Origin: an uncultured Pseudomonadota bacterium
GTDB lineage: Bacteria; Pseudomonadota; Alphaproteobacteria; RF32; CAG-239
Length of the DNA stretch: 64,000 bases
Direction of reading: 5' to 3'
Assembly (NCBI GenBank): GCA_902793695.1
Contig: CADBEI010000007.1
Location: 804-64,803, forward strand
Shown here: positions 1 through 64,000 of the stretch, in pieces
How the letters are laid out: each line of letters opens with the position of its first letter
Position numbering within the stretch: the stretch's first letter is position 1
Notes under the pieces: model-generated
Databases searched by the model: none
What the model was told of the DNA's origin: nothing
Seen by the model: only the letters and a program-made list of their open reading frames with translations
Program-made: the position numbers and the translations under genes

Positions 1-231
1 GAAAGAAATATGATTAAAATGCGTCAGAAGGAAGGGATTGCTATCGCCAAAGCAAAGGGCGTGTATTCAAAGGAACGGAGCAAGAAGTTATCTCTCTCGC
101 AACAAAAGGAATTAAAGCAGGATATTGAAAACAAAGTTCGTGTCTGTGTGATTTTGAAAAAATACGGCATCACCAAACCGACATACTATCGGTATAAAGA
201 TAGTTTATATAAAAAGAAGGCTATCGTTTAA
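1..231 (+). CDS. Serine recombinase/resolvase, C-terminal HTH part (5' truncated by window edge)
   Basis: The frame is open from base 1 (ERNMIKMRQKEGIAIAKAKG...). The pattern matches the linker plus HTH end of resolvase/invertase proteins (..AKAKG..., ITKPTYYRY). Confidence 0.55.
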   Translation, partial: ERNMIKMRQKEGIAIAKAKGVYSKERSKKLSLSQQKELKQDIENKVRVCVILKKYGITKPTYYRYKDSLYKKKAIV

Positions 232-546
232 GCACATTCAATAGAAAATGTAATTAAAGGATAGCCCTCTTTGAGTTTGTTTCGCCAAGTTTTGCGGTCG
301 TTTTGCTTTTTCTTGTTCGCTATGACTTTCTGGCGGTAAAGTCCATTATGATAAAGGTCAAAAAGCAAACATCGTTCTTCGCCTGTCTTAATTCGTTTTT
401 GTTTTCGTTTTTTCATTTTAAATCCTTTCTGTTATTGAGTTTCAACGGATTTATAACGATTCTCAACCAACTTGTCAATATAGCAAATTGAGCCGCCTGT
501 TAAACAAACGACTCACTCTCACACGCTTTAATGACAATAGTATTTA

Positions 547-1017
547 TTATCTGGCATCTTTATGGTAGCCAACATTTATGTATCCAAACAGTTGATTTAT
601 CAGGCACAACGCTACAAATGCTATTGGCGAAGCAAGCCAAATATTAAAGTCGCCGTAGATGTAAATAATAATAAATGTGAATGGGTAATACAACAGCGAT
701 GTCAGACAGCCGAAAAATAATTCTGTTAGATGAGGGATAGTATTGAGGCACCGTGTATATGGTGAAAACATTCTTCTATATACTTTATTGCCATTCATCC
801 CTACAATTTCCAGCAACAGAGCAAATCCTGTGCAAACAGCGTGTATCAGAAGCCAAAACCCTGTTGTAATAGGATAGAAAACGTCAATCTTTTCTTCATA
901 GCCATACACTTGCCGTTGCTCTATCTGGGCTTTAAGACCGATAAAATAAGCATAAAATACAATTAGCGTTAGAGTTATGTATTGTGCAGTCGTCATTCCG
1001 TTTCCTATATTTTCCAC
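547..1017 (-). CDS. Hypothetical integral membrane protein (about 4 TM segments)
   Basis: 156-aa ORF with several hydrophobic stretches. Its start overlaps the stop of the upstream gene by 13 nt, and it is the last gene of a co-oriented operon. Confidence 0.5.
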   Translation of the reverse strand: MENIGNGMTTAQYITLTLIVFYAYFIGLKAQIEQRQVYGYEEKIDVFYPITTGFWLLIHAVCTGFALLLEIVGMNGNKVYRRMFSPYTRCLNTIPHLTELFFGCLTSLLYYPFTFIIIYIYGDFNIWLASPIAFVALCLINQLFGYINVGYHKDAR

Positions 1018-1577
1018 TTTTCTTTCACAATTCTCATATTTTCTCTAATTTCTGCCACCAATTTTTCTAACGCCTCATCTTGCTCGGCTTCTTTCTTCAA
1101 AATCTCGTGTAATTCCATTGTTGTAATTTCCTGCCGCCAGTGTTTCATCAGCAAATCGTGATGCTGAACGACAAACCGTCTCACGGCTTCCACATCTTCG
1201 GATTTGATTTTTATAAACTCTTCATCTTCCAAAACTTGTGGATTTTTAGATATACTCATCGGCAACACGTCAAAATGTGCCTTATTGTCATAATGATTTT
1301 GAAAAGTCAGCAGAGGCTCCGAATAGTGAAGATACTTCGGTTTTCGTAGGCTTCCGATTTCATCAAGCCGCAAATCAACTGGCAGACCTGTATATTTCTT
1401 ATCCAGTGTTGCCCAGAAAAAAGCGTAATCTTCTTCAAAAGTCATCCACTGAATTTGTTTCAGCGTTAATTTTTTGACACACATTTGAATCTCTACGCCC
1501 TGACTTTCCAGCCACTCAATAAGGCTTTCTTTTGTTTCTCCTTTGAGCCAACGCTCCCAGAATCTTTGTTTAGTCAT
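1005..1577 (-). CDS. Hypothetical protein (190 aa), no recognisable motif
   Basis: Long ORF in an operon. An AAGGAGG-like RBS (taaggaggttaaaaATG) precedes the start. Confidence 0.55.
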   Translation of the reverse strand: MTKQRFWERWLKGETKESLIEWLESQGVEIQMCVKKLTLKQIQWMTFEEDYAFFWATLDKKYTGLPVDLRLDEIGSLRKPKYLHYSEPLLTFQNHYDNKAHFDVLPMSISKNPQVLEDEEFIKIKSEDVEAVRRFVVQHHDLLMKHWRQEITTMELHEILKKEAEQDEALEKLVAEIRENMRIVKEKWKI

Positions 1578-1719
1578 TTTTAACCTCCTTATTAAGTAAT
1601 TTTTCTCGCCTATCTCTCTCTATTACCCACTCTTCGTATTTGTTGTCTTCATAATCGTGGTAATAACCGAAATCATATATTATACTGAAAGTTTCTTCCT
1701 TATGATTCCAATGTTTCAT
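1570..1719 (-). CDS. Possible small protein (49 aa) translationally coupled to the downstream gene
   Basis: Read manually: MKHWNHKEETFSIIYDFGYYHDYEDNKYEEWVIERDRREKLLNKEVKND. Its stop overlaps the ATG of the 1005..1577 gene. It is below the ORF-track length cutoff. Confidence 0.3.
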   Translation of the reverse strand: MKHWNHKEETFSIIYDFGYYHDYEDNKYEEWVIERDRREKLLNKEVKND

Positions 1720-1820
1720 TAGCCCCACATAGAATTTTTGAATATCCCCAGTGAAACGGCTGATAAAAGAAAAATATGCGATTATTCAAAAGCCATAGAA
1801 CTATATGTCCGCAGAGACCT

Positions 1821-2906
1821 TTATTTTTTATCCATTTCATCGCAGGTCTCCTTCTTATTTTTTCTGATTTCACAAAGTTTTAAAATTTTTTCTTTTGCGT
1901 ATGGCTCTATATCCCACTCTTGAAACATATCAATTTTTTCAACAGGAAAGTCATATTCTATCAATTTTTCGTAGATAAAATCAAATATTCCCCGATGAAA
2001 GTCTTGATTACAGATATATGATACATATGGCAGTTCCCAATACAGCCATTCTTTCAAAGACATATATTTCATCAGGTGTTTGAACTGTGCAAACCTTCCG
2101 ATTTCTTCCAACATAAAGAATGGATGTAATATCGGCCCTATTTTATATGCTTCATCTTCCTTGTTATATCTGTTTCCTTTTAAGGAAAAATATCTGTCAA
2201 TAGCAGAGCAAGACAACAAATTGCTATATCTGTGATTATTATTTTTTCTTGTTGTGATTGTCAAAATATGCTTAAACAACATCAAATCTGATGTAAAGTA
2301 GAACACATATTTGAAATTCAATTTAATATTAAATCCAAACCATTCTCTTTTATAATCAAATGGTTTATAGAATACCAATTCAAGATAATATAAAAAAGGT
2401 AAAGCAAACTCTATCGCCCTGCCATAAGGACAATTTAGCCAATCCTCGTTAAATATCTTTACCCATTTTGATGTAAAATACTCCTTATATTTTTGACGAC
2501 GAGGTTGGGAAAATACAACAGGTTTGGTCAGTTCCTTATCATAATACGCTATTGTTTTATATCCGTCTTTTTTGATATTATCGTAATATCTATCAAGATG
2601 TAAGTCATAATTATCATAACAACCTGTGTGCCCAAGACGAATACTGAATTTTATTCCAAACAACATAAAACTTATCAAAACACGAGAATGTTTGATAAAG
2701 AATCCCCAATCAATAACTTCTTTTATATCAAAATCACCGATTATTCTAAATTCCAGAGAGCGAAATTTGCCTAATTTAAGGATTAACTCACCGCGATAAT
2801 CATCTGCAAATTTTGATAAATCCAATGTTATCACCTTATTAAAGAAACATAATTTTAGTGATTGGTAACGCTTGGTATATTCAAACCATTTAAATGATTT
2901 TATCAT
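1821..2906 (-). CDS. Hypothetical protein (361 aa), aromatic/Lys-rich, no recognisable motif
   Basis: Long ORF whose start overlaps the stop of the upstream gene by 17 nt. Confidence 0.55.
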   Translation of the reverse strand: MIKSFKWFEYTKRYQSLKLCFFNKVITLDLSKFADDYRGELILKLGKFRSLEFRIIGDFDIKEVIDWGFFIKHSRVLISFMLFGIKFSIRLGHTGCYDNYDLHLDRYYDNIKKDGYKTIAYYDKELTKPVVFSQPRRQKYKEYFTSKWVKIFNEDWLNCPYGRAIEFALPFLYYLELVFYKPFDYKREWFGFNIKLNFKYVFYFTSDLMLFKHILTITTRKNNNHRYSNLLSCSAIDRYFSLKGNRYNKEDEAYKIGPILHPFFMLEEIGRFAQFKHLMKYMSLKEWLYWELPYVSYICNQDFHRGIFDFIYEKLIEYDFPVEKIDMFQEWDIEPYAKEKILKLCEIRKNKKETCDEMDKK

Positions 2907-3513
2907 CGCTCAACTCCTTCTTTTCTAAAACATTTCTTACAACATCAATCGTCTTATAGGTTTGCCAGTTTTGATACTGATGCTTAAAAGCAAGATTTGC
3001 TTTCCTAACCTTTTCCAGCAATTCTGATGGCAATGCCAGAGGATTTTTGCCATCTTTATGTTCTCGGGAAATCCGTTCTATCCGTCCGTTTTTAATGTAA
3101 TCAATAATGATTTTTTGCCCGTAGTGGGTAATAACCTGATAGGAAATGATTGGGTTTCCATTATAGCAAAAACCGTTATCCCATAGGCTAAACAGGTCTT
3201 TGAGGTGGATTTTGTAGTCAGACGATGAGTTCCAAGCCGCACCGCCGACCATTCCAGCATTGCGGTATGGCAGAAGAAAATCAACAATGATTTGGCTCAA
3301 CCCGAAATCAGATTGAAAATGTTTTTTATGTTTAATGAAGAAGTCCAAATTAGCCACAAACCAGCGTCTATCAATCTCCTGCTGACGCTGATATAACTTA
3401 CCAAACGCACTTTGGGTTGCTGCGAGTTCGTGGCGTAATTCTTGTTCTGCTGTTTGGATTTTATTATAAATGTCAGCATATCGCTGACGATAGTCATTAA
3501 GACTTAAACTCAT
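2890..3513 (-). CDS. Hypothetical protein (207 aa)
   Basis: I chose the internal ATG at 3513 (MSLSLNDY...) because it is preceded by aaggagaaagaaaATG. It is the first gene of the minus-strand operon. Confidence 0.5.
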   Translation of the reverse strand: MSLSLNDYRQRYADIYNKIQTAEQELRHELAATQSAFGKLYQRQQEIDRRWFVANLDFFIKHKKHFQSDFGLSQIIVDFLLPYRNAGMVGGAAWNSSSDYKIHLKDLFSLWDNGFCYNGNPIISYQVITHYGQKIIIDYIKNGRIERISREHKDGKNPLALPSELLEKVRKANLAFKHQYQNWQTYKTIDVVRNVLEKKELSDDKII

Positions 3514-3669
3514 TTTCTTTCTCCTTTTAGTCCGCTTAAAGTGGGACAAGTTGGGTTATAAATTCACTTTTTGAAATGCTTTTCTGGCATCTCGTTGTTT
3601 ATTGTATAACACGATGGATTGAAAAAATCAAGCGGTATTTTTTTAGAATATGTCAGATTTTGACATAGT

Positions 3670-4287
3670 TTAGGTAGCAAGTTCTTCTTGTTGAATAGAT
3701 GTCTTTATATATCGTTGTAATGTGCTCCACGAGCAATCAAGAAGCCGTGATATTTCAGATTTTGAAACCTTTTTATTAAGCAATTCTACTATTTTCTTAT
3801 GTTTTCTCTTTAACTTTTGTGAGGTTTTACCAAGCGGTCGTCCTATATGTTTATGTTCTGCTTTGAGCCGAGCCAAACTTTCTTTGGTTCTTTGAGATAT
3901 CAGTTGGCGTTCAATTTCGCTTGCCAGAGTAAAAGAGAAAGCAAGTGCTTTACTTTGTATATCATCTCCGAGCCGATAGTTTTCTTTCAATGTCCATATT
4001 TTCGTTTCACGCTCCAAGCAAGTGTTTAGAATACCCATAACTTCAAGCATACTCCTTCCTAAACGACTTAATTCTGTGGCAATCAAGATGTCATCTTTTT
4101 TTAGTTTTTTGAGTAGTTTTCCGAGTTTTCGTTCTTTAAGGGGTTTCCGAGATGATATGGTTTCCTCCACCCAGACAGAGATGTTTATATTATTTTTTTC
4201 ACAAAACTCATTAAGAGCAAAGCGTTGATTTTCCAGAGTTTGAAGATTTGATGAAACGCGAGTGTAAGCATAAATAGTCATAAGCAA
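3670..4287 (-). CDS. Serine recombinase (resolvase/invertase family)
   Basis: The N-terminal catalytic motif is IYAYTRVSSNLQTLENQ, and the protein has a C-terminal HTH (SKSEISRLLDCSWSTLQRYI). Confidence 0.85.
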   Translation of the reverse strand: MLMTIYAYTRVSSNLQTLENQRFALNEFCEKNNINISVWVEETISSRKPLKERKLGKLLKKLKKDDILIATELSRLGRSMLEVMGILNTCLERETKIWTLKENYRLGDDIQSKALAFSFTLASEIERQLISQRTKESLARLKAEHKHIGRPLGKTSQKLKRKHKKIVELLNKKVSKSEISRLLDCSWSTLQRYIKTSIQQEELAT

Positions 4288-4354
4288 AATTCCTTTATGT
4301 TGTTGAATCTATATGACTATTTATCAAAATTTTACTATTTCATAAAACAGTCCA

Positions 4355-6052
4355 GTGTTTGATTATATACGAATAAATAGAGCAAAATTGCTTCACCAGA
4401 ATTGGACTATTATGACGAAGAATCTGGAAGTGGTAAAGAAAGAATTATTGGCTCAAATTGAGAAAAGAGTTAATGATAAAATTATTGAACCTACTAACGC
4501 AGCAATACTTAATAAACTAATTAGCCGAGCAGAAGATGTAAATGAAGCAATCGCTATTGCCACGCTTGGAACTACTTACAAGCGAACAGGATTTCACTTT
4601 GATGCACGATTAGAAAAAACGGATGATAATACCATTAAATATTTTAAGAAAAATGATAAATTATCCTTTCAAACTTCACCTGATTCTATAACTCATAAAC
4701 TCATTATAGGTGATAATTATCAAGCACTTCAAAATCTTCTGATTGAATATAAAAATAAGGTAGATGTCATCTATATAGACCCTCCTTACGGCAAAGACAG
4801 TATGGGCGAATTTGCTGAAACCAACTATGATAATTCTCTTACAAGAGATAATTTACTATCTATGTTGTATCCTCGTTTGATATTAGCCAAACAACTTTTA
4901 TCTGATGACGGTGTTATCTTTTGTAGTATAGATGACAAGAATCAAGCCTATGTTAAGTGCCTGTTTGATGAGATTTTTGATGAATGTAAGTTTATTGGTG
5001 TCTTGCCACGGATAACAAAAAAATCTGGAAAAACAACCACTACTATTCAAAAAAATCACGATTATTTAATATGCTATTCAATGAGTGATACCCCTTTATT
5101 TATGAAATCAGAAAAAGACAATAGTAGTTATGATTTAGAAGATAAGCATTTGGAAAAAAGAGGACCATATAAACTGACCCAAACATTAGATTATAATTCT
5201 TTATCTTATTCTCCGTCTCTTGATTACGAAATATCTTTTCAAGGGAAAATTTTTGTTCCTGGTGGAGACAGAATTGCGTATGAAGAAAGAAAAAAAGGTA
5301 ATCATCAATCTTATGATTGGACTTGGAGATGGAGTAAGGAGGCCTTTATATGGGGAATCGAAAATGATTTCATTGTATTAAAAGGTGATAGGATTTATAC
5401 CAAAACATACTTAAAATGTAGAAAAAAAACAGGATGTTTAGAAATAGAATATACAGAAGGAAAACCTTATACTACGATGGAGTTTATTGAGGAAAATAAA
5501 TATTCCAATGATAATGGAAAAAAGAAACTAAAAGAAATTATTCCAAATGGTGATTCTTTGTTTAGCAACCCTAAACCGCCTATTCTTATAAACAAGTTAA
5601 TTTCAATGGTCTGCGATAAAGATAATGCAGTAATCCTTGACTTCTTTGCTGGTTCTGGCACGACAGGACAAGCAGTATTGGAACTAAATAAAGAAGATGG
5701 TGGTTCTCGTCAGTTTATTTTAGCCCAATTAAATGAAATTACGAAAACAACACCTAATGGTATTGTTTATGATGTCTTATCAAAGCGTCTTAAAAGAATA
5801 ATGACAGGTGAATGTTATGATGGAACAAAGGATTTTGAGTGGATTACAAAGAACCAGCCATTAGGTGATAATCTCGATGTATATGATATAGCATCAGTTT
5901 CTAATGCCTCAAATATCAAAGATAAGACACCTTTTGATGTTATAGATGAAACATTATACGGAAAAGAGAAGTTCAAAACAGTGAAAGAAAAAATCGAATG
6001 GGTTATAGATAACTTCGAACATACCCAAAAATATCTTGATGGAGAAGAATAA
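4355..6052 (+). CDS. mod: Type III restriction-modification system methyltransferase (Mod; N6-adenine/N4-cytosine class)
   Basis: Motif IV is DVIYIDPPYG. Motif I, FFAGSGTTGQAV, lies near the C-terminus, the beta-class order typical of Type III Mod. The start is uncertain: GTG at 4355 or ATG at 4412. Confidence 0.85.
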   Translation: MFDYIRINRAKLLHQNWTIMTKNLEVVKKELLAQIEKRVNDKIIEPTNAAILNKLISRAEDVNEAIAIATLGTTYKRTGFHFDARLEKTDDNTIKYFKKNDKLSFQTSPDSITHKLIIGDNYQALQNLLIEYKNKVDVIYIDPPYGKDSMGEFAETNYDNSLTRDNLLSMLYPRLILAKQLLSDDGVIFCSIDDKNQAYVKCLFDEIFDECKFIGVLPRITKKSGKTTTTIQKNHDYLICYSMSDTPLFMKSEKDNSSYDLEDKHLEKRGPYKLTQTLDYNSLSYSPSLDYEISFQGKIFVPGGDRIAYEERKKGNHQSYDWTWRWSKEAFIWGIENDFIVLKGDRIYTKTYLKCRKKTGCLEIEYTEGKPYTTMEFIEENKYSNDNGKKKLKEIIPNGDSLFSNPKPPILINKLISMVCDKDNAVILDFFAGSGTTGQAVLELNKEDGGSRQFILAQLNEITKTTPNGIVYDVLSKRLKRIMTGECYDGTKDFEWITKNQPLGDNLDVYDIASVSNASNIKDKTPFDVIDETLYGKEKFKTVKEKIEWVIDNFEHTQKYLDGEE

Positions 6053-8124
6053 TGCTTTCAGAAGCCATTGAATTACAGAAAGATGCCGTCAAAAAACTGG
6101 TAGAATGTACTTTATCAACAAGAGAAAATATTGTTTTCAAAGCACCAACGGGATGCGGTAAAACATATATGATGGCAGATATGATAGACCAGTTACTCGT
6201 TCATCCTGATAGACTAAAAGGATATGATACTTCTGTTAAAGACATCGTATTTCTTGTATCCTCGTTGTCTAAAAGTGATTTGGCTAAACAGAATTATGAA
6301 AAGTTTTGTGAATATAGTGATAAAAAATTCTTTTCTAATTTAAAACCATATTTAATAAATAGCGAGATAGCAGGAGAAGAGCGGTTATTTATACCTACTG
6401 ATTATAATGTATATTTCCTTCCGAGAGATTTATATAGGCACAATGCTCGTTTAATGCGTGGTGCTATGGAAAGTTTTTTACAAAATTTGACAGCACCAAC
6501 CACATTAGAAGGGAAAGGTAAGCGAATAATTTTAGTAAAAGACGAATGTCAGATTGCAACTAATAATTTGGATGGTCTTAACAGTTATTTTGATAAAATT
6601 ATCAATTTCTCTGCGACACCAAGATTGGGACGAGGACAACAACCCACCGTTGAAATAACAGAAGAAGATGCTGTTGCTGCTAAAATTATTAAATCTGTAA
6701 ATTGGCAGAGTGATGATGAAACACTTTCGGATGCTATTAATAAGTATATAGAAATAAAAGAAAAATATCAGAAGTTGTTTGGTTTTAAGCCGTGCTTAAT
6801 TATACAGATATCAAATCAAGACAGAGCCGATGAAGAAATAGAACAGATTCAAAGAGAAATTAACAATAGAACTGAATTACAGTGGATGCTAATTGTCGGT
6901 GAGGATAGAAATTGTGACACTAATAACATTATTAGAAAATATCCTGTTTCCTTATGGAAGGATAAGGTTAAGGAGAATATTTCCACCATAGATATTATAA
7001 TTTTTAAAATGGTAATAACAGAGGGTTGGGATATTCCACGAGCCTGTATGTTATACCAAATAAGAGATGTTAATAGTTCTCAATTAAACGAACAAGTTAT
7101 AGGACGGATAAGAAGAAATCCTAAATTATTAGATTATGAAACTCTAACCCCAGAGCAACAAGAATTAGCATTACAATCTTGGGTTTGGGGAGTTCATAAT
7201 AACGAAGCGGAAACAAGACAATGGAAATCTGTGAAATTACAAGAGAAAGAATTTGCTTCTGATATAAAGATTAAGACAACTAAACTTAAAAGTCTTGATG
7301 AAAATAATAAAAACTTTGATATAAACTCTTTTATAAAGAAACAGGATGCCATTATTGCTCCAAACAATATTTTTGATTTAGGAAGAAAAATCAGAAAATT
7401 AGATAGTAAGCTACAAGAAAAAATATATGATTATGCCACTGACTATCAAAAATGGTGGGAGATAGCCGAACACACAAATGCTCTTAAAAAAGAATATGAC
7501 ACCTATATTTGTAATTACGAAGAAAGTATGGAAATAACACAAGAAAATGGTAAAGATAAAGAAGTTTCTTTCCCTATTACTTCACAATATTTAGATACCT
7601 CACATATATTAGAAATTGAAGATAGTGTGTGGATGATAAAAGGAAATACTAATGACAGTGATTTTTCTTTTGATAGTGCTGCGGAAAGGAGGTGGGCGAG
7701 AGAACTGCAAAGGATAGCAATGAGAGGATTGGTCGCAGAACCATCAAAAAATGGCTTATTTAGTGGAGATAAAGAAATCTACTTATGGGGCAAAAATTAC
7801 ATACCAAATTCAGATATAAAATATGAATATTATCTTAATGGCATACATTCTTCATATCCTGATTTCATAATGAAAGACAGAAAAGGAAATATCCATATTT
7901 TTGAGGTTAAAAGTGTTAATATAAGTAAAGAACACATTATTGACACAGATGAATACAATAAAAAAATTGAGGAACTTAAAAAGTCATATAAACAAGCATC
8001 AAAATTAACCCAGCATATTTTTTACCTACCATTATTGAAAGATAATGATTGGAGGATTACCAGATACCAAGGTGGCGTGGAAGATATGATAAACGAAAAA
8101 ATGTTTGAAGAGAGTCTTAAATAA
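6052..8124 (+). CDS. res: Type III restriction enzyme Res subunit (SF2 helicase + C-terminal PD-(D/E)xK nuclease)
   Basis: Walker A is APTGCGKT, motif II is VKDECQ and motif VI is QVIGRIRRN. The C-terminal YPDF...IHIFEVKS is a nuclease motif. The start overlaps the mod stop (TAATG). Confidence 0.8.
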   Translation: MLSEAIELQKDAVKKLVECTLSTRENIVFKAPTGCGKTYMMADMIDQLLVHPDRLKGYDTSVKDIVFLVSSLSKSDLAKQNYEKFCEYSDKKFFSNLKPYLINSEIAGEERLFIPTDYNVYFLPRDLYRHNARLMRGAMESFLQNLTAPTTLEGKGKRIILVKDECQIATNNLDGLNSYFDKIINFSATPRLGRGQQPTVEITEEDAVAAKIIKSVNWQSDDETLSDAINKYIEIKEKYQKLFGFKPCLIIQISNQDRADEEIEQIQREINNRTELQWMLIVGEDRNCDTNNIIRKYPVSLWKDKVKENISTIDIIIFKMVITEGWDIPRACMLYQIRDVNSSQLNEQVIGRIRRNPKLLDYETLTPEQQELALQSWVWGVHNNEAETRQWKSVKLQEKEFASDIKIKTTKLKSLDENNKNFDINSFIKKQDAIIAPNNIFDLGRKIRKLDSKLQEKIYDYATDYQKWWEIAEHTNALKKEYDTYICNYEESMEITQENGKDKEVSFPITSQYLDTSHILEIEDSVWMIKGNTNDSDFSFDSAAERRWARELQRIAMRGLVAEPSKNGLFSGDKEIYLWGKNYIPNSDIKYEYYLNGIHSSYPDFIMKDRKGNIHIFEVKSVNISKEHIIDTDEYNKKIEELKKSYKQASKLTQHIFYLPLLKDNDWRITRYQGGVEDMINEKMFEESLK

Positions 8125-8266
8125 TCTCTGTCAGATTCTGACATAGTTCAAAAAATTATACTTGATTTGTGAATTATTATGTGGTAATCCATCTTATGAA
8201 TGGTGGTTATTTATAATCCAACTTGTTTGCCACCTTTATAAACAAATAACTAAAAGGAGACATAAT

Positions 8267-9055
8267 ATGAATCTAATTAAAACATTTTCCGTAATTTTGG
8301 CTTTGATAATGCTCGCTAACCCAGCGTGGTGTGGCGATTCGCAGGCTTTTGATAACTATGCGGTATCAGAAGCAACCCATCATCAAAATGTTGATATTCT
8401 CAAAGATTACATTATCAAGTTTCACGCCCGTGGCGGAGCATTTATCGTGCTTGATACCGAAACAAAAGACCTTATTGATAAGCAGTTTGTCGGCAGCGTT
8501 TGGGAAGGTTTCCCAATCTGGTCGCACAATGCTTTGCGTTTGTTTAACTATGCTATCGGACTTCATACAGGTGCCATAAAAGAAAACGAAAAAATTATCT
8601 TAAATGTCAGAGATTCCAAACTGTTTGACCGTATCGCCAAAGCCGACCGCGAGGCTTATATGAAACCATATATCGTCAAAGATACTGCGATGCCGATGAC
8701 ATTATTGCTCGCTTACATTAAGTTATTCAAAAACGCTGATGGCTACTTGACCGAATCGCAAATCGCTAAACTTAAATCCGCCTTATCGGAAAATGTTAAA
8801 ACAGGCAAGGCAACACGAGCCAACGTTGAGGGAGCGAGTGTGGCAGGATTAGGCTCTACAACGGATAAAGATAAGGACGGTAAAGAAGTTTATACCGTTT
8901 TTGTGGGCGAGTTTGAGGCAAACGGCAAGAATTATGCCATTATAACGCTTTTGGACGAGCCAGAGGCGTTACAATCCACTTATGGATTCAACACAACAGG
9001 TTGGAACACGGCACCAATGACAGCCGAAATAATCAAGAATATCGGCACTAAATAA
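8267..9055 (+). CDS. Secreted penicillin-binding-protein transpeptidase-like protein with degenerate catalytic motifs
   Basis: The signal peptide is MNLIKTFSVILALIMLANPAWCG, and an AGGAG RBS precedes ATG 8267. The C-terminus TYGFNTTGWNTAPMTAEIIKNI parallels the FtsI of this window (TYGFTTAGWNAVPITRNIIAAV). The SxxK position reads HNALR and the KTG position reads GLGSTT. Confidence 0.5.
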   Translation: MNLIKTFSVILALIMLANPAWCGDSQAFDNYAVSEATHHQNVDILKDYIIKFHARGGAFIVLDTETKDLIDKQFVGSVWEGFPIWSHNALRLFNYAIGLHTGAIKENEKIILNVRDSKLFDRIAKADREAYMKPYIVKDTAMPMTLLLAYIKLFKNADGYLTESQIAKLKSALSENVKTGKATRANVEGASVAGLGSTTDKDKDGKEVYTVFVGEFEANGKNYAIITLLDEPEALQSTYGFNTTGWNTAPMTAEIIKNIGTK

Positions 9056-9069
9056 TCGGGAGAAGGACT

Positions 9070-17751: not shown

Positions 17752-18438
17752 TTATTTTTTTTCATCAGGGTCGCGTAAAACATAACCGCGCCCCCAAACG
17801 GTTTCAATATAGTTTTTACCGCCGGAAGCCTTTTCGAGTTTTTTACGTAATTTGCAAATAAATACGTCAATAATCTTGAGTTCCGGCTCATCAATACCGC
17901 CATACAAATGATTAAGGAACTGGTCTTTGTTCAAAGTAGCCCCTTTACGCAAAGAAAGGAGTTCCATAATGCCGTATTCTTTACCGGTCAGATGCAAAGT
18001 TTTACCCTTGACGGTAACGGTTTGTGTATCCAAATCGATTTCGACGTCACCGGTGCGGATAATGGAATTGGAGTGACCTTTGGAACGGCGAACCACCGCC
18101 TGAATACGCGCCAAAAGTTCGGCTTTATCAAACGGTTTGGTCAAATAGTCATCGGCGCCGTAGCCTAAACCCTTAACTTTTTTATCCGGCTCGGACAATC
18201 CGGAAAGAATGAGAACCGGTGTATTAACTTTGGCGTTGCGTAAATTTTTCAAGACTTCATAACCGTTCATATCCGGCAACATCAAATCCAGAATTATAAT
18301 ATCGTAATCATAAAGTTTGGCAATATCCAACCCGTCTTCGCCCAAATCGGTAGCATCAACCACCATTCCTTCTTTTTTAAGCATCATTTCAATAGTTTGC
18401 GATACCGCATAATCATCTTCAACCAAAAGAACTCTCAT
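17752..18438 (-). CDS. ctrA: Cell-cycle response regulator CtrA (OmpR family)
   Basis: MRVLLVEDD...DLMLPDM...RRSKGH...[14 protein letters not shown]...[28 protein letters not shown]...[14 protein letters not shown] closely matches CtrA throughout. Confidence 0.9.
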
Positions 18439-18641
18439 ATTTTCCGCCTTTCCCAAAAAGTTAACCACGATAAGTCGAGTTTAATCCAATCAATATAAAT
18501 GAAAAGTGTTTGTTAATAATTATTAACAAGAATATCAAAAAAAATTTGACATCGATAAATTTAGCGATTAAAACACCCCGATGAGCGAAAAAACGCTTGA
18601 TTTTTATGATAATTTGCGTTAGATATAACAAAGATTTGAAT

Positions 18642-18716
18642 GGTCCCATCGTCTAGTGGTTAGGACGCGGCCCTCTCAAGGCTGCAACACGAGTTCAAAT
18701 CTCGTTGGGATCACCA
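18642..18716 (+). tRNA. tRNA-Glu (anticodon CTC)
   Basis: GGTCCCATCGTCTAGTGGTTAGGACGCGGCCCTCTCAAGGCTGCAACACGAGTTCAAATCTCGTTGGGATCACCA. The anticodon loop is CTCTCAA and CCA is encoded. Confidence 0.9.
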
Positions 18717-18720
18717 ATAA

Positions 18721-18794
18721 AAAAAACTCCCCTGCAACGGGGAGTTTTTTTATTGGTCCTCATTTCCGTACGAGATTTGAACGAGGTACGCGGC
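18721..18794. repeat. Direct repeat copy 1 (terminator hairpin + inverted pseudo-copy of tRNA-Glu 3' end)
   Basis: About 85 percent identical by eye to 20213..20283. It contains acgagatttgaac, the exact reverse complement of the tRNA-Glu T-arm 18693..18705. Confidence 0.7.
18727..18751 (+). terminator. Rho-independent terminator after tRNA-Glu
   Basis: CTCCCCtgcaacGGGGAG followed by TTTTTTT, with an A-tract upstream, so it may act in both directions. Confidence 0.7.
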
Positions 18795-19068
18795 CTCCTG
18801 AAAAGATACCTTAATGTATGTTTTCAGGAGGAGACGCAATGAAACTTAATTGAGCAAGGAAAGCGACAGCACCCGCGGCGAATTTAGAAAACAAGTGACC
18901 GAAGCGAAGAGTGCGGCGCAGCCAAACTCGAACGCAAGACAAATCTCGTTGGTAACGCGTCATACCACAATATTTTGAAACAATTTTACGAACATTGCAA
19001 AATATATTGCCTTACGGCAGATATTATGTTATCATTATCATAGTGTTATACGAAATAGGTACTTTACT

Positions 19069-20175
19069 ATGGCAAAAGGTGAAAACACAAATCCGTCCTC
19101 GGAAACTCTATTAGAGATTAATAGAGGGGTTAATTTTGTAGGTAATTGGCTTTCTGAACGATATGCTGCCGGAAAAATAACGAAACAAGAATATAGTCAA
19201 GCAATGGAAAAAATCGCTAATGTTAAAATTTTTCCGACCGGTCGTGGCACAGACAGATTGATTGACGCATATAAAAAAGGCGAGTTAAAATTAAGTGAAG
19301 CGTACACAAAAAAAGGATTTACCGTTGAAGATCTTGAAAAGGGTTTATTACGACAAGCTTCTTATGCAAATGAACTTCGCGGGCTATCTACTTTTTGGTC
19401 CGATAATCCCGTTATCTTGATAGATATTGAAAAAATAAAGGCCGAAAACGGTAAACGATCAGACTTATCCAGTGTGGTAGTACACGAATTAACGCATTGC
19501 TTGGGATTGAAAGACACCAGCGAAAAAGAAATAAAAAATATTTTGTATGGTAAATATCAACAAACACTCCCTCTTAACGAGTCAGTTAAAGAGAGTACAA
19601 CCTATTACTCCGTTCAAGTTATTCCTGATACGGGCACAAACAGGTACGTTCACGGAAATAAAAAAATAGAAAGATCCGGACAATATCCTAACAACTTACA
19701 ACTTAATAAAAACGTATTATATGATCCTTATGAAGATAAAGAAAATGAAGTATACGCCAGAATAATGCAAATGCGCTATGACATGAATTTGGACCCTCAA
19801 AAAAATTACACTCCCGAAGATATTAAAATGATGCGCCAATATTTGCTTGAAAAGCAAATTGAGGCAAATCTGGACGGTGCAGATCAAGATATTAATAACA
19901 GAATTTTTGAGCGGTACTCTGATGAGCAAATCAGCCATTTTTTAAACGATACCGCCCAAATACAACCAAACAAGGATAATGATACCAATTATTTAGCGAA
20001 TATAAAGCAAATAATGAAAAATGACAGTGAACAATGCTTAAACACTATGAACATTTTAAGCCATCAAACGCTTTTGGCTTCAATACCGGAATCAAAGAAA
20101 AGAAGTGCCTCATATGAAAGTGATAAGAATTTAAGTTCAGCTATCTTACAATACAAACAAAATGAGTACGGTTGA
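19069..20175 (+). CDS. Hypothetical protein with HExxH zinc-metallopeptidase-like motif
   Basis: VVVHELTHCLG is present. There is no signal peptide. The gene is AT-rich and flanked by the 71-74 nt direct repeats. Confidence 0.45.
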   Translation: MAKGENTNPSSETLLEINRGVNFVGNWLSERYAAGKITKQEYSQAMEKIANVKIFPTGRGTDRLIDAYKKGELKLSEAYTKKGFTVEDLEKGLLRQASYANELRGLSTFWSDNPVILIDIEKIKAENGKRSDLSSVVVHELTHCLGLKDTSEKEIKNILYGKYQQTLPLNESVKESTTYYSVQVIPDTGTNRYVHGNKKIERSGQYPNNLQLNKNVLYDPYEDKENEVYARIMQMRYDMNLDPQKNYTPEDIKMMRQYLLEKQIEANLDGADQDINNRIFERYSDEQISHFLNDTAQIQPNKDNDTNYLANIKQIMKNDSEQCLNTMNILSHQTLLASIPESKKRSASYESDKNLSSAILQYKQNEYG

Positions 20176-20212
20176 TATTCTTTCAGCTCGTAACTTGCAA
20201 GCAAAACATTCG

Positions 20213-20283
20213 AAAAAACTCCTCTTTGGGGGAGTTTTTTTGTTGGTCCCCATTTCCGCACGAGATTTGAACAAGTATGCGGC
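20213..20283. repeat. Direct repeat copy 2 (terminator hairpin + inverted pseudo-copy of tRNA-Glu 3' end)
   Basis: aaaaaactcctctttgggggagtttttttgttggtccccatttccgcacgagatttgaacaagtatgcggc. See copy 1. Confidence 0.7.
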
Positions 20284-20380
20284 AAACCATAAAAATATCG
20301 TCCTTTAAAAACATTTGACAGTATTTAGCAAAAAATGTATATTGAACAACACGTTACAAAATTGTGTAAAGGCAAAATTT

Positions 20381-21391
20381 ATGGTTAATTTGATAAAAAG
20401 TATTCCACAACAGCGTAAAATTCGTGATTTTATGCTGACGGCGGCTTTTTATCTGTCATTAGCCGATCTTTCCGCAAGCAAAGCGCACGCCCAAACGCCG
20501 ATTACACCGGAACAAGATAAGACTCCGGATAAAAATAAAACTTACCTTAATTATAATCTGGAAATCGGTGCCGATAATCTTTCCGCGCTGATTGCCGACG
20601 AAAAAAACGTAACCTTCTACAATGATTTAGCACCAAGCATCGTCGCTTCGCTGGAAAATAAAAAGGGCGACGGAGCCAAAATTACAGCCTCCGAAATGTT
20701 TGTTTATGACGGCAGTAAAATCACCCCTGCCCTCAACACTCTGATGCTTGAGTGCTATAAAAAAGTCAAGAACGGCGGCGAGCTGTTCTTAAAAGTCGGG
20801 CGCGACAATACCCAAGGCAACGACGACCTTCCGCCGGCTGTTGATTATACAGCCGATACCGTCGACGATGAAGCCTTCAGCAACAACGCGCCGCATATGG
20901 TTCTGGGTTATCGCAAGGATGGACACTTTATCGAATTGGGAACAATTCAAAACATTGATTTCCGAGATTATGCTTTTATTCCGAATATGCAAAAAATTGA
21001 TTTTTTTGCCAAAGGACATCTGGCAATATTGAACAAAGATAACACGGAATTGAGTACTGAATTGACTACGCATATGGGCAAACACAGCCAAACCGGTATT
21101 GCCGATGTTAACTTTATGAAAAACGGTATCGGTGCCAAAGCTTCCTTGCAATATGATTTCAAAAACGACGAAACAAAATATCTGCTGCGAGCATACCAAA
21201 AATTAAAAAACGGTTTTGCGCTGATTGAGGAAATTGCCCATCGCGGCAAAGAATGCGGCGTTGATTTTCGTTTGTGTGCCGGCAAAAAAGGCTTGCAGGT
21301 TTTCGCGATGTATAACACCGAAGACAAATTGTTGCAACTCGGAGCATCTTATTCTTTCAGTGTCGGTAAAAAAATAAGTCATACCAAATAA
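20381..21391 (+). CDS. Hypothetical secreted protein
   Basis: From ATG 20381 the protein reads MVNLIKSIPQQRKIRDFMLTAAFYLSLADLSASKAHAQ, which is signal-peptide-like. No catalytic motif was recognised. Confidence 0.45.
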   Translation: MVNLIKSIPQQRKIRDFMLTAAFYLSLADLSASKAHAQTPITPEQDKTPDKNKTYLNYNLEIGADNLSALIADEKNVTFYNDLAPSIVASLENKKGDGAKITASEMFVYDGSKITPALNTLMLECYKKVKNGGELFLKVGRDNTQGNDDLPPAVDYTADTVDDEAFSNNAPHMVLGYRKDGHFIELGTIQNIDFRDYAFIPNMQKIDFFAKGHLAILNKDNTELSTELTTHMGKHSQTGIADVNFMKNGIGAKASLQYDFKNDETKYLLRAYQKLKNGFALIEEIAHRGKECGVDFRLCAGKKGLQVFAMYNTEDKLLQLGASYSFSVGKKISHTK

Positions 21392-21401
21392 GGGATAAAT
21401 T

Positions 21402-21860
21402 ATGAATTCGGAAATCAAATTCTGTTTGCCGGTCGGAAAATGGTGGTTTTTAAGCCCGTATGCCGAGTTTCCGATAAAAATGGAAGTTGACGGAGAAACC
21501 TTTGTTTTTCCGACGGTCGAGCATTATTATCAGGCAATGAAATTTTATGCGAGCGACCAACGTTTCCGCACCGTTTTGAGTTTGAAAAATCCCGATGAAG
21601 CGCGACTTCTCACCAAAACTCCGACATATAAAATAAATCGCCGTGCTAATTTTGAAGAACAAAAATTTGCGATTATGGAAGCCGGATTGCGCGCTAAATT
21701 TGCCCAAAATCCCAATGCCGCCGAAATGCTTAAATCGACCGGAAATGCCTTATTGATAAAATCTTGTCCCGTATGCTACAAATGCGGTTTCGGTATCGGC
21801 AGCCGTCAAAATATTATGGGAAAGATTTTAATGCAAATCCGCCAAGAAATATCAAAATAA
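21402..21860 (+). CDS. NADAR (YbiA/DUF1768) family protein
   Basis: WWFLSPYAEFPI..DGETFVFPTVEHYYQAMKF is the hallmark NADAR N-terminal motif. Confidence 0.8.
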   Translation: MNSEIKFCLPVGKWWFLSPYAEFPIKMEVDGETFVFPTVEHYYQAMKFYASDQRFRTVLSLKNPDEARLLTKTPTYKINRRANFEEQKFAIMEAGLRAKFAQNPNAAEMLKSTGNALLIKSCPVCYKCGFGIGSRQNIMGKILMQIRQEISK

Positions 21861-21956
21861 TTTTATTAGTCCTACAGGTTGATAATTTTTCTGTTTTTAT
21901 TGAATCGCCGCCAAATCCGAGTATGATAAAGCAAAACAATATTGAAAGGAAAATAG

Positions 21957-22787
21957 ATGTCTCGTACTGTTTTATTGATGGTTGCTTTGATGTTGCTGTT
22001 TATGTATGTCGGCAACCTCGCCGGCGGTCAGGAAGGTATGCAGGCAGCATTTTTGGCGGCTTGCGGTATGAATTTTGTCAGCTACTTTTTCAGCGACAAG
22101 TTGGTTTTAAAACAATATAACGCCAAAGAAGCCACTCCGCAAACCGCACCGGAATTGTATCAGATTGTGCAGCGTTTATCCGCAAAAGCCGGTCTGCCGA
22201 TGCCGAAAGTTTATATCATTCCGGAGCAGGTGCCGAATGCTTTTGCCACCGGTCGCAGTCCGAGCCACGCGGCAGTTGCCGCCACACAGGGCTTGCTTAA
22301 TTTGATGACGCCGGAAGAAGTTGAAGGTGTGTTGGCGCACGAGATGAGCCACGTCAAACATCGCGACATCCTTATCGGTACCATTGCCGCAACTTTTGCC
22401 GGTGCCGTTGCCATGTTAGCCAATATGACGCGCACAAATACAAGCAGACAAAGTTCTTCAAGCAATAATTCGGGTGTTTTGGGGGCGGTGTTGTTGCCGA
22501 TTGCCGCTACCATTATCCGTATGACGATTTCACGCACCAGAGAATATAAAGCTGATGAAGGCGCCGCTTATCTGACCGGTCATCCGGAATGGTTGATGAG
22601 TGCTCTATCCAAACTGGAAGGTTATTCGCAGAATTATCAAATGCAACGTGCCACTTCGCAAACGGCGCATATGTTTATTGTCAATCCGTTTAACGGCCTG
22701 AGCAGTATTTCGCGTTTGTTTTCCACTCACCCGAGCACCAAAGACCGACTGAGCGCATTGGATAACATTCGCAAAAAGATGCAATAA
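21957..22787 (+). CDS. htpX: Zinc metalloprotease HtpX (M48 family)
   Basis: The protein has TM segments, NAFATG, HEMSHVKHRD (HExxH) and a C-terminal FSTHPSTKDRL. Confidence 0.9.
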   Translation: MSRTVLLMVALMLLFMYVGNLAGGQEGMQAAFLAACGMNFVSYFFSDKLVLKQYNAKEATPQTAPELYQIVQRLSAKAGLPMPKVYIIPEQVPNAFATGRSPSHAAVAATQGLLNLMTPEEVEGVLAHEMSHVKHRDILIGTIAATFAGAVAMLANMTRTNTSRQSSSSNNSGVLGAVLLPIAATIIRMTISRTREYKADEGAAYLTGHPEWLMSALSKLEGYSQNYQMQRATSQTAHMFIVNPFNGLSSISRLFSTHPSTKDRLSALDNIRKKMQ

Positions 22788-22805
22788 TCTTCTGTTAAAA
22801 AAAAA

Positions 22806-22842
22806 CAAATCCTCGTATCTTTTCGATACGGGGATTTGTTTT
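22806..22842. terminator. Bidirectional terminator hairpin between convergent genes
   Basis: CAAATCCTCGTATCttttcGATACGGGGATTTG is flanked by an A-tract and a T-tract. Confidence 0.6.
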
Positions 22843-22844
22843 AT

Positions 22845-23201
22845 TCATCCGCGCCGATGCAGGCCGCTTAAAGCCAAGAAAACACCTCCGATAAACGGAA
22901 TCAGATAAAACCAGTATTTGCCGACACCGGCAAAACCACCGCCGCCGTACGCCGAAATACCGGCAACCATTGCACCGAAAATCATAAACAGCATGGCAAA
23001 CCAACACATCAGCATATTGTTGAGTCTGCGCCGCTCATTCATACGATAGGACCTTTCGGCAGGAGAAAGACGCATTTTGTAATCATCTTGCCGCCACCAC
23101 GGATTTTTCCTTTTCCATCTCAGGTCGTAACACAACATTGCCACCGTAAACGCGATTGCCACCACAATAAAAAGCGTACAAATCATTTTCAATTCTTCCA
23201 T
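22845..23201 (-). CDS. Hypothetical membrane protein (118 aa)
   Basis: The ORF has three hydrophobic segments and a Gly-rich C-terminal TM. Confidence 0.45.
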   Translation of the reverse strand: MEELKMICTLFIVVAIAFTVAMLCYDLRWKRKNPWWRQDDYKMRLSPAERSYRMNERRRLNNMLMCWFAMLFMIFGAMVAGISAYGGGGFAGVGKYWFYLIPFIGGVFLALSGLHRRG

Positions 23202-23350
23202 AATGATATTATTTAGTTACATAATTATTCAGATTGTAGGATTAATGTAACATACTCAATGATGATTGCAAGAAATATTTTGTGATTGTCGCAACACCAC
23301 CGCAACAGAAAAAGTCGATTAGTGTTGTTGATAGAAGTACACCGATTATC

Positions 23351-23687
23351 GCGGTGTATTCTCCCCTGAAAAACAAGAAAAAAAGCCGGAGAACGTGGCT
23401 AATAGAAAAAGGCTTCCCGCTGTGTTTCCACTTTGCAACAAGAAAAATCACGAATAGCGTGTATAAATACGAAGAAAGTCCTTTGACGCGGTGTATTCTC
23501 CCCGGAAAAACAAGAAAAAAAGCCGGAGAACATGGCTAATAGAAAAAGGTTTCTTCCCGCGGTGTTTCCACTTTGCAACAAGAAAAATCACGAATAGCGT
23601 GTATAAATACGAAGAAAGTCCTTTGACGCGGTGTACAAAAGAAGTACATAAGTCAAAGGACTTTCAAGTAGTTATCAGCTAGACGTG
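23351..23687. repeat. Long-hairpin element locus A: two tandem 137/140-nt units plus one complete about 99-nt hairpin element (23589..23687)
   Basis: Units 23351..23487 and 23488..23627 are near-identical. The terminal hairpin is AAAGTCCTTTGAC-gcgGTGTACaaaagaaGTACAtaa-GTCAAAGGACTTT with outer arms cacgaatagc.../...gctagacgtg. It ends about 10 nt from the rplA stop. Confidence 0.8.
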
Positions 23688-23697
23688 ATTTCCAATA

Positions 23698-24381
23698 CTA
23701 AAGATTGGAAGAATCAACCTTAACACCTACCCCCATAGTCGAACTGATTGAAATTTTCTTCAAATAAGTTCCTTTCAGGCTGGCAGGTTTAGCCTTCAAA
23801 ATCGTTTCAATGAACAATTTGGCGTTGTCATAGATTTGATCACTGCTGAAGGAAGCCTTAGCCACACCGGCGTGAACAATACCGTTCTTTTCTACACGAT
23901 ATTGAACTTCACCTGCTTTGGCATTTTTAACAGCTGTGGCAACATCGGTGGTAACCGTACCGAGTTTCGGGTTCGGCATCAAGCCTTTCGGACCCAATAC
24001 ACGAGCAACACGGCCGGCCATACCCATCATATCCGGAGTTGCGATACATCTGTCAAAGTCAACCTTTCCGGCCAAAATCGAATCGACCAGGTTTTCGGCA
24101 CCGATAATATCAGCACCCGCTGCCTTAGCTTCATCAGCCTTTTCGCCTTGCGCAAACACAGCCACGCGAACGGTTTTACCGTTGCCGTGCGGCAACTGGC
24201 AAACGCCGCGAATCATTTGATCGGCGTGTTTCGGATCAACACCCAAGTTAATTGCCAAATCGATGGTCTCATCGAATTTTGCAGTTGCATTTTCTTTTAC
24301 GATATTGATAGCGTCTTTCAAGCTGTAAGCCTGATTCTTATCAATATTTTTATATGCATTTACTAATCTCTTTCCGCTCAT
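23698..24381 (-). CDS. rplA: 50S ribosomal protein L1
   Basis: The full-length L1 pattern is present (..[17 protein letters not shown].., GLMPNPK.GTVT). Confidence 0.95.
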
Positions 24382-24385
24382 CGAC

Positions 24386-24823
24386 TTACTCCGTTACTTC
24401 AATACCCATGGAAACAGCCTGACCTTTAACCATATTCATGGCAGATTCAACTGTCGAGCAGTTCAAATCCGGCATTTTGGTGGTGGCAATTTCTTTGACT
24501 TGTGCCATAGAAATTTTGCCGGCAGTCTTTTTACCAGGTTCTTTAGATGCAGATTGAACACCGGCGGCTTTCTTAATCAAATAAGAAACCGGCGGCAACT
24601 TGGTGATGAACGTAAAGCTCTTATCATCGTAAGCGGTAATGATTACCGGCACCGGAACACCCGGCTCGATTTTTTGCGTTTGTGCATTAAATGCTTTACA
24701 AAATTCCATAATGTTTAAGCCTTTTTGGCCCAAAGCAGGACCTACCGGCGGAGACGGATTCGCCTTACCCGCAGGTATTTGCAGCTTAATCAGACCTAAA
24801 ATTTTCTTTTTAGATTTAGCCAT
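24386..24823 (-). CDS. rplK: 50S ribosomal protein L11
   Basis: [34 protein letters not shown] is canonical L11. Confidence 0.95.
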
Positions 24824-25115
24824 TTTATACCTCTCTTAGGTTTGTGGTAAAGACAATGGCTTGTCCCCCACAATATTATTAACACAAAACATCTTTAAAG
24901 ACGATTCGCCTTCAAGATGCCTGTTTTGTATATCACACAAATTACAAATTGCAAGTATTTTTTGTTCGTCGGAGCAAAAAAATACCAGAAAGCCCAAAAT
25001 TCAGATTATCCTGCTTTATTTACAGCTTTTGTCAATGAAAATAAATTTTTTACTTGATTTTGGACAAAACATATATTATAATATACATAATAAAATACTT
25101 TTTAGGAGAAAAACC

Positions 25116-25841
25116 ATGAATAAAGTGGATATTATACAAATTGATCAAAACAGCGGAAATCCGGTTATCGAAACACATGAATACCGTGATGTATTGCAAA
25201 AAGAGCAGACCTTAAATCACAAAGAAGTGTTTGATTATTTCAGCACCGTAGACAAGAACCCGCACAAAGTTGATGAAATGCTGAACAATCTTTTTTATCA
25301 GCCGGCAATGGAGAATGCTTATCGTGTCAGCCGCATTGAACCGGAAGATGTGAACAGATTTATTGCGCAGGTTTTGAAACTTCCGGAAATCGATAAGCGG
25401 AATTTAATCAATGATTTTTACGCTTCTTATGCCAACGCGGCCAGTGCCAAAGACGGTTTTGTAAGCGGGCTGTCATCTATTTCCGGTCAGAAAGAGTGGG
25501 ACGCTTTGGGAGAAAATCTGACAAGATACCCTAATCTCAAACATTTGCAATGGAAACTGGAAAATGACAAAGCCCTTGAACAACCGGCACCGGAAAAAAT
25601 CGGTTTGGGTAAAAAGATTATGCGTTGGTTTGAAAAGAAAAATATAGATACCAAAGGTATTAAGAATATTGCAGCCGGCGTTGTAGCCACAGTAATCCTC
25701 ACTCCGGCAGCGTTGAAAATTTTGCAAATGACTGCCGATAAAGATAATGCCAAGATTGCAAAAACCGCACAAAAAGCTCCGCAAAATACCAATCAGGATA
25801 TGAGCAAAGCTTATGATATGAATAAAAATGTTCGTTCGTAA
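25116..25841 (+). CDS. Hypothetical protein with one C-terminal TM segment
   Basis: ATG 25116 is preceded by an aggag RBS. The track ORF from 24861 is probably an upstream over-extension. Confidence 0.45.
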   Translation: MNKVDIIQIDQNSGNPVIETHEYRDVLQKEQTLNHKEVFDYFSTVDKNPHKVDEMLNNLFYQPAMENAYRVSRIEPEDVNRFIAQVLKLPEIDKRNLINDFYASYANAASAKDGFVSGLSSISGQKEWDALGENLTRYPNLKHLQWKLENDKALEQPAPEKIGLGKKIMRWFEKKNIDTKGIKNIAAGVVATVILTPAALKILQMTADKDNAKIAKTAQKAPQNTNQDMSKAYDMNKNVRS

Positions 25842-25907
25842 ATTCCAATAACACAAAAAATCAAGCCCCTTGCGAAAAACATGGGGCTTTTCTTTACTAA
25901 ATCACAC

Positions 25908-26681
25908 TTATTTAATATAAGGCAAAGCGTTAACCAAATCTTCTTCGGTGTTGATATCCGCCGGTGCTTCCTGCACCAGTTTGATATTATCCACCAACAT
26001 GGCGCGAACTTCCATCCCGTTTTCGAGCGCACGCAGTTGCTCCAAGGCCTCACGTTTTTCGAGCACTCCGGTTGGTAACGACACCATTTTCTGCAACGAT
26101 GCCGCTTTGAAAACATAAATACCGATGTGATAATACAAATCCTGATTCGGGCATTTTTCCGGATTACGCGTATATGGTGCGGTTGCACGCGTAAAATACA
26201 AACAACGTGCCTCTTTTTCGCCTTCTTTCAAACCCATAATGATTTTTACCACATTCGGATTGTTCTTATCTTCTTCGGTTTTAATCAGCATACCGCAAGT
26301 GGCAATATCGCAACCGGTACGTTCCACCATTTCTACCAAAGGCAGCGTAACTTTCGGGTCGACATTGATGTTATCGCCCTGAAAATCCACCACTATATCA
26401 TATTTTGTACCGTCCGGATCCAAAATTTTGAGCGCGGCGGCAATTCTGTCGGTACCGCTCGGCAGATTCGGGTCGGTTAAAATCGCCGTTGCCCCGAATT
26501 TTTTGCATTCGTCAACAATAGCCTGATCGCCGGCGGCAATGGCAATATCCGTATTCAGCGCATTTTTAACATTTTCATACACACGTTGCACCATCGTCTT
26601 GCCGTTAATCACGCGTAGCGGCTTATTCGGAAGTCTGGTGGCGGCCAATCTGACCGGCATTAAGGTAATTACTCTACTCAT
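25908..26681 (-). CDS. kdsB: 3-deoxy-manno-octulosonate cytidylyltransferase (CMP-KDO synthetase)
   Basis: The N-terminus is MPVRLAATRLPNKPL, with the family pattern throughout. Confidence 0.9.
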   Translation of the reverse strand: MSRVITLMPVRLAATRLPNKPLRVINGKTMVQRVYENVKNALNTDIAIAAGDQAIVDECKKFGATAILTDPNLPSGTDRIAAALKILDPDGTKYDIVVDFQGDNINVDPKVTLPLVEMVERTGCDIATCGMLIKTEEDKNNPNVVKIIMGLKEGEKEARCLYFTRATAPYTRNPEKCPNQDLYYHIGIYVFKAASLQKMVSLPTGVLEKREALEQLRALENGMEVRAMLVDNIKLVQEAPADINTEEDLVNALPYIK

Positions 26682-26695
26682 TTTTTCGTCCTTTG

Positions 26696-27127
26696 TTAAA
26701 GTTGACCGTATTTAATATCCTTGGCTTGCGCCGTAAATTCCGCCTTAATCTTGGCAATAATTTCGGCTTTTTGAGCCGGATCATATTTGCCGGTAGTGCG
26801 ATTCCATACCGTATCCGGCCACTCCGGATCGCCCTTTTTGCGGCATACGATATGCACGTGCAACTGCGGCGTCATATTACCAATCATTGCCACATTATCC
26901 TGTTCACACGGGAAAAGCTTAAACATCACACTCTCTGCCAACGCAATTTCCCGCATCAGCTGAAAGCGCTCCTCCATCGTCAGGTTGGTCATATTTTTGG
27001 TATTTTCTTTTTTCGGCACCAAAAAAATCCACGGATAATATTTATTATCTTCAAACAGAACGCGGCACAACTTCAAATCCGTAACATAATCTTTGGCCGC
27101 CAGTCCCGCCACAAGTTGAAAAGCCAT
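26696..27127 (-). CDS. HIT-family hydrolase
   Basis: PQLHVHIVCR is a histidine-triad-like motif near the C-terminal third. Confidence 0.7.
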   Translation of the reverse strand: MAFQLVAGLAAKDYVTDLKLCRVLFEDNKYYPWIFLVPKKENTKNMTNLTMEERFQLMREIALAESVMFKLFPCEQDNVAMIGNMTPQLHVHIVCRKKGDPEWPDTVWNRTTGKYDPAQKAEIIAKIKAEFTAQAKDIKYGQL

Positions 27128-28108
27128 TTATAGTCCTCCCACACTTTTAATTTGTATAATTTGTTGTACATCAATATTTTGCTCAAGGCAAAGACTTTTC
27201 ACGGTTTTCCCTTTAGAAATTTCTTCGGACATCACACCGGTTTCCACACACAAAATCGGCGTAATTTCCACATTGACGGCACCCTTAATATCTGTGCGTA
27301 CCGTATCCCCAATCATACAGGTTCGCTTTTTATCGATTTTTACTCCGTTTTTTTGCAACATGGCAAACGTATAATCATAAATATTGGTGTGCGGTTTGCC
27401 GTATTCCAAAACTTCGGCGCCGCGTTTTCTGAACATTTCGGCAACAGTTCCGTTGCGCACCACAAAAACCGCCTCCGCTTCCGGCACCAACGGATGTCCC
27501 TCTTTGGCGGTAAAGTCCGGATTGGCATTTAACACCGGCAAACCCAATTCGACCGCCTTATCTACCCATACGACAAACGGCTCCGGCGTAGTGGTATCCC
27601 ATACCTTTCCCCCGCCGCTTTCATTATTTTTTACCGCCCAATACATATTTTTATATTGCGGATATGCGGCCACATCTTTTTCATACAAAAACGGCACTCC
27701 GCAATAAATAAAATCGGCCTCTTCCATTGTACTCACCTGCTGATACGGTGTATCGGCAAAAGCCTTGTCGTGCGATTTTCCGATAACATAATATTTGCAA
27801 GGATTTGGACAATTTGCAAAGGCAATATCGGCTTTCAGCAAATGTTGCCGCAATACATCGCCGGACGACAGCATATAATTATAATCCCGCCCTTGTATCA
27901 TTCCGCGCTTGCCGTAACTGCCGATTAAATCTTCTGCCATTTGCGTCGAATTTGAAATCACAACCACCGTTTTGCCCTGCGCAACCAACGCTCGCATCGT
28001 TTCCAAACTGCCGGCATAAAACTTGTTGCCTTCCCAAAAAACACCGTAAGCATCAAACAAAAACAAATCAAAACCGGCGGATATTTCGGCCAAATTATTA
28101 TAAATCAT
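27128..28108 (-). CDS. HAD-superfamily hydrolase (subfamily IIA-like)
   Basis: From ATG 28108 the motifs are FLFDAYGVFWEG (DxxG motif I variant), ISNS and MIGDTVRTDIKGA. Confidence 0.7.
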   Translation of the reverse strand: MIYNNLAEISAGFDLFLFDAYGVFWEGNKFYAGSLETMRALVAQGKTVVVISNSTQMAEDLIGSYGKRGMIQGRDYNYMLSSGDVLRQHLLKADIAFANCPNPCKYYVIGKSHDKAFADTPYQQVSTMEEADFIYCGVPFLYEKDVAAYPQYKNMYWAVKNNESGGGKVWDTTTPEPFVVWVDKAVELGLPVLNANPDFTAKEGHPLVPEAEAVFVVRNGTVAEMFRKRGAEVLEYGKPHTNIYDYTFAMLQKNGVKIDKKRTCMIGDTVRTDIKGAVNVEITPILCVETGVMSEEISKGKTVKSLCLEQNIDVQQIIQIKSVGGL

Positions 28109-29168
28109 CTTTTGCTCCCGCCTTGTGCAAAATCGCCACCCGTGCCTTATGCGGAATTTTCCGATTTTGAAATTGCCGATTCGCCGCAACAAAATCCTTC
28201 CATGCGGCACGGCTCGATTTACGCTTTGCCGTCAACTCCGGCACAACCCAAATTTTATCGTATGCCTTAAAAATTTCCTTCCCGCCGAGAGTAAGCCCTG
28301 CAAACGGCAATTTCCGCATTTGAGTGATGGCGTTTAACAATCTTTCGGCACGCGGAATATATTCACGCCGACACAGGCACGCCAAAATCCTGAACTTGAT
28401 TTCGTCGTGCCAGTTTAAAAAATCCGTGTATTTAAAGCAATACACAACATCGTCGATTGATTGCACCTGACCGGCAAAAACTTCATCGGCCTGCTTTTCA
28501 ATATAATCTTCCGCACTTTGTAAGCGCTTTGCCGTCAACGCCAAACATTCGGCCGAAATCTGCGTACCATTTTCCAATTGCGGGAGAAAAGCACGGATTC
28601 GATTGCGTAAATAACGCGTATCCGAATTAGACTCGTCCTTTATCCATTCAATTCCTTTTTGTTGAAGATAATTTTGCATTGTTTCCGGTGCAGAATATAA
28701 CAGCGGCCGCAAAATCAACACCCCGTCGCGCTCGGTAATTTCACGCATACAGCACAGGCCTTCAAGCCCGCTGCCGCGTTGCAGACGCATCAAAAACGTT
28801 TCGGCCTGATCTTGCAAATGGTGTGCCGTCAGCAAAACTCTGACATCATTTTGCCTACACCATTCAGTCAGCAACTTATAACGGGCAAGCCTCGCCGCCT
28901 CCTCAATCCCCGTAGCCGGTTTTGCACCTTGCCAATATAAAATATGGTGTTCGATTCCGTATTGTTGCATAATTTTTGCCACATATCGCGCCTCCTCTTC
29001 CGAACTCGGGCGCAACCCGTGACTGACTGTCAGCGCAATTATTTCATAACCGAAAACCGCTAATTGCTCTTTAGCCATTAAAATAAGTGCCAGAGAATCG
29101 GCGCCACCTGATACGGCTACGGCGATTCTCCGGACCTTAATTTGATATTTTGCGAGAAATTCTTGCAA
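28098..29168 (-). CDS. tilS: tRNA(Ile)-lysidine synthase
   Basis: The PP-loop is VAVSGGADSLAL, followed by the TAHHLQDQAETFLMRL pattern. Confidence 0.85.
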   Translation of the reverse strand: MQEFLAKYQIKVRRIAVAVSGGADSLALILMAKEQLAVFGYEIIALTVSHGLRPSSEEEARYVAKIMQQYGIEHHILYWQGAKPATGIEEAARLARYKLLTEWCRQNDVRVLLTAHHLQDQAETFLMRLQRGSGLEGLCCMREITERDGVLILRPLLYSAPETMQNYLQQKGIEWIKDESNSDTRYLRNRIRAFLPQLENGTQISAECLALTAKRLQSAEDYIEKQADEVFAGQVQSIDDVVYCFKYTDFLNWHDEIKFRILACLCRREYIPRAERLLNAITQMRKLPFAGLTLGGKEIFKAYDKIWVVPELTAKRKSSRAAWKDFVAANRQFQNRKIPHKARVAILHKAGAKDDL

Positions 29169-30140
29169 TTATTTATATCCGTGCAAAACCTCTTTACAGT
29201 TGAGTTTGATTTTCTCAACATTTACCTTGCTTTTCAGCTCGGCATTTGCCTTTGGGTATTCTTCATCAAAGTTCATCAACACCAAGCAAGCGCGATGACT
29301 GTCATCAAGCAACACAAAAGTCGTCCCCAAACGATACAGGCTGTCCGCCCCCTTGTTGCCATTTTTATAATTATCATACCCGTCTTTGAAAGCAACCTTT
29401 GCTTTGCTGTAATTACCGCGTTTCAAATAAACCTCACCGAGCCAATATTGAGCATTACTGGCTAAAGCATGATTCGGAAAGCGCTCCAAAATATCATTAT
29501 ACGCAATCTCGGCTTCATCATACAAACCGGCGTTATATGCCTTCATAGCATTATTATAAATGGTTTGCGCATCATTTGCCGAAGTCGGAGTCGCGGTCGG
29601 AGTCGCGGTAGGTTTTGGCGTGGCTGCTTTCGGAGTCGCAACCGGAGCGGCTACCGGTTTCGGAGTTGCAATTTGCGAAGCCTTTTTTTCTTTTTCCAAC
29701 GGCTCCAAATCCTTACCCTTGATTTTATCTCCGGCAACAGATTCGGCTGCGTCTTTAGCCACCGGCGCACTGTAAACTGTCGGGAACCTCGGAACCGGCG
29801 CACTCAAACTGTCCGGAATCGGGCGCCCTTCCAAAATTTTCAGGCGAATTTCCATATCGCGATTATATTTTTCGATTTTATCGTTGTTCTCTTTCAGCTT
29901 ATGTTCCAACTCATCCAAACGTCCGTTCAGTTTGCGAATTGTTTCGTCATATTCGCTGATCTTTCCCTGAACATCGCCGTTTGCCGAAGCTTTTTTATCG
30001 TTTTCACGATATAATTGACGTTGCAAAACCGTCACATCTTCACGCAAATTGGCAACTTCGCGAGCCAAATCGGCGGCAGAGGCCATATTAGCAAGCAACA
30101 CTCCGCACAAAGAAACAGAGAATAATTTAATAAGTTTCAT
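29169..30140 (-). CDS. cpoB: Tol-Pal system protein CpoB/YbgF
   Basis: The protein has a signal peptide, an N-terminal coiled coil, an Ala/Pro/Thr linker and C-terminal TPR repeats (ASNAQYWLGEVYLKRGNYSKA). ATG 30140 has a GAGG RBS. Confidence 0.8.
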   Translation of the reverse strand: MKLIKLFSVSLCGVLLANMASAADLAREVANLREDVTVLQRQLYRENDKKASANGDVQGKISEYDETIRKLNGRLDELEHKLKENNDKIEKYNRDMEIRLKILEGRPIPDSLSAPVPRFPTVYSAPVAKDAAESVAGDKIKGKDLEPLEKEKKASQIATPKPVAAPVATPKAATPKPTATPTATPTSANDAQTIYNNAMKAYNAGLYDEAEIAYNDILERFPNHALASNAQYWLGEVYLKRGNYSKAKVAFKDGYDNYKNGNKGADSLYRLGTTFVLLDDSHRACLVLMNFDEEYPKANAELKSKVNVEKIKLNCKEVLHGYK

Positions 30141-30268
30141 TTTTAACCTCACTTATATGTTTAGCCACGCTTTTTTTATAACGATTTTTTTCCGATAATA
30201 CAAGCATAAAGCAGGTTAAATCTTAAAATGTGCAAAATTTATGACGACCAAGCTTTTTATCCGATAAC

Positions 30269-30299
30269 AAAAAAAGACGCAACCGAATAAGCTGCGTCC
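30269..30299 (-). terminator. Rho-independent terminator downstream of pal
   Basis: On the minus strand: GGACGCAGCttattcggtTGCGTC followed by TTTTTTT. Confidence 0.6.
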
Positions 30300-30326
30300 T
30301 TTAATGTTTATACCTTAAGTGTCGTA

Positions 30327-30791
30327 TTATTCAGCAGAGCTGACAACTGTAACGGCACGACGGTTTTGAGCCCAAGCTGCTTCGTTGCTGCCGAATACAG
30401 CCGGTCTTTCTTTACCGTAAGAAATCGTAGAGATTCTGTTTTCAGCAACACCTTGAGATACCAAGTAAGCTTTTACAGCGTTAGCACGGCGTTCGCCCAA
30501 TGCCAAGTTGTATTCGCGAGTACCTCTTTCATCGCAGTAACCTTGAACGATTACATTAACATCGTCATGGCTCTTCAACCAAGCGGCCTGAGTATCCAAA
30601 GCTGCACGAGCTTCAGCTGACAAAGCAGAGCTGTCTGTGTCAAAGAATACGGTATCCGTTGTGTTTTCAGCAAAAGAACGAGCCAGTCTGGATTCGCAGT
30701 CAGCACCGCTGAACAGACCACCGTCCGCACCAAATACAGAACAACCCGATAAAGCTACAAGAGCTACGAACAAACTTAAAAGTTTTTTCAT
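30327..30791 (-). CDS. pal: Peptidoglycan-associated lipoprotein Pal (OmpA-like domain)
   Basis: The lipobox is LSGCS. The OmpA-C motifs are GYCDERGTREYNLALGERRANAV. Confidence 0.9.
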   Translation of the reverse strand: MKKLLSLFVALVALSGCSVFGADGGLFSGADCESRLARSFAENTTDTVFFDTDSSALSAEARAALDTQAAWLKSHDDVNVIVQGYCDERGTREYNLALGERRANAVKAYLVSQGVAENRISTISYGKERPAVFGSNEAAWAQNRRAVTVVSSAE

Positions 30792-30967
30792 TTTATTTTC
30801 TCCATATGGTTTTTTTAATATTTAATCGTATTGCTACGACCGTTTATTTAATTGTATAACAACTAATACATTGTTAACTTAAGTAATATTCGTAAATTTT
30901 TCAATAAGAAAAATAAAAAAATAGCAATAAAGTTAAAAACTGTGCATTATTTTTATATATTTTGGTT

Positions 30968-32737
30968 TTAAAAAGCCTGTTTTTTTACCTTGTAAGCCGC
31001 ATCTACAATGCTTTTTTGCTTCTCTATATCAAAATCGGCCTTTATGTTAAGTTGCGGGGCAACCGCGGCAATAATATTTCGTGTAATCGGCACCGCATTC
31101 CAACCGGCTGTGGTAAAGCCATACGTTTCTTTGCTGGCTTTCGGATCATCAATCACCACCAACAGCGCATATTTCGGGTCAGACTGCGGAAAAGCCGAAA
31201 TAAACGATGAAATACTTTTACTGTGGTTATAATGCCCGTTTTCCAGCTTATCGGCGGTACCGGTTTTACCCATAACCTGATAACCTTCCACATTGGCGCG
31301 CCGACCGGTACCTCTGGTCACAACCGCCCGCAACAGAGTGCGCATATTGTCAGAAGTTTGCTCGGAGACGACTCTTTTTCCTTTATGCTTATTATTATAT
31401 AAGAGTGTCGGCTGATGATACATCCCGCCGTTAACAATAGCGGAAAATGCCGTAATAATATGCAACGGAGTCGAAGAAATACCGTAGCCGTAGCTGATGG
31501 TGGCCATTGTTACATCTCCCCACCTTTCTTTGCTGGCAAACCATGGCTTTGCCAACTCCGGCAATTCAAATTCGGTCAAAGCCTTATCCATATTGATACT
31601 TTGCAAAAATTTGCGCTGAAACTTTTTACCGACTCGCAAAATCTCCAAAGTCGAACCGATATTGGACGACTCCACTAAAATATCTTCCGGCGTCAAATAT
31701 CCGTGCGAACCGTGCGGATCCGTAACCTTTAGGCGGTGCACATGGATTGCATGCGATGTATCAAATCTGTCCGTAATTTTCACTTTACCGCTTTCCAAGC
31801 TGAGCGCCGTATTGAAAACCTTAAACACCGAGCCGGCCTCATAAATACCCTTGGTGGCAAAGTTAAACATTTCTTTTTCGCCGAATTTACTGTTTTCGTT
31901 CGGGTCATAATCCGGCACCGAAGTCATAGCCACCACCTGACCGGTCTTAACATCCATCAAAATTGCGGCACCGCCGGCGGCATTAAATTTTTGCACTCCG
32001 GCAATCAGTTCATCGCGAATCTGGTTTTGAATACCCAAATCAAGCGACAAATACAGCGGTTTGGTTGAGGTTGTCAAACGCTCGTTCATTGATTTTTCAA
32101 TGCCGGCAATACCGTTATTATCAACATCGGTACTTCCCAAAACGTGTGCAAACAGATTCTTATGCGGATAAACCCGCTTTTCGCAACTCTCAAATTCCAA
32201 CCCCGGAATACCGAGATTATTGACTTGCGACTGTTGTGCCGGCGAAAGATTGCGTTTTAAATAGATAAACGCCCCTTTGCGATTGAGGCGATTTAAAAAG
32301 TATTCATACGAATCGTCCGGAAAAATTTCGCTCAAAGTGGCGGCCACATCTTCCGGATGGCGAATCTGTTTGGTATTGGCATACAGATTTTTGGTCGGTA
32401 AAGAAGTAGCGATAACCTCGCCGTTGCGATCCATAATATCGGCACGTTTAACCGTGTTTTTAAAATGAATAATATCCTCATCGGACATCTCGGCCAAGGC
32501 CGTATCAATATTGATGCCGTTGCCCAAACATACATAGGTCACGCGCGCACACAAAATCAAATAAACCGCAACAAAACAACAAAGCGCAAACAGCGTACGC
32601 TGACGACAGGTCAAAACATTATCATTCTCGGTGGTATAGCTTTTGGAGGTAATGGCACGTCGCGAAATCTTTATCTCCTGTCCCGGGAGATAAATTTTTT
32701 CTTCCTTTCGTTTAGAGAAACTGACGTTAAACCCCAT
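30968..32737 (-). CDS. ftsI: Peptidoglycan D,D-transpeptidase FtsI (PBP3)
   Basis: The protein has an N-terminal TM segment, SxxK (GSVFK), GKTGTA and the dcw cluster context. Confidence 0.9.
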   Translation of the reverse strand: MGFNVSFSKRKEEKIYLPGQEIKISRRAITSKSYTTENDNVLTCRQRTLFALCCFVAVYLILCARVTYVCLGNGINIDTALAEMSDEDIIHFKNTVKRADIMDRNGEVIATSLPTKNLYANTKQIRHPEDVAATLSEIFPDDSYEYFLNRLNRKGAFIYLKRNLSPAQQSQVNNLGIPGLEFESCEKRVYPHKNLFAHVLGSTDVDNNGIAGIEKSMNERLTTSTKPLYLSLDLGIQNQIRDELIAGVQKFNAAGGAAILMDVKTGQVVAMTSVPDYDPNENSKFGEKEMFNFATKGIYEAGSVFKVFNTALSLESGKVKITDRFDTSHAIHVHRLKVTDPHGSHGYLTPEDILVESSNIGSTLEILRVGKKFQRKFLQSINMDKALTEFELPELAKPWFASKERWGDVTMATISYGYGISSTPLHIITAFSAIVNGGMYHQPTLLYNNKHKGKRVVSEQTSDNMRTLLRAVVTRGTGRRANVEGYQVMGKTGTADKLENGHYNHSKSISSFISAFPQSDPKYALLVVIDDPKASKETYGFTTAGWNAVPITRNIIAAVAPQLNIKADFDIEKQKSIVDAAYKVKKQAF

Positions 32738-32738
32738 T

Positions 32739-33110
32739 TTAATTCTTCTTAACTTCTGCTTTTACCAAGGTTGTTACACTTTTTTTGTTCACACGCACCG
32801 CGTTGGATTCGGTGTTATCTTCATAGTTGAAGTGTAACGCAGAATAGTTAATAATTTGTTCAGGTTTTGCATTTTCTAAAGATAATTGTTCTTGAGCCAA
32901 TTTGCGTAAGCGCTCCGGCGTATTATGGTGGCTCCATTCGGCCTTCAAAACGTGGATTTCATCAATATCGCGCTGAATATTGCTGTTAATGGCGGCAAGC
33001 TGACGCTCCAGTCCCTGCACCTTATTTTTCAAAACGGAAGAACCGAACGCCACTATCAACGTTACCGTAAACCATAAAACAACCATTGCCGTCTTGATGC
33101 TTCCACCCAT
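32739..33110 (-). CDS. ftsL: Cell-division protein FtsL-like
   Basis: It is a small bitopic protein (one TM plus a coiled coil) lying between rsmH and ftsI. Confidence 0.55.
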   Translation of the reverse strand: MGGSIKTAMVVLWFTVTLIVAFGSSVLKNKVQGLERQLAAINSNIQRDIDEIHVLKAEWSHHNTPERLRKLAQEQLSLENAKPEQIINYSALHFNYEDNTESNAVRVNKKSVTTLVKAEVKKN

Positions 33111-33116
33111 AGCCGC

Positions 33117-34031
33117 CTATCTCCTTATTGCATATCTCAACTTTGCCGAACGCGCCCGCGGATTGTTGAAACACTCCGCCGCCGTCGGCATAATTGCTTT
33201 TGAAACTTCCGTAAACACACTGTTATCTTGCGCCAATTCCGGCGCATATTTGGAAATACGGACTTTTTTGCCGCCGTTTTCCTTCATATAATTCTTAACG
33301 ATTCGGTCTTCGAGTGAATGAAAATCCACCACCACCAGACGACCGCCGGAAATCAGCCGATTCGTTGCCCCTTTCAAACCACGCTCCAACTCTCCCAATT
33401 CATCATTGACCGCTATACGCAGAGCCTGAAAAGTCCGAGTCGCCGGATCAATTTCACCGGCGTGTTTATGAATAACCGTATAAACAATTTCCGCCAATTC
33501 GGTTGTGGTTTCGATTTTCTTGTGTCGACGATATTCGACGATTCGCGCCGCAATTTGTCGCGATTTTCTCTCTTCACCGTACTGATACAAAATATCAGCC
33601 AGTTCCCTTTCTCCATAATAATTAACAATATCTTTTGCACTCTCGCCTTCGCAAGACATCCGCATATCCAGTTCGGCTTCTTTGGCAAACGAAAATCCGC
33701 GTTCGGCATTATCGAGTTGCATTGAGGAAACACCGATATCAAAAACCGCTCCGCCGATTCGTTCCGGCACCAGCTCGGCAAAATCTCCGAATTTTCCGGC
33801 CCGAAATTCAAAACGCGAATCGTAAAGATTCTTAAATTCATTGGCTCGCACCATCACATTCGGGTCGCGATCAAGCGCAATCACTTTGCAAGGCGCCGCC
33901 TCAAGAATCGCCCGGGTGTAGCCGCCGTTGCCGAAAGTGGCATCAACATATATTTCGCCGGCTTTCGGCTGCAGATAAGTCAGCACTTCTTTCAGCATAA
34001 CCGGAATATGTTTCTGCCGCAGTATTACCAT
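33117..34031 (-). CDS. rsmH: 16S rRNA (cytosine1402-N4)-methyltransferase
   Basis: HIPVMLKEV...DATFGNGGYT...DLGVSS-like (DIGVSSMQLD) motifs are present. ATG 34031 overlaps the mraZ stop (TAATG). Confidence 0.9.
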   Translation of the reverse strand: MVILRQKHIPVMLKEVLTYLQPKAGEIYVDATFGNGGYTRAILEAAPCKVIALDRDPNVMVRANEFKNLYDSRFEFRAGKFGDFAELVPERIGGAVFDIGVSSMQLDNAERGFSFAKEAELDMRMSCEGESAKDIVNYYGERELADILYQYGEERKSRQIAARIVEYRRHKKIETTTELAEIVYTVIHKHAGEIDPATRTFQALRIAVNDELGELERGLKGATNRLISGGRLVVVDFHSLEDRIVKNYMKENGGKKVRISKYAPELAQDNSVFTEVSKAIMPTAAECFNNPRARSAKLRYAIRR

Positions 34032-34498
34032 TATTCTTGCTCCTTCGGCGCTTTCAGCGTCGGTCTGTTTTTCATCACTTCGGCCCGAATCCGTGCTTCT
34101 TCTTTTTCCCAATTTTGCGGATTCCAAATCTGGAACTTGCGCCCTTTTCCCACAAACACCGCCGTATCGGTAATCTGTGCGTGTTTTAAGAGTTTTTCGG
34201 TCAGCATAATCCGTCCGGTGCTGTCAAACGCAAAACGTTTGGCATCGCCGAAAATCAAATTGGTCAGATTATCTTGAGTTTCCGAAAAGAAGTCGGTGGC
34301 ATTTTCGATTTCGGTCGCCAGTTTATCGAGCGAATCCTCTAAACAGCCCTCGATACAAGGCGCCGACAAACTGCGATAGCATACTATTTCGGTTGATAGT
34401 TCTTTGGCAATGGCGCGGTAGTCAGCCGGAAGCGAAACGCGCCCTTTGGCGTCCACCTTGTTGAAAATCGTGTCCATAAACAGAAAGATTTTCCGCAT
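34031..34498 (-). CDS. mraZ: Transcriptional regulator MraZ
   Basis: DAKGRVSLPADYR and a second SpoVT/AbrB-like repeat (DSTGRIMLTEKL) are present. The true start may be ATG 34477. Confidence 0.85.
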   Translation of the reverse strand: MRKIFLFMDTIFNKVDAKGRVSLPADYRAIAKELSTEIVCYRSLSAPCIEGCLEDSLDKLATEIENATDFFSETQDNLTNLIFGDAKRFAFDSTGRIMLTEKLLKHAQITDTAVFVGKGRKFQIWNPQNWEKEEARIRAEVMKNRPTLKAPKEQE

Positions 34499-34533
34499 TT
34501 TTTGCCTTTCCTTACCGTTGCCTCACATTTAAA

Positions 34534-34568
34534 TGGTATAACATGGTATTTTATGGGATTCAATGGTA
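34534..34568. promoter_or_regulatory. Candidate MraZ operator: four TGG(T/G)A boxes at exact 10-bp phasing
   Basis: TGGTAtaacaTGGTAttttaTGGGAttcaaTGGTA, starting at 34534, 34544, 34554 and 34564, lies 36-70 bp upstream of mraZ. Confidence 0.55.
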
Positions 34569-34819
34569 ATTTTTAGCATTTTATTAACTGTTCGTTTTTT
34601 GTTCTTGTAAGTTGCAATATATATTGAAAAATATTCTGTACTTTCAACATATTATAAAAGTGTAAAAAATTTTTAAAAAATTAACACGCTTTGTCTGTAA
34701 CACTGTGGAAAAGCGAAAAGCGACAAATATGCGCATATTTTTCAATAAATTTCCTTGACAGAATCGACAATTTTCGTTATTCTGTTTGGAAATTACCATT
34801 ATTCTCAAATTATTAGATT

Positions 34820-35104
34820 ATGAAAAAAATTACAATTAAGGACATGAGGCAAGCCATTGTCTATGTCAACAACGGAAACTATGTCGGCAATCTCAACGAC
34901 CTCGCCGACGATGATTTGCTGGCCTGCGATTTCGGTCGTGACCTCAAGATGGGAAATGTACGCGTAGCCAATGTAGCTATTGAACTGGAGCGCCGCCACA
35001 ACTGGCTGGATATTCCGCAGGAAGCATTCCGAAACGTACCGGACAATACGGTCGGAGGTCTCTTAGACACCATCAACAAGTACATTGATGGAAAAGCAGA
35101 TTAG
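34820..35104 (+). CDS. Small hypothetical protein, carrier-protein(ACP)-like pattern without Ser attachment site
   Basis: DFGRDL...ELERRHNWLDIPQEAFRNV...TVGGLLDTINKYIDG resembles ACP DLGADS...LEEEF..EIPDEEAEKI.TV..AIDYI. The Ser position reads Leu. Confidence 0.4.
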   Translation: MKKITIKDMRQAIVYVNNGNYVGNLNDLADDDLLACDFGRDLKMGNVRVANVAIELERRHNWLDIPQEAFRNVPDNTVGGLLDTINKYIDGKAD

Positions 35105-35366
35105 ATTAGAGGATGTTCGCACCGCCCTGTATGCAATGAACGTACCGGCAGTGCAAAATTTTCCGGAGGAAGCGCTGAAGAATGCCGATTTCCGGTTTGA
35201 CTTGGAAATGGATGAACGCAAAGTCATCGCATTGATGAGCAATCTGGAAATTGAAAAGCATATCCTGCTTCCGGTGAACGTGTTGGAAAATATCCGAATG
35301 AAAAACAGTGTGAACACATTGATTTATTCGGCCAACAGTCACCTGATTGATTTGGATGAACAGTGA
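35085..35366 (+). CDS. Paralog of the preceding small protein (ACP-like pattern, no Ser)
   Basis: DFRFDL...LEIEKHILLPVNVLENI...SVNTLIYSANSHL has the same architecture. It overlaps the upstream gene by 20 nt. Confidence 0.4.
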   Translation: MMEKQIRLEDVRTALYAMNVPAVQNFPEEALKNADFRFDLEMDERKVIALMSNLEIEKHILLPVNVLENIRMKNSVNTLIYSANSHLIDLDEQ

Positions 35367-35371
35367 AAAAA

Positions 35372-35404
35372 ACACGGTAAGATTAACCTCTTGCCGTGTT
35401 TTTT
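35372..35404 (+). terminator. Rho-independent terminator
   Basis: ACACGGtaagattaacctcttgCCGTGT followed by TTTTTT. Confidence 0.6.
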
Positions 35405-35446
35405 ATATGCCGCGGTTTTAAAGACACTATCAAATAACATATAAAA

Positions 35447-35723
35447 CACCGTATAATGAGTCAGATACGACGTTACCCTTTGCGCGTAGTGTACAACAAA
35501 AGGTACATAAGCAAAACAGCAGTGCAGAACGTATAAAAATCCGTAGAATGAGGTAAATACGAAGGGGGATTTTGACGACGTGTACAAAAGAGGTACATAC
35601 CCCCCTCGAAGAACAGTTAAAACACCGTAGAATGAGTCAGATACGAAGTAAGCGGGTCGGCGCCGTGTACAATAAGAGGTACATAAGCCAACCCGCTTAC
35701 AAGTAGATGACCATTATACAGTG
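35447..35723. repeat. Long-hairpin element locus B: three tandem members, the last (35623..35723) complete
   Basis: Each member has (c)accgtaKaatgagKYaRatacgaMg, then a unique stem, GTGTACaa..aGGTACATA and the complementary stem. The last ends caagtagatgaccattatacagtg, 4 nt from the PPIase stop. Confidence 0.8.
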
Positions 35724-35726
35724 TTT

Positions 35727-36332
35727 TTAGATGTCGGAGATGACGGAAAGGGCAATAATCTCATCCGGATTTTCAACCATTCCATTGGGTTCGCCACCTT
35801 TTTTAAGCATATCGACATATTCCATACCGGAGGTTACTTCGCCCCAGACGGTATATTGACCATCAAGCCACGGACAATCGGCGTAACAAATAAAGAATTG
35901 GCTGTCGGCCGAATCCGGCATCATGGCACGCGCCATCGAAACCGTACCGCGTTTGTGCGGAGTGCGATTAAATTCGGCTTTGAGCTTTTTGCCGCTACCG
36001 CCGGTGCCATCGCCGCGCGGACAACCGGCTTGCGCCATAAAACCTTCAATCACTCGATGAAATTTCAGGCCGTTATAAAAACCCTGCCGCACCAATTCCT
36101 TAATTCGCGCCACATGGTTCGGAGCAATATCCGGCAACATTTCGATAATCACGTCACCGTATTTTGTTTGCAATAACAGAGCATTGTCGGCATCTTTAAC
36201 CCTGTATGAATGCTTGATTTTTTTAGCTCTGGTTTCGCTCATTGCCAATTTTTTAGTTTCTTTATTTTCCAAATTTTTGGTAGAAGGTTTGGAAAGATTT
36301 TTTGTTTTGTTTTTATCCAATAAATCAGTCAT
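35727..36332 (-). CDS. Cyclophilin-type peptidyl-prolyl cis-trans isomerase with Lys-rich N-terminal extension
   Basis: FHRVIEGFMAQAGCPRGDGTGGSG and the SMARA..PDSADSQFFI motif are present. Confidence 0.9.
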   Translation of the reverse strand: MTDLLDKNKTKNLSKPSTKNLENKETKKLAMSETRAKKIKHSYRVKDADNALLLQTKYGDVIIEMLPDIAPNHVARIKELVRQGFYNGLKFHRVIEGFMAQAGCPRGDGTGGSGKKLKAEFNRTPHKRGTVSMARAMMPDSADSQFFICYADCPWLDGQYTVWGEVTSGMEYVDMLKKGGEPNGMVENPDEIIALSVISDI

Positions 36333-36373
36333 TTCAGCTTCCTTTCATTTATTTATAAGATTTATTTAGGAAG

Positions 36374-37330
36374 TTATTCGGCGTGATTCAAGACGTAATC
36401 GACTCTTTCTTGTGCCGATAAGCCTTGCGGATAATGTTTATCGACGTTTTTAATTACTTCTTTTAAGCCGCGGCAGTTGGCAATCTGAATAGCCAACCCC
36501 GGCCGCGCATTAAGTTCCAGCATCATCGGACCGCGGAATTTATCCAAAACAATATCTGCGCCCAGATAGCCCAATCCTGTCATTTCATACGCCAACGCAC
36601 CGATCATCAGATGTTCGCGCCACATCGGCACTTGCAACGTCATTAAATCGGCACCGGTATCCGGATGTATGGCAATCGGCATATTGTGCGAAACCGCATT
36701 GTTGGCGTGACCGGTACGCATATCCAAACCCACGCCGACGGCTCCTTGGTGCAAATTGGCTCTGCCGTCGGATTCTTTGGTGGCAAGTCGCATCATAGAC
36801 ATTACCGGATAACCTTTATAAACGATTACGCGCACATCCGGTATTCCCTGATAACTGAAATTTTGAAAAGCATCGCTGAAATGCACCAGTTCCTCAATCA
36901 AAGCCGTATCATATTGTCCGCCCAAACTGTACAATCCGCTCAAAATGTTGGAAACGTGCTGATACACTTCGTTGAATCCGAGTTTTTTACCGCTGGCGGT
37001 CGTAAATTCCGTACCCGTAAATTGTTTTATTACCAACACGCCTTTGCCCTGACTGCCGTGCGCCGGTTTAATCACAAACTCTTCATGACCGGCCACGATT
37101 TTCAACAAATCCTTAACTTCGTACTGATGTTCAATCACCCCGATTTTATGCGGAGTATTGATATTGATACGGTCAGCCAGCGTTTTGGTCTGCACTTTAT
37201 CATCCACCAACGGATAGAGCGAACGCTTGTTGTTGCGTCCGATAATAAAAAAATTACGTGCATTCATCCCCAAAACCCCGCGCTCGCGGAATTTTTTCGG
37301 ATTGGAAAATATTTTGAAATAATCCCACAT
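36374..37330 (-). CDS. Alpha-L-glutamate ligase-related ATP-grasp protein (RimK-related)
   Basis: GVLGMNARNFFIIGRNNKRSLYPLVDDKVQTK and the FVIKPAHGSQGKGVLVI ATP-grasp motifs are present. Confidence 0.8.
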   Translation of the reverse strand: MWDYFKIFSNPKKFRERGVLGMNARNFFIIGRNNKRSLYPLVDDKVQTKTLADRININTPHKIGVIEHQYEVKDLLKIVAGHEEFVIKPAHGSQGKGVLVIKQFTGTEFTTASGKKLGFNEVYQHVSNILSGLYSLGGQYDTALIEELVHFSDAFQNFSYQGIPDVRVIVYKGYPVMSMMRLATKESDGRANLHQGAVGVGLDMRTGHANNAVSHNMPIAIHPDTGADLMTLQVPMWREHLMIGALAYEMTGLGYLGADIVLDKFRGPMMLELNARPGLAIQIANCRGLKEVIKNVDKHYPQGLSAQERVDYVLNHAE

Positions 37331-37334
37331 TTTG

Positions 37335-38870
37335 TTATTCCTTTATCAGCGGCGCAAAGCGTTTCAGCTCAACCAAACGATATCCGGTATATGTACCGAG
37401 CTGCATTACCACAATCAAAATCACCAAATTCCATTCATTAAACGCAAACATAATATGGCGAATGTATGAACTGCTGATAACAAAATAAGTCAGTATGGCC
37501 ACCACACAGGTGTTGACAATTTGCTTGGTGGCATTGTGCGCGCCCTCTTCTTCCCATGTAATGGAGGCACGTTCGATAATCCACGCCGTAATAATTATCG
37601 GGAAAAACACCGCCGACGCCGCAATTCTGAAATTATATTGATAGCCCAAAATCGTCAGCATTTGCATAATCAAAATCACGAAAATCACCACTGCGGAAAT
37701 TCTCGGTACCAACAACAAATTAAGCCGCGTCAACAAAGTTCGGATTAAAAGCCCCAAAGCAATAATCAGTGTAAAGCATATCAACCCCGACCAAAAACCT
37801 GTGCGCACCAATGACATCGCCACCAACATCGGTGTAAACGTACCCATTGTCGGAATTCCCACCACGTTTCGCAACAGCACCACCAACAAGATACCGAGTG
37901 GGAAAATCATCAACCATTTCAAAGTATTTTGTTCCAAATTAGGCAAATTATAAATCGTATAATCAAACATTTTACTGTTTTCGTATTTTGCACGTTTTCC
38001 CGCCATTTTGAACGATGAAACCGCCGATTGAATTACCGAGAATTTTATCTCCGATTTACGCCCACCGACCACATCAAACAGCGATACACCGCCGCGTTGG
38101 AACACCACAAAATTTTTCGGCAGACCGGATACGCCGGTTTCGATATTATACATCATCCATTTGCTGTTTTCATAAACCTCGAGCATTAAATCGGCCGGTG
38201 CTTCTCGCCGTTTTTCCGAAATCTTTACTCCGCGCACAATCCGTGCCGCAACATTTTTGAACGAAAGCAACTCAATGATTTTCTCGGCCATAATGCGTTG
38301 CGATTTTTTTACCGGCAAAAAAGCATCAACTTCCGGCTCCAAAATTTCATCATTGAGCAGTTGAATGATTTTCGAGGCATCGGAACCTTCTTTTTTGCTG
38401 TCGGCAAGCGCCCAAATTTCTTCCACCATAGCCTGTTGCTGCTCGCTTGCAAACACCGGCTTTTTGACTTTCGGCTGATTGTAATCGCGGATTTTACCGA
38501 TAACATCTTCGTTATCATACAACATTATGCGATAATAGATGTTCTGTTCATTCTTTTTGGGGCCGGATTTCATAATCATGCGATGATTTTTTTCATCTTT
38601 TTCCACCGTATAGCCTTTAGCCACCACATCTTCGCTCAAAATCTTGTATTCCGCGCCCAAACGTGGAGTAGACAATGATACTTCAATCGGCTCACCTGTC
38701 GGCATAAAAGAGATATGCGCGTCAACCGTCCAAATTTCCGTACCTTCACGTGGCTTAAAACTGAATCCCCAATGGGCAATTTTATAATAAGTGGCAAAAC
38801 CGGCAAATGCTACTGCCAAAACCAAGCATATTGCCAAAACACCCCGTACCGAAAAAATTTTTTTCTTCAT
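37335..38870 (-). CDS. Inactive-transglutaminase-like N-domain fused to 7-TM region
   Basis: From ATG 38870 the protein has a signal/TM anchor, a soluble N-half and a C-half with about 7 hydrophobic helices. It has the conserved partnership with ATP-grasp and DUF785 genes. Confidence 0.6.
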   Translation of the reverse strand: MKKKIFSVRGVLAICLVLAVAFAGFATYYKIAHWGFSFKPREGTEIWTVDAHISFMPTGEPIEVSLSTPRLGAEYKILSEDVVAKGYTVEKDEKNHRMIMKSGPKKNEQNIYYRIMLYDNEDVIGKIRDYNQPKVKKPVFASEQQQAMVEEIWALADSKKEGSDASKIIQLLNDEILEPEVDAFLPVKKSQRIMAEKIIELLSFKNVAARIVRGVKISEKRREAPADLMLEVYENSKWMMYNIETGVSGLPKNFVVFQRGGVSLFDVVGGRKSEIKFSVIQSAVSSFKMAGKRAKYENSKMFDYTIYNLPNLEQNTLKWLMIFPLGILLVVLLRNVVGIPTMGTFTPMLVAMSLVRTGFWSGLICFTLIIALGLLIRTLLTRLNLLLVPRISAVVIFVILIMQMLTILGYQYNFRIAASAVFFPIIITAWIIERASITWEEEGAHNATKQIVNTCVVAILTYFVISSSYIRHIMFAFNEWNLVILIVVMQLGTYTGYRLVELKRFAPLIKE

Positions 38871-38892
38871 TTTCAAAGTCCTTGTAACAAAA

Positions 38893-39396
38893 TTATCCCA
38901 ACATATTTCTGGCCGACACGTCAACTACGGCTCGGCCCTCCAAAATATTGCGTCCCAACAGCATCTGATACTGAAATTTACTGCGGTCAGCCAATGTAAA
39001 TTCGGCTTTAAATTTTTCACCGCCCAGTTTCACATCCATTTCCACCACCGGTCGCACTTCATCTTTCAACGCACGCGTAATCGTCGTATTTCTGATAATC
39101 GCTTTTTTAAAAGTATGTTTTTCTTGCGTTTCACGATTGATTACCACAAAAGAAACCTGTTTTTCTTTCTCGGAAAATTTAATATCCGCCGCATCCAAAG
39201 AACAAACTTTTGCCCCTGTGTCAACGCGCGCCAAAAATGCTGATTTCAGCGGCGGTAAATAAATATATTCCAACTCGCCAAGCACCATTTTCTCAGTATT
39301 GTCGCGCATTTTTTTACCGGCTTCGGCGGATGTCGTTTTTTTGAAAAGACTTTTTAAAGTTGACAGTATATTGAATGATACTCGCGTTTCGGCCAT
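38893..39396 (-). CDS. Retropepsin-like / putative ATP-dependent zinc protease (DUF785, RimB-like)
   Basis: LGELEYIYLPPLKSAFLARVDTGAKVCSLDA and the C-terminal LLGRNILEGRAVVDVS are present. Confidence 0.7.
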   Translation of the reverse strand: MAETRVSFNILSTLKSLFKKTTSAEAGKKMRDNTEKMVLGELEYIYLPPLKSAFLARVDTGAKVCSLDAADIKFSEKEKQVSFVVINRETQEKHTFKKAIIRNTTITRALKDEVRPVVEMDVKLGGEKFKAEFTLADRSKFQYQMLLGRNILEGRAVVDVSARNMLG

Positions 39397-39406
39397 GGCT
39401 TTTCTT

Positions 39407-39940
39407 TTATTTCAGAGTATTTGAAACAGAAACGTCGACAATGGCACGTCCGCTCAAAATATTGCGTCCGATTAATCCCTGATATTCAAAATCGTGCCGT
39501 TCGTTAAGCGTAAACTCGGCCGAAAACGTTTCTTTTCCCATTCTGACATCCATATTCACCGTCACACGATGCTCTTCCTCTCCGGTACGTTTAATCTTAA
39601 CCCGACGCGACAGTGGTTTTTCAAAATCCATCTTTTCTTTGGTTTCACGGTTTACAAGTGTAAACGAAACCCAACTCTGACCGTCACGTTCAAAGCGTTT
39701 TATATTATCCGCATCAATCGATGAGGTAGTGGCACCGGTATCAACCCTCGCCATAAACGGCGATTTCATCGGCAAAAAATAAATGCGTTCGACCGCCCCG
39801 ATTACATTATTAGGCAACACTTTTACGACCTTTTCCGGCTGAGCCGTATTCGGCACAATCCCCGGAACAACCGGCTCTTTTTTTGCGGCGCACGCCGTCA
39901 GCAACATCAAACAACATAAACCACTTAAAATTATTCGCAT
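39407..39940 (-). CDS. DUF785 retropepsin-like paralog, predicted lipoprotein
   Basis: From ATG 39940 the protein reads MRIILSGLCCLMLLTACAAK (lipobox). ARVDTGATTSSIDA and LIGRNILSGRAIVDVS parallel the neighbouring gene. Confidence 0.65.
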   Translation of the reverse strand: MRIILSGLCCLMLLTACAAKKEPVVPGIVPNTAQPEKVVKVLPNNVIGAVERIYFLPMKSPFMARVDTGATTSSIDADNIKRFERDGQSWVSFTLVNRETKEKMDFEKPLSRRVKIKRTGEEEHRVTVNMDVRMGKETFSAEFTLNERHDFEYQGLIGRNILSGRAIVDVSVSNTLK

Positions 39941-40059
39941 TTTTACCTCGATATTCTTTGATTTTTTATGATAATCATCCTTTTTTCGCCCAATGTAAAA
40001 CAAAAAAATCAAAAAATACCGACTTATACACATAAGTCGGTTGATAAGATAAAGCGTCT

Positions 40060-41202
40060 TCAGAAAAACAAACTTAACCTGAGTGATGTAACCGTAGCGT
40101 AATCCGACTTGCTATTGAGCGTAGGATGAATATAAAATTGAATATCCGGTGTTATCGTCGCCCATTTTGATATACCCCACGCCCAATAAGCTTCCAAAAC
40201 GTGCTCACCGCTTTCTTCAAGCGGAGCTCCCACCGCCGTCGCGTCAATGTCATTATATGCATACGCCGCACCTATTTGATCAAGTGCATTACGATTAAGC
40301 GGATTATTATAAACCATTCCTCCCACATACGAATTTTTAATGGTGGCGACATTACCGCTCACTCCGTTTATGCGCCCGAACAACGCCCATTTTTCGCCGA
40401 TGTTTTGTTGCATATTCAAAGACCAACCTGTAGTACTCTGCGGTTGCTCACGCACATACGGCTGATTATAAATCATTATAGAATATTGCCCGTCACCCCA
40501 ACCGTTGATATGCGGATTGTAACCGACTTGTCCGAATGTGGTGTAATGCCCGTCATGCAAGCGATTAAAGCGCACACTGACCGCCGAAACATTGCTTGCG
40601 TCCTGCGCACCGGCAACAAACAACCAATTTCCGTACGTTGCCTGCATATAAGCACCGACACCGGCGTCGGTATAAGTGGCACTGCCGTTTTGCGCCAGCG
40701 AATAATTAATGAAATTAACTTGCGGATTATTGTCATAATCGGTACCGTCAAAAGCGTACAAAGTATATTGTCCCAACCCCAAAGTCAGCCAATTATATTG
40801 CCGCGGCAACTGATATGTATAATACAGCGTTGAAAATTCCTGCTCCTCGTCATCGGCATCGTTAATCGGAGTTGCCACACCGATACGATTTTCGATATCA
40901 TTGGCATCATGGCGACCGTAGAATACGCTGGTATAAGATGCATTCAAAATACCGGTACCGTAATTATTATCAAAATTAGTCCAAGCAATACTCGGAGCCA
41001 AATACGATTGCACCGCATTATAGCGTCCGTTCGGCGCGCCGTGTTGCGGTAGAACAGAATAATTGAGATTGTATTGCAAACCATATTCTTTTTGCAGATT
41101 ATTTTTAAAGGCGGTATAACCTGATCCCAAACTGCCGGCAGCAGCTACCGACACCACACCAAACATTCCGCACAATGTACCGATAAACAAACTTTTTGAC
41201 AT
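40060..41202 (-). CDS. Outer-membrane beta-barrel porin (OprB/carbohydrate-porin-like)
   Basis: A signal peptide starts at ATG 41202 (AGGAG RBS). The sequence has the alternating aromatic/Gly-rich beta-strand pattern and a C-terminal ...LRLSLFF. Confidence 0.55.
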   Translation of the reverse strand: MSKSLFIGTLCGMFGVVSVAAAGSLGSGYTAFKNNLQKEYGLQYNLNYSVLPQHGAPNGRYNAVQSYLAPSIAWTNFDNNYGTGILNASYTSVFYGRHDANDIENRIGVATPINDADDEEQEFSTLYYTYQLPRQYNWLTLGLGQYTLYAFDGTDYDNNPQVNFINYSLAQNGSATYTDAGVGAYMQATYGNWLFVAGAQDASNVSAVSVRFNRLHDGHYTTFGQVGYNPHINGWGDGQYSIMIYNQPYVREQPQSTTGWSLNMQQNIGEKWALFGRINGVSGNVATIKNSYVGGMVYNNPLNRNALDQIGAAYAYNDIDATAVGAPLEESGEHVLEAYWAWGISKWATITPDIQFYIHPTLNSKSDYATVTSLRLSLFF

Positions 41203-41289
41203 TTTATATCTCCTTAATGCTATAAACACTTGAGAGATATATACCTCATTTATCAAAAAAAAAGAGGCCGCAGCCTCTTAAAAAAAATT

Positions 41290-41712
41290 TTATTTACGCA
41301 ATGCCTTCACATAGGCCTGCATAGAATGCTCGTCGCAATAAGTTTGTCCGCTGCGCACTTTTTTACCGCAAAAACAAAAATCATCATCACGCGGATCGCC
41401 AATCGGCCATCTGCAAGTATGGCTGTCCAAATCAGTCAATTTGATATTGGTAAGTTCTTCGTTTTTACGCGGTTTAGCGACTTCCTCCGCTGCTTTATCC
41501 TCATATGCTTCGATTAAATCAGGCTGCAAAGGCAATTCATCGGCTGCATCTTTACTTTTAATCGGCGAAGGTCTGGCCGTCAGACACAAACGATGAACTT
41601 TACCGACAATGGCATTTTTGGTAACGCCCAATTTCTTGGCAATTTCATTTGCCGTCAAACCCTGCGCCCACAACTGACGCAATTTTTCCACACTTTCGTC
41701 TGTCCATCCCAT
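41290..41712 (-). CDS. gcrA: Cell-cycle regulator GcrA
   Basis: MGWTDESVEKLRQLWAQGLTANEIAKKLGVTKNAIVGKVHRL... and the C-terminal CRWPIGDPRDDDFCFCG...YCDEH are present. Confidence 0.85.
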   Translation of the reverse strand: MGWTDESVEKLRQLWAQGLTANEIAKKLGVTKNAIVGKVHRLCLTARPSPIKSKDAADELPLQPDLIEAYEDKAAEEVAKPRKNEELTNIKLTDLDSHTCRWPIGDPRDDDFCFCGKKVRSGQTYCDEHSMQAYVKALRK

Positions 41713-41836
41713 AATTAAAACTCCCTAAACATTTAACGTCGTTATAGCCGATTATTTTGCCGCTGTCCAGACTAAATTTTATTCTTTATTAATTTTTTTT
41801 AAATATGATTATTCTGACTGATTTGAGGAGTGCATA

Positions 41837-43081
41837 ATGAAAATATTTTACTTTATCTTTGCATTGTTTATTTGCTCACCGGTTTCCGCACAATACAAAG
41901 AATACAATCATTTGTACGAATATGATTTGGATGAAGAAATTCCGCCACTGTATCGCTTGGAGCGCGAATATAAAAAATCTTATTCAAATTACCGCTGGAA
42001 TTACGACTTCCGCTGGAATATGTCCAGTCTTTTCAATTCGGAATTCAAACAAAATATTACCTCTTTCGGCACCAACGAAAAACGTTTATCCAATGCCGAT
42101 GAAGATGCCATTTTGCGTCAGCTCAAAAAAATACCTAAGCCTTTTTATCAATATATCGGCCCGCTGATTCATACCATGCGCGGTCTTTCCGGCAAAGTGC
42201 TCGATTTGCCGGGGATTAAGGAGACTAAACATCAGTTTCCGACTCAGATTGCTTCGCACTTCAAAGATGTGCCGTATATCGAACTGACTTCACCACATTT
42301 GTATATGTATCTCAATCCGATTTTGTGGGGTGAAGATATGGCTTCGATTGAAACACCGCAAATAGCCAAACAACCGCGCAAAAAACGTCCGCGCATCCGT
42401 ATCAATCCGGAATTTATACAGCAAATAAAGACTAAAGTGCGCGCTGTTGATTATGCCGGCAGAGGCCGCAGAAAAACCGCCGAATTGGATTTAAGACATT
42501 TCAACCCCGACCGCAACACACCGCTGTCTAAAGCCGATGTACGCGCTTTTGCCCGCACTCTTGACGGACTGGATAATTTTCGTAAACAAGGTAATCACGA
42601 AAGAACCTTGATTATGGTTGAAGGCTTGATGAACTATTGGGATGTCAAAAACGGAATACCAGAAGAAAGCCTGTTGTTCCGCCAAATAGTAAACCCCTGC
42701 CAAAACTTTGTGCGCAAAATCCAATGGAGTAATTTGCAAAATGAATTTCAAACCGTTATCGGTCAACAGGGATTCGGCTTAAAAGATTGGGCTTATACCT
42801 GCGATAAGGTTGTTAAAGCTTGGCGTGTACACAATGCTCCATCCGGTATGATATGGGCGGCACGCCAACAAAAAAAAGGAAAGATTTATCCGTTGTTTGA
42901 ACCGTTTTTGGTTACCGAGCAGGAAAAAACGCAAATGCATTATATTTTGGATTCTCTGGCGCGGATGTACACCACAAAAGCAGAAGATATAGATGCAATA
43001 AAACCTTATAATACCAACTTGAAATATCAGTTTATAAAAATGGGACGACAACTTTCGGGAACTCCGATTATTCGCCAATAA
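41837..43081 (+). CDS. Hypothetical secreted protein (414 aa)
   Basis: The signal peptide is MKIFYFIFALFICSPVSAQ. No recognised motif. The gene is AT-rich. Confidence 0.5.
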   Translation: MKIFYFIFALFICSPVSAQYKEYNHLYEYDLDEEIPPLYRLEREYKKSYSNYRWNYDFRWNMSSLFNSEFKQNITSFGTNEKRLSNADEDAILRQLKKIPKPFYQYIGPLIHTMRGLSGKVLDLPGIKETKHQFPTQIASHFKDVPYIELTSPHLYMYLNPILWGEDMASIETPQIAKQPRKKRPRIRINPEFIQQIKTKVRAVDYAGRGRRKTAELDLRHFNPDRNTPLSKADVRAFARTLDGLDNFRKQGNHERTLIMVEGLMNYWDVKNGIPEESLLFRQIVNPCQNFVRKIQWSNLQNEFQTVIGQQGFGLKDWAYTCDKVVKAWRVHNAPSGMIWAARQQKKGKIYPLFEPFLVTEQEKTQMHYILDSLARMYTTKAEDIDAIKPYNTNLKYQFIKMGRQLSGTPIIRQ

Positions 43082-43106
43082 AACAGAAAAAATCGGCTAA
43101 AAATTT

Positions 43107-43388
43107 AGAGAATGAGCCAGATACGAAGAAGGATTTTTTCGACGTGTACAATAAATTATACGGCAACTAAAAACTCGGAGAATTAGGTTAATACGAAGGG
43201 GATTTTTTTCGACGTGTACAATAAATTATACGGCAACTAAAAACTCGGGGATTTTTTTCGACGTGTACAATAAATTATACGGCAACTAAAAACTCGGAGA
43301 ATTAGGTTAATACGAAGGGGATTTTTTTCGACGTGTACACAAACAGTACACGAGAAAAAAATCCCCAAGTAGTAACCAATTATACGAG
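43107..43388. repeat. Long-hairpin element locus C: four tandem modules, the last (43293..43388) a complete hairpin
   Basis: cgacgtgtacaataaattatacggcaactaaaaactcgg occurs three times with 70-nt and 49-nt periods. The final element is GGGGATTTTTTTCGACGTGTACacaaacaGTACACGAGAAAAAAATCCCC with outer arms ctcggagaattaggttaatac/gtagtaaccaattatacgag. It ends 3 nt from the fabG stop. Confidence 0.85.
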
Positions 43389-43391
43389 TTT

Positions 43392-44129
43392 TTAAATCAT
43401 GGCCATCCCGCCGTTAACGTGAATAGTCTGTCCCGTAATGTATTGTGCTTCATCGGATGCAAGAAATGCAACGGCATTTGCAATATCTTGAGCTTCGCCG
43501 AGTTTGCCTTCCGGAATTTTTGCCAAGAGAGCGGCTTTCACATCGTCCGGAAGAACATCGGTCATCGGGGTACGGATAAAGCCCGGAGCGATGGAGTTAA
43601 CGGTCACGCCACGCGAACCGACTTCTTGAGCCAGACATTTATTCATGGCAATCATACCGGCTTTGGAGGCCGAATAGTTAGCTTGACCGGCATTACCCAT
43701 TACACCGACTACGGAGGCCATACCGATTATGCGACCATAACGACGTTTCATCATACCGCGAACCACGGTGCGAGCAAGTTTAAAACCGGCGGTAAGATTT
43801 ACATCCAATACAAATTGCCATTTTTCGTCACTCATACGGATGAACAGGTCATCTCTCGTAACACCGGCATTATTTACCAAGATGTCGATTTTGCCGAATT
43901 TTTCTTCAACCGCTTCCACCAAAGATTTTATGGCTTCAGTATCGCCCAAATTAGCCACAAAATATTCAACGTGATCACCGAGTTCTGTCTTAAGTGCTTT
44001 TAAACCTTCTTCATTCATATCGGTTAAGGCCAGATATGCGCCCTGTTCATACAATGTATGGGCGATTTTGCGACCGATACCGCCGGCGGCACCGGTAATC
44101 AAAGCAACTTTTTCATCTAATCTAAACAT
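43392..44129 (-). CDS. fabG: 3-oxoacyl-[acyl-carrier-protein] reductase
   Basis: SDR motifs TGAAGGIG, NNAG and YSASKAG are present, next to fabD. Confidence 0.9.
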   Translation of the reverse strand: MFRLDEKVALITGAAGGIGRKIAHTLYEQGAYLALTDMNEEGLKALKTELGDHVEYFVANLGDTEAIKSLVEAVEEKFGKIDILVNNAGVTRDDLFIRMSDEKWQFVLDVNLTAGFKLARTVVRGMMKRRYGRIIGMASVVGVMGNAGQANYSASKAGMIAMNKCLAQEVGSRGVTVNSIAPGFIRTPMTDVLPDDVKAALLAKIPEGKLGEAQDIANAVAFLASDEAQYITGQTIHVNGGMAMI

Positions 44130-44154
44130 ATTATTTTCCTTTCATGTTAAGGTG

Positions 44155-45099
44155 TTATAAATTGTTTGCCAATTCTTCAATTTCGGCGATAGAACCTACC
44201 GAAACCGCATTCATTTCCTTGTTGCTGCGTTTGGCAATGCCGGAGAGGACTTTGCCTGCTCCCAGTTCTATTAAATCAGTAACGCCGTTTTCTTTAAAAA
44301 ACAGCATGGTTTCCCGCCATCTGACGGTACCCGTAACCTGTTCAATCAGGTGTTTGATAATTTCTTTATGTTCGATAATCGGCTCGGCCAGCACATTTGC
44401 CACCAACGGAATTTGCGCATTTTGTGCTGACACTTCCATAAAAGCTCGCGCCATAACATCGGCGGCCGGTGCCATAAACGGGCTGTGAAACGGCGCACTT
44501 ACCGCCAATTTCACACATTTGCGTGCACCGAATTCCGACGCAATTTCTACCGCACGGTCAATCGCAGCCATTGAGCCGGATAAAACCACCTGCCCGTCGG
44601 AATTATCATTGGCGGCCACACAGACATCTTTGCCGTTTGAGCAAGCCTCAACCAATGCCCCCACGTCTTGAAACGACAGTCCCAAAACCGCGGCCATTCC
44701 GCCCACTCCGAACGGCACTGCACTTTGCATGGCTTCGCCGCGCAAACGCAGCAATTTTGCCGTATCGCTTAAGCTGAACACACCGGCGGCACAAGCGGCA
44801 GAATATTCTCCGAGCGAATGTCCGGCGACATAAGCGGCTTTATCTTTTAGGACAATACCGAAATCTTTTTCCAAAACTCGCACAATCGCAAGCGAAAACG
44901 CCATCAGTGCCGGTTGCGTGTTGGCCGTCATGGTCAACTCGGCATCCGGACCTTCGGTCATAATCTTGAACAAATCTTGCGAAAGTGCTTCATTAACTTC
45001 ATTAAACACATCACGAGCCGAAGTAAAATTTTCGGCCAACTCTTTTCCCATCCCCACGAATTGGGAGCCTTGTCCCGGAAATACAAAAGCGTACTTCAT
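44155..45099 (-). CDS. fabD: Malonyl CoA-acyl carrier protein transacylase
   Basis: FVFPGQGSQ and GHSLGEYSA motifs are present. Confidence 0.9.
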   Translation of the reverse strand: MKYAFVFPGQGSQFVGMGKELAENFTSARDVFNEVNEALSQDLFKIMTEGPDAELTMTANTQPALMAFSLAIVRVLEKDFGIVLKDKAAYVAGHSLGEYSAACAAGVFSLSDTAKLLRLRGEAMQSAVPFGVGGMAAVLGLSFQDVGALVEACSNGKDVCVAANDNSDGQVVLSGSMAAIDRAVEIASEFGARKCVKLAVSAPFHSPFMAPAADVMARAFMEVSAQNAQIPLVANVLAEPIIEHKEIIKHLIEQVTGTVRWRETMLFFKENGVTDLIELGAGKVLSGIAKRSNKEMNAVSVGSIAEIEELANNL

Positions 45100-45275
45100 T
45101 AAATTCCTTTCAATAAATATCTAGTGAATGTATATAACCGGTATTTTAAATGTCAAGCAAAACGCCATTAATGTTAACAGCGCATTTCGGATGTAATTTG
45201 GTAAATCTTAACAATTTATTGATAAATTTTCGCTACAATTCTCAAGATTGATAATCTCACAAACTTGAGGGAAAA

Positions 45276-48017
45276 ATGAAGTCGGGTACACACGAAAATA
45301 AAAAATCTGAATCATGGTTCAAACGGATATTTTGCAATCTGACGGGAACGGCTCTGATTATTCTGCCGTTGGCGATTTTGGCGGCGATTTTTGATTACAG
45401 TGCCGATGATCCCTCGCTCAACAAAGTTGTATCCGACGAGCGACCGCTGCAAAATTTTTTGGGTTTGTTCGGAGCATACAGCGCCGATTTTGTATTAAGC
45501 ACATTCGGTTTGGCACTGATAGTGTTTCTTATTGTGCCGATTTTCTGGGGTTTGAGTTTGCTTTTTCAGCGTGAGATTATCGAATGGAAAATGCGCTTAT
45601 TTGCGTGGTTTGTCGGAATTATCAGTTTTGCCGGTTTTATTGATTTAACCTGTCGCAACTATCTGGGACGTTTCAATCTGCCTTATAATTTAACCGGCGA
45701 ATGGTCGCGCCATTTAAGCACTTCACTGAATAATTACGCCAATTATCTGACATTATTGAAGCCCCCGTATAACAAGATAATATTGTTGATTTTACTGTTT
45801 TTCATCAGCTTAATGGCTTTCAATTTTGCAGCCGGAATAACTTTTAAATTTTGGTTGCGACTATTTTCAAAGATTATGGCATTCGGCGGCAAAATTATGC
45901 ACTTGGCGATTAAACTTTTCAAAAAGGTCGCCCACGTTCGCAGTTTTAACGAATTTAAAGAGATTAATCCGAGTTATATGCGCGCCAAAATGCAGAATAA
46001 ACTGGCAACACTTAATCAGCGGCGCGAGCCTGCTTTTGAGCGGATTGAGCCGACTATGAACAGCCAAACGTTGAACACTTCCACCGCCTTGTCAACATTC
46101 TCCGAAAAACCGGCTCAAAACATAACTCCAAACGGTCCGAAAATCGTAATGCCGCAAGCGGTATCTGTCCAACCGCCGGCGCAGGCCGTAACCGCTCAAT
46201 CAGCGACACCTCTCGCACCGGCGGAAACACCTAAAACTTCTTCGGTAAATCCGACTTTTGATTTTATTAACGAGCCGCAGGTTATGCAGAAAAAACCGGT
46301 CGCTAAAATTTCGCCGGAAGACATTTATCATACCGAAGGTGCCAAACAAACAGCTCCGAAAGCCGCGGCTCGCCAATCCGTCGCCGTACAGGAAGAACTC
46401 TTAAATGTTCCGACAACCGCGCCGGCGCCGACCAAGCAACAGCCGCAAGAACAGCGTACGGCAACCGCTTCTGCGCATGTCATCGTACCGCAAACGGAAA
46501 CAGCCTCTCGTCCGCAATCCGAAGCGCACGAATACACCTTGCCGGATATTAACTTGCTCTCTGTTCCTAAAGATACGGGGGCGATTACGGTTGATGAAAA
46601 TGCTCTCAAAGAGCGCGCCGCCAAGTTGGAACAGGTGTTAAACGATTTCAACATTCACGGTCAGATTGTGGCGGTTCGTCCGGGGCCGGTCGTAACTTTG
46701 TATGAGCTGGAACCGAAAGCAGGTACCCGTACCGCGCGTGTTATCGGACTTTCCGACGATATTGCCCGATCCATGGCCGTATCTTCGGTGCGTATGGCGG
46801 TCGTTGCCGGCCACAGTACCATCGGTATTGAATTGCCTAATGAAAAACGACAAACCGTATGGATACGCGAATTGTTTGAAGATAATGAATTTGTAACCAG
46901 CAAAAACATTTTGAACGTTGCTCTGGGTAAAGATATCGGCGGGCAACACGTTTACGCCGATTTATCCAAAATGCCGCACTTATTGGTTGCCGGTACTACC
47001 GGTTCCGGTAAATCCGTCGGTGTGAACACTATGATTTTATCGCTTTTATATCGGATGACACCGGAACAATGCCGTTTTATTATGATTGACCCGAAACAAC
47101 TTGAGTTTTCCATGTATAACGGCATTCCGCATTTACTGACTCCGGTGATTACCGATCCGGCCAAAGCGGTTGTCGGGCTCAAATGGGCAGTACAGGAAAT
47201 GGAAAATCGCTATCGTCAGATGGCTCTGCTGAATGTCCGCAATATTGCCGGCTATAACAAGAAAATCGAAGAAATGCAAAAAACCGGCAAAGGGTTGAAA
47301 AAGACCATTCAAACCGGTTTTGATAAGGAAACCGGACAGCCGATTTACGAGGAACAAATCATCGACACTTCGCCGATGCCGTATATCGTGATTGTGGTGG
47401 ATGAAATGGCCGATTTAATGCTGGTTGCCGGCAAAGAAGTAGAAGCTGCGATTCAGCGCTTGGCACAAATGGCGCGTGCTGCCGGTATTCACTTGATTAT
47501 GTCGACACAACGCCCGTCGGTTGACGTTATTACCGGTGTAATTAAATCTAACTTCCCGAGCCGTATCAGTTTCCACGTAACGACTAAAATCGACAGCGGC
47601 ACCATTTTGGGCGAAAAAGGTGCCGAACAGCTACTCGGCATGGGCGATATGTTGTTTATGTCATCTGGTTCTCGTCCGGTACGTGTTCACGGCTGTTTTG
47701 TTGCCGATGAAGAAGTCGAGCGCGTGGTTGAATTCATTAAAGCACAGGGTGAGCCGCAATATGTGGCTGAAGTTACCGCCGGCGAGTTGGAAAGTAAGGA
47801 TTCCGGTCCGGTGTTTGATAAAGGCGATTTCGGTGGTGGAAATGATGAAGAAGATTTATATCGGCAGGCGGTTGAAATTGTCCGCACCGATAAAAAAGCT
47901 TCCACCAGCTATGTTCAGCGCAAATTGTCAGTAAACAAGACCACGTCGGCCGCCGCGAAGTTTTGGGCGTGGATTAATATTCCGATTTTCACAAAAACAC
48001 TTGACTTTTGTCCATGA
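45276..48017 (+). CDS. ftsK: DNA translocase FtsK (gamma domain apparently truncated)
   Basis: The protein has N-terminal TM helices, a Pro/Ala/Gln linker, and a motor with GTTGSGKS and VVDEMADLM. The C-terminus ends [13 protein letters not shown] plus 28 unrelated residues, without the expected RIGYNRAARxI helix. Confidence 0.9.
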
Positions 48018-48029
48018 AAAGGGCAATAT
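48001..48029 (+). promoter_or_regulatory. Sigma70-like promoter candidate for the downstream orphan gene
   Basis: TTGACT, a 17-nt spacer and CAATAT lie inside the last codons of ftsK. Confidence 0.3.
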
Positions 48030-48084
48030 GAAACTATAACTAACGATTCTTTATATGAGATAACTTAAACAAGGAGAAGTTAAT

Positions 48085-49017
48085 ATGAGTGAAATTTCCG
48101 TTTTTGATTTGGCCCTAGTTATGTCTGAAATTAATATTGACGGCAGAGAAGAAGCCCAAAAAAATATTCAAAATATGTTCGCTGAAAACAAAAATTACAA
48201 ATATGATGATAAAAAAACATTAAAAGAAAACATTATAGATGCTTTCCCTCAATATAATCTTAAAGATTATGCCGACTATTGTTTGTCTTCATATAGAACC
48301 TTTACAAACCTTGACATGGATTGGAACAATAAAGAAGATGTGAAAACTTATAAATCCAGTTGTCTGGCTCATCTGGATATGTACAAATTACCTGAAAAAA
48401 TAAATCCTTCGGATAAAGATAATCCATATCAGAAAAAAATTGAGATTACTTTGCCTGAATTGCTTTCCGTTATGACTGGAAAAGTTATCGAAAATGTTTT
48501 TTATCGTGGTGCTCATGATAAAGTTACTGATATGTTGTATATAACAGATATTAAATTAAAAGGACAAACATTGCGTGAAAAAATTACGGAATTATTTCCT
48601 GAATTTCCTTTGGAAAAGTTTGCACAAGAATTTGAACGTTCCTTCGAAGCAGCAAAGTTGATGGGACTGGACGAACGCAAAGGTTTTACTGTTGATGCTG
48701 TTAATGTATTGGCTAAGGGGTACAATTTTCCGAAGACGTTTGTTGTTACAGAAAAACAATCCGAGCAAGAGAAATTTGAACAACAAAAAGCAGATGGCCT
48801 TGCGAGAATTGAAAAGAATAAAAAAGTACTTGCAGAAACAAAAGCTTCTTCTAAAGAAGCTACACCTGAAGCAAAAGCTTCTTCTAAAGAAGCTACACCT
48901 GAAGCAAAAGTTTCTTCTCAAGACAACAAAGCGTCAGAGCATACAAACGCTACATTCCATGTAATCACAGGTCGTAATCATCCTTGGGACTGGAGGGATG
49001 AAAAACATTTCAGATGA
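48085..49017 (+). CDS. Hypothetical protein (310 aa) with C-terminal 11-aa tandem repeat
   Basis: aaggag RBS. KASSKEATPEA x2 is encoded by a perfect 33-nt tandem duplication at 48841..48906. The gene is AT-rich. Confidence 0.5.
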   Translation: MSEISVFDLALVMSEINIDGREEAQKNIQNMFAENKNYKYDDKKTLKENIIDAFPQYNLKDYADYCLSSYRTFTNLDMDWNNKEDVKTYKSSCLAHLDMYKLPEKINPSDKDNPYQKKIEITLPELLSVMTGKVIENVFYRGAHDKVTDMLYITDIKLKGQTLREKITELFPEFPLEKFAQEFERSFEAAKLMGLDERKGFTVDAVNVLAKGYNFPKTFVVTEKQSEQEKFEQQKADGLARIEKNKKVLAETKASSKEATPEAKASSKEATPEAKVSSQDNKASEHTNATFHVITGRNHPWDWRDEKHFR

Positions 49018-49060
49018 TTAATCCGAAACAAGCTAACCATATTGCACCATTTACACAAAA

Positions 49061-49088
49061 ACCGCCGGTTCACGCCGGCGGTTATTTG
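49061..49088 (+). terminator. Terminator hairpin
   Basis: ACCGCCGGttcacgCCGGCGGT followed by TATTT. Confidence 0.5.
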
Positions 49089-49111
49089 CTTTGCAGAAAA
49101 CTCTAAAAAAG

Positions 49112-49206
49112 CTCATAGAATTAGGCTAATAGAAAAAGGTTTTTTCCCGCGGTGTACAAAGTAGTACATAAGGGAAAAAACCTTTGATAGTAGCCAATTA
49201 TATGAG
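49112..49206. repeat. Long-hairpin element locus D: single complete 95-nt copy
   Basis: ctcatagaattaggctaatag-AAAAAGGTTTTTTCCC-gcgGTGTACaaagtaGTACAtaa-GGGAAAAAACCTTTg-atagtagccaattatatgag. It ends 6 nt from the rpsD stop. Confidence 0.85.
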
Positions 49207-49212
49207 TTTTTA

Positions 49213-49827
49213 CTATCTGGAGTAGTATTCGATAACCAAATTCGGCTCCATAACTGCAGCGTACGGAACATCTTCAAACTTCGGTACAAAAGTATATGTA
49301 GCCTTCAGTTTTTTGGTATCAACTTCCAAATAAGTCGGGCATTCGCGAGTTTGCGATTCGATAGCATTCAAAACAATGTTCAAATTTTTAGACTTTTCGC
49401 GAACTTCGATAACATCACCGGCCTTAACCATATAAGACGGAATGTTTACCTTTTTGCCGTTAACGGTAACGTGACCGTGGTTAACAAATTGACGAGCCGC
49501 AAATACGGTCGGCACAAATTTTGCTTTATAAACCAAGTTATCCAAACGGGATTCGAGCAAACCGATTAAGTTTTCGGCGGCATCGCCCGAACGACGAATA
49601 GCTTCGGCATAATATTTACCGAATTGTTTTTCGGAAATATTACCATAGTAAACTTTCATCTTTTGCTTGGCAATCAATTGTTGACCATAGTCGGTAACTT
49701 TTGCTTTTCTCTGACCGTGTTGACCAGGGCGATAGCTTCTTTTGTTAAACGGGCTGTTGTTATCACCCCAAAGATTGTCGCCGTAACTACGGCTGAGTTT
49801 TTTCTTTGCAGAAACGATACTTTTCAT
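49213..49827 (-). CDS. rpsD: 30S ribosomal protein S4
   Basis: The sequence matches full-length S4 (..YGNISEKQF..., S4 domain [14 protein letters not shown]). Confidence 0.95.
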
Positions 49828-50032
49828 TAAATTTATCCTTTTTTTGTTTGTTTACATTATTGTCCCGATAGTTGCAAACCTGAATTTACAACGAGATTCC
49901 CTTATTTAAAGACAATCTGCCTTCTCGGAAGTGAAGGTAACGTACACTATTTTTACACATTTTTCAAGCAAAAAATATAAATAGCGTTGGATTTTTCGCT
50001 TAAAGATAATACAGTAAAGCCATGTGAGGAAA

Positions 50033-51760
50033 ATGTCATACCAATTAATGTTTCAAAAAGCGGTTGAGTTGCAGCAAAACGGTGCCTTAAACGAGGCCGA
50101 ACAAATTTATCGGCAAATTCTCGAAACCGCACCGAACAATGCCGATGTGCTGAATCTTTTGGGCTTGATTGCGCAAACTCGCGGCATTCACGGCGAGGCC
50201 GTCAACTACTTTTATAAGGCAATAGAAAATGCCCCGCAACATTGGCCGATATTTTTTAACTTAGCCGTTTCGCTCGGGGCTTTGGGCAAGTTTTTGGAGG
50301 CAACCGAAGCTTATCAGAAAGTGCTCACACTCAAACCCGATTGCAAAGAAGCGCATTTCGGACTCGGTAACCTTTATTGGGCGCAAAATAATCTCGATGC
50401 CGCCAAAGAGCAATTTTCCGCCGCGCTTAAAATAGATGCCGACTATCTCGAAGCAGCCACTAATTTGGCGGAAATCAGCGATGATACGGATTCGCTCGAA
50501 AAATTGTCTACCGACAATCCGCAAGCACTTTATTATCTCGGCCGCCGCGCTTTTAATGCCCGAAATTTTGCCGCTGCCGCCGCATATTTAAGCAAAGCCG
50601 ACACACTTTCCGCCGACGACGAAATCAAGTCAATGCTTGGCGAATCAGAACTGGCGCTCGGTCATAAAGAACAAGCACAAAAACTGTTCTATCAGGCATT
50701 AAGCATTAACCCGCATAATCTCTCGGCTCTGATGAATTTGGCCGATATGGAGGCCGATTCGCACAACTTCAAAGAGGCGGAAAAATTTTATAAACGCGGC
50801 ATTGAACTCGCACCGGACAACTTGCGCCTGCACACCAATTATGCCGAAATGCTGTGTCGCAATAAGCGCACGCTCGAGGGCTTGGAAGAATACCGGCAAG
50901 CGGTTATTTTATCTCCGCAAACACCGGAATTGAGCTATAATTTATCGCTTATTTTGAAAAGTTTGGAAGAATACGAGCAAGCGCTTGATTTAATGTTTCA
51001 CGCTTTTTATCTGGCGCCGGAACATACCGATTGGAGCCTCAATATTGCCGAAACATTGGTACTGTTCAATGAACAGGCGCCGGAAAAAGCACGCAAAATC
51101 TGTGAAAACTGGTATCAAAAAATGCCGGAAAACATTATTGTTCAACACTTGTGGTCAGCCATCAATCATCAAACCGCCGCCAACGAAAAAGAATATAATG
51201 AACTTCTTTTTGATAACTTTGCCGCCACTTATGAGCAAACGCTTAAAAACATTCAATACTCGGTGGTTGATAAGATTGCCGAGCTGTATGCGCCGTTTAA
51301 GGGTAAAATTCTCGATTTGGGTTGCGGTACCGGCTTGGCGGCACAAAAGCTTAAAGCCGAGCAAAATGAATTTGTCGGCGTAGATATATCGGCCAAAATG
51401 CTCGATTTGGCACGCCGAAAAAATATTTATTCCGAGCTGAAACAGGCTGATATTACAGAATATTTGCACAATTCGCATCCGGATTTTGACTGCATAATTG
51501 CCGCCGACGTATTTTGCTATTTCGGCGATTTGCGTCCGCTTATTGCTTCCGCCGCCCCTACTCGCTTGATTTTTTCGGTAGAAACCGACAATGCCTCCGA
51601 AAAATACACAGTTCAAGCCAACGGACGTTATAAGCACAACCCGCAATATATCGAGTTGCTGTTGCACAATTCCGGCTATACCGAGGTTACGCAGACAGAG
51701 CTTGTTTTGCGCCGCGAAAACGGCAAAGATGTTGTCGGCTGTATTTTTAATGCCGCATAA
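50033..51760 (+). CDS. TPR-repeat protein fused to C-terminal class I SAM-dependent methyltransferase
   Basis: The protein has multiple TPR-like repeats and the C-terminal motif ILDLGCGTGLAAQKL. ATG 50033 follows a GAGGA RBS. Confidence 0.7.
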   Translation: MSYQLMFQKAVELQQNGALNEAEQIYRQILETAPNNADVLNLLGLIAQTRGIHGEAVNYFYKAIENAPQHWPIFFNLAVSLGALGKFLEATEAYQKVLTLKPDCKEAHFGLGNLYWAQNNLDAAKEQFSAALKIDADYLEAATNLAEISDDTDSLEKLSTDNPQALYYLGRRAFNARNFAAAAAYLSKADTLSADDEIKSMLGESELALGHKEQAQKLFYQALSINPHNLSALMNLADMEADSHNFKEAEKFYKRGIELAPDNLRLHTNYAEMLCRNKRTLEGLEEYRQAVILSPQTPELSYNLSLILKSLEEYEQALDLMFHAFYLAPEHTDWSLNIAETLVLFNEQAPEKARKICENWYQKMPENIIVQHLWSAINHQTAANEKEYNELLFDNFAATYEQTLKNIQYSVVDKIAELYAPFKGKILDLGCGTGLAAQKLKAEQNEFVGVDISAKMLDLARRKNIYSELKQADITEYLHNSHPDFDCIIAADVFCYFGDLRPLIASAAPTRLIFSVETDNASEKYTVQANGRYKHNPQYIELLLHNSGYTEVTQTELVLRRENGKDVVGCIFNAA

Positions 51761-51856
51761 TTTTGACTTCGCACAAAAAAAGACGCCTCCGAAGAAGCGC
51801 CTTTTGTTTTGAGTTATAAACTCCGAATTATACCATACTGTTACCCTTCATATTTT

Positions 51857-54361
51857 TCAAAAAGGCGGCATACTCTTCGTCGGACCTACCGGCTCGGAAT
51901 TTTCAACAGCTTGTTTATCATGATTCATCCAACCTGCATCATTATCACCGGTCCATTCTCTGGTAGGACGAACTTTGTCAGTGACAACCGTACCATCATT
52001 GAAATGACCGTCAGGCTGTACAACCGGCTCCGGTTTTTCTACACCCTCGTAGATAACCGGCTCATCAGGGTCTACCGGCTCAGGAGCTGGTTTAGGATCA
52101 ATTACCTTCTTAACCGCAGATTTGATGTGTTCCCAATAGCTTACGTGAGCGCAGTTAACATCGCCTGCTTTATGCATCAAATCGGCAGTACCGACATAGC
52201 GGTTATTGGTCAGCTGATCTTCTCTGGCATCCAAGTCAGTACCGCCGTTGGTGATACGATCCAAAGTATTGCCAATGGCATCAGCCGAAACAGCCGGCTT
52301 TTCTTCACAGAAAATAATGTGGTTCAAAGCCTTGATTTCGGTAGCATTGATCCAATAATCCGGTTCACCGTTTACCATGGTGGATTGAATCAAACTACCG
52401 GATACATATTCACCTTTTTCACGCCAAGCAATGAGGTGCAGATATTTATACATAATCTCACCCACCGGCTTATCCGGCAAAGCACCGTTATCGATAGCTT
52501 TCTGAATATTGTCAGCCATCTTTTGAGTAACTTCTTCCATATTATCCGGATTTACATCCCAACCGTAGATTTTGGCATATTCGGCAGCCTGACCTTGAAC
52601 GTGAGTTTCAATCCATTTAGCCTGACCGGAAGAAATACCCTCTCTCCAATCGGCATGAGTAACTTCAACCGGAGGTTCAACTTGAGCATCGTTACCATTA
52701 TTGGCGGCAACCGGAGCATCATTCTGGTTATCTTGTGTCGCAACAAAATGGTTCGGATTATGGTCAACACCCATAGCGTTATCTGCCGCATGCATATCAT
52801 AAATGTTATGAGCCATCATGTACTCGGCCGCACCGGACATCAGCGCCGTTGCCACCAAAGAAGTACCGGCAACCTGCATACCTTTCTTGCTTTCAAGGGT
52901 ACCATCTTCTTTATATTGCTTTCTGGCATCTTTATATTGCAAGCCGCCGTTGGTCAAAGCACCGGCCACACGAATGGTCGAAGCCGCACCTCTTGCCGCA
53001 GTTGCCGTAGCCAAAGCGCCGATAGCAAACGGTGCCGCCATCGTAACCGCCAAGGCACTGCCCCAACCGGCCCAACGATTAACTTTCTGCTGTCTTTCAT
53101 ATCTGGCTTTTTCTTTCGGATTCGCCATAATTGCTTTATAAGCATTACGCATACCGACCTTACCGGTCCAAGCGGCGATTTCCTGTTCGTTACCGCTGGC
53201 CTTGGCAGCCTTCAGGTTTGCCTGTTTCTTTTCATAAACCGTCCACTTAGACGGAGCATACGATTGATAAATACCGTAAACCGCCGCCGCACCCAAAGCA
53301 ACCGGTACGGAAACTAACGTTGCACCGATCAAGCTGAGTGAAGCCACACCGTTGGTAATACCGCGGGCGGTAGAAAAGTAACCGATAAGATCCTTACCGT
53401 ATTCGGCCGGAGTTTTACCGCAATGCTTTTCAACAAAATTACTGAACGATTGCCATTTACGAGACAACCAAGAACCGGATTTTTCTTTGCCGTTTTCCTT
53501 CAACTGTTCGGCCTTAATCCGCATATGCTCTTTGGTACCTTCAATGCTGTTACGGATAATATTTGCATTAACCTTAACGTTTTTGCCGTCAACAAAATCT
53601 TTTTCATCATCACCGACCATTTGCATCAAATCGCCGTGGAAATTAGAAATGACGTCATCTTTCAATTGTTCTTTTTGTTCATCGTCATTTTTAGCGGCAA
53701 AACCGGCATCATCCATACGAGCCAACGAAACTTCATGCATTACGGCACGCATTTTGGTTAACCAGATTTCATCTTCGTTTTCAACGGTGAAACCTTCATC
53801 GTTTACAATAGAAACCTGCTTGCTGGCACCATTAATTTCGTTGGAATAAACGGCCTGCATTTCTTCACTGCCGAGAATACCGTCGATTTTTTGAGCATTG
53901 GCCAAAATAGCGTCATCATCCATACTCGGAGTCTGTTTTTGAACGGTTCCCTGCTTTTCCTGAATATGTTTCAGTTTATCGGTTTCGGCAATCATAGCCT
54001 CGATAGCATCACCTTTTTCCGGATTTTCTTTAACTTCCGGCAATTCTGCCAACATTTCCTTAGCGATATCGCGCAATTCCTTGCTTCTATTCGGACGATC
54101 CAAAAACTCGGCAATCTTTTGCAATTCAGCCGTGTCATTTTCCGCACGCGCTGCATCTGCACGATACAATGCGTTCAGTTCCTTCAATAACGGACGATCG
54201 TTGTCAAAATCCTTAATGGTTGCCAACACGGCATTGTCCGGATCATGCGCCTTCAAATATTTGATTGCGTCATCCAAACTTCTGTCGTAGGCATACGACT
54301 GAATAATTTTTTCTGCGTTTTTGATTTTCTCTTCAACCGCAGTATTTCTTGTGTTTGCCAT
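51857..54361 (-). CDS. Large hypothetical membrane protein (834 aa)
   Basis: This is the longest ORF at the locus, with a helical acidic N-half, central Gly/Ala-rich TM segments and a Pro-rich C-terminus. The opposite-strand 502-aa ORF is judged spurious. Confidence 0.6.
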   Translation of the reverse strand: MANTRNTAVEEKIKNAEKIIQSYAYDRSLDDAIKYLKAHDPDNAVLATIKDFDNDRPLLKELNALYRADAARAENDTAELQKIAEFLDRPNRSKELRDIAKEMLAELPEVKENPEKGDAIEAMIAETDKLKHIQEKQGTVQKQTPSMDDDAILANAQKIDGILGSEEMQAVYSNEINGASKQVSIVNDEGFTVENEDEIWLTKMRAVMHEVSLARMDDAGFAAKNDDEQKEQLKDDVISNFHGDLMQMVGDDEKDFVDGKNVKVNANIIRNSIEGTKEHMRIKAEQLKENGKEKSGSWLSRKWQSFSNFVEKHCGKTPAEYGKDLIGYFSTARGITNGVASLSLIGATLVSVPVALGAAAVYGIYQSYAPSKWTVYEKKQANLKAAKASGNEQEIAAWTGKVGMRNAYKAIMANPKEKARYERQQKVNRWAGWGSALAVTMAAPFAIGALATATAARGAASTIRVAGALTNGGLQYKDARKQYKEDGTLESKKGMQVAGTSLVATALMSGAAEYMMAHNIYDMHAADNAMGVDHNPNHFVATQDNQNDAPVAANNGNDAQVEPPVEVTHADWREGISSGQAKWIETHVQGQAAEYAKIYGWDVNPDNMEEVTQKMADNIQKAIDNGALPDKPVGEIMYKYLHLIAWREKGEYVSGSLIQSTMVNGEPDYWINATEIKALNHIIFCEEKPAVSADAIGNTLDRITNGGTDLDAREDQLTNNRYVGTADLMHKAGDVNCAHVSYWEHIKSAVKKVIDPKPAPEPVDPDEPVIYEGVEKPEPVVQPDGHFNDGTVVTDKVRPTREWTGDNDAGWMNHDKQAVENSEPVGPTKSMPPF

Positions 54362-54618
54362 TTTTTAAACTCCTTTAAGTGCATTTTTCGTCATTATATC
54401 TGCGTTGACTATACACCTATTTTTACTATTTTGCAACACTTTTTTGTCGAAAAATGCATTTTTTTTTGATTTTTTTTTCAAATATCTCGAAACAGCCTTA
54501 TTTTTAGGCATTTTGACAAATTGAAAAAAATCGTTTTTATGTTCTAAAATAAAAAAATCTTGCTTTATCGGCGCGAACATAATATAACTGCGACATTATA
54601 TTATATAGGGAAAAAGCG

Positions 54619-55701
54619 ATGAAAGTGGATTTATTTGATTTTGATTTGGATAAAGAACTGATTGCCAAGCAGCCGGCGAATCCGCGTGATTCGTCGCGAC
54701 TGTTGGATTTGTCGGAAGAAAATATCATTACTGACAGGCATTTTTACGATTTACCGCAGATTCTTAAAGCCGGTGACGTAATGGTGTTTAACGATACCAA
54801 AGTAATTCCGGCGCGGCTTTACGGTAAACGCGGCGAGGCCTTGGTTGAAGTAACTCTGTATCATCCCGATGACGGCATTCGTTGGTGGTCCTTCATCAAA
54901 AACTCCAAGCGCTTGCACGTCGGCGACACCATTTTCTTTTATAATGCCGACATAAGTGCCGAAGAATCAGATTTTTCCGCCGAAATTTTACAAAAAGACT
55001 CCGAGGACGGCGTGTTTATCAAATTCAACTGCGAACCTGATAAATTGGGCGCGATGCTTGAAAAATTCGGTTCTATGCCGTTACCGCCTTATATCAAACG
55101 CGACAAACCTTTGGCAGGTTTATGGAATCCGTATAACGACAAAGAAAACTATCAAACGGTTTACGCCAAATATGAAGGAGCGGTTGCTGCTCCCACTGCC
55201 GGCTTACATTTTACGGACCGTCTTTTGAAAGAAATTGATGATATGGGCGTTAAGCGCGTATTTTTAACTCTGCACGTCGGCGCCGGCACTTTTCTGCCGG
55301 TCAAAACCGAAGACACCGAAAATCACAAAATGCATGCCGAATACGGAGTTATCTCGCCGGAAACCGCCGACATCATCAATCAGGCCAAAAAAGAAGGACG
55401 TCGCATTATTGCCGTGGGTACAACTTCGGTGCGCCTTTTGGAAAGTGCCGCCGATGATAAAGGAATCCTGCATCCTTTCTGCGGTGAAACCGATATTTTC
55501 ATTACTCCGGGTTATAAATTTAAGATTCTGGATATGATTATCACCAATTTCCACCTGCCGAAATCAACTTTGTTTATGCTGATTTGTGCCATTGCCGGTA
55601 CCGAGCGGATGAAAGCGGCCTACGCTCACGCCATTGCCGAGCACTATCGTTTTTATTCGTACGGCGACAGCTCTATTTTAAAATGCATAAATAAAATTTA
55701 A
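54619..55701 (+). CDS. queA: S-adenosylmethionine:tRNA ribosyltransferase-isomerase
   Basis: FDFDLDKELIAKQPANPRDSSRLL..., MPLPPYIKR, TAGLHFT and AVGTTSVR are present. Confidence 0.9.
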   Translation: MKVDLFDFDLDKELIAKQPANPRDSSRLLDLSEENIITDRHFYDLPQILKAGDVMVFNDTKVIPARLYGKRGEALVEVTLYHPDDGIRWWSFIKNSKRLHVGDTIFFYNADISAEESDFSAEILQKDSEDGVFIKFNCEPDKLGAMLEKFGSMPLPPYIKRDKPLAGLWNPYNDKENYQTVYAKYEGAVAAPTAGLHFTDRLLKEIDDMGVKRVFLTLHVGAGTFLPVKTEDTENHKMHAEYGVISPETADIINQAKKEGRRIIAVGTTSVRLLESAADDKGILHPFCGETDIFITPGYKFKILDMIITNFHLPKSTLFMLICAIAGTERMKAAYAHAIAEHYRFYSYGDSSILKCINKI

Positions 55702-55741
55702 ACGCTTTTGTTTTATCCTTTTGCTCTAAAGGAGAGAACAA

Positions 55742-56914
55742 GTGTTTATTAAAGCACCGGAAAACATCAAATACATTTTTTCGACCATCAAAAGTTCGTT
55801 TTTGCCGGCCGTGGTGCTGTTTATCGGCTTGATTTCTTTTTATGCGCAAAATCCCTATGAAGACGGCATCGCTTCCGTATTACACTATTTATTCTTTCTG
55901 ATTGCAGCTATAAACATAGCCTTATTGTGGTTTTCCAATCAATCCAAGCCGCTGTTCAGCCTGTTGATCGGAGTCGTCTGCTACATTATCATTAATCAGC
56001 TGAAAATGTCGTACGGCGAGAATTATTTGTCGTCCACGGAGTTTTATTGCCTTTGCTTTATGCTGCCTATTAACTTTATTTTTTTGTATTTTCTGCCGCA
56101 ATCAAAATTGTTTACCGGCCGCAATACTTATTTATTACTCGGTTTGCTGGCACAAGCGGCGCTGTTGTCGCATTTGCATTCCGTGTTTGCTTTTATTCCG
56201 CACATAAACATTACTTTGGAAGCGATGCCTTTGTGGGCCTGTGTGCTTTGGATAGCCCTGCTGACACCTTTGGCGATTAATATCAGTTTTAAGAACACCA
56301 TCGTCAACACCGGTTTGTTCTATGCCGGTGCCGGTCTTTTTATGGGGATTGTCTATTCCGATTCGCCATCGGGATTAACCACGTTTTTCTTGGGATTCGC
56401 TTTAATTTTATTATGCGTAACCGTCTTAAACCTCTATCGCAGTTTTAATTATGACGAACTGGAAAATGTCGGCAGCAAAATCGCCTATATGAATCACGCC
56501 AATTCCAAATTCCCGTTTAAATATACGATTGCGCTGTTCAGTATTGATAACCGCGACAAACTCATCGGTGCCATTGGTGAAACACAATGCAAGGCACTCG
56601 ATCAAATGGTGGTAAACCGTATTTTGGAGATGCCGTATAATTTCAGCATTTATCGCTATAATGAGGCGGAACTGATTTTGGTGTTCAAAAATGAAGATGC
56701 CCGCCACGTCAAGGAATTTGCCGACAACATTCGTCGCAATATTGCGGCGGCGGAATTTATCTTTGCTTCACGCAAAAGTGTCAAAATCACCATTTCCGTA
56801 TGTGTTTCGGAAAAAACCCGCAAAGATTTGGATGCCGCCGAAGTTACCGAGCGCACCCACAACGCTTTGCAGAAAAACCATCGTTTCAACTGCAATATCA
56901 TTACTGTTGTTTAA
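55742..56914 (+). CDS. Polytopic membrane protein with C-terminal degenerate GGDEF-like domain
   Basis: GTG start after an aggag RBS. The protein has about 8 TM helices. The C-terminal IALFSIDNRDKL...IYRYNEAELILVF follows the GGDEF-domain layout, but GGDEF reads YNEAE. Confidence 0.45.
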   Translation: MFIKAPENIKYIFSTIKSSFLPAVVLFIGLISFYAQNPYEDGIASVLHYLFFLIAAINIALLWFSNQSKPLFSLLIGVVCYIIINQLKMSYGENYLSSTEFYCLCFMLPINFIFLYFLPQSKLFTGRNTYLLLGLLAQAALLSHLHSVFAFIPHINITLEAMPLWACVLWIALLTPLAINISFKNTIVNTGLFYAGAGLFMGIVYSDSPSGLTTFFLGFALILLCVTVLNLYRSFNYDELENVGSKIAYMNHANSKFPFKYTIALFSIDNRDKLIGAIGETQCKALDQMVVNRILEMPYNFSIYRYNEAELILVFKNEDARHVKEFADNIRRNIAAAEFIFASRKSVKITISVCVSEKTRKDLDAAEVTERTHNALQKNHRFNCNIITVV

Positions 56915-57714
56915 TTTTTAGCGGCAGAATGCAAAAAACATCGTCCGCATAGCCACAATCCCAATAACGTAATCGGGACGGAGAGCCATTGTCCCATCGT
57001 CATTCCAAGCCATAAAAAGCCGAGTTGAGCATCAGGTTCACGGAATTGTTCAACCGCCAGACGACACAAAGCGTATCCCAATAAAAATGCGCCGGAAATA
57101 AAGCCTGTATTCTCGCGGCACCACTTATTGCGCCACATTAAATTAAGTACGATAAACAGGCAAATCCCCTCCAGACAAGCCTCATAAATCTGTGACGGAT
57201 GCCGCGGCAAATATCCGCCGCGTGGAAAACGCACCGCCCACGCCACATCAGTAACGCGCCCCCATAACTCATCATTTATAAAATTGGCCAACCGACCGAA
57301 GAATATACCAATCGGCACCACCGGTGCCACTAAATCGGTCAGTTTCAAAAACGGGTATTTTATCATTTTTGCAAAAATCAACAAGGCGACGATTACTCCG
57401 ATTATGCCGCCATGGAAAGACATTCCGCCGTGCCATATAGCCAACATCTCCAGCGGATTCTGCCAATATTGTGCCCCGCCGTAAAACAAAATATAGCCGA
57501 TTCTCCCGCCGAGAATAATCCCGAGCGTTACGGCAAATGCCGCATCTTCGCAATTTTGTTTTGTCAGCCCGAGATTATATTTTTTAATTCTGGCGGAAGC
57601 TAACCACCACCCGAACAAAATACCGAACAAATATGCCATGGAATACCACCTGACCGCTATCGGCCCGATTGAAAAAAATATCGGTGATATTTCCGGATAC
57701 GCCAAACCAACCAT
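56911..57714 (-). CDS. lgt: Prolipoprotein diacylglyceryl transferase
   Basis: SIGPIAVRWYSMAYL, HGGMSFHGG and GRLANFINDELWGR motifs are present. Confidence 0.9.
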   Translation of the reverse strand: MVGLAYPEISPIFFSIGPIAVRWYSMAYLFGILFGWWLASARIKKYNLGLTKQNCEDAAFAVTLGIILGGRIGYILFYGGAQYWQNPLEMLAIWHGGMSFHGGIIGVIVALLIFAKMIKYPFLKLTDLVAPVVPIGIFFGRLANFINDELWGRVTDVAWAVRFPRGGYLPRHPSQIYEACLEGICLFIVLNLMWRNKWCRENTGFISGAFLLGYALCRLAVEQFREPDAQLGFLWLGMTMGQWLSVPITLLGLWLCGRCFLHSAAKN

Positions 57715-57949
57715 TTTGTCCCCCTTATAACGAATTGCTTAAAAGTATATTAAGAAAAAACAGATAATCCACATATAAAAAATTATTATAAACACCTTTG
57801 TTTTTAACCATCTGAAAAAACACGTTTTTTTCTGGTGATACTAAAAAAAAATTTTTTTATGTGCAAAAAAAGAAAAAGTTAACGTTAAAAATTGAATTTT
57901 ATCGAAAAAATATGTCATCATTAGTTTAATCAATGACAGGAAAAAGTAA

Positions 57950-58426
57950 ATGCTGGCGGAAAATTTATATAACTTCAACCCTATCGATGATATCGAATAC
58001 CTGTTTGCCGAGCGGCAACATTCCACCGAACGCCGCAACAATCACGAGGTTGTGGTGGAAATCAGCGGCAAATGGGATAATATGCTGCTCTTCTTCGCTT
58101 GGGAAGAACAAATGCACTGTCTGCACATCTCCTGTATGATTAATATTGAGCCTGAAAATGTCTGTCTGCCGAGTATTTTCGAGCTTTTGGCTCTGCTTAA
58201 CGAAGACCTCTGGGTGGGTTATTTTTCCTATTGGGAAGAAGTCGGAATGCCTATTTTCAAGCATTCTGTCATCATTGATGAAAAAGACACCAACATCATT
58301 GTTAAACTGCGACAAATCCTTAATATTGCCATTACCGAATGTGAGCGCGCTTATCCGGTATTTCACGCCGTATTCAAGCAAAATATCAGCCCGCGCAAAG
58401 CGCTTATACCTGCTGTTCTGATGTAA
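57950..58426 (+). CDS. YbjN-domain protein
   Basis: The pattern GKWDNMLLFFAWEEQMHCLHISC...LLALLNEDLWVGYFSYWEE is typical of alphaproteobacterial YbjN-like proteins. The antisense 155-aa ORF was rejected. Confidence 0.65.
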   Translation: MLAENLYNFNPIDDIEYLFAERQHSTERRNNHEVVVEISGKWDNMLLFFAWEEQMHCLHISCMINIEPENVCLPSIFELLALLNEDLWVGYFSYWEEVGMPIFKHSVIIDEKDTNIIVKLRQILNIAITECERAYPVFHAVFKQNISPRKALIPAVLM

Positions 58427-59165
58427 TCTCACGCCATTTTATCAGGCATTCAGCCAATTCATCTCCGCTTTTTTCATCGCGAATAACGTGGATACTTTCC
58501 GATTCGTTTTGCTTGGTTTCCACTTTAACTTTTTCACCGAAAAGCGCTTCTTTTTTAAAGTTCAATTCAATCTCAATCGGCAAGTGCGAAATACGGTATT
58601 TGCTGTCCAAACTCTCGCTGGCCCATACCGGATACACTGCATTGTTAACGTGATTATTAACGTCGATATCGTCGAAACGCACCGCAAATTCTGTTACCAA
58701 ATCCGGATTCTCCACTTCCGGCAGTTTATGGAAATCATCGTCCATAACCCGCTCGGACAAACATTTGTACTCCGGAAAATATTTACTCAAAGCCACCGGC
58801 CGCCGCCGTTCATAATCTATCAGCACCCATTGGCTCGAGGCACATGCAATCACTTCATTGTTTTTGTTTTTAATGTTAAAATTGCGAATCGCGCCCCAAA
58901 GTTTAGCTTCCGCCGGCCACGTTTCAATCACAAAATGTTCGTCAATCCGCGGCAACCTCTTAATCTTTATCAGATAATTGGAACCCACCCAAGTCAAATT
59001 GTGTTCGTGACACTGGGCAAATCCCAACCCCAACAAATCGGCATTTTCGCAGGCAATATCCTGTAAAATATTCATCAAAGTCAAAATACGCAAAAAACCG
59101 TGACAATCCGCCTCATAACTTTTGACGGTATATTCTTTTGTATACTTGGTAATTTGCTGTGACAT
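58404..59165 (-). CDS. Acyl-ACP thioesterase family protein
   Basis: It has a double hotdog layout. The N-terminal YTVKSYEADCHGFLRILTLMNILQD and the second-half FAVRFDDIDVNNHVNN are present. Confidence 0.8.
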   Translation of the reverse strand: MSQQITKYTKEYTVKSYEADCHGFLRILTLMNILQDIACENADLLGLGFAQCHEHNLTWVGSNYLIKIKRLPRIDEHFVIETWPAEAKLWGAIRNFNIKNKNNEVIACASSQWVLIDYERRRPVALSKYFPEYKCLSERVMDDDFHKLPEVENPDLVTEFAVRFDDIDVNNHVNNAVYPVWASESLDSKYRISHLPIEIELNFKKEALFGEKVKVETKQNESESIHVIRDEKSGDELAECLIKWREITSEQQV

Positions 59166-59170
59166 TGTGC

Positions 59171-59779
59171 TTAAAACAATTCTTTACCGGAAGACAAACC
59201 GGCCACTTTATATGCTTCAAATCTGCGGCTCAACCGATTTGCATAAAGCGCACCCTCGGTGGAATTACCCGAATGATAACTTTTGGCGGCTTTTTCCCAG
59301 TTATTACCATTGCGCGAATAAAGCGTGCGCAAAAACTTGGCGCTGTAACTCACATTCTGCTGCGGATCCATTGCATCTTCGAGCGAAGAAAATGCCTTGC
59401 CGTGAAACTTCATATTTATCTGCATACAACCGACATCGATGCTCGTAACTCCGCTGGCAATAAATTTTTTTGCGGCGGCGATTGCTTCTTCTTTTGTCTT
59501 GAAATAATAACCGCGCCCCTTGGCATTCACGGTCCACGGCCATGCCACATAAGCATTATGAAATTCATTCCACACACCGCTCTCTACTGCAGCTATGGTT
59601 TGAAGTAAATCAAAATTCACTCCGTAATCGGCACTTGCTTCTTTGGCAGCCGCCAAACAAAGAGAGCTGTCCGAAGCCCGCTCTTTAGCCGATAATATTT
59701 CAGTATCTTCATTAGCATAAATTGCTCCGCTGACTAAAACGCAGACACTGAACAATAAAATTGCAAACTTGTTTAACAC
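59171..59779 (-). CDS. Lytic transglycosylase (SLT domain), secreted
   Basis: The protein has a signal peptide, the catalytic AAVESG, and GCMQIN. Confidence 0.75.
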   Translation of the reverse strand: MLNKFAILLFSVCVLVSGAIYANEDTEILSAKERASDSSLCLAAAKEASADYGVNFDLLQTIAAVESGVWNEFHNAYVAWPWTVNAKGRGYYFKTKEEAIAAAKKFIASGVTSIDVGCMQINMKFHGKAFSSLEDAMDPQQNVSYSAKFLRTLYSRNGNNWEKAAKSYHSGNSTEGALYANRLSRRFEAYKVAGLSSGKELF

Positions 59780-60105
59780 GATGACGTGTCATCCCATAAA
59801 TCTGCCTGCCGCCAAACACGCTTCCCGACCTTTAAGAATTTCAGCCTGTTTTTACAACTCAATGCCGACAGCACCGACAGTATTAACCCTCTTAACCGTT
59901 CATTAAAAAAGATTAACAAACCGTTAAACAAGAGTCATATATCATGCCTTTTTTTAAAAATCCAGTAAAAAACGTCTTTTATCCGTATTTTTATGCCACA
60001 AATCAAGATAAGTCATTGTTTTATATTGATTTTATTTTAGAAATAAATACTGTTTTTTATGTTTTTGACGCATAATTTTCTATTCGTGCACCATAAAATT
60101 CTATC

Positions 60106-60133
60106 TTGAAATTTTTAAAAGAATCTATATATT
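60106..60133 (+). promoter_or_regulatory. Sigma70-like promoter candidate for ssrA
   Basis: TTGAAA, a 16-nt spacer and TATATT lie just upstream of the tmRNA precursor. Confidence 0.35.
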
Positions 60134-60140
60134 ATAAAGC

Positions 60141-60444
60141 GTCAGGCAACTGACTGTGACACCAGAGGCCTTATGAAATAGGTACGTCGGACCCGAGGGC
60201 AGTACTCGGCACCTCCACCATTTATGGGGGTGAAACAGGATTGACGGTGTATAGTAAAGATATGTGTTGTGTCCGGTGAGATACCACCGTTATCGGTTCA
60301 AATTAAATAAACGCAAATGATAATTTTGCACCTGTTGCCGTTGCTGCGTAATGCGGTAAATGCAACAAATTTCAATTCTTTGAGCTTTGGTTAGCTTAAA
60401 GTGGGGAGTGAGCCGCCCAGCAACAGAACGGCTCGTTTGATTTT
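60141..60444 (+). ncRNA. ssrA: Two-piece (circularly permuted) tmRNA precursor; boundaries approximate
   Basis: The acceptor piece ends ...CCGAGggcagtaCTCGGCACCTCCACCA at 60220. The coding piece starts GGGGGTGAAACAGGATTGACGG at 60226 and gives a G3:U70 pair with the 3' strand. The tag ORF gca aat gat aat ttt gca cct gtt gcc gtt gct gcg taa encodes ANDNFAPVAVAA (60313..60351). A terminal hairpin plus T-tract lies at 60410..60444. Confidence 0.85.
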
Positions 60445-60458
60445 ATTAAGAGGAAAAA

Positions 60459-60923
60459 ATGGTAGACTTTATTACGGAATTCAATTACGACGAATTGGTG
60501 GAAAAATCTTTGCGCAACGTAATTTATTACGCGCTGAAAGTGGTGGAAGAACAGGGCTTGCCGGGGGAAAACCACTTTTATATTACTTTTCACACTGATT
60601 TTCGCGGAGTCGTTCTTTCCAAAAACCTGAAAATTCAGTATCCGGATACTATGACCATTGTTTTGCAAAATCAATTTGATAATTTAGTGGTGCGCCACAA
60701 CAGTTTCTCGGTAGATTTAAGTTTCGGCGGTGTTCCGCAAACCATTACCATTCCTTATGATGCCATCACTTATTTTGCCGACCCGTATGCCAAATTCGGT
60801 TTAAGTTTTGAGCACGACGATCTTGATGCCCTCAGTGCCTCGGAAGCCGATGATGATAACAATCAGCGCCAAGCAAGCAACGCCGAAGTTATTTCCATTG
60901 ATAATTGGCGCAAAAAATCATGA
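60459..60923 (+). CDS. sspB: ClpXP adaptor SspB (alphaproteobacterial type)
   Basis: FNYDELVEKSLRNVIYYALKVVEEQGLPGENHFYITF... and an acidic C-terminal tail ending in a ClpX-binding-like peptide. It lies immediately downstream of ssrA. Confidence 0.8.
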   Translation: MVDFITEFNYDELVEKSLRNVIYYALKVVEEQGLPGENHFYITFHTDFRGVVLSKNLKIQYPDTMTIVLQNQFDNLVVRHNSFSVDLSFGGVPQTITIPYDAITYFADPYAKFGLSFEHDDLDALSASEADDDNNQRQASNAEVISIDNWRKKS

Positions 60924-61141
60924 TAAAAATTTCCGTTTTAATTGCCGGCAGACACGCTACCAGCATCAGTTTGGAAGAAGAATTCTATGAAGAATTTTTA
61001 AATATCGCGGCTGAAATGAAAATGAGCCGCAACCAGTTAATTACGCATATCGACCGTGCACGCAATTCCGAAAATCTTTCCAGCGCCGTGCGTTTGTTTG
61101 TCTTGCAATATTATAAAGAAAAATCAGCTGCGCCAAAATGA
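60920..61141 (+). CDS. Ribbon-helix-helix domain protein (RHH_4-like)
   Basis: GRHATSISLEEEFYEEFLNIAAEMKMSRNQLITHID..NLSSAVRLFVL. The ATGA overlap links it to the sspB stop. Confidence 0.55.
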   Translation: MIKISVLIAGRHATSISLEEEFYEEFLNIAAEMKMSRNQLITHIDRARNSENLSSAVRLFVLQYYKEKSAAPK

Positions 61142-62560
61142 TTTGGTGCAAACCACCAAAATGGTAATAATCTCCAAACGCCCGAGCAACATGGTAAAAC
61201 ACAATATTGATTTTACCGTGTGCGAGAAAAAGGCGTAGTTTCCTTCCGGCCCGATAATATCGATTGCCCCCACTCCCACATTGGTAATACACGCCGTGAC
61301 CGCCGCCAGCGAAGTCCTGAAATCAAGTCCGCAGAAGCTGACAATAACTGTCAATCCCAATAATGAAATCATAAAAGCAAACACATACACAAAAACCGAC
61401 ATAGTGGCGCGTTCCGGCATATTTATATCACCTATTTTCATTAATGTTACCCGATTCGGTTCCACTGCCGAAATCGTATATTTACGCAAAAATGCATAAA
61501 TCACCTGCCAGCGAAAAATCTTAATCGAACCGGTAGTCGAACCGGTACATCCGCCGGAAAGCGACAGCAACAAAATCACCGCCGGCACCCACGGTCCCCA
61601 TGTCGTGTAATCACAAGAAGACAAACCGGTTGTCGTTGTAATCGCAATCACGGTAAAAAAGCCGTAACGCAGTGCATACCACAGTGAATAATCCGACATC
61701 AGATACATATATCCGCTCAAAATAACGCCAATAAAAAACACCGATTTCAAAAACACTCTGACTTGCCGATTGCGGTCAGACGACGTGCGACGATACAATA
61801 ATATATAAAAGGTCATCGGCAGTGCACCCACTAACATAAACAGCATAATTACCAACTCTATCGGAAAACTGTTAAACGACGCCACCGAATGATTCATGGA
61901 AGAAAAACCGCCGGTGCCGATGGCCGACATAGCGTGATTAATCGCGTTGAACACATCCATTCCGCATAAATACAGTGCCCCTACCGCCAACAGCATCAAA
62001 AACAGATATACCGACACAATTCGCTTCGCTATATAGCTGAATTTAGGCATAAATTTATCATTTGAATCCGAATTTTCGTGCTGAAATATCTGCATACCGC
62101 CGATGCCCAAAAACGGCAGCAGCGCCACGGCGAAAATCACAATTCCCAAGCCGCCGATATAATTCAAAAGCGAACGCCACAACAACACCGAATGCGGTTG
62201 ACTCTCCACATCACCCATAATAGTGGCACCGGTTCCGGTAATTCCCGAAGTTGCCTCAAAAACGGCATCAACCACGCTGTCAACGCTGTGATGCAGCCAA
62301 AAAGGTATTGCCGAAAACAAACACACGGAAACCCAACAAACGACCGTTATTAAATAACCTTGTTTTAGGTTAATCCTTTCAATCTTGGCATAGTTTGATA
62401 AAAACAGCGAAAAACCGAAAAAAACCGAAATCAAAGCCGAACTCAAAAAAGGCGACCAATCAGCGGCACCGGCAGTTATATCCATTCCGGCCGGAATAAG
62501 CATAATCAATCCCAAAACCCCCAGAACGTAACCGCTTATCATTAAAACCGGTTGCCACAT
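61124..62560 (-). CDS. trkH: Trk-type potassium uptake protein TrkH
   Basis: It is a polytopic protein with repeated selectivity-filter-like segments (TGTGAT, IGTGGFS, GCTGSTTGSIK). Confidence 0.9.
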   Translation of the reverse strand: MWQPVLMISGYVLGVLGLIMLIPAGMDITAGAADWSPFLSSALISVFFGFSLFLSNYAKIERINLKQGYLITVVCWVSVCLFSAIPFWLHHSVDSVVDAVFEATSGITGTGATIMGDVESQPHSVLLWRSLLNYIGGLGIVIFAVALLPFLGIGGMQIFQHENSDSNDKFMPKFSYIAKRIVSVYLFLMLLAVGALYLCGMDVFNAINHAMSAIGTGGFSSMNHSVASFNSFPIELVIMLFMLVGALPMTFYILLYRRTSSDRNRQVRVFLKSVFFIGVILSGYMYLMSDYSLWYALRYGFFTVIAITTTTGLSSCDYTTWGPWVPAVILLLSLSGGCTGSTTGSIKIFRWQVIYAFLRKYTISAVEPNRVTLMKIGDINMPERATMSVFVYVFAFMISLLGLTVIVSFCGLDFRTSLAAVTACITNVGVGAIDIIGPEGNYAFFSHTVKSILCFTMLLGRLEIITILVVCTKSFWRS

Positions 62561-62574
62561 TTTATTTCTCCGCT

Positions 62575-63591
62575 TTACTTAAGTGCGATGTTTTGAGCCA
62601 GATTGCGCTGCACCATAGCCTTATTGATGAAAGTTCCTTCAATAAAGCACAAAGCGGTAGCCGCTCGAGTTTGCGCAGCATAGGCGACGATTTCGCAACG
62701 CACCAACTTTTTAGCCGTTAAATCTGCCAAATATGCCTTCGCCGCAGCATAATCATATTCCTTCCGGTCGGTGTAAATGCCATACAAAAACACAAATGTG
62801 TCATCAACATACAAACTGTTTGGACCGACAATTTCGGCTGCACCGTATAAAACTTCCGGTTTTTGCAGATAAACCAAGCCGCGATTTTCCGCAACTTCAT
62901 AATAATCGGCCAGCTCACCGCCATAAAAATCATCTTTGGTCGGTGTTTTGACTTTTTCGATTTTCTTAGGCTTTTCGATCAACGGCTCTTCCTGTTTATT
63001 TTCGGCAAGCACTTCCGCCGTCGTAATCAACACTTCTTCTGCTTCAGCTTCGGCGATATTTTCTTCTTCCGCCTCAACTTCAGCGATATTTTTTTCCTCA
63101 TCTATATGAGCTTTTTCAAAGCGCGGCTTGGACGCTGTTTTTCTCGTACCGGAACGAACAACCGCACCGGAAAATCCGGCAGTAGGCTTATATTTTGCCT
63201 TTTTGAATTCCGGCACATTCCACGCCACAAAATGTTTTCTTTCCGGTTCGGCAACACCTTGTGGCGTATCTCCGTTTTGCGTCGCGATTGCTTCCGATAC
63301 CGTATTTTTGATTTGCTCCACACGTTCGGTTACATTAGAAATAGTCTTTTCTTTGACTTCGGTAATTTTTTCATTGGCAAAAAACGAATCTTTCCAGTTC
63401 GAAATATGACTCAAGCCGATACCGTAATATGAGTGGATTATCAAAAACAACAATCCGACCGCCAACACAACCAGCAAAATCTGCCAAAAGCGGCGTATCG
63501 GAAACGTAATCAACATAACCAAACGATGTATCCACGCCCAAATACCGCTTAAACGCAGTTCGCTCCAATTTCCGATTCCTTTGAATTTCAT
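62575..63591 (-). CDS. Hypothetical membrane-anchored protein with acidic repeat and C-terminal OB/SNase-like region
   Basis: It has an N-terminal TM segment, NIAEVEAEEENIAEAEAEE repeats and a C-terminal LVRCEIVAYAAQ..ALCFIEGTFINKAMVQRNLA pattern. The call is tentative. Confidence 0.4.
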   Translation of the reverse strand: MKFKGIGNWSELRLSGIWAWIHRLVMLITFPIRRFWQILLVVLAVGLLFLIIHSYYGIGLSHISNWKDSFFANEKITEVKEKTISNVTERVEQIKNTVSEAIATQNGDTPQGVAEPERKHFVAWNVPEFKKAKYKPTAGFSGAVVRSGTRKTASKPRFEKAHIDEEKNIAEVEAEEENIAEAEAEEVLITTAEVLAENKQEEPLIEKPKKIEKVKTPTKDDFYGGELADYYEVAENRGLVYLQKPEVLYGAAEIVGPNSLYVDDTFVFLYGIYTDRKEYDYAAAKAYLADLTAKKLVRCEIVAYAAQTRAATALCFIEGTFINKAMVQRNLAQNIALK

Positions 63592-64000
63592 TTATTTCCT
63601 CCGTATTTTTCTTGCAGTTCGGCGGCCTTTTCCGGCGTAATACGCTCAAACAAAGCCTCTCCTGCCTCAAACGGCGTCCCCGACTTCAGTGCCGTAATCT
63701 GTTCGGCCACGTTAAAGTTTTTAAGCGTCGGCATATCTTCCGGTTTCAGCCCGAATTTTGCTAACATTTTTTCCGCGGTCTGCGGCAACAGCGGCGCGCT
63801 CAAAATCGCATAAATTCTCACCAAATTCAGGCACAAACGCAAAATTGTCGCCGCTCGTTTTTCATCTTCCTTAATCACTTGCCACGGCTCGGTTTTGGTA
63901 ATGTAGTTATTGCCCTCAACCCAAATTGCGCGCAATTCCGCCACCGCTTTTCTAAACTCCAACGCGTCCATATATTTGAAATAATCATTGACACGCGCCT
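63588..64000 (-). CDS. metG: Methionyl-tRNA synthetase, C-terminal part (5' end beyond window)
   Basis: The frame is open to the window end. FRKAVAELRAIWVEGNNYITKTEPWQVIKED matches the MetRS anticodon-binding domain. Confidence 0.85.
   Translation of the reverse strand, partial: ARVNDYFKYMDALEFRKAVAELRAIWVEGNNYITKTEPWQVIKEDEKRAATILRLCLNLVRIYAILSAPLLPQTAEKMLAKFGLKPEDMPTLKNFNVAEQITALKSGTPFEAGEALFERITPEKAAELQEKYGGNK

Follow-up and report, generated by a model that had tools for sequence, protein, structure and literature searches.

A gene on a mobile island of an uncultured, small-genome rumen alphaproteobacterium (Pseudomonadota) encodes P0001, a 262-residue protein whose mature, exported part amounts to an FtsI/PBP3 transpeptidase domain of reduced size. 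Judged by its sequence, P0001 is devoid of the acylation machinery of that enzyme: the serine and lysine of the SxxK motif are replaced by asparagine and arginine, the KTG motif by LGS, and the SxN motif is absent. The gene is nevertheless retained by selection, and it follows a leader that resembles the SAM-II riboswitch. We regard this identity, taken together with the regulatory layout, as very probable. The best explanation as a whole, namely an exported dead FtsI domain that is made under a low-SAM leader and serves as a protective decoy or inhibitor, is put forward tentatively. All coordinates refer to the window, the whole stretch of 64,000 nucleotides that was analyzed.

The gene and the export signal of its product

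8267..9055, plus strand: open reading frame of the 262-aa FtsI-transpeptidase-like pseudoenzyme P0001 (Pfam, BLASTP, hhalign, AlphaFold, Foldseek, dN/dS)
8267..8332, plus strand: predicted Sec signal peptide, residues 1–22 (hydrophobic segment; presumed cleavage after A-W-C)

The start codon is an ATG located 7 nt past the GGAG of the ribosome-binding site AAAAGGAG. The initial annotation placed the gene 15 nt upstream of a four-gene cluster; the two do adjoin, but the gap to the next reading frame (start 9070) measures 14 nt. The N-terminus, MNLIKTFSVILALIMLANPAWC followed by GD, shows the features of a Sec signal peptide (charge, hydrophobic core, small-residue site), in agreement with the cleavable signal peptide that had been proposed. 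Its hydrophobic segment has a mean Kyte-Doolittle value of 2.62 over 12 residues and leads into A-W-C, with the probable cleavage site before the following glycine. The AlphaFold model has a low-confidence N-terminal helix at residues 3–17. An N-terminal hydrophobic segment is present in 57 of 63 family members, and a lipobox in 27 of the 63, in many cases with a conserved cysteine pair of the periplasmic type behind it. The family is therefore likely to be extracytoplasmic, with P0001 soluble and other members lipid-anchored.

A reduced FtsI transpeptidase domain

30968..32737, minus strand: chromosomal ftsI, the comparator and likely ancestor type, outside the island (PF00905, 198.6 bits)

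BLASTP aligns the last 106 residues of P0001 with the FtsI encoded in the window at 33% identity (E 3e-17), and the two proteins also have a GGAFIVLD block in common (E 0.006). The Pfam Transpeptidase family (PF00905) matches P0001 at residues 129–237 only, with a score of 24.2 bits that is just above the gathering cut-off of 22.1 bits. A profile-profile comparison of the P0001 family with FtsI using hhalign gives a probability of 99.9% and an E-value of 9e-33 over FtsI residues 230–560. The similarity to the chromosomal FtsI that the initial annotation had recognized is thus real and well above what chance would produce. P0001 begins at the equivalent of FtsI residue ∼230 and is not matched by PF03717, which is present in the FtsI of the window.

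An AlphaFold2 model of P0001, computed from a 29-sequence family alignment, has a pLDDT of 83.3 and a pTM of 0.81. The top PDB matches found for this model by Foldseek are all FtsI/PBP3 transpeptidase domains, with 4ztk ranked first (E 4e-11, TMq 0.70). The same entry was also recovered by sequence when the family profile was used, while a single-sequence search of the PDB with P0001 gave no direct match. NCBIfam returned SpoVD and OXA matches, both far below threshold. The parts of the fold that are kept consist of the five-stranded sheet and its flanking helices, and ∼100 residues of the all-helical half have been lost.

Loss of the catalytic motifs

8528..8539, plus strand: codons of N88-A-L-R91, at the place of SxxK (FtsI S303-V-F-K306) (hhalign, BLASTP)
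8849..8857, plus strand: codons of L195-G-S197, at the place of KTG (FtsI K491-T-G493) (hhalign, BLASTP)

Both substitutions are as first described, and the profile alignment restores no intact motif. In the close clade of P0001, N88 is nearly invariant and R91 is invariant, while the family consensus at the KTG position reads [LIV]-[TSG]-[SAT]. The third motif, SSN in FtsI (residues 357–359), falls into the ∼100-residue stretch that has no counterpart in P0001 in the hhalign alignment, and SxN is hence absent. With three motifs lost and the gene retained by selection, the description of P0001 as a non-catalytic, secreted PBP3-type protein on a mobile island holds. The chemistry of penicillin-binding proteins is excluded for P0001 by its sequence.

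Family, distribution and selection

Close homologues of P0001 number ∼30, with 47–90% identity, and come from rumen and gut metagenomes and from assembled genomes named 'Alphaproteobacteria bacterium'. When 1.84 billion representatives were searched exhaustively with HMMER, ∼15 further clusters of stand-alone proteins of 190–270 aa came to light; past those clusters, the search matches only the C-terminal ∼95 residues of full-length (∼580 aa) FtsI. A second protein search with the family alignment found almost no further members. Many members are shorter than P0001 (190–230 aa) and also lack the helix that bears SxxK. One of these, of 188 aa, is predicted with a pLDDT of 87.5 to have the same sheet-plus-helices core, and in one representative of 486 aa two such domains follow each other in tandem.

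Among 201 genomes of the bacterial family to which the window belongs, ∼23–28 (∼12–14%) have a small copy besides ftsI, and all carrier genomes are small (1.1–2.0 Mb). No copy was found in 199 genomes of other alphaproteobacterial families. Going by these searches, the secreted proteins and lipoproteins of 190–270 aa are a new family, found only in this bacterial family. The family profile scores highest against the FtsI of the same bacterial family (93–103 bits), with a few other lineages reaching 96–99 bits, which fits the idea that the P0001 family arose from an ftsI gene of Alphaproteobacteria, within this lineage or close to it. A phage origin was not indicated: tblastn gave no match in 50,697 phage records, IMG/VR contained none, and a viral structure library yielded nothing useful.

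Pairwise dN/dS values of the P0001 gene are 0.12–0.18, at dS up to ∼1.8, and the gene is therefore considered functional and under purifying selection. More than 40 distinct family sequences, down to 25% identity, keep an uninterrupted frame, and members are 25–90% identical to each other. Broken or truncated copies were seen in G030, G107, G089 and G127. Such rapid diversification together with repeated loss is typical of conflict genes. Most of the positions conserved throughout the family belong to the fold core and are conserved in FtsI as well, including the TYGF..GWN loop and helix. The N-x-x-R helix remnant is among the best-conserved segments of the long-form clade. A hypervariable surface patch was sought in the close clade, and none stood out.

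In their C-terminal region, P0001-type proteins are 35.4% identical to the FtsI of their own host and 35.6% identical to the FtsI of other hosts, and the host's own FtsI never ranks first. Ongoing mimicry of the host FtsI, or gene conversion with it, was rejected on the basis of these values, and the PBP mimic envisaged in the initial annotation accordingly does not track the FtsI of its host. Since P0001 does not co-vary with host FtsI, any mimicry of it would be generic.

A SAM-II-like leader

8202..8259, plus strand: SAM-II-like H-type pseudoknot leader (Rfam SAM_alpha, covariation, helix variants)
8129..8143, plus strand: palindrome TGTCAGATTCTGACA, start of the conserved upstream region (hairpin; kept in L001 though the upstream gene differs)
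3509..3572, minus strand: second leader copy, before the minus-strand operon of the island, whose first reading frame is at ∼2890–3513 (R1 44 bits, R2 66 bits)

The P0001 gene has a conserved leader of its own, a feature that the initial annotation does not mention. About 140 nt 5′ of the P0001 start codon are kept in loci L001 and L002 despite their different upstream genes. The palindrome at the start of this region is possibly an operator or the terminator of the res gene. The remainder includes an H-type pseudoknot, supported by covariation, in which helix P1 pairs 8202–8207 with 8229–8234, helix P2a pairs 8225–8228 with 8247–8250, and UUUA at 8210–8213 pairs with UAAA at 8251–8254. The Shine-Dalgarno GGAG of the P0001 gene (8256–8259) adjoins the 3′ strand of the pseudoknot.

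Rfam SAM_alpha (RF00521) aligns with the leader over its full length, ending a few bases inside the reading frame, with a score of 17.6 bits in the window. Relatives score 27.1 bits (E 0.003; L002, L003 and L004), 25.9 bits (L009), and 20.2 and 22.2 bits (L001), so that all of these scores (17.6–27.1 bits) are below the gathering score of 36 bits. A model built from the Rfam-matched leader copies (R1) finds the two island copies as the only significant ones in the genome of the window. With models built from the copies found, leaders were detected in 28 of 201 related genomes. They share the order S1, N, AUUUA, loop, S2 (GUNN), S1′, L3, S2′ (NNAC), UAAA, GGAG, ∼7 nt and AUG. An alignment of 15 sequences has 95.7% of its cells paired, compared with 77% for shuffles and 34–53% for slid partners, and both partners vary in every one of the 6 P1 pairs and in 2 of the 4 P2a pairs, while the P2b pairs are invariant; these values are to be read with the reservation that the sequences form two or three main classes and that the structure was derived from the same 15 sequences.

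The leader precedes seven unrelated families: P0001, unknown proteins of 206, 201 and 160 aa, an ankyrin-repeat protein, a flavodoxin and SAM synthetase. With a broader model, the motif was found immediately before 7 of the 8 short-type metK genes in the bacterial family, among them that of the genome of the window itself, and before none of the 22 canonical metK genes. Rfam does not detect the metK leader copies. Among copies of the P0001 family, only the long forms have the leader, which is absent from the short lipoprotein forms. The most economical interpretation of these sequence patterns is that a metK riboswitch of the lineage, probably of the SAM-II type, was copied in front of island cargo genes.

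The likeness to the SAM-II riboswitch (RF00521) extends to the H-type pseudoknot, the U-rich loop, the ...ACUAAA(G/A)-GGAG 3′ strand beside the Shine-Dalgarno sequence, the full-length model alignment, and the presence of the motif before a SAM synthetase gene. It differs in its lower scores and in the nature of the genes that follow here, which are island cargo unrelated to methionine or SAM metabolism. We infer from these features that the leader would bind SAM and act as an OFF switch of the SAM-II type. P0001 would then be made mainly at low SAM, because an OFF switch releases translation under that condition.

The island and the neighborhood of the gene

15427..15475, no strand assigned: right 49-bp att repeat, inside tRNA-Pro (15432–15508, minus strand) (exact repeat)
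9070–10539, plus strand: DUF2779/Cas4-like gene, co-directional downstream of P0001
10536–11345, plus strand: ADP-ribosylglycohydrolase (ARH) gene, co-directional downstream of P0001
11326–12000, plus strand: degenerate Fic gene, co-directional downstream of P0001
11997–12191, plus strand: 64-aa reading frame, co-directional downstream of P0001; the cluster spans 9070..12191

The left att copy is located at C7:105-153 of the contig, ∼700 bp left of the window, and is an exact 49-bp repeat of the 3′ part of tRNA-Pro. The direct repeats enclose an island of ∼16 kb with the integrase adjoining tRNA-Pro, as expected from the mobile island that had been proposed. Relative to L001 and L002, the window has insertions of a Type III restriction-modification (R-M) pair with a resolvase and of the DUF2779 gene. 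Defense-type neighbors in the window are the Type III R-M genes and a SoFic-like gene.

At each of 25 loci, the gene of the P0001 family lies in a variable cargo region that also contains serine recombinases, DUF6626/Rep-like genes or integrases, and some copies are in core-like chromosomal contexts. ARH is directly downstream in 6 of the 25 loci, across three subfamilies of the P0001-type protein, and 4 loci have DUF6994 as a neighbor. The products encoded nearby at other loci are ankyrin-repeat proteins, a lipoprotein, a small secreted protein rich in cysteine, and unknown proteins. DUF2779 is between the P0001-type gene and ARH only in the window and in L032, and ARH is found without a Fic-like gene in L032–L034.

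Of the 11 genomes in which a close ARH orthologue occurs, 7 are without a P0001-type protein, and most copies of the family have no ARH nearby. An obligate partnership with the downstream four-gene cluster was rejected on these grounds; ARH is a frequent but facultative neighbor. As neighbors change and most ARH genomes carry no copy, the P0001 gene is an autonomous single-gene module. It occupies the same cargo slot as the ARH/Fic-like module but is not one of its subunits.

Possible functions

The periplasmic P0001 probably works by binding, not by catalysis. Among the readings of this kind, a protective decoy or inhibitor directed against an incoming wall-directed protein is possible, if doubtful. 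Low SAM would cause the leader to release translation of P0001, and the periplasmic protein would present a surface like that of the FtsI transpeptidase to an incoming attacker of the cell wall or septum. Candidate attackers are an interbacterial toxin or an enzyme from a phage or a predator, any of which would be titrated away from its real target. This reading is favored because a periplasmic binding protein is what remains once catalysis and decay are excluded and binding to the divisome or through the canonical cleft is judged unlikely. The traits weighed in its favor are that the gene is accessory, island-borne, fast-diverging and repeatedly lost, and that it has defense-type neighbors in the window. 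Weighed against it are the lack of an adjacent toxin, of a PADLOC match and of a viral homologue, the fact that the conserved residues are mostly those of the fold core, the missing co-variation with host FtsI, the missing hypervariable patch, the sub-threshold leader scores and the leaderless short forms, and the ankyrin-repeat and unknown proteins, rather than defense genes, that neighbor it elsewhere. P0001 matched none of the families in the PADLOC-DB defense-protein models. None of the 25 loci has a toxin-like gene next to the P0001-type gene, of the kind by which polymorphic-toxin or T6SS immunity proteins are recognized; alternatively, P0001 may be an orphan immunity gene.

Ranked second, and rather unlikely, is a cell-wall pseudoenzyme that binds peptidoglycan or muropeptides, or that docks on a resident peptidoglycan enzyme and regulates it; the outcome would be an altered host wall under low SAM. 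The loop between β5 and α11 that contains the TYGF...GWN motif lines the substrate cleft in PBP3. Its place among the best-conserved parts of P0001, the high conservation of the N-x-x-R helix remnant in the long-form clade, the descent of the fold from a peptidoglycan enzyme and the predicted periplasmic or lipoprotein location are all consistent with such a role. However, the carboxylate-binding lysine of KTG and the SxN region are gone. Short members, which are without the helical half and its SxxK helix, are still predicted to fold confidently, and the canonical cleft therefore cannot be the functional site shared by the family. Binding of stem peptides or β-lactams in the canonical manner, as considered in the initial annotation, is unlikely for the same reasons: the cleft has been dismantled, and in the short forms it is dispensable. 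In addition, one would expect a housekeeping regulator to belong to the core genome, whereas P0001-type genes are present in ∼12–14% of genomes and only on islands.

Interference with division is improbable. A secreted FtsI fragment could compete in a dominant-negative manner for partners or substrate of the enzyme, and the island would thereby slow or block septation. Some phage and prophage division inhibitors do slow or block septation, and P0001 derives from FtsI, with its nearest sequence relatives among the FtsI proteins found in this lineage and in a few others with small genomes. Its gene is on a mobile element and is apparently controlled by the leader instead of being expressed constitutively. 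The membrane anchor and the pedestal of FtsI carry the contacts with FtsW and FtsQLB (divisome structures, e.g. 8BH1). P0001 has neither the transmembrane helix nor the pedestal domain, and dominant-negative action on the divisome, like the binding of divisome partners that had been suggested, is hence unlikely. Also against this role are the failure of P0001 to track host FtsI and the location of some copies in core-like chromosomal contexts.

A broader scheme would have the island use copies of the metK riboswitch as a sensor of SAM depletion that gates its cargo operons, in combination with a decoy that shields septal wall synthesis from an incoming wall-directed protein. SAM would fall through starvation, or a phage would destroy it in order to disarm the neighboring SAM-dependent Type III restriction system; the leaders would then release the cargo operons of the island, and the dead FtsI domain would be made as a periplasmic decoy. 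We view this scheme as speculative and its chances as slim. If true, a pseudoenzyme copied from an essential host target would serve as a back-up layer under riboswitch control.

A β-lactam sensor or sponge, comparable to the sensor domains of BlaR1/MecR1 or to class D β-lactamases, is close to refuted and very improbable. P0001 is near these proteins in size, NCBIfam OXA models give weak matches at residues 3–111, and the short form also matches OXA and BlaR1 structures. However, the OXA scores are 13–20 bits against cut-offs of 550–580 bits, the best structural matches are PBP3 domains, the nucleophilic serine and both lysines are absent, and there is no transmembrane or signaling domain.

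The loss of all catalytic motifs and the truncation or interruption of several relatives could also describe a functionless, decaying remnant of a duplicated ftsI, the chances of which are negligible because the selection data above exclude decay, in line with the frames kept open across the family, the confident structure predictions and the conservation of signal peptides, lipoboxes and leader.

Relationship to known systems

P0001 shares the fold of the FtsI/PBP3 transpeptidases (class B PBP; PF00905; PDB 4ZTK, 6HZI), with homology over the N-terminal helix, β1–2, β3–5 and the C-terminal helix, and retains the TYGF..GWN motif typical of the lineage. Unlike FtsI, it stands alone, is exported, and has no anchor or pedestal, in addition to lacking the ∼100 residues of the helical subdomain and the SxxK, SxN and KTG motifs. 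FtsI is essential and chromosomal, whereas P0001 is accessory and island-borne.

Degenerate LytM factors such as EnvC and NlpD are pseudoenzyme regulators of cell-wall amidases; they are core genes with known partners. They are a precedent for action by binding in a periplasmic protein that is related to a cell-wall enzyme but has lost its catalytic residues, although their fold is unrelated to that of P0001. Class D β-lactamases and the BlaR1/MecR1 sensors are likewise compact (∼250 aa), exported, stand-alone versions of the same superfold. They keep the serine and lysines and are acylated by β-lactams, whereas P0001 has none of these residues and is nearer to PBP3 in sequence and structure. 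PBP3SAL of Salmonella is described as a horizontally acquired FtsI paralogue that is used under particular conditions (PMC5736910). On that description, it resembles P0001 as an extra FtsI-derived gene on acquired DNA and differs in that P0001 is a motif-less fragment of 240 aa.

A literature search turned up no earlier description of an FtsI transpeptidase core that is exported on its own, lacks the motifs, is kept by selection and is spread by islands. Few bacterial proteins have been studied as thoroughly as penicillin-binding domains; should P0001 have a binding partner, cell-wall and division biology would gain a regulator or decoy of the pseudoenzyme type. At the level of expression, what appears to be a diverged leader of the SAM-II type, missed by Rfam, precedes the short metK and no fewer than six unrelated families of cargo genes on islands, and SAM-linked control of accessory genes becomes directly testable. 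The short forms, with ∼170 mature residues, may define the minimal stable core of the transpeptidase fold, as their models suggest.

The SAM-II-like leader and its copies

Two kinds of SAM synthetase are found in this bacterial family, a canonical type of ~390 residues and a short type of ~345 residues (loci L115-L144). Some genomes of the family have both; the genome of the window has the short type only. The pseudoknot leader is confined to the short type, whose gene (metK) is directly preceded by a diverged SAM-II-like pseudoknot, and the canonical type has none. The metK copies of the leader were not detected by Rfam. The same leader is also located 5' of at least six unrelated families of island cargo genes, among them those of the FtsI-like protein, unknown proteins of 206, 201 and 160 residues, ankyrin-repeat proteins and flavodoxin. 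Three copies of the leader in this genome are:

Window 8202-8259, + strand: leader of the FtsI-like gene
Window 3509-3572, - strand: second copy in the window
Contig C21, about 36030-36095 (= L114:796-857): copy outside the window

The most economical reading of these sequences is that the leader of short-type metK was copied to the front of island cargo genes.

Organization of the island

The island spans ~16 kb between two identical 49-bp direct repeats that match the 3' part of tRNA-Pro.

Contig C7:105-153: left repeat copy, 49 bp, ~700 bp left of the window
Contig C7:447-1034: additional serine recombinase gene, just within the left island end
Window 1-4287, - strand (L001:7577-9746): operon encoding unknown proteins, which belong to clusters c8, c27 and c18
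Window 8129-8143: perfect palindrome TGTCAGATTCTGACA, immediately 3' of the stop codon of res, the gene directly upstream of the FtsI-like gene
Window 15427-15475: right repeat copy, 49 bp

The c8/c27/c18 operon is common to the window island and the related locus L001, where it and the FtsI-like gene are divergently transcribed; this operon and the FtsI-like operon each have a separate copy of the leader. The palindrome is kept in L001 as TGTCAGATTTTGACA, 5' of the FtsI-like orthologue, despite a different upstream gene; it may serve as operator or as terminator.

Relatives of the FtsI-like protein

Several relatives are truncated, frameshift-split or interrupted by stop codons (L046 in G127:C21, L050 in G089:C2, G030:C12 and G107:C4), so the gene has been lost repeatedly, as well as gained. 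The ADP-ribosylglycohydrolase beside the 233-residue form lies in an ORF of 400-408 residues (L033:8690-9890, and L034; genomes G113 and G169), a length that implies an N-terminal extension of ~140 residues; no Fic-like gene follows it in either locus. The lipoprotein forms often have as an upstream neighbor a secreted protein of 85 residues (cluster c5; L035:8680-8940, also L037 and L040-L042), in which a repeat of the form C-Y-Q-I-K-x-x-D-x-K-N-x-C-L occurs three times and makes up the protein. One metagenomic protein, P0032 (486 residues), contains two motif-less FtsI-like domains in tandem behind a single signal peptide.

Follow-up and report, generated by a model that had tools for sequence, protein, structure and literature searches.

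The REP/BIME repeats of E. coli and other Proteobacteria are intergenic imperfect palindromes of 20-40 nt that lie at gene 3' ends, often between convergent genes, and form mosaic arrays of units and linkers. GTAG stands 5' of the palindrome, REPs are spread through extragenic space, and the units of a BIME alternate in orientation. REPINs consist of two inverted REPs, each folding into a small hairpin, with a spacer between them. REPs and REPINs go with a single-copy RAYT (Y1/HUH transposase), which mostly has the repeats on its flanks. Liang, Rudd and Deutscher reportedly found in 2015 that, in E. coli, translation termination is affected when a REP stands within ~15 nt of the stop codon. 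A preprint reports that REPs terminate transcription and stabilise mRNA (10.64898/2026.03.23.713779). REPINs are placed at random in extragenic space (PMC3116915). SPRITE, a repeat family of another phylum, has members that resemble intrinsic terminators (PMC10969869). ERIC/IRU and Correia (NEMIS) elements are long-hairpin repeats of 100-150 nt with TA termini that are co-transcribed with their neighbours and affect mRNA fate via RNase III or RNase E (PMC10969869, PMC2229807); they have terminal inverted repeats and target-site duplications and occupy scattered sites, often upstream of genes. The alphaproteobacterial RPE, a palindromic repeat of ~100-150 nt, is mostly intragenic, can be in frame and encodes a conserved peptide. 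CIR, the CcrM-associated repeat of Caulobacter, is an intergenic structured repeat of ~110 bp found across Alphaproteobacteria, with two arms, a linker and an exposed conserved GANTC (PMC2229807). Finally, integrons have attC sites of 57-141 nt, imperfect palindromes defined by their structure, in which the bulges are conserved and the centre varies. These sites abut the stop of the upstream ORF, and intI adjoins the array of promoterless cassettes.

The element described here is present in four full copies in the window, as we call the whole 64,000-nt stretch of DNA that was analysed. The four hairpins, 107-110 nt each, have one architecture in common and the same orientation (Table 1). A first-pass annotation of this DNA had found all four at the correct positions and in identical orientation; its ends, however, were drawn too tightly, the hairpins reaching ~5 nt farther on each side into an A-run and a T-run. 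The RNA folding energies of the four copies are -48.3 to -51.4 kcal/mol vs. -15 to -19 kcal/mol for dinucleotide shuffles (z from -9.8 to -13.1), none of 200 shuffles being equally good, and the opposite strand folds similarly. The element carries conserved purine-rich internal loops, ATAC-GAAG and CAAG-TAG, and an invariant apex, GTGTAC-loop-GTACAY. The apex motif GTGTACA-N3-12-GTACA occurs six times in the window, with 0.01 occurrences expected. The unpaired positions are purine-rich on the + strand (GAG/ATA, GAA/AA and A-rich loops).

Table 1. Full copies of the element in the window, the genes at whose stop codons they lie, and truncated copies (full elements given in model orientation; MFE in kcal/mol).
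Feature	Position	Strand	Evidence and remarks
Full element	23584..23693	+	CM 109.5 bits; MFE -48.3, z -9.8; nhmmer; abuts rplA stop codon
Full element	35619..35728	+	CM 110.1 bits; MFE -51.4, z -11.4; abuts stop of cyclophilin-type PPIase gene
Full element	43288..43394	+	CM 115.5 bits; MFE -50.3, z -13.1; adjoins fabG
Full element, definition copy, ATAGAAAA box subtype	49107..49212	+	CM 105.4 bits; MFE -48.8, z -12.4
Host gene rplA	23698..24381	-	NCBIfam TIGR01169, 1.2e-97
Host gene, peptidyl-prolyl isomerase, cyclophilin-type	35727..36332	-	NCBIfam PpiA/PpiB, ~1e-22, below curated cut-off
Host gene fabG	43392..44129	-	NCBIfam TIGR01830, 3.8e-95
Host gene rpsD	49213..49827	-	NCBIfam NF003717, 3.9e-76
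Three 3'-truncated copies	23380-23425, 23444-23495, 23517-23565	+	Sequence; repeat families D3/D4; nhmmer model positions 2-51/52
Two truncated copies	35443-35520, 35535-35598	+	Sequence; nhmmer model positions 2-78 and 2-66
Three truncated copies	43099-43155, 43169-43226, 43239-43275	+	Sequence; D1 repeats; comparison with L038, L073, L075

A covariance model built from the four window copies was used to scan the window and 43 species-level MAG assemblies of uncultured rumen/gut Alphaproteobacteria, which we take to be RF32-like. The scan returned 106 full copies with compensatory changes. Pairing is retained in 94.4% of cells, vs. 76% in shuffles and 35-46% when the partners are slid, and 30 of the 39 pairs show double changes, which upholds the original view of a structured family whose ends and apex are conserved and whose stems show compensation. 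The middle-stem sequences quoted in the first-pass annotation are right, the copy at 35.6 kb holding one C-A mismatch; beyond what was described there, the outer stem is likewise variable with compensation. Two further hits of the model in the window were rejected as members, since 18695-18782 is an ordinary terminator after tRNA-Glu and 194-297 an unrelated hairpin. Eight genome-scan matches outside the Alphaproteobacteria (cyanobacterial, Bacteroidetes, actinobacterial and others) have no covariance-model hit and were set aside as chance. The elements match no Rfam family at gathering thresholds, and permissive E-values bring up only unspecific resemblances of hairpins to miRNA-precursor families, the best scoring 27 bits where the threshold is 94. 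A description of the family was not found in the literature on REP/REPIN, MITE, CIR and RF32. The first-pass annotation had likewise not recognised a named family.

The middle stems fall into 50 classes among 103 copies, and 15 of these classes recur at different host genes. The stems are thus copy-specific among the four window copies, as had been proposed, but not across the clade. The accompanying suggestion that the pattern reflects selection on structure and not copy-paste stands as far as structure and compensation go; classes nevertheless recur across loci and genomes. The variable middle stem and the apex form one contiguous segment, so that swapping it as a unit preserves complementarity without paired mutations, and for this reason the suggestion is only partly right. 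As regards the strand of function, the counts of G-U and A-C outside two fixed positions (53 vs. 71) show no G-U excess and no asymmetry. Since G-U is not favoured over A-C, pairing could be maintained at the DNA level.

The element is fused to the ends of genes. In the fabG copy the stop codon TAA supplies the first bases of the outer stem, and the rpsD copy begins 1 nt past the stop codon. The distance of 3-10 nt after the stop given in the first-pass annotation has to be corrected: in the window, pairing starts -2 to +5 nt from the stop, and the stop sometimes lies within the stem. Of 92 non-redundant junctions across the clade, 78 have a gap of -3 to +5 nt between the stop codon of the convergent gene and the start of pairing, with the mode at -1/-2. 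The stop codons at these junctions are TAA (73), TAG (18) and TGA (1), against a background of 71/15/14%. The identities of the four host genes proposed earlier are borne out by NCBIfam matches. The fixed orientation at the 3' ends of highly expressed genes is upheld too, the orientation relative to the host gene being identical in 92/92 junctions. About 20 recurrent housekeeping genes bear the element across the 43 assemblies. The most frequent hosts are rpoA (11), fabG (10) and tuf (9), followed by a FadL-like OMP, PPIase and rpsA (5 each) and rplA and rpsD (4 each); nusG, dnaK, rpoC, rho, TolC, OmpA-lipoprotein, rplL, rplI, secY and rpsU are also used. Roughly 90% of all copies occupy extragenic positions at stop codons. 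One MAG lineage from the human gut has a copy that lacks the A/T runs and forms an in-frame part of the 5' leader of type IV pilin-like genes, co-oriented with its gene in the model's + sense; this context is not that of a terminator.

Membership in REP/REPIN, CIR or attC was rejected, defining features of each being missing. With ~110 nt in one continuous hairpin, the element is three times longer than a REP. GTAG stands 3' of the inner stem (CAAGTAG), or as CTAC 5' in the other sense. The element is joined to the stops of a fixed housekeeping set and not spread through extragenic space, and the units of its arrays all have the same orientation. Unlike the REPs of a REPIN, its isolated arms fold about as poorly as shuffled sequence (-6.1 vs. 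-5.2 kcal/mol for the 5' arm and -4.1 vs. -4.3 kcal/mol for the 3' arm), and its stop-codon anchoring is at odds with random placement. CIR has two arms and a linker, whereas the element is a single end-to-end hairpin; GANTC is found in 15/99 copies and is restricted to one box subtype. In contrast to ERIC and Correia elements, conservation is confined to the boxes and the apex, and the element has a fixed place at stops. RPE and SPRITE were set apart by their descriptions, RPE as mostly intragenic, SPRITE as apparently unrelated in sequence and not reported with core-gene stop fusion, a hypervariable central cassette or stacks of half-copies.

The element is best read as a bidirectional terminator and 3'-end module of REP/SPRITE type that is specific to its lineage. 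As in an intrinsic (Rho-independent) terminator, a stable hairpin at gene 3' ends is followed directly by T4-6, here on both strands, and the trailer past the hairpin on the gene strand contains 40-50% T vs. 29% in the background. Orthologous gene ends that lack the element (TolC, pgk, rpsU and OmpA-lipoprotein) bear short A-run/hairpin/T-run terminators 10-60 nt past the stop instead; at the element-free rplA end the terminator hairpin is less clear-cut. One tuf locus carries a short form, the family apex with an A-run on one side and a T-run on the other. Elsewhere in the window, genes end in terminators of the ordinary kind. Judging from this anatomy and context, the transcript of the host strand would run from the stop, usually TAA and often giving the first paired bases, into the ~45 bp hairpin and then into U4-6 and a U-rich trailer, which should halt RNA polymerase and shield the 3' end from exonucleases. 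Because the near-palindrome lies between an A-run and a T-run, transcription from the other side should also be stoppable. Of the functions proposed in the first-pass annotation, a 3'-UTR terminator or stabiliser is the best supported prediction. Against it, the outer stem beside the T-run is A/T-rich, the T-run has only 4-6 bases, a simple scan for terminators misses the elements, and a hairpin of this length greatly exceeds what termination would require. The near-invariant apex and loops are not accounted for by termination alone; the apex and the purine-rich internal loops probably nucleate folding and/or bind a putative clade-specific protein or RNase.

The first-pass annotation did not mention eight 3'-truncated copies in the window, which lie directly 5' of the rplA, PPIase and fabG copies (Table 1). 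Those beside the rplA copy are cut at GTGT(A) and belong to two classes that alternate in a 140-nt duplicated unit, and those beside the PPIase copy each keep the apical mini-hairpin but miss the 3' arm. Those beside the fabG copy end at GTGTACA, with the linker ATAAATTATACGGCAACT between them; the second and third are a recent tandem duplication missing in L038, the extra units of the window relative to this species being tandem duplications between direct repeats. Across the clade, 81 of the 100 segments upstream of full copies contain truncated copies, 155 in total and all on the same strand. Almost all of them (146/155) start at the model's 5' end, and they end at model positions 50-59 (n=39) or 65-79 (n=84), i.e., at or just past the apex. 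The array units are half-sites of 60-100 nt with no ORFs between them, and the contigs encoding the window's FabG break within the repeat array. A universal leader or linker motif was sought, and only subfamily-specific ones were seen (GGCAC, 14% vs. 2% in the background; GCAAC and others). Linker motifs such as AACCGGCAC recur in the arrays, which suggests that some half-copies propagated as composite units.

Comparison of species reveals turnover as well as constancy. In aligned 50-nt bins, the fabG copy of the window shows 100% identity to those of three other species (L038, L073 and L075), while fabG itself is ~82-90% and the left-hand gene 56-75% identical; a resident copy is thus more conserved than the adjacent coding sequence. 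A closer relative, L031, carries another class at fabG. Similarly, the class that the window has at full length at rpsD is reduced to a 5' half-copy at the L016 rpsD, where a different full-length copy stands next to it. We consider it probable that this lineage-specific repeat carries an intrinsic terminator, serves as a module of mRNA 3' ends and is renewed by replacement. A resident copy would be held unchanged by strong purifying selection, with no drift, and occasionally the whole hairpin or its central cassette (middle stem and apex) would be replaced by another class from the genome's pool. The positions of the junctions suggest that replacement probably proceeds by breakage at the hairpin apex and repair from an ectopic copy; the old gene-distal arm would then stay behind as a half-copy, and direct repeats would amplify half-copies by slippage. 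The recurrent linker motifs weigh against this origin for some of the half-copies.

A different emphasis would make the element primarily a non-autonomous MITE-/REP-like mobile element, moved by a putative enzyme that recognises the hairpin as single-stranded DNA and homing to TA(A/G) stops or resident copies, with terminator activity as a tolerated or co-opted side effect. The recurrence of identical classes at different loci and in different genomes is as expected of such an element, as are near-identical copies at rpsA and a parvulin gene within one MAG and a distribution of classes that is incongruent with the similarity of the flanking genes. The in-frame pilin-leader copies recall the Rickettsia RPEs (PMC10969869), and the conserved asymmetric bulges and apex resemble protein recognition features. 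That many copies have TA at both ends also fits. A MITE should have terminal inverted repeats and a target-site duplication, its filled and empty sites differing by a clean insertion; here TA is itself palindromic and the whole element is an inverted repeat, so that a target-site duplication is not separable from the palindrome, and the empty orthologous sites are highly diverged, carry a different terminator and show no clean insertion footprint. Nor did a mover come to light: phmmer with E. coli RayT (E<=10) found nothing in the 4562 ORFs of the 919 kb of DNA that bear the element, and no multi-copy transposase, nearby recombinase, multi-copy ORF within MAGs or recurrent enzyme neighbour such as a transposase or integrase was seen in the same DNA. 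The family pattern gave 0 matches in viral contigs. A host set of some 20 recurrent genes is unlike scattered REPINs (PMC3116915), and strong purifying selection on resident copies also speaks against primary mobility, which we regard as possible but unlikely.

Quite unlikely, in our estimate, is an actively renewed system of terminator cassettes, in which a putative dedicated structure-specific nuclease or recombinase would cut the apex and install a new hairpin or cassette at the stop codon. Such an enzyme would recognise the invariant apex and the bulged boxes of the extruded hairpin, each event leaving the old distal arm behind, and the hypervariable centre might serve to prevent recombination between dispersed copies. 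If true, this would be homing or gene conversion of non-coding 3'-end modules, with no known counterpart.

To a role in DNA at heavily transcribed gene ends, as proposed for E. coli BIME-2/REP, we would give little weight. Gyrase, another topoisomerase or a nucleoid protein could bind or cleave the element, or the element could act as a cruciform roadblock that manages supercoiling or transcription-replication conflicts. Its hosts are the most heavily transcribed genes of a cell. Pairing follows Watson-Crick rules strictly whichever strand is read, G-U not being preferred, and the invariant apex GTGTAC-N-GTACAC resembles the dyads to which dimeric proteins bind. The clustering of breakpoints at the apex would be expected if the DNA were extruded as a hairpin or cruciform and then cut in the cell. 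The exact fusion to stop codons and the replacement of ordinary terminators are, however, explained more simply at the RNA level. Furthermore, the role of REP in organising the E. coli chromosome is disputed, a 2026 preprint finding terminator and stabiliser roles (10.64898/2026.03.23.713779).

It is very unlikely that the functional molecule is an RNA in the model's + orientation, antisense to the end of the host gene, i.e., a small RNA or an antisense-blocking terminator against convergent transcription. The unpaired positions are purine-rich on that strand, the closing pair of the apex is G-T on it in 57 copies and never A-C, and the pilin-leader copies are co-oriented with their gene. The covariance model scores the + strand of the elements about twice as high as the opposite strand, an asymmetry that stems from how the model was built. 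No promoter-like site was seen in the fabG-locus array, the sole array scanned, and the anchoring to host stops would be left without explanation.

An attC-like reading, in which an integron-type integrase would have exchanged cassettes and left the arrays as a record, is already largely refuted and extremely improbable: its parallels (the palindrome abutting a stop in fixed orientation, the conserved boxes, the variable self-complementary centre and the one-strand arrays) are superficial, the consensus has no RYYYAAC...GTTRRRY (R''/R') core on either strand, the hosts are dispersed core housekeeping genes and not promoterless cassettes, no ORFs lie between the half-sites of the arrays, and the only integrase-like ORF of the window (13648-14910, a weak match) lies next to a tRNA within an island, with the closest element 9 kb away.

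Read as a renewable terminator and 3'-end module, the family provides a natural experiment in which the same essential genes bear interchangeable hairpin cassettes or ordinary terminators in different species, and the one-sided, apex-truncated stacks would preserve a record of long-palindrome breakage and replacement in vivo. Several questions become testable: whether covariation in DNA palindromes comes from selection or from templated repair, how repeat-borne terminators spread, and whether stop-fused hairpins couple the termination of translation and transcription. The covariance model can be used to mark operon ends and assembly break points in RF32-like Alphaproteobacteria, and the family offers compact parts predicted to act as bidirectional terminators.

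The neighbours opposite the host genes fit the first-pass annotation less well. Three of the elements had been said to face an AT-rich orphan gene; a clearly AT-rich neighbour is seen at 48-49 kb alone, and the one at 41837-43081 is conserved in relatives. A proposed role as gene-gain boundary or hotspot was rejected, since the orphan gene at 48085-49017 sits between the ftsK stop and ftsK's own terminator, which separates it from the element.

The most striking result of the analysis is that the hairpin element, a repeat of about 110 nt, is anchored to the stop codons of core genes. The analysis covered 92 non-redundant junctions at which a convergent open reading frame (60 codons or longer) terminates on the 3′ side of the element, as oriented by the model. 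In 78 of them the first paired base lies −3 to +5 nt from the end of the stop codon, most often at −1/−2. A typical junction reads ...TAA/AAACTCG..., the first bases of the outer stem coming from the stop codon; at tuf in several species the stem is formed by the last codons themselves. TAA is used at 73 junctions, TAG at 18 and TGA at 1, vs. 71, 15 and 14% in the long reading frames of the same DNA. The host genes belong to 35 families, among which those that a bacterial cell expresses most highly predominate: rpoA (11), fabG (10), tuf (9), those for a FadL-type outer-membrane protein, PPIase and rpsA (5 each), rplA and rpsD (4 each), and further nusG, dnaK, rpoC, rho, TolC, OmpA-family lipoprotein, rplL, rplI, secY, rpsU and others, several of these last identified by eye from translations. 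The same host genes bear the element in one species after another.

The first-pass annotation described four long hairpins on one common plan in the window, and they do fold in this way; its middle-stem sequences and its host-gene calls (rplA, cyclophilin PPIase, fabG and rpsD) proved correct on checking. It overlooked eight truncated copies lying directly 5′ of three of the four. With about five extra bases per side, the RNA minimum free energy of the full copies ranges from −48.3 to −51.4 kcal/mol, as compared to −15 to −19 kcal/mol for dinucleotide shuffles (z of −9.8 to −13.1, none of 200 equally stable), and the complementary strand folds nearly as stably. On the plus strand an A-run and a variable outer stem of 8–11 bp, which a T-run closes on the opposite side, enclose a 3×3 internal loop rich in purines, a bulged, semi-conserved box stem (GAATKAGGYTAATAC paired with GTAGYWACCMATT), a GAA/AA internal loop, a variable middle stem of 13–14 bp, a small internal loop, and the apical stem GTGTAC/GTACAY with an A-rich loop of 6–9 nt. 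The apex pattern by itself occurs 6 times in the window vs. 0.01 expected.

A pattern scan of a species-representative genome collection gave at least 111 loci, and 103 of the 111 matches listed belong to MAGs of uncultured rumen, ruminant-gut or human-gut Alphaproteobacteria; the remaining eight match by chance and give no hit with the covariance model. This model, derived from the four window copies as the first-pass annotation had proposed and run on relatives, finds at least 106 full-length copies of 65–116 bits among the matches listed, in 94 sources (the window and 43 assemblies). The element can be assigned an orientation, because each copy scores about half as high when its reverse strand is read. 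No copies were found in the viral collection, no Rfam family matches the element, and no description of it was found in the literature searched. The element is a real, well-defined structured repeat family, confined, among the matches listed, to one clade of uncultured host-associated Alphaproteobacteria. The window is itself alphaproteobacterial, with a two-piece (permuted) alpha tmRNA gene (217 bits) and a G+C content of about 42%.

Canonical pairing is seen in 94.4% of the pair cells of 102 distinct sequences vs. 76.0% with shuffled 3′ partners; the alignment was fitted to the model and favours structure, the margins being nonetheless very large. Sliding the 3′ partners by 1–3 columns lowers the value to 35–46%. 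Both sides change in 30 of 39 pairs, with 698 compensatory cells vs. 174 expected, while the apex (GTGTACA...GTACA), ATAC-GAAG, CAAGTAG and a few loop purines are (nearly) invariant. Outside two fixed positions G-U is no commoner than A-C (53 vs. 71), so pairing is Watson–Crick on both strands. Either a need to fold whichever way transcription runs or upkeep of the pairing in the DNA itself would fit this pattern, which alone does not demonstrate selection acting on a single RNA. The earlier argument for selection on structure holds in part: pairing is kept and compensated, but self-complementary, copy-specific stems need no pairwise compensatory mutation.

Orthologous gene ends that lack the element carry an ordinary, short terminator (A-run, GC-hairpin, T-run) 10–60 nt past the stop, as at TolC (L032 and L029; L numbers denote element-bearing loci of other alphaproteobacterial MAGs), pgk (L078), rpsU (L012) and OmpA-lipoprotein (L029); the inverted repeat at the L005 rplA is less distinct. 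Other window genes are also served by ordinary terminators, and the element therefore fills the functional slot of a terminator. Mainly for this reason, we assume from comparative sequence data that it most probably acts as a stop-codon-fused bidirectional terminator and 3′-end stabiliser that has a conserved core for recognition and is renewed when a cassette or the whole hairpin is replaced. E. coli REPs in 3′ UTRs are reported to be dual terminators and stabilisers (preprint 10.64898/2026.03.23.713779), and similar behaviour has been described for SPRITE, ERIC and Correia elements (PMC10969869). A short form lacking box and outer stems lies 30 nt past the tuf stop in L076, consisting of A-run, 13-bp middle-type stem, family apex (ATGTAC-loop-GTACAC on the gene strand) and T-run, followed by distal-arm remnants. 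Inner-hairpin-only units also make up arrays in L100, L004, L013 and L079.

A normal locus consists of a gene, its stop, one complete hairpin and one to five distal arms cut at or beside the apex, separated by linkers of 5–30 nt. Of 100 non-redundant segments of 400 nt, taken from the side of full copies that faces away from the gene, 81 hold at least one further copy. All 155 such copies lie on the same strand as the full copy, and 146 start at the model's first positions; 39 end at positions 50–59, inside GTGTAC, 84 at 65–79, just past GTACAYAAG, and only four reach position 100 or more. Some units have arisen recently by simple tandem duplication between direct repeats: the fabG array of the window has two units more than that of its close relative L038, the window rplA array is a 140-nt two-unit duplication, and L100 and L028 have periods of 98 and 145 nt. 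In the predicted fold of the PPIase-locus array as a whole, the proximal arm of the full copy does not pair with its own distal arm but with that of the same-class half-copy lying farthest away; half-copies could therefore serve as alternative pairing partners in read-through transcripts. Other units differ in class (middle-stem type) from the adjoining full copy. The rpsD class, which is full-length in both the window and L019, persists in L016 as no more than a 5′ arm that ends in ...GGTGTA; after it come a linker of 13 nt and a full copy of a different class, in which the outermost bases beside rpsD are unchanged. Linker motifs recur within subfamilies (e.g., AACCGGCAC at three loci of one MAG), and therefore some composites of half-copy and full copy, which recall the mosaic structure of BIMEs, have probably propagated as units.

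At the fabG locus, the window and the species representatives L038, L073 and L075 have 110-nt hairpins that are 100% identical in the aligned 50-nt bins; in these three species fabG is only ~82–90% and the upstream gene 56–75% identical. L031 has flanks closer to the window (~88–90%) and a different hairpin class. Middle stems form 50 classes at 85% identity, of which 15 are shared by two or more host gene families; variation in the box and outer stems is continuous. In one MAG the full copies at rpsA and a parvulin gene are one base apart. The picture is that of a resident copy under strong purifying selection which is now and then replaced from a shared pool. The variable middle stem and the apex together make up an uninterrupted central segment between conserved boxes of ~30 nt, so its exchange by gene conversion would keep complementarity automatically. 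Because breakpoints cluster at the apex, a tentative scheme, possible rather than probable, is that the extruded DNA hairpin would be cut there (SbcCD cuts hairpin loops in E. coli), the gene-proximal end would invade another copy via the conserved outer stem and box, copy its hairpin and leader, and be rejoined at the apex to the old distal arm. That only distal arms survive would be explained by selection to keep the hairpin beside the stop codon intact. Alternatives are hairpin-stalled replication slippage followed by conversion, or a dedicated enzyme.

The best single argument for mobility comes from the human-gut MAG CAKQPS01 (three loci) and a related MAG, in which a copy without A/T runs lies at type IV pilin-like genes. 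These share a conserved 5′ module of ~330 nt, in which the hairpin, in the orientation of the gene and in frame with the leader, follows a (CT)6-7 tract and stands just before a G/RSMIEML processing motif; the C-terminal domains differ from locus to locus. Normal family members, including a gene of the window, have short leaders. The dinucleotide tract could be a phase-variation switch. These copies show that the element sequence can exist in a non-terminator context, as RPEs do.

This kind of element (REP/SPRITE/ERIC-like) is already known; the new variations are stop-codon anchoring to core genes, a hypervariable central cassette and one-sided half-copy stacks. For comparison with MITEs, the element's termini are palindromic and no clean filled/empty pair exists. 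REP/REPIN is ruled out: the element is too long, has GTAG on the wrong side and a non-random distribution, and its arms, unlike REPs, are not self-folding. In 919 kb of element-bearing DNA neither a RayT homologue nor a multi-copy transposase was found. CIR, as defined in PMC2229807, is excluded by the single hairpin and by GANTC in only 15 of 99 copies, and attC by the lack of core sites, integrase and cassettes.

Locations of the elements and of other features
Feature	Source	Positions	Strand
Full copy, rplA	window	23584-23693	+
Full copy, PPIase	window	35619-35728	+
Full copy, fabG	window	43288-43394	+
Full copy, rpsD	window	49107-49212	+
PPIase-locus array	window	35425-35735	-
Short form at tuf	L076	~4640-4780	-
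Pilin-like locus	L005	339-1271	
Pilin-like locus	L022	3392-4252	-
Pilin-like locus	L029	1-370	-
Pilin-like locus	L061	5270-5379	-
Short-leader pilin-like gene	window	17112-17903	
tmRNA gene	window	60102-60438	
ftsK ORF	window	45276-48017	
ftsK 58-nt loss	window	47925-47935	
Region of the inserted ORF	window	47968-49058	
AT-rich ORF	window	48085-49017	
33-nt tandem repeats	window	48835-48933	
ftsK terminator	window	49060-49083	
Low-GC island	window	1-15500	
Type III methylase	window	4355-6052	
Type III Res	window	6052-8124	
Integrase-like ORF (weak)	window	13648-14910	
tRNA-Pro	window	15432-15508	-
tRNA-Glu	window	18642-18716	
47-nt repeats	window	18739-18785, 20229-20275	
ORF between 47-nt repeats	window	19069-20175	

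Several other features of the window were observed. As compared to L016, ftsK lacks 58 nt between two ATTG repeats, which causes a frameshift inside the gamma (KOPS-binding winged-helix) domain, with unrelated residues past ...SYVQRKL; this may be a real truncation or an assembly error. The AT-rich ORF, with tandem repeats and no family hit, lies as an insertion between the stop codon of ftsK and the terminator belonging to that gene; it is absent from this site in L016, and L066 has a different sequence there. The low-GC island (30–36%) adjoining tRNA-Pro carries, besides its restriction–modification pair and integrase-like ORF, a DUF2779 protein, an ADP-ribosylglycohydrolase and a Fic-domain protein. 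Just downstream of tRNA-Glu, two 91% identical 47-nt direct repeats, each directly after a similar GGGGAG-type terminator hairpin, bracket an ORF and may mark the boundary of a small inserted segment.
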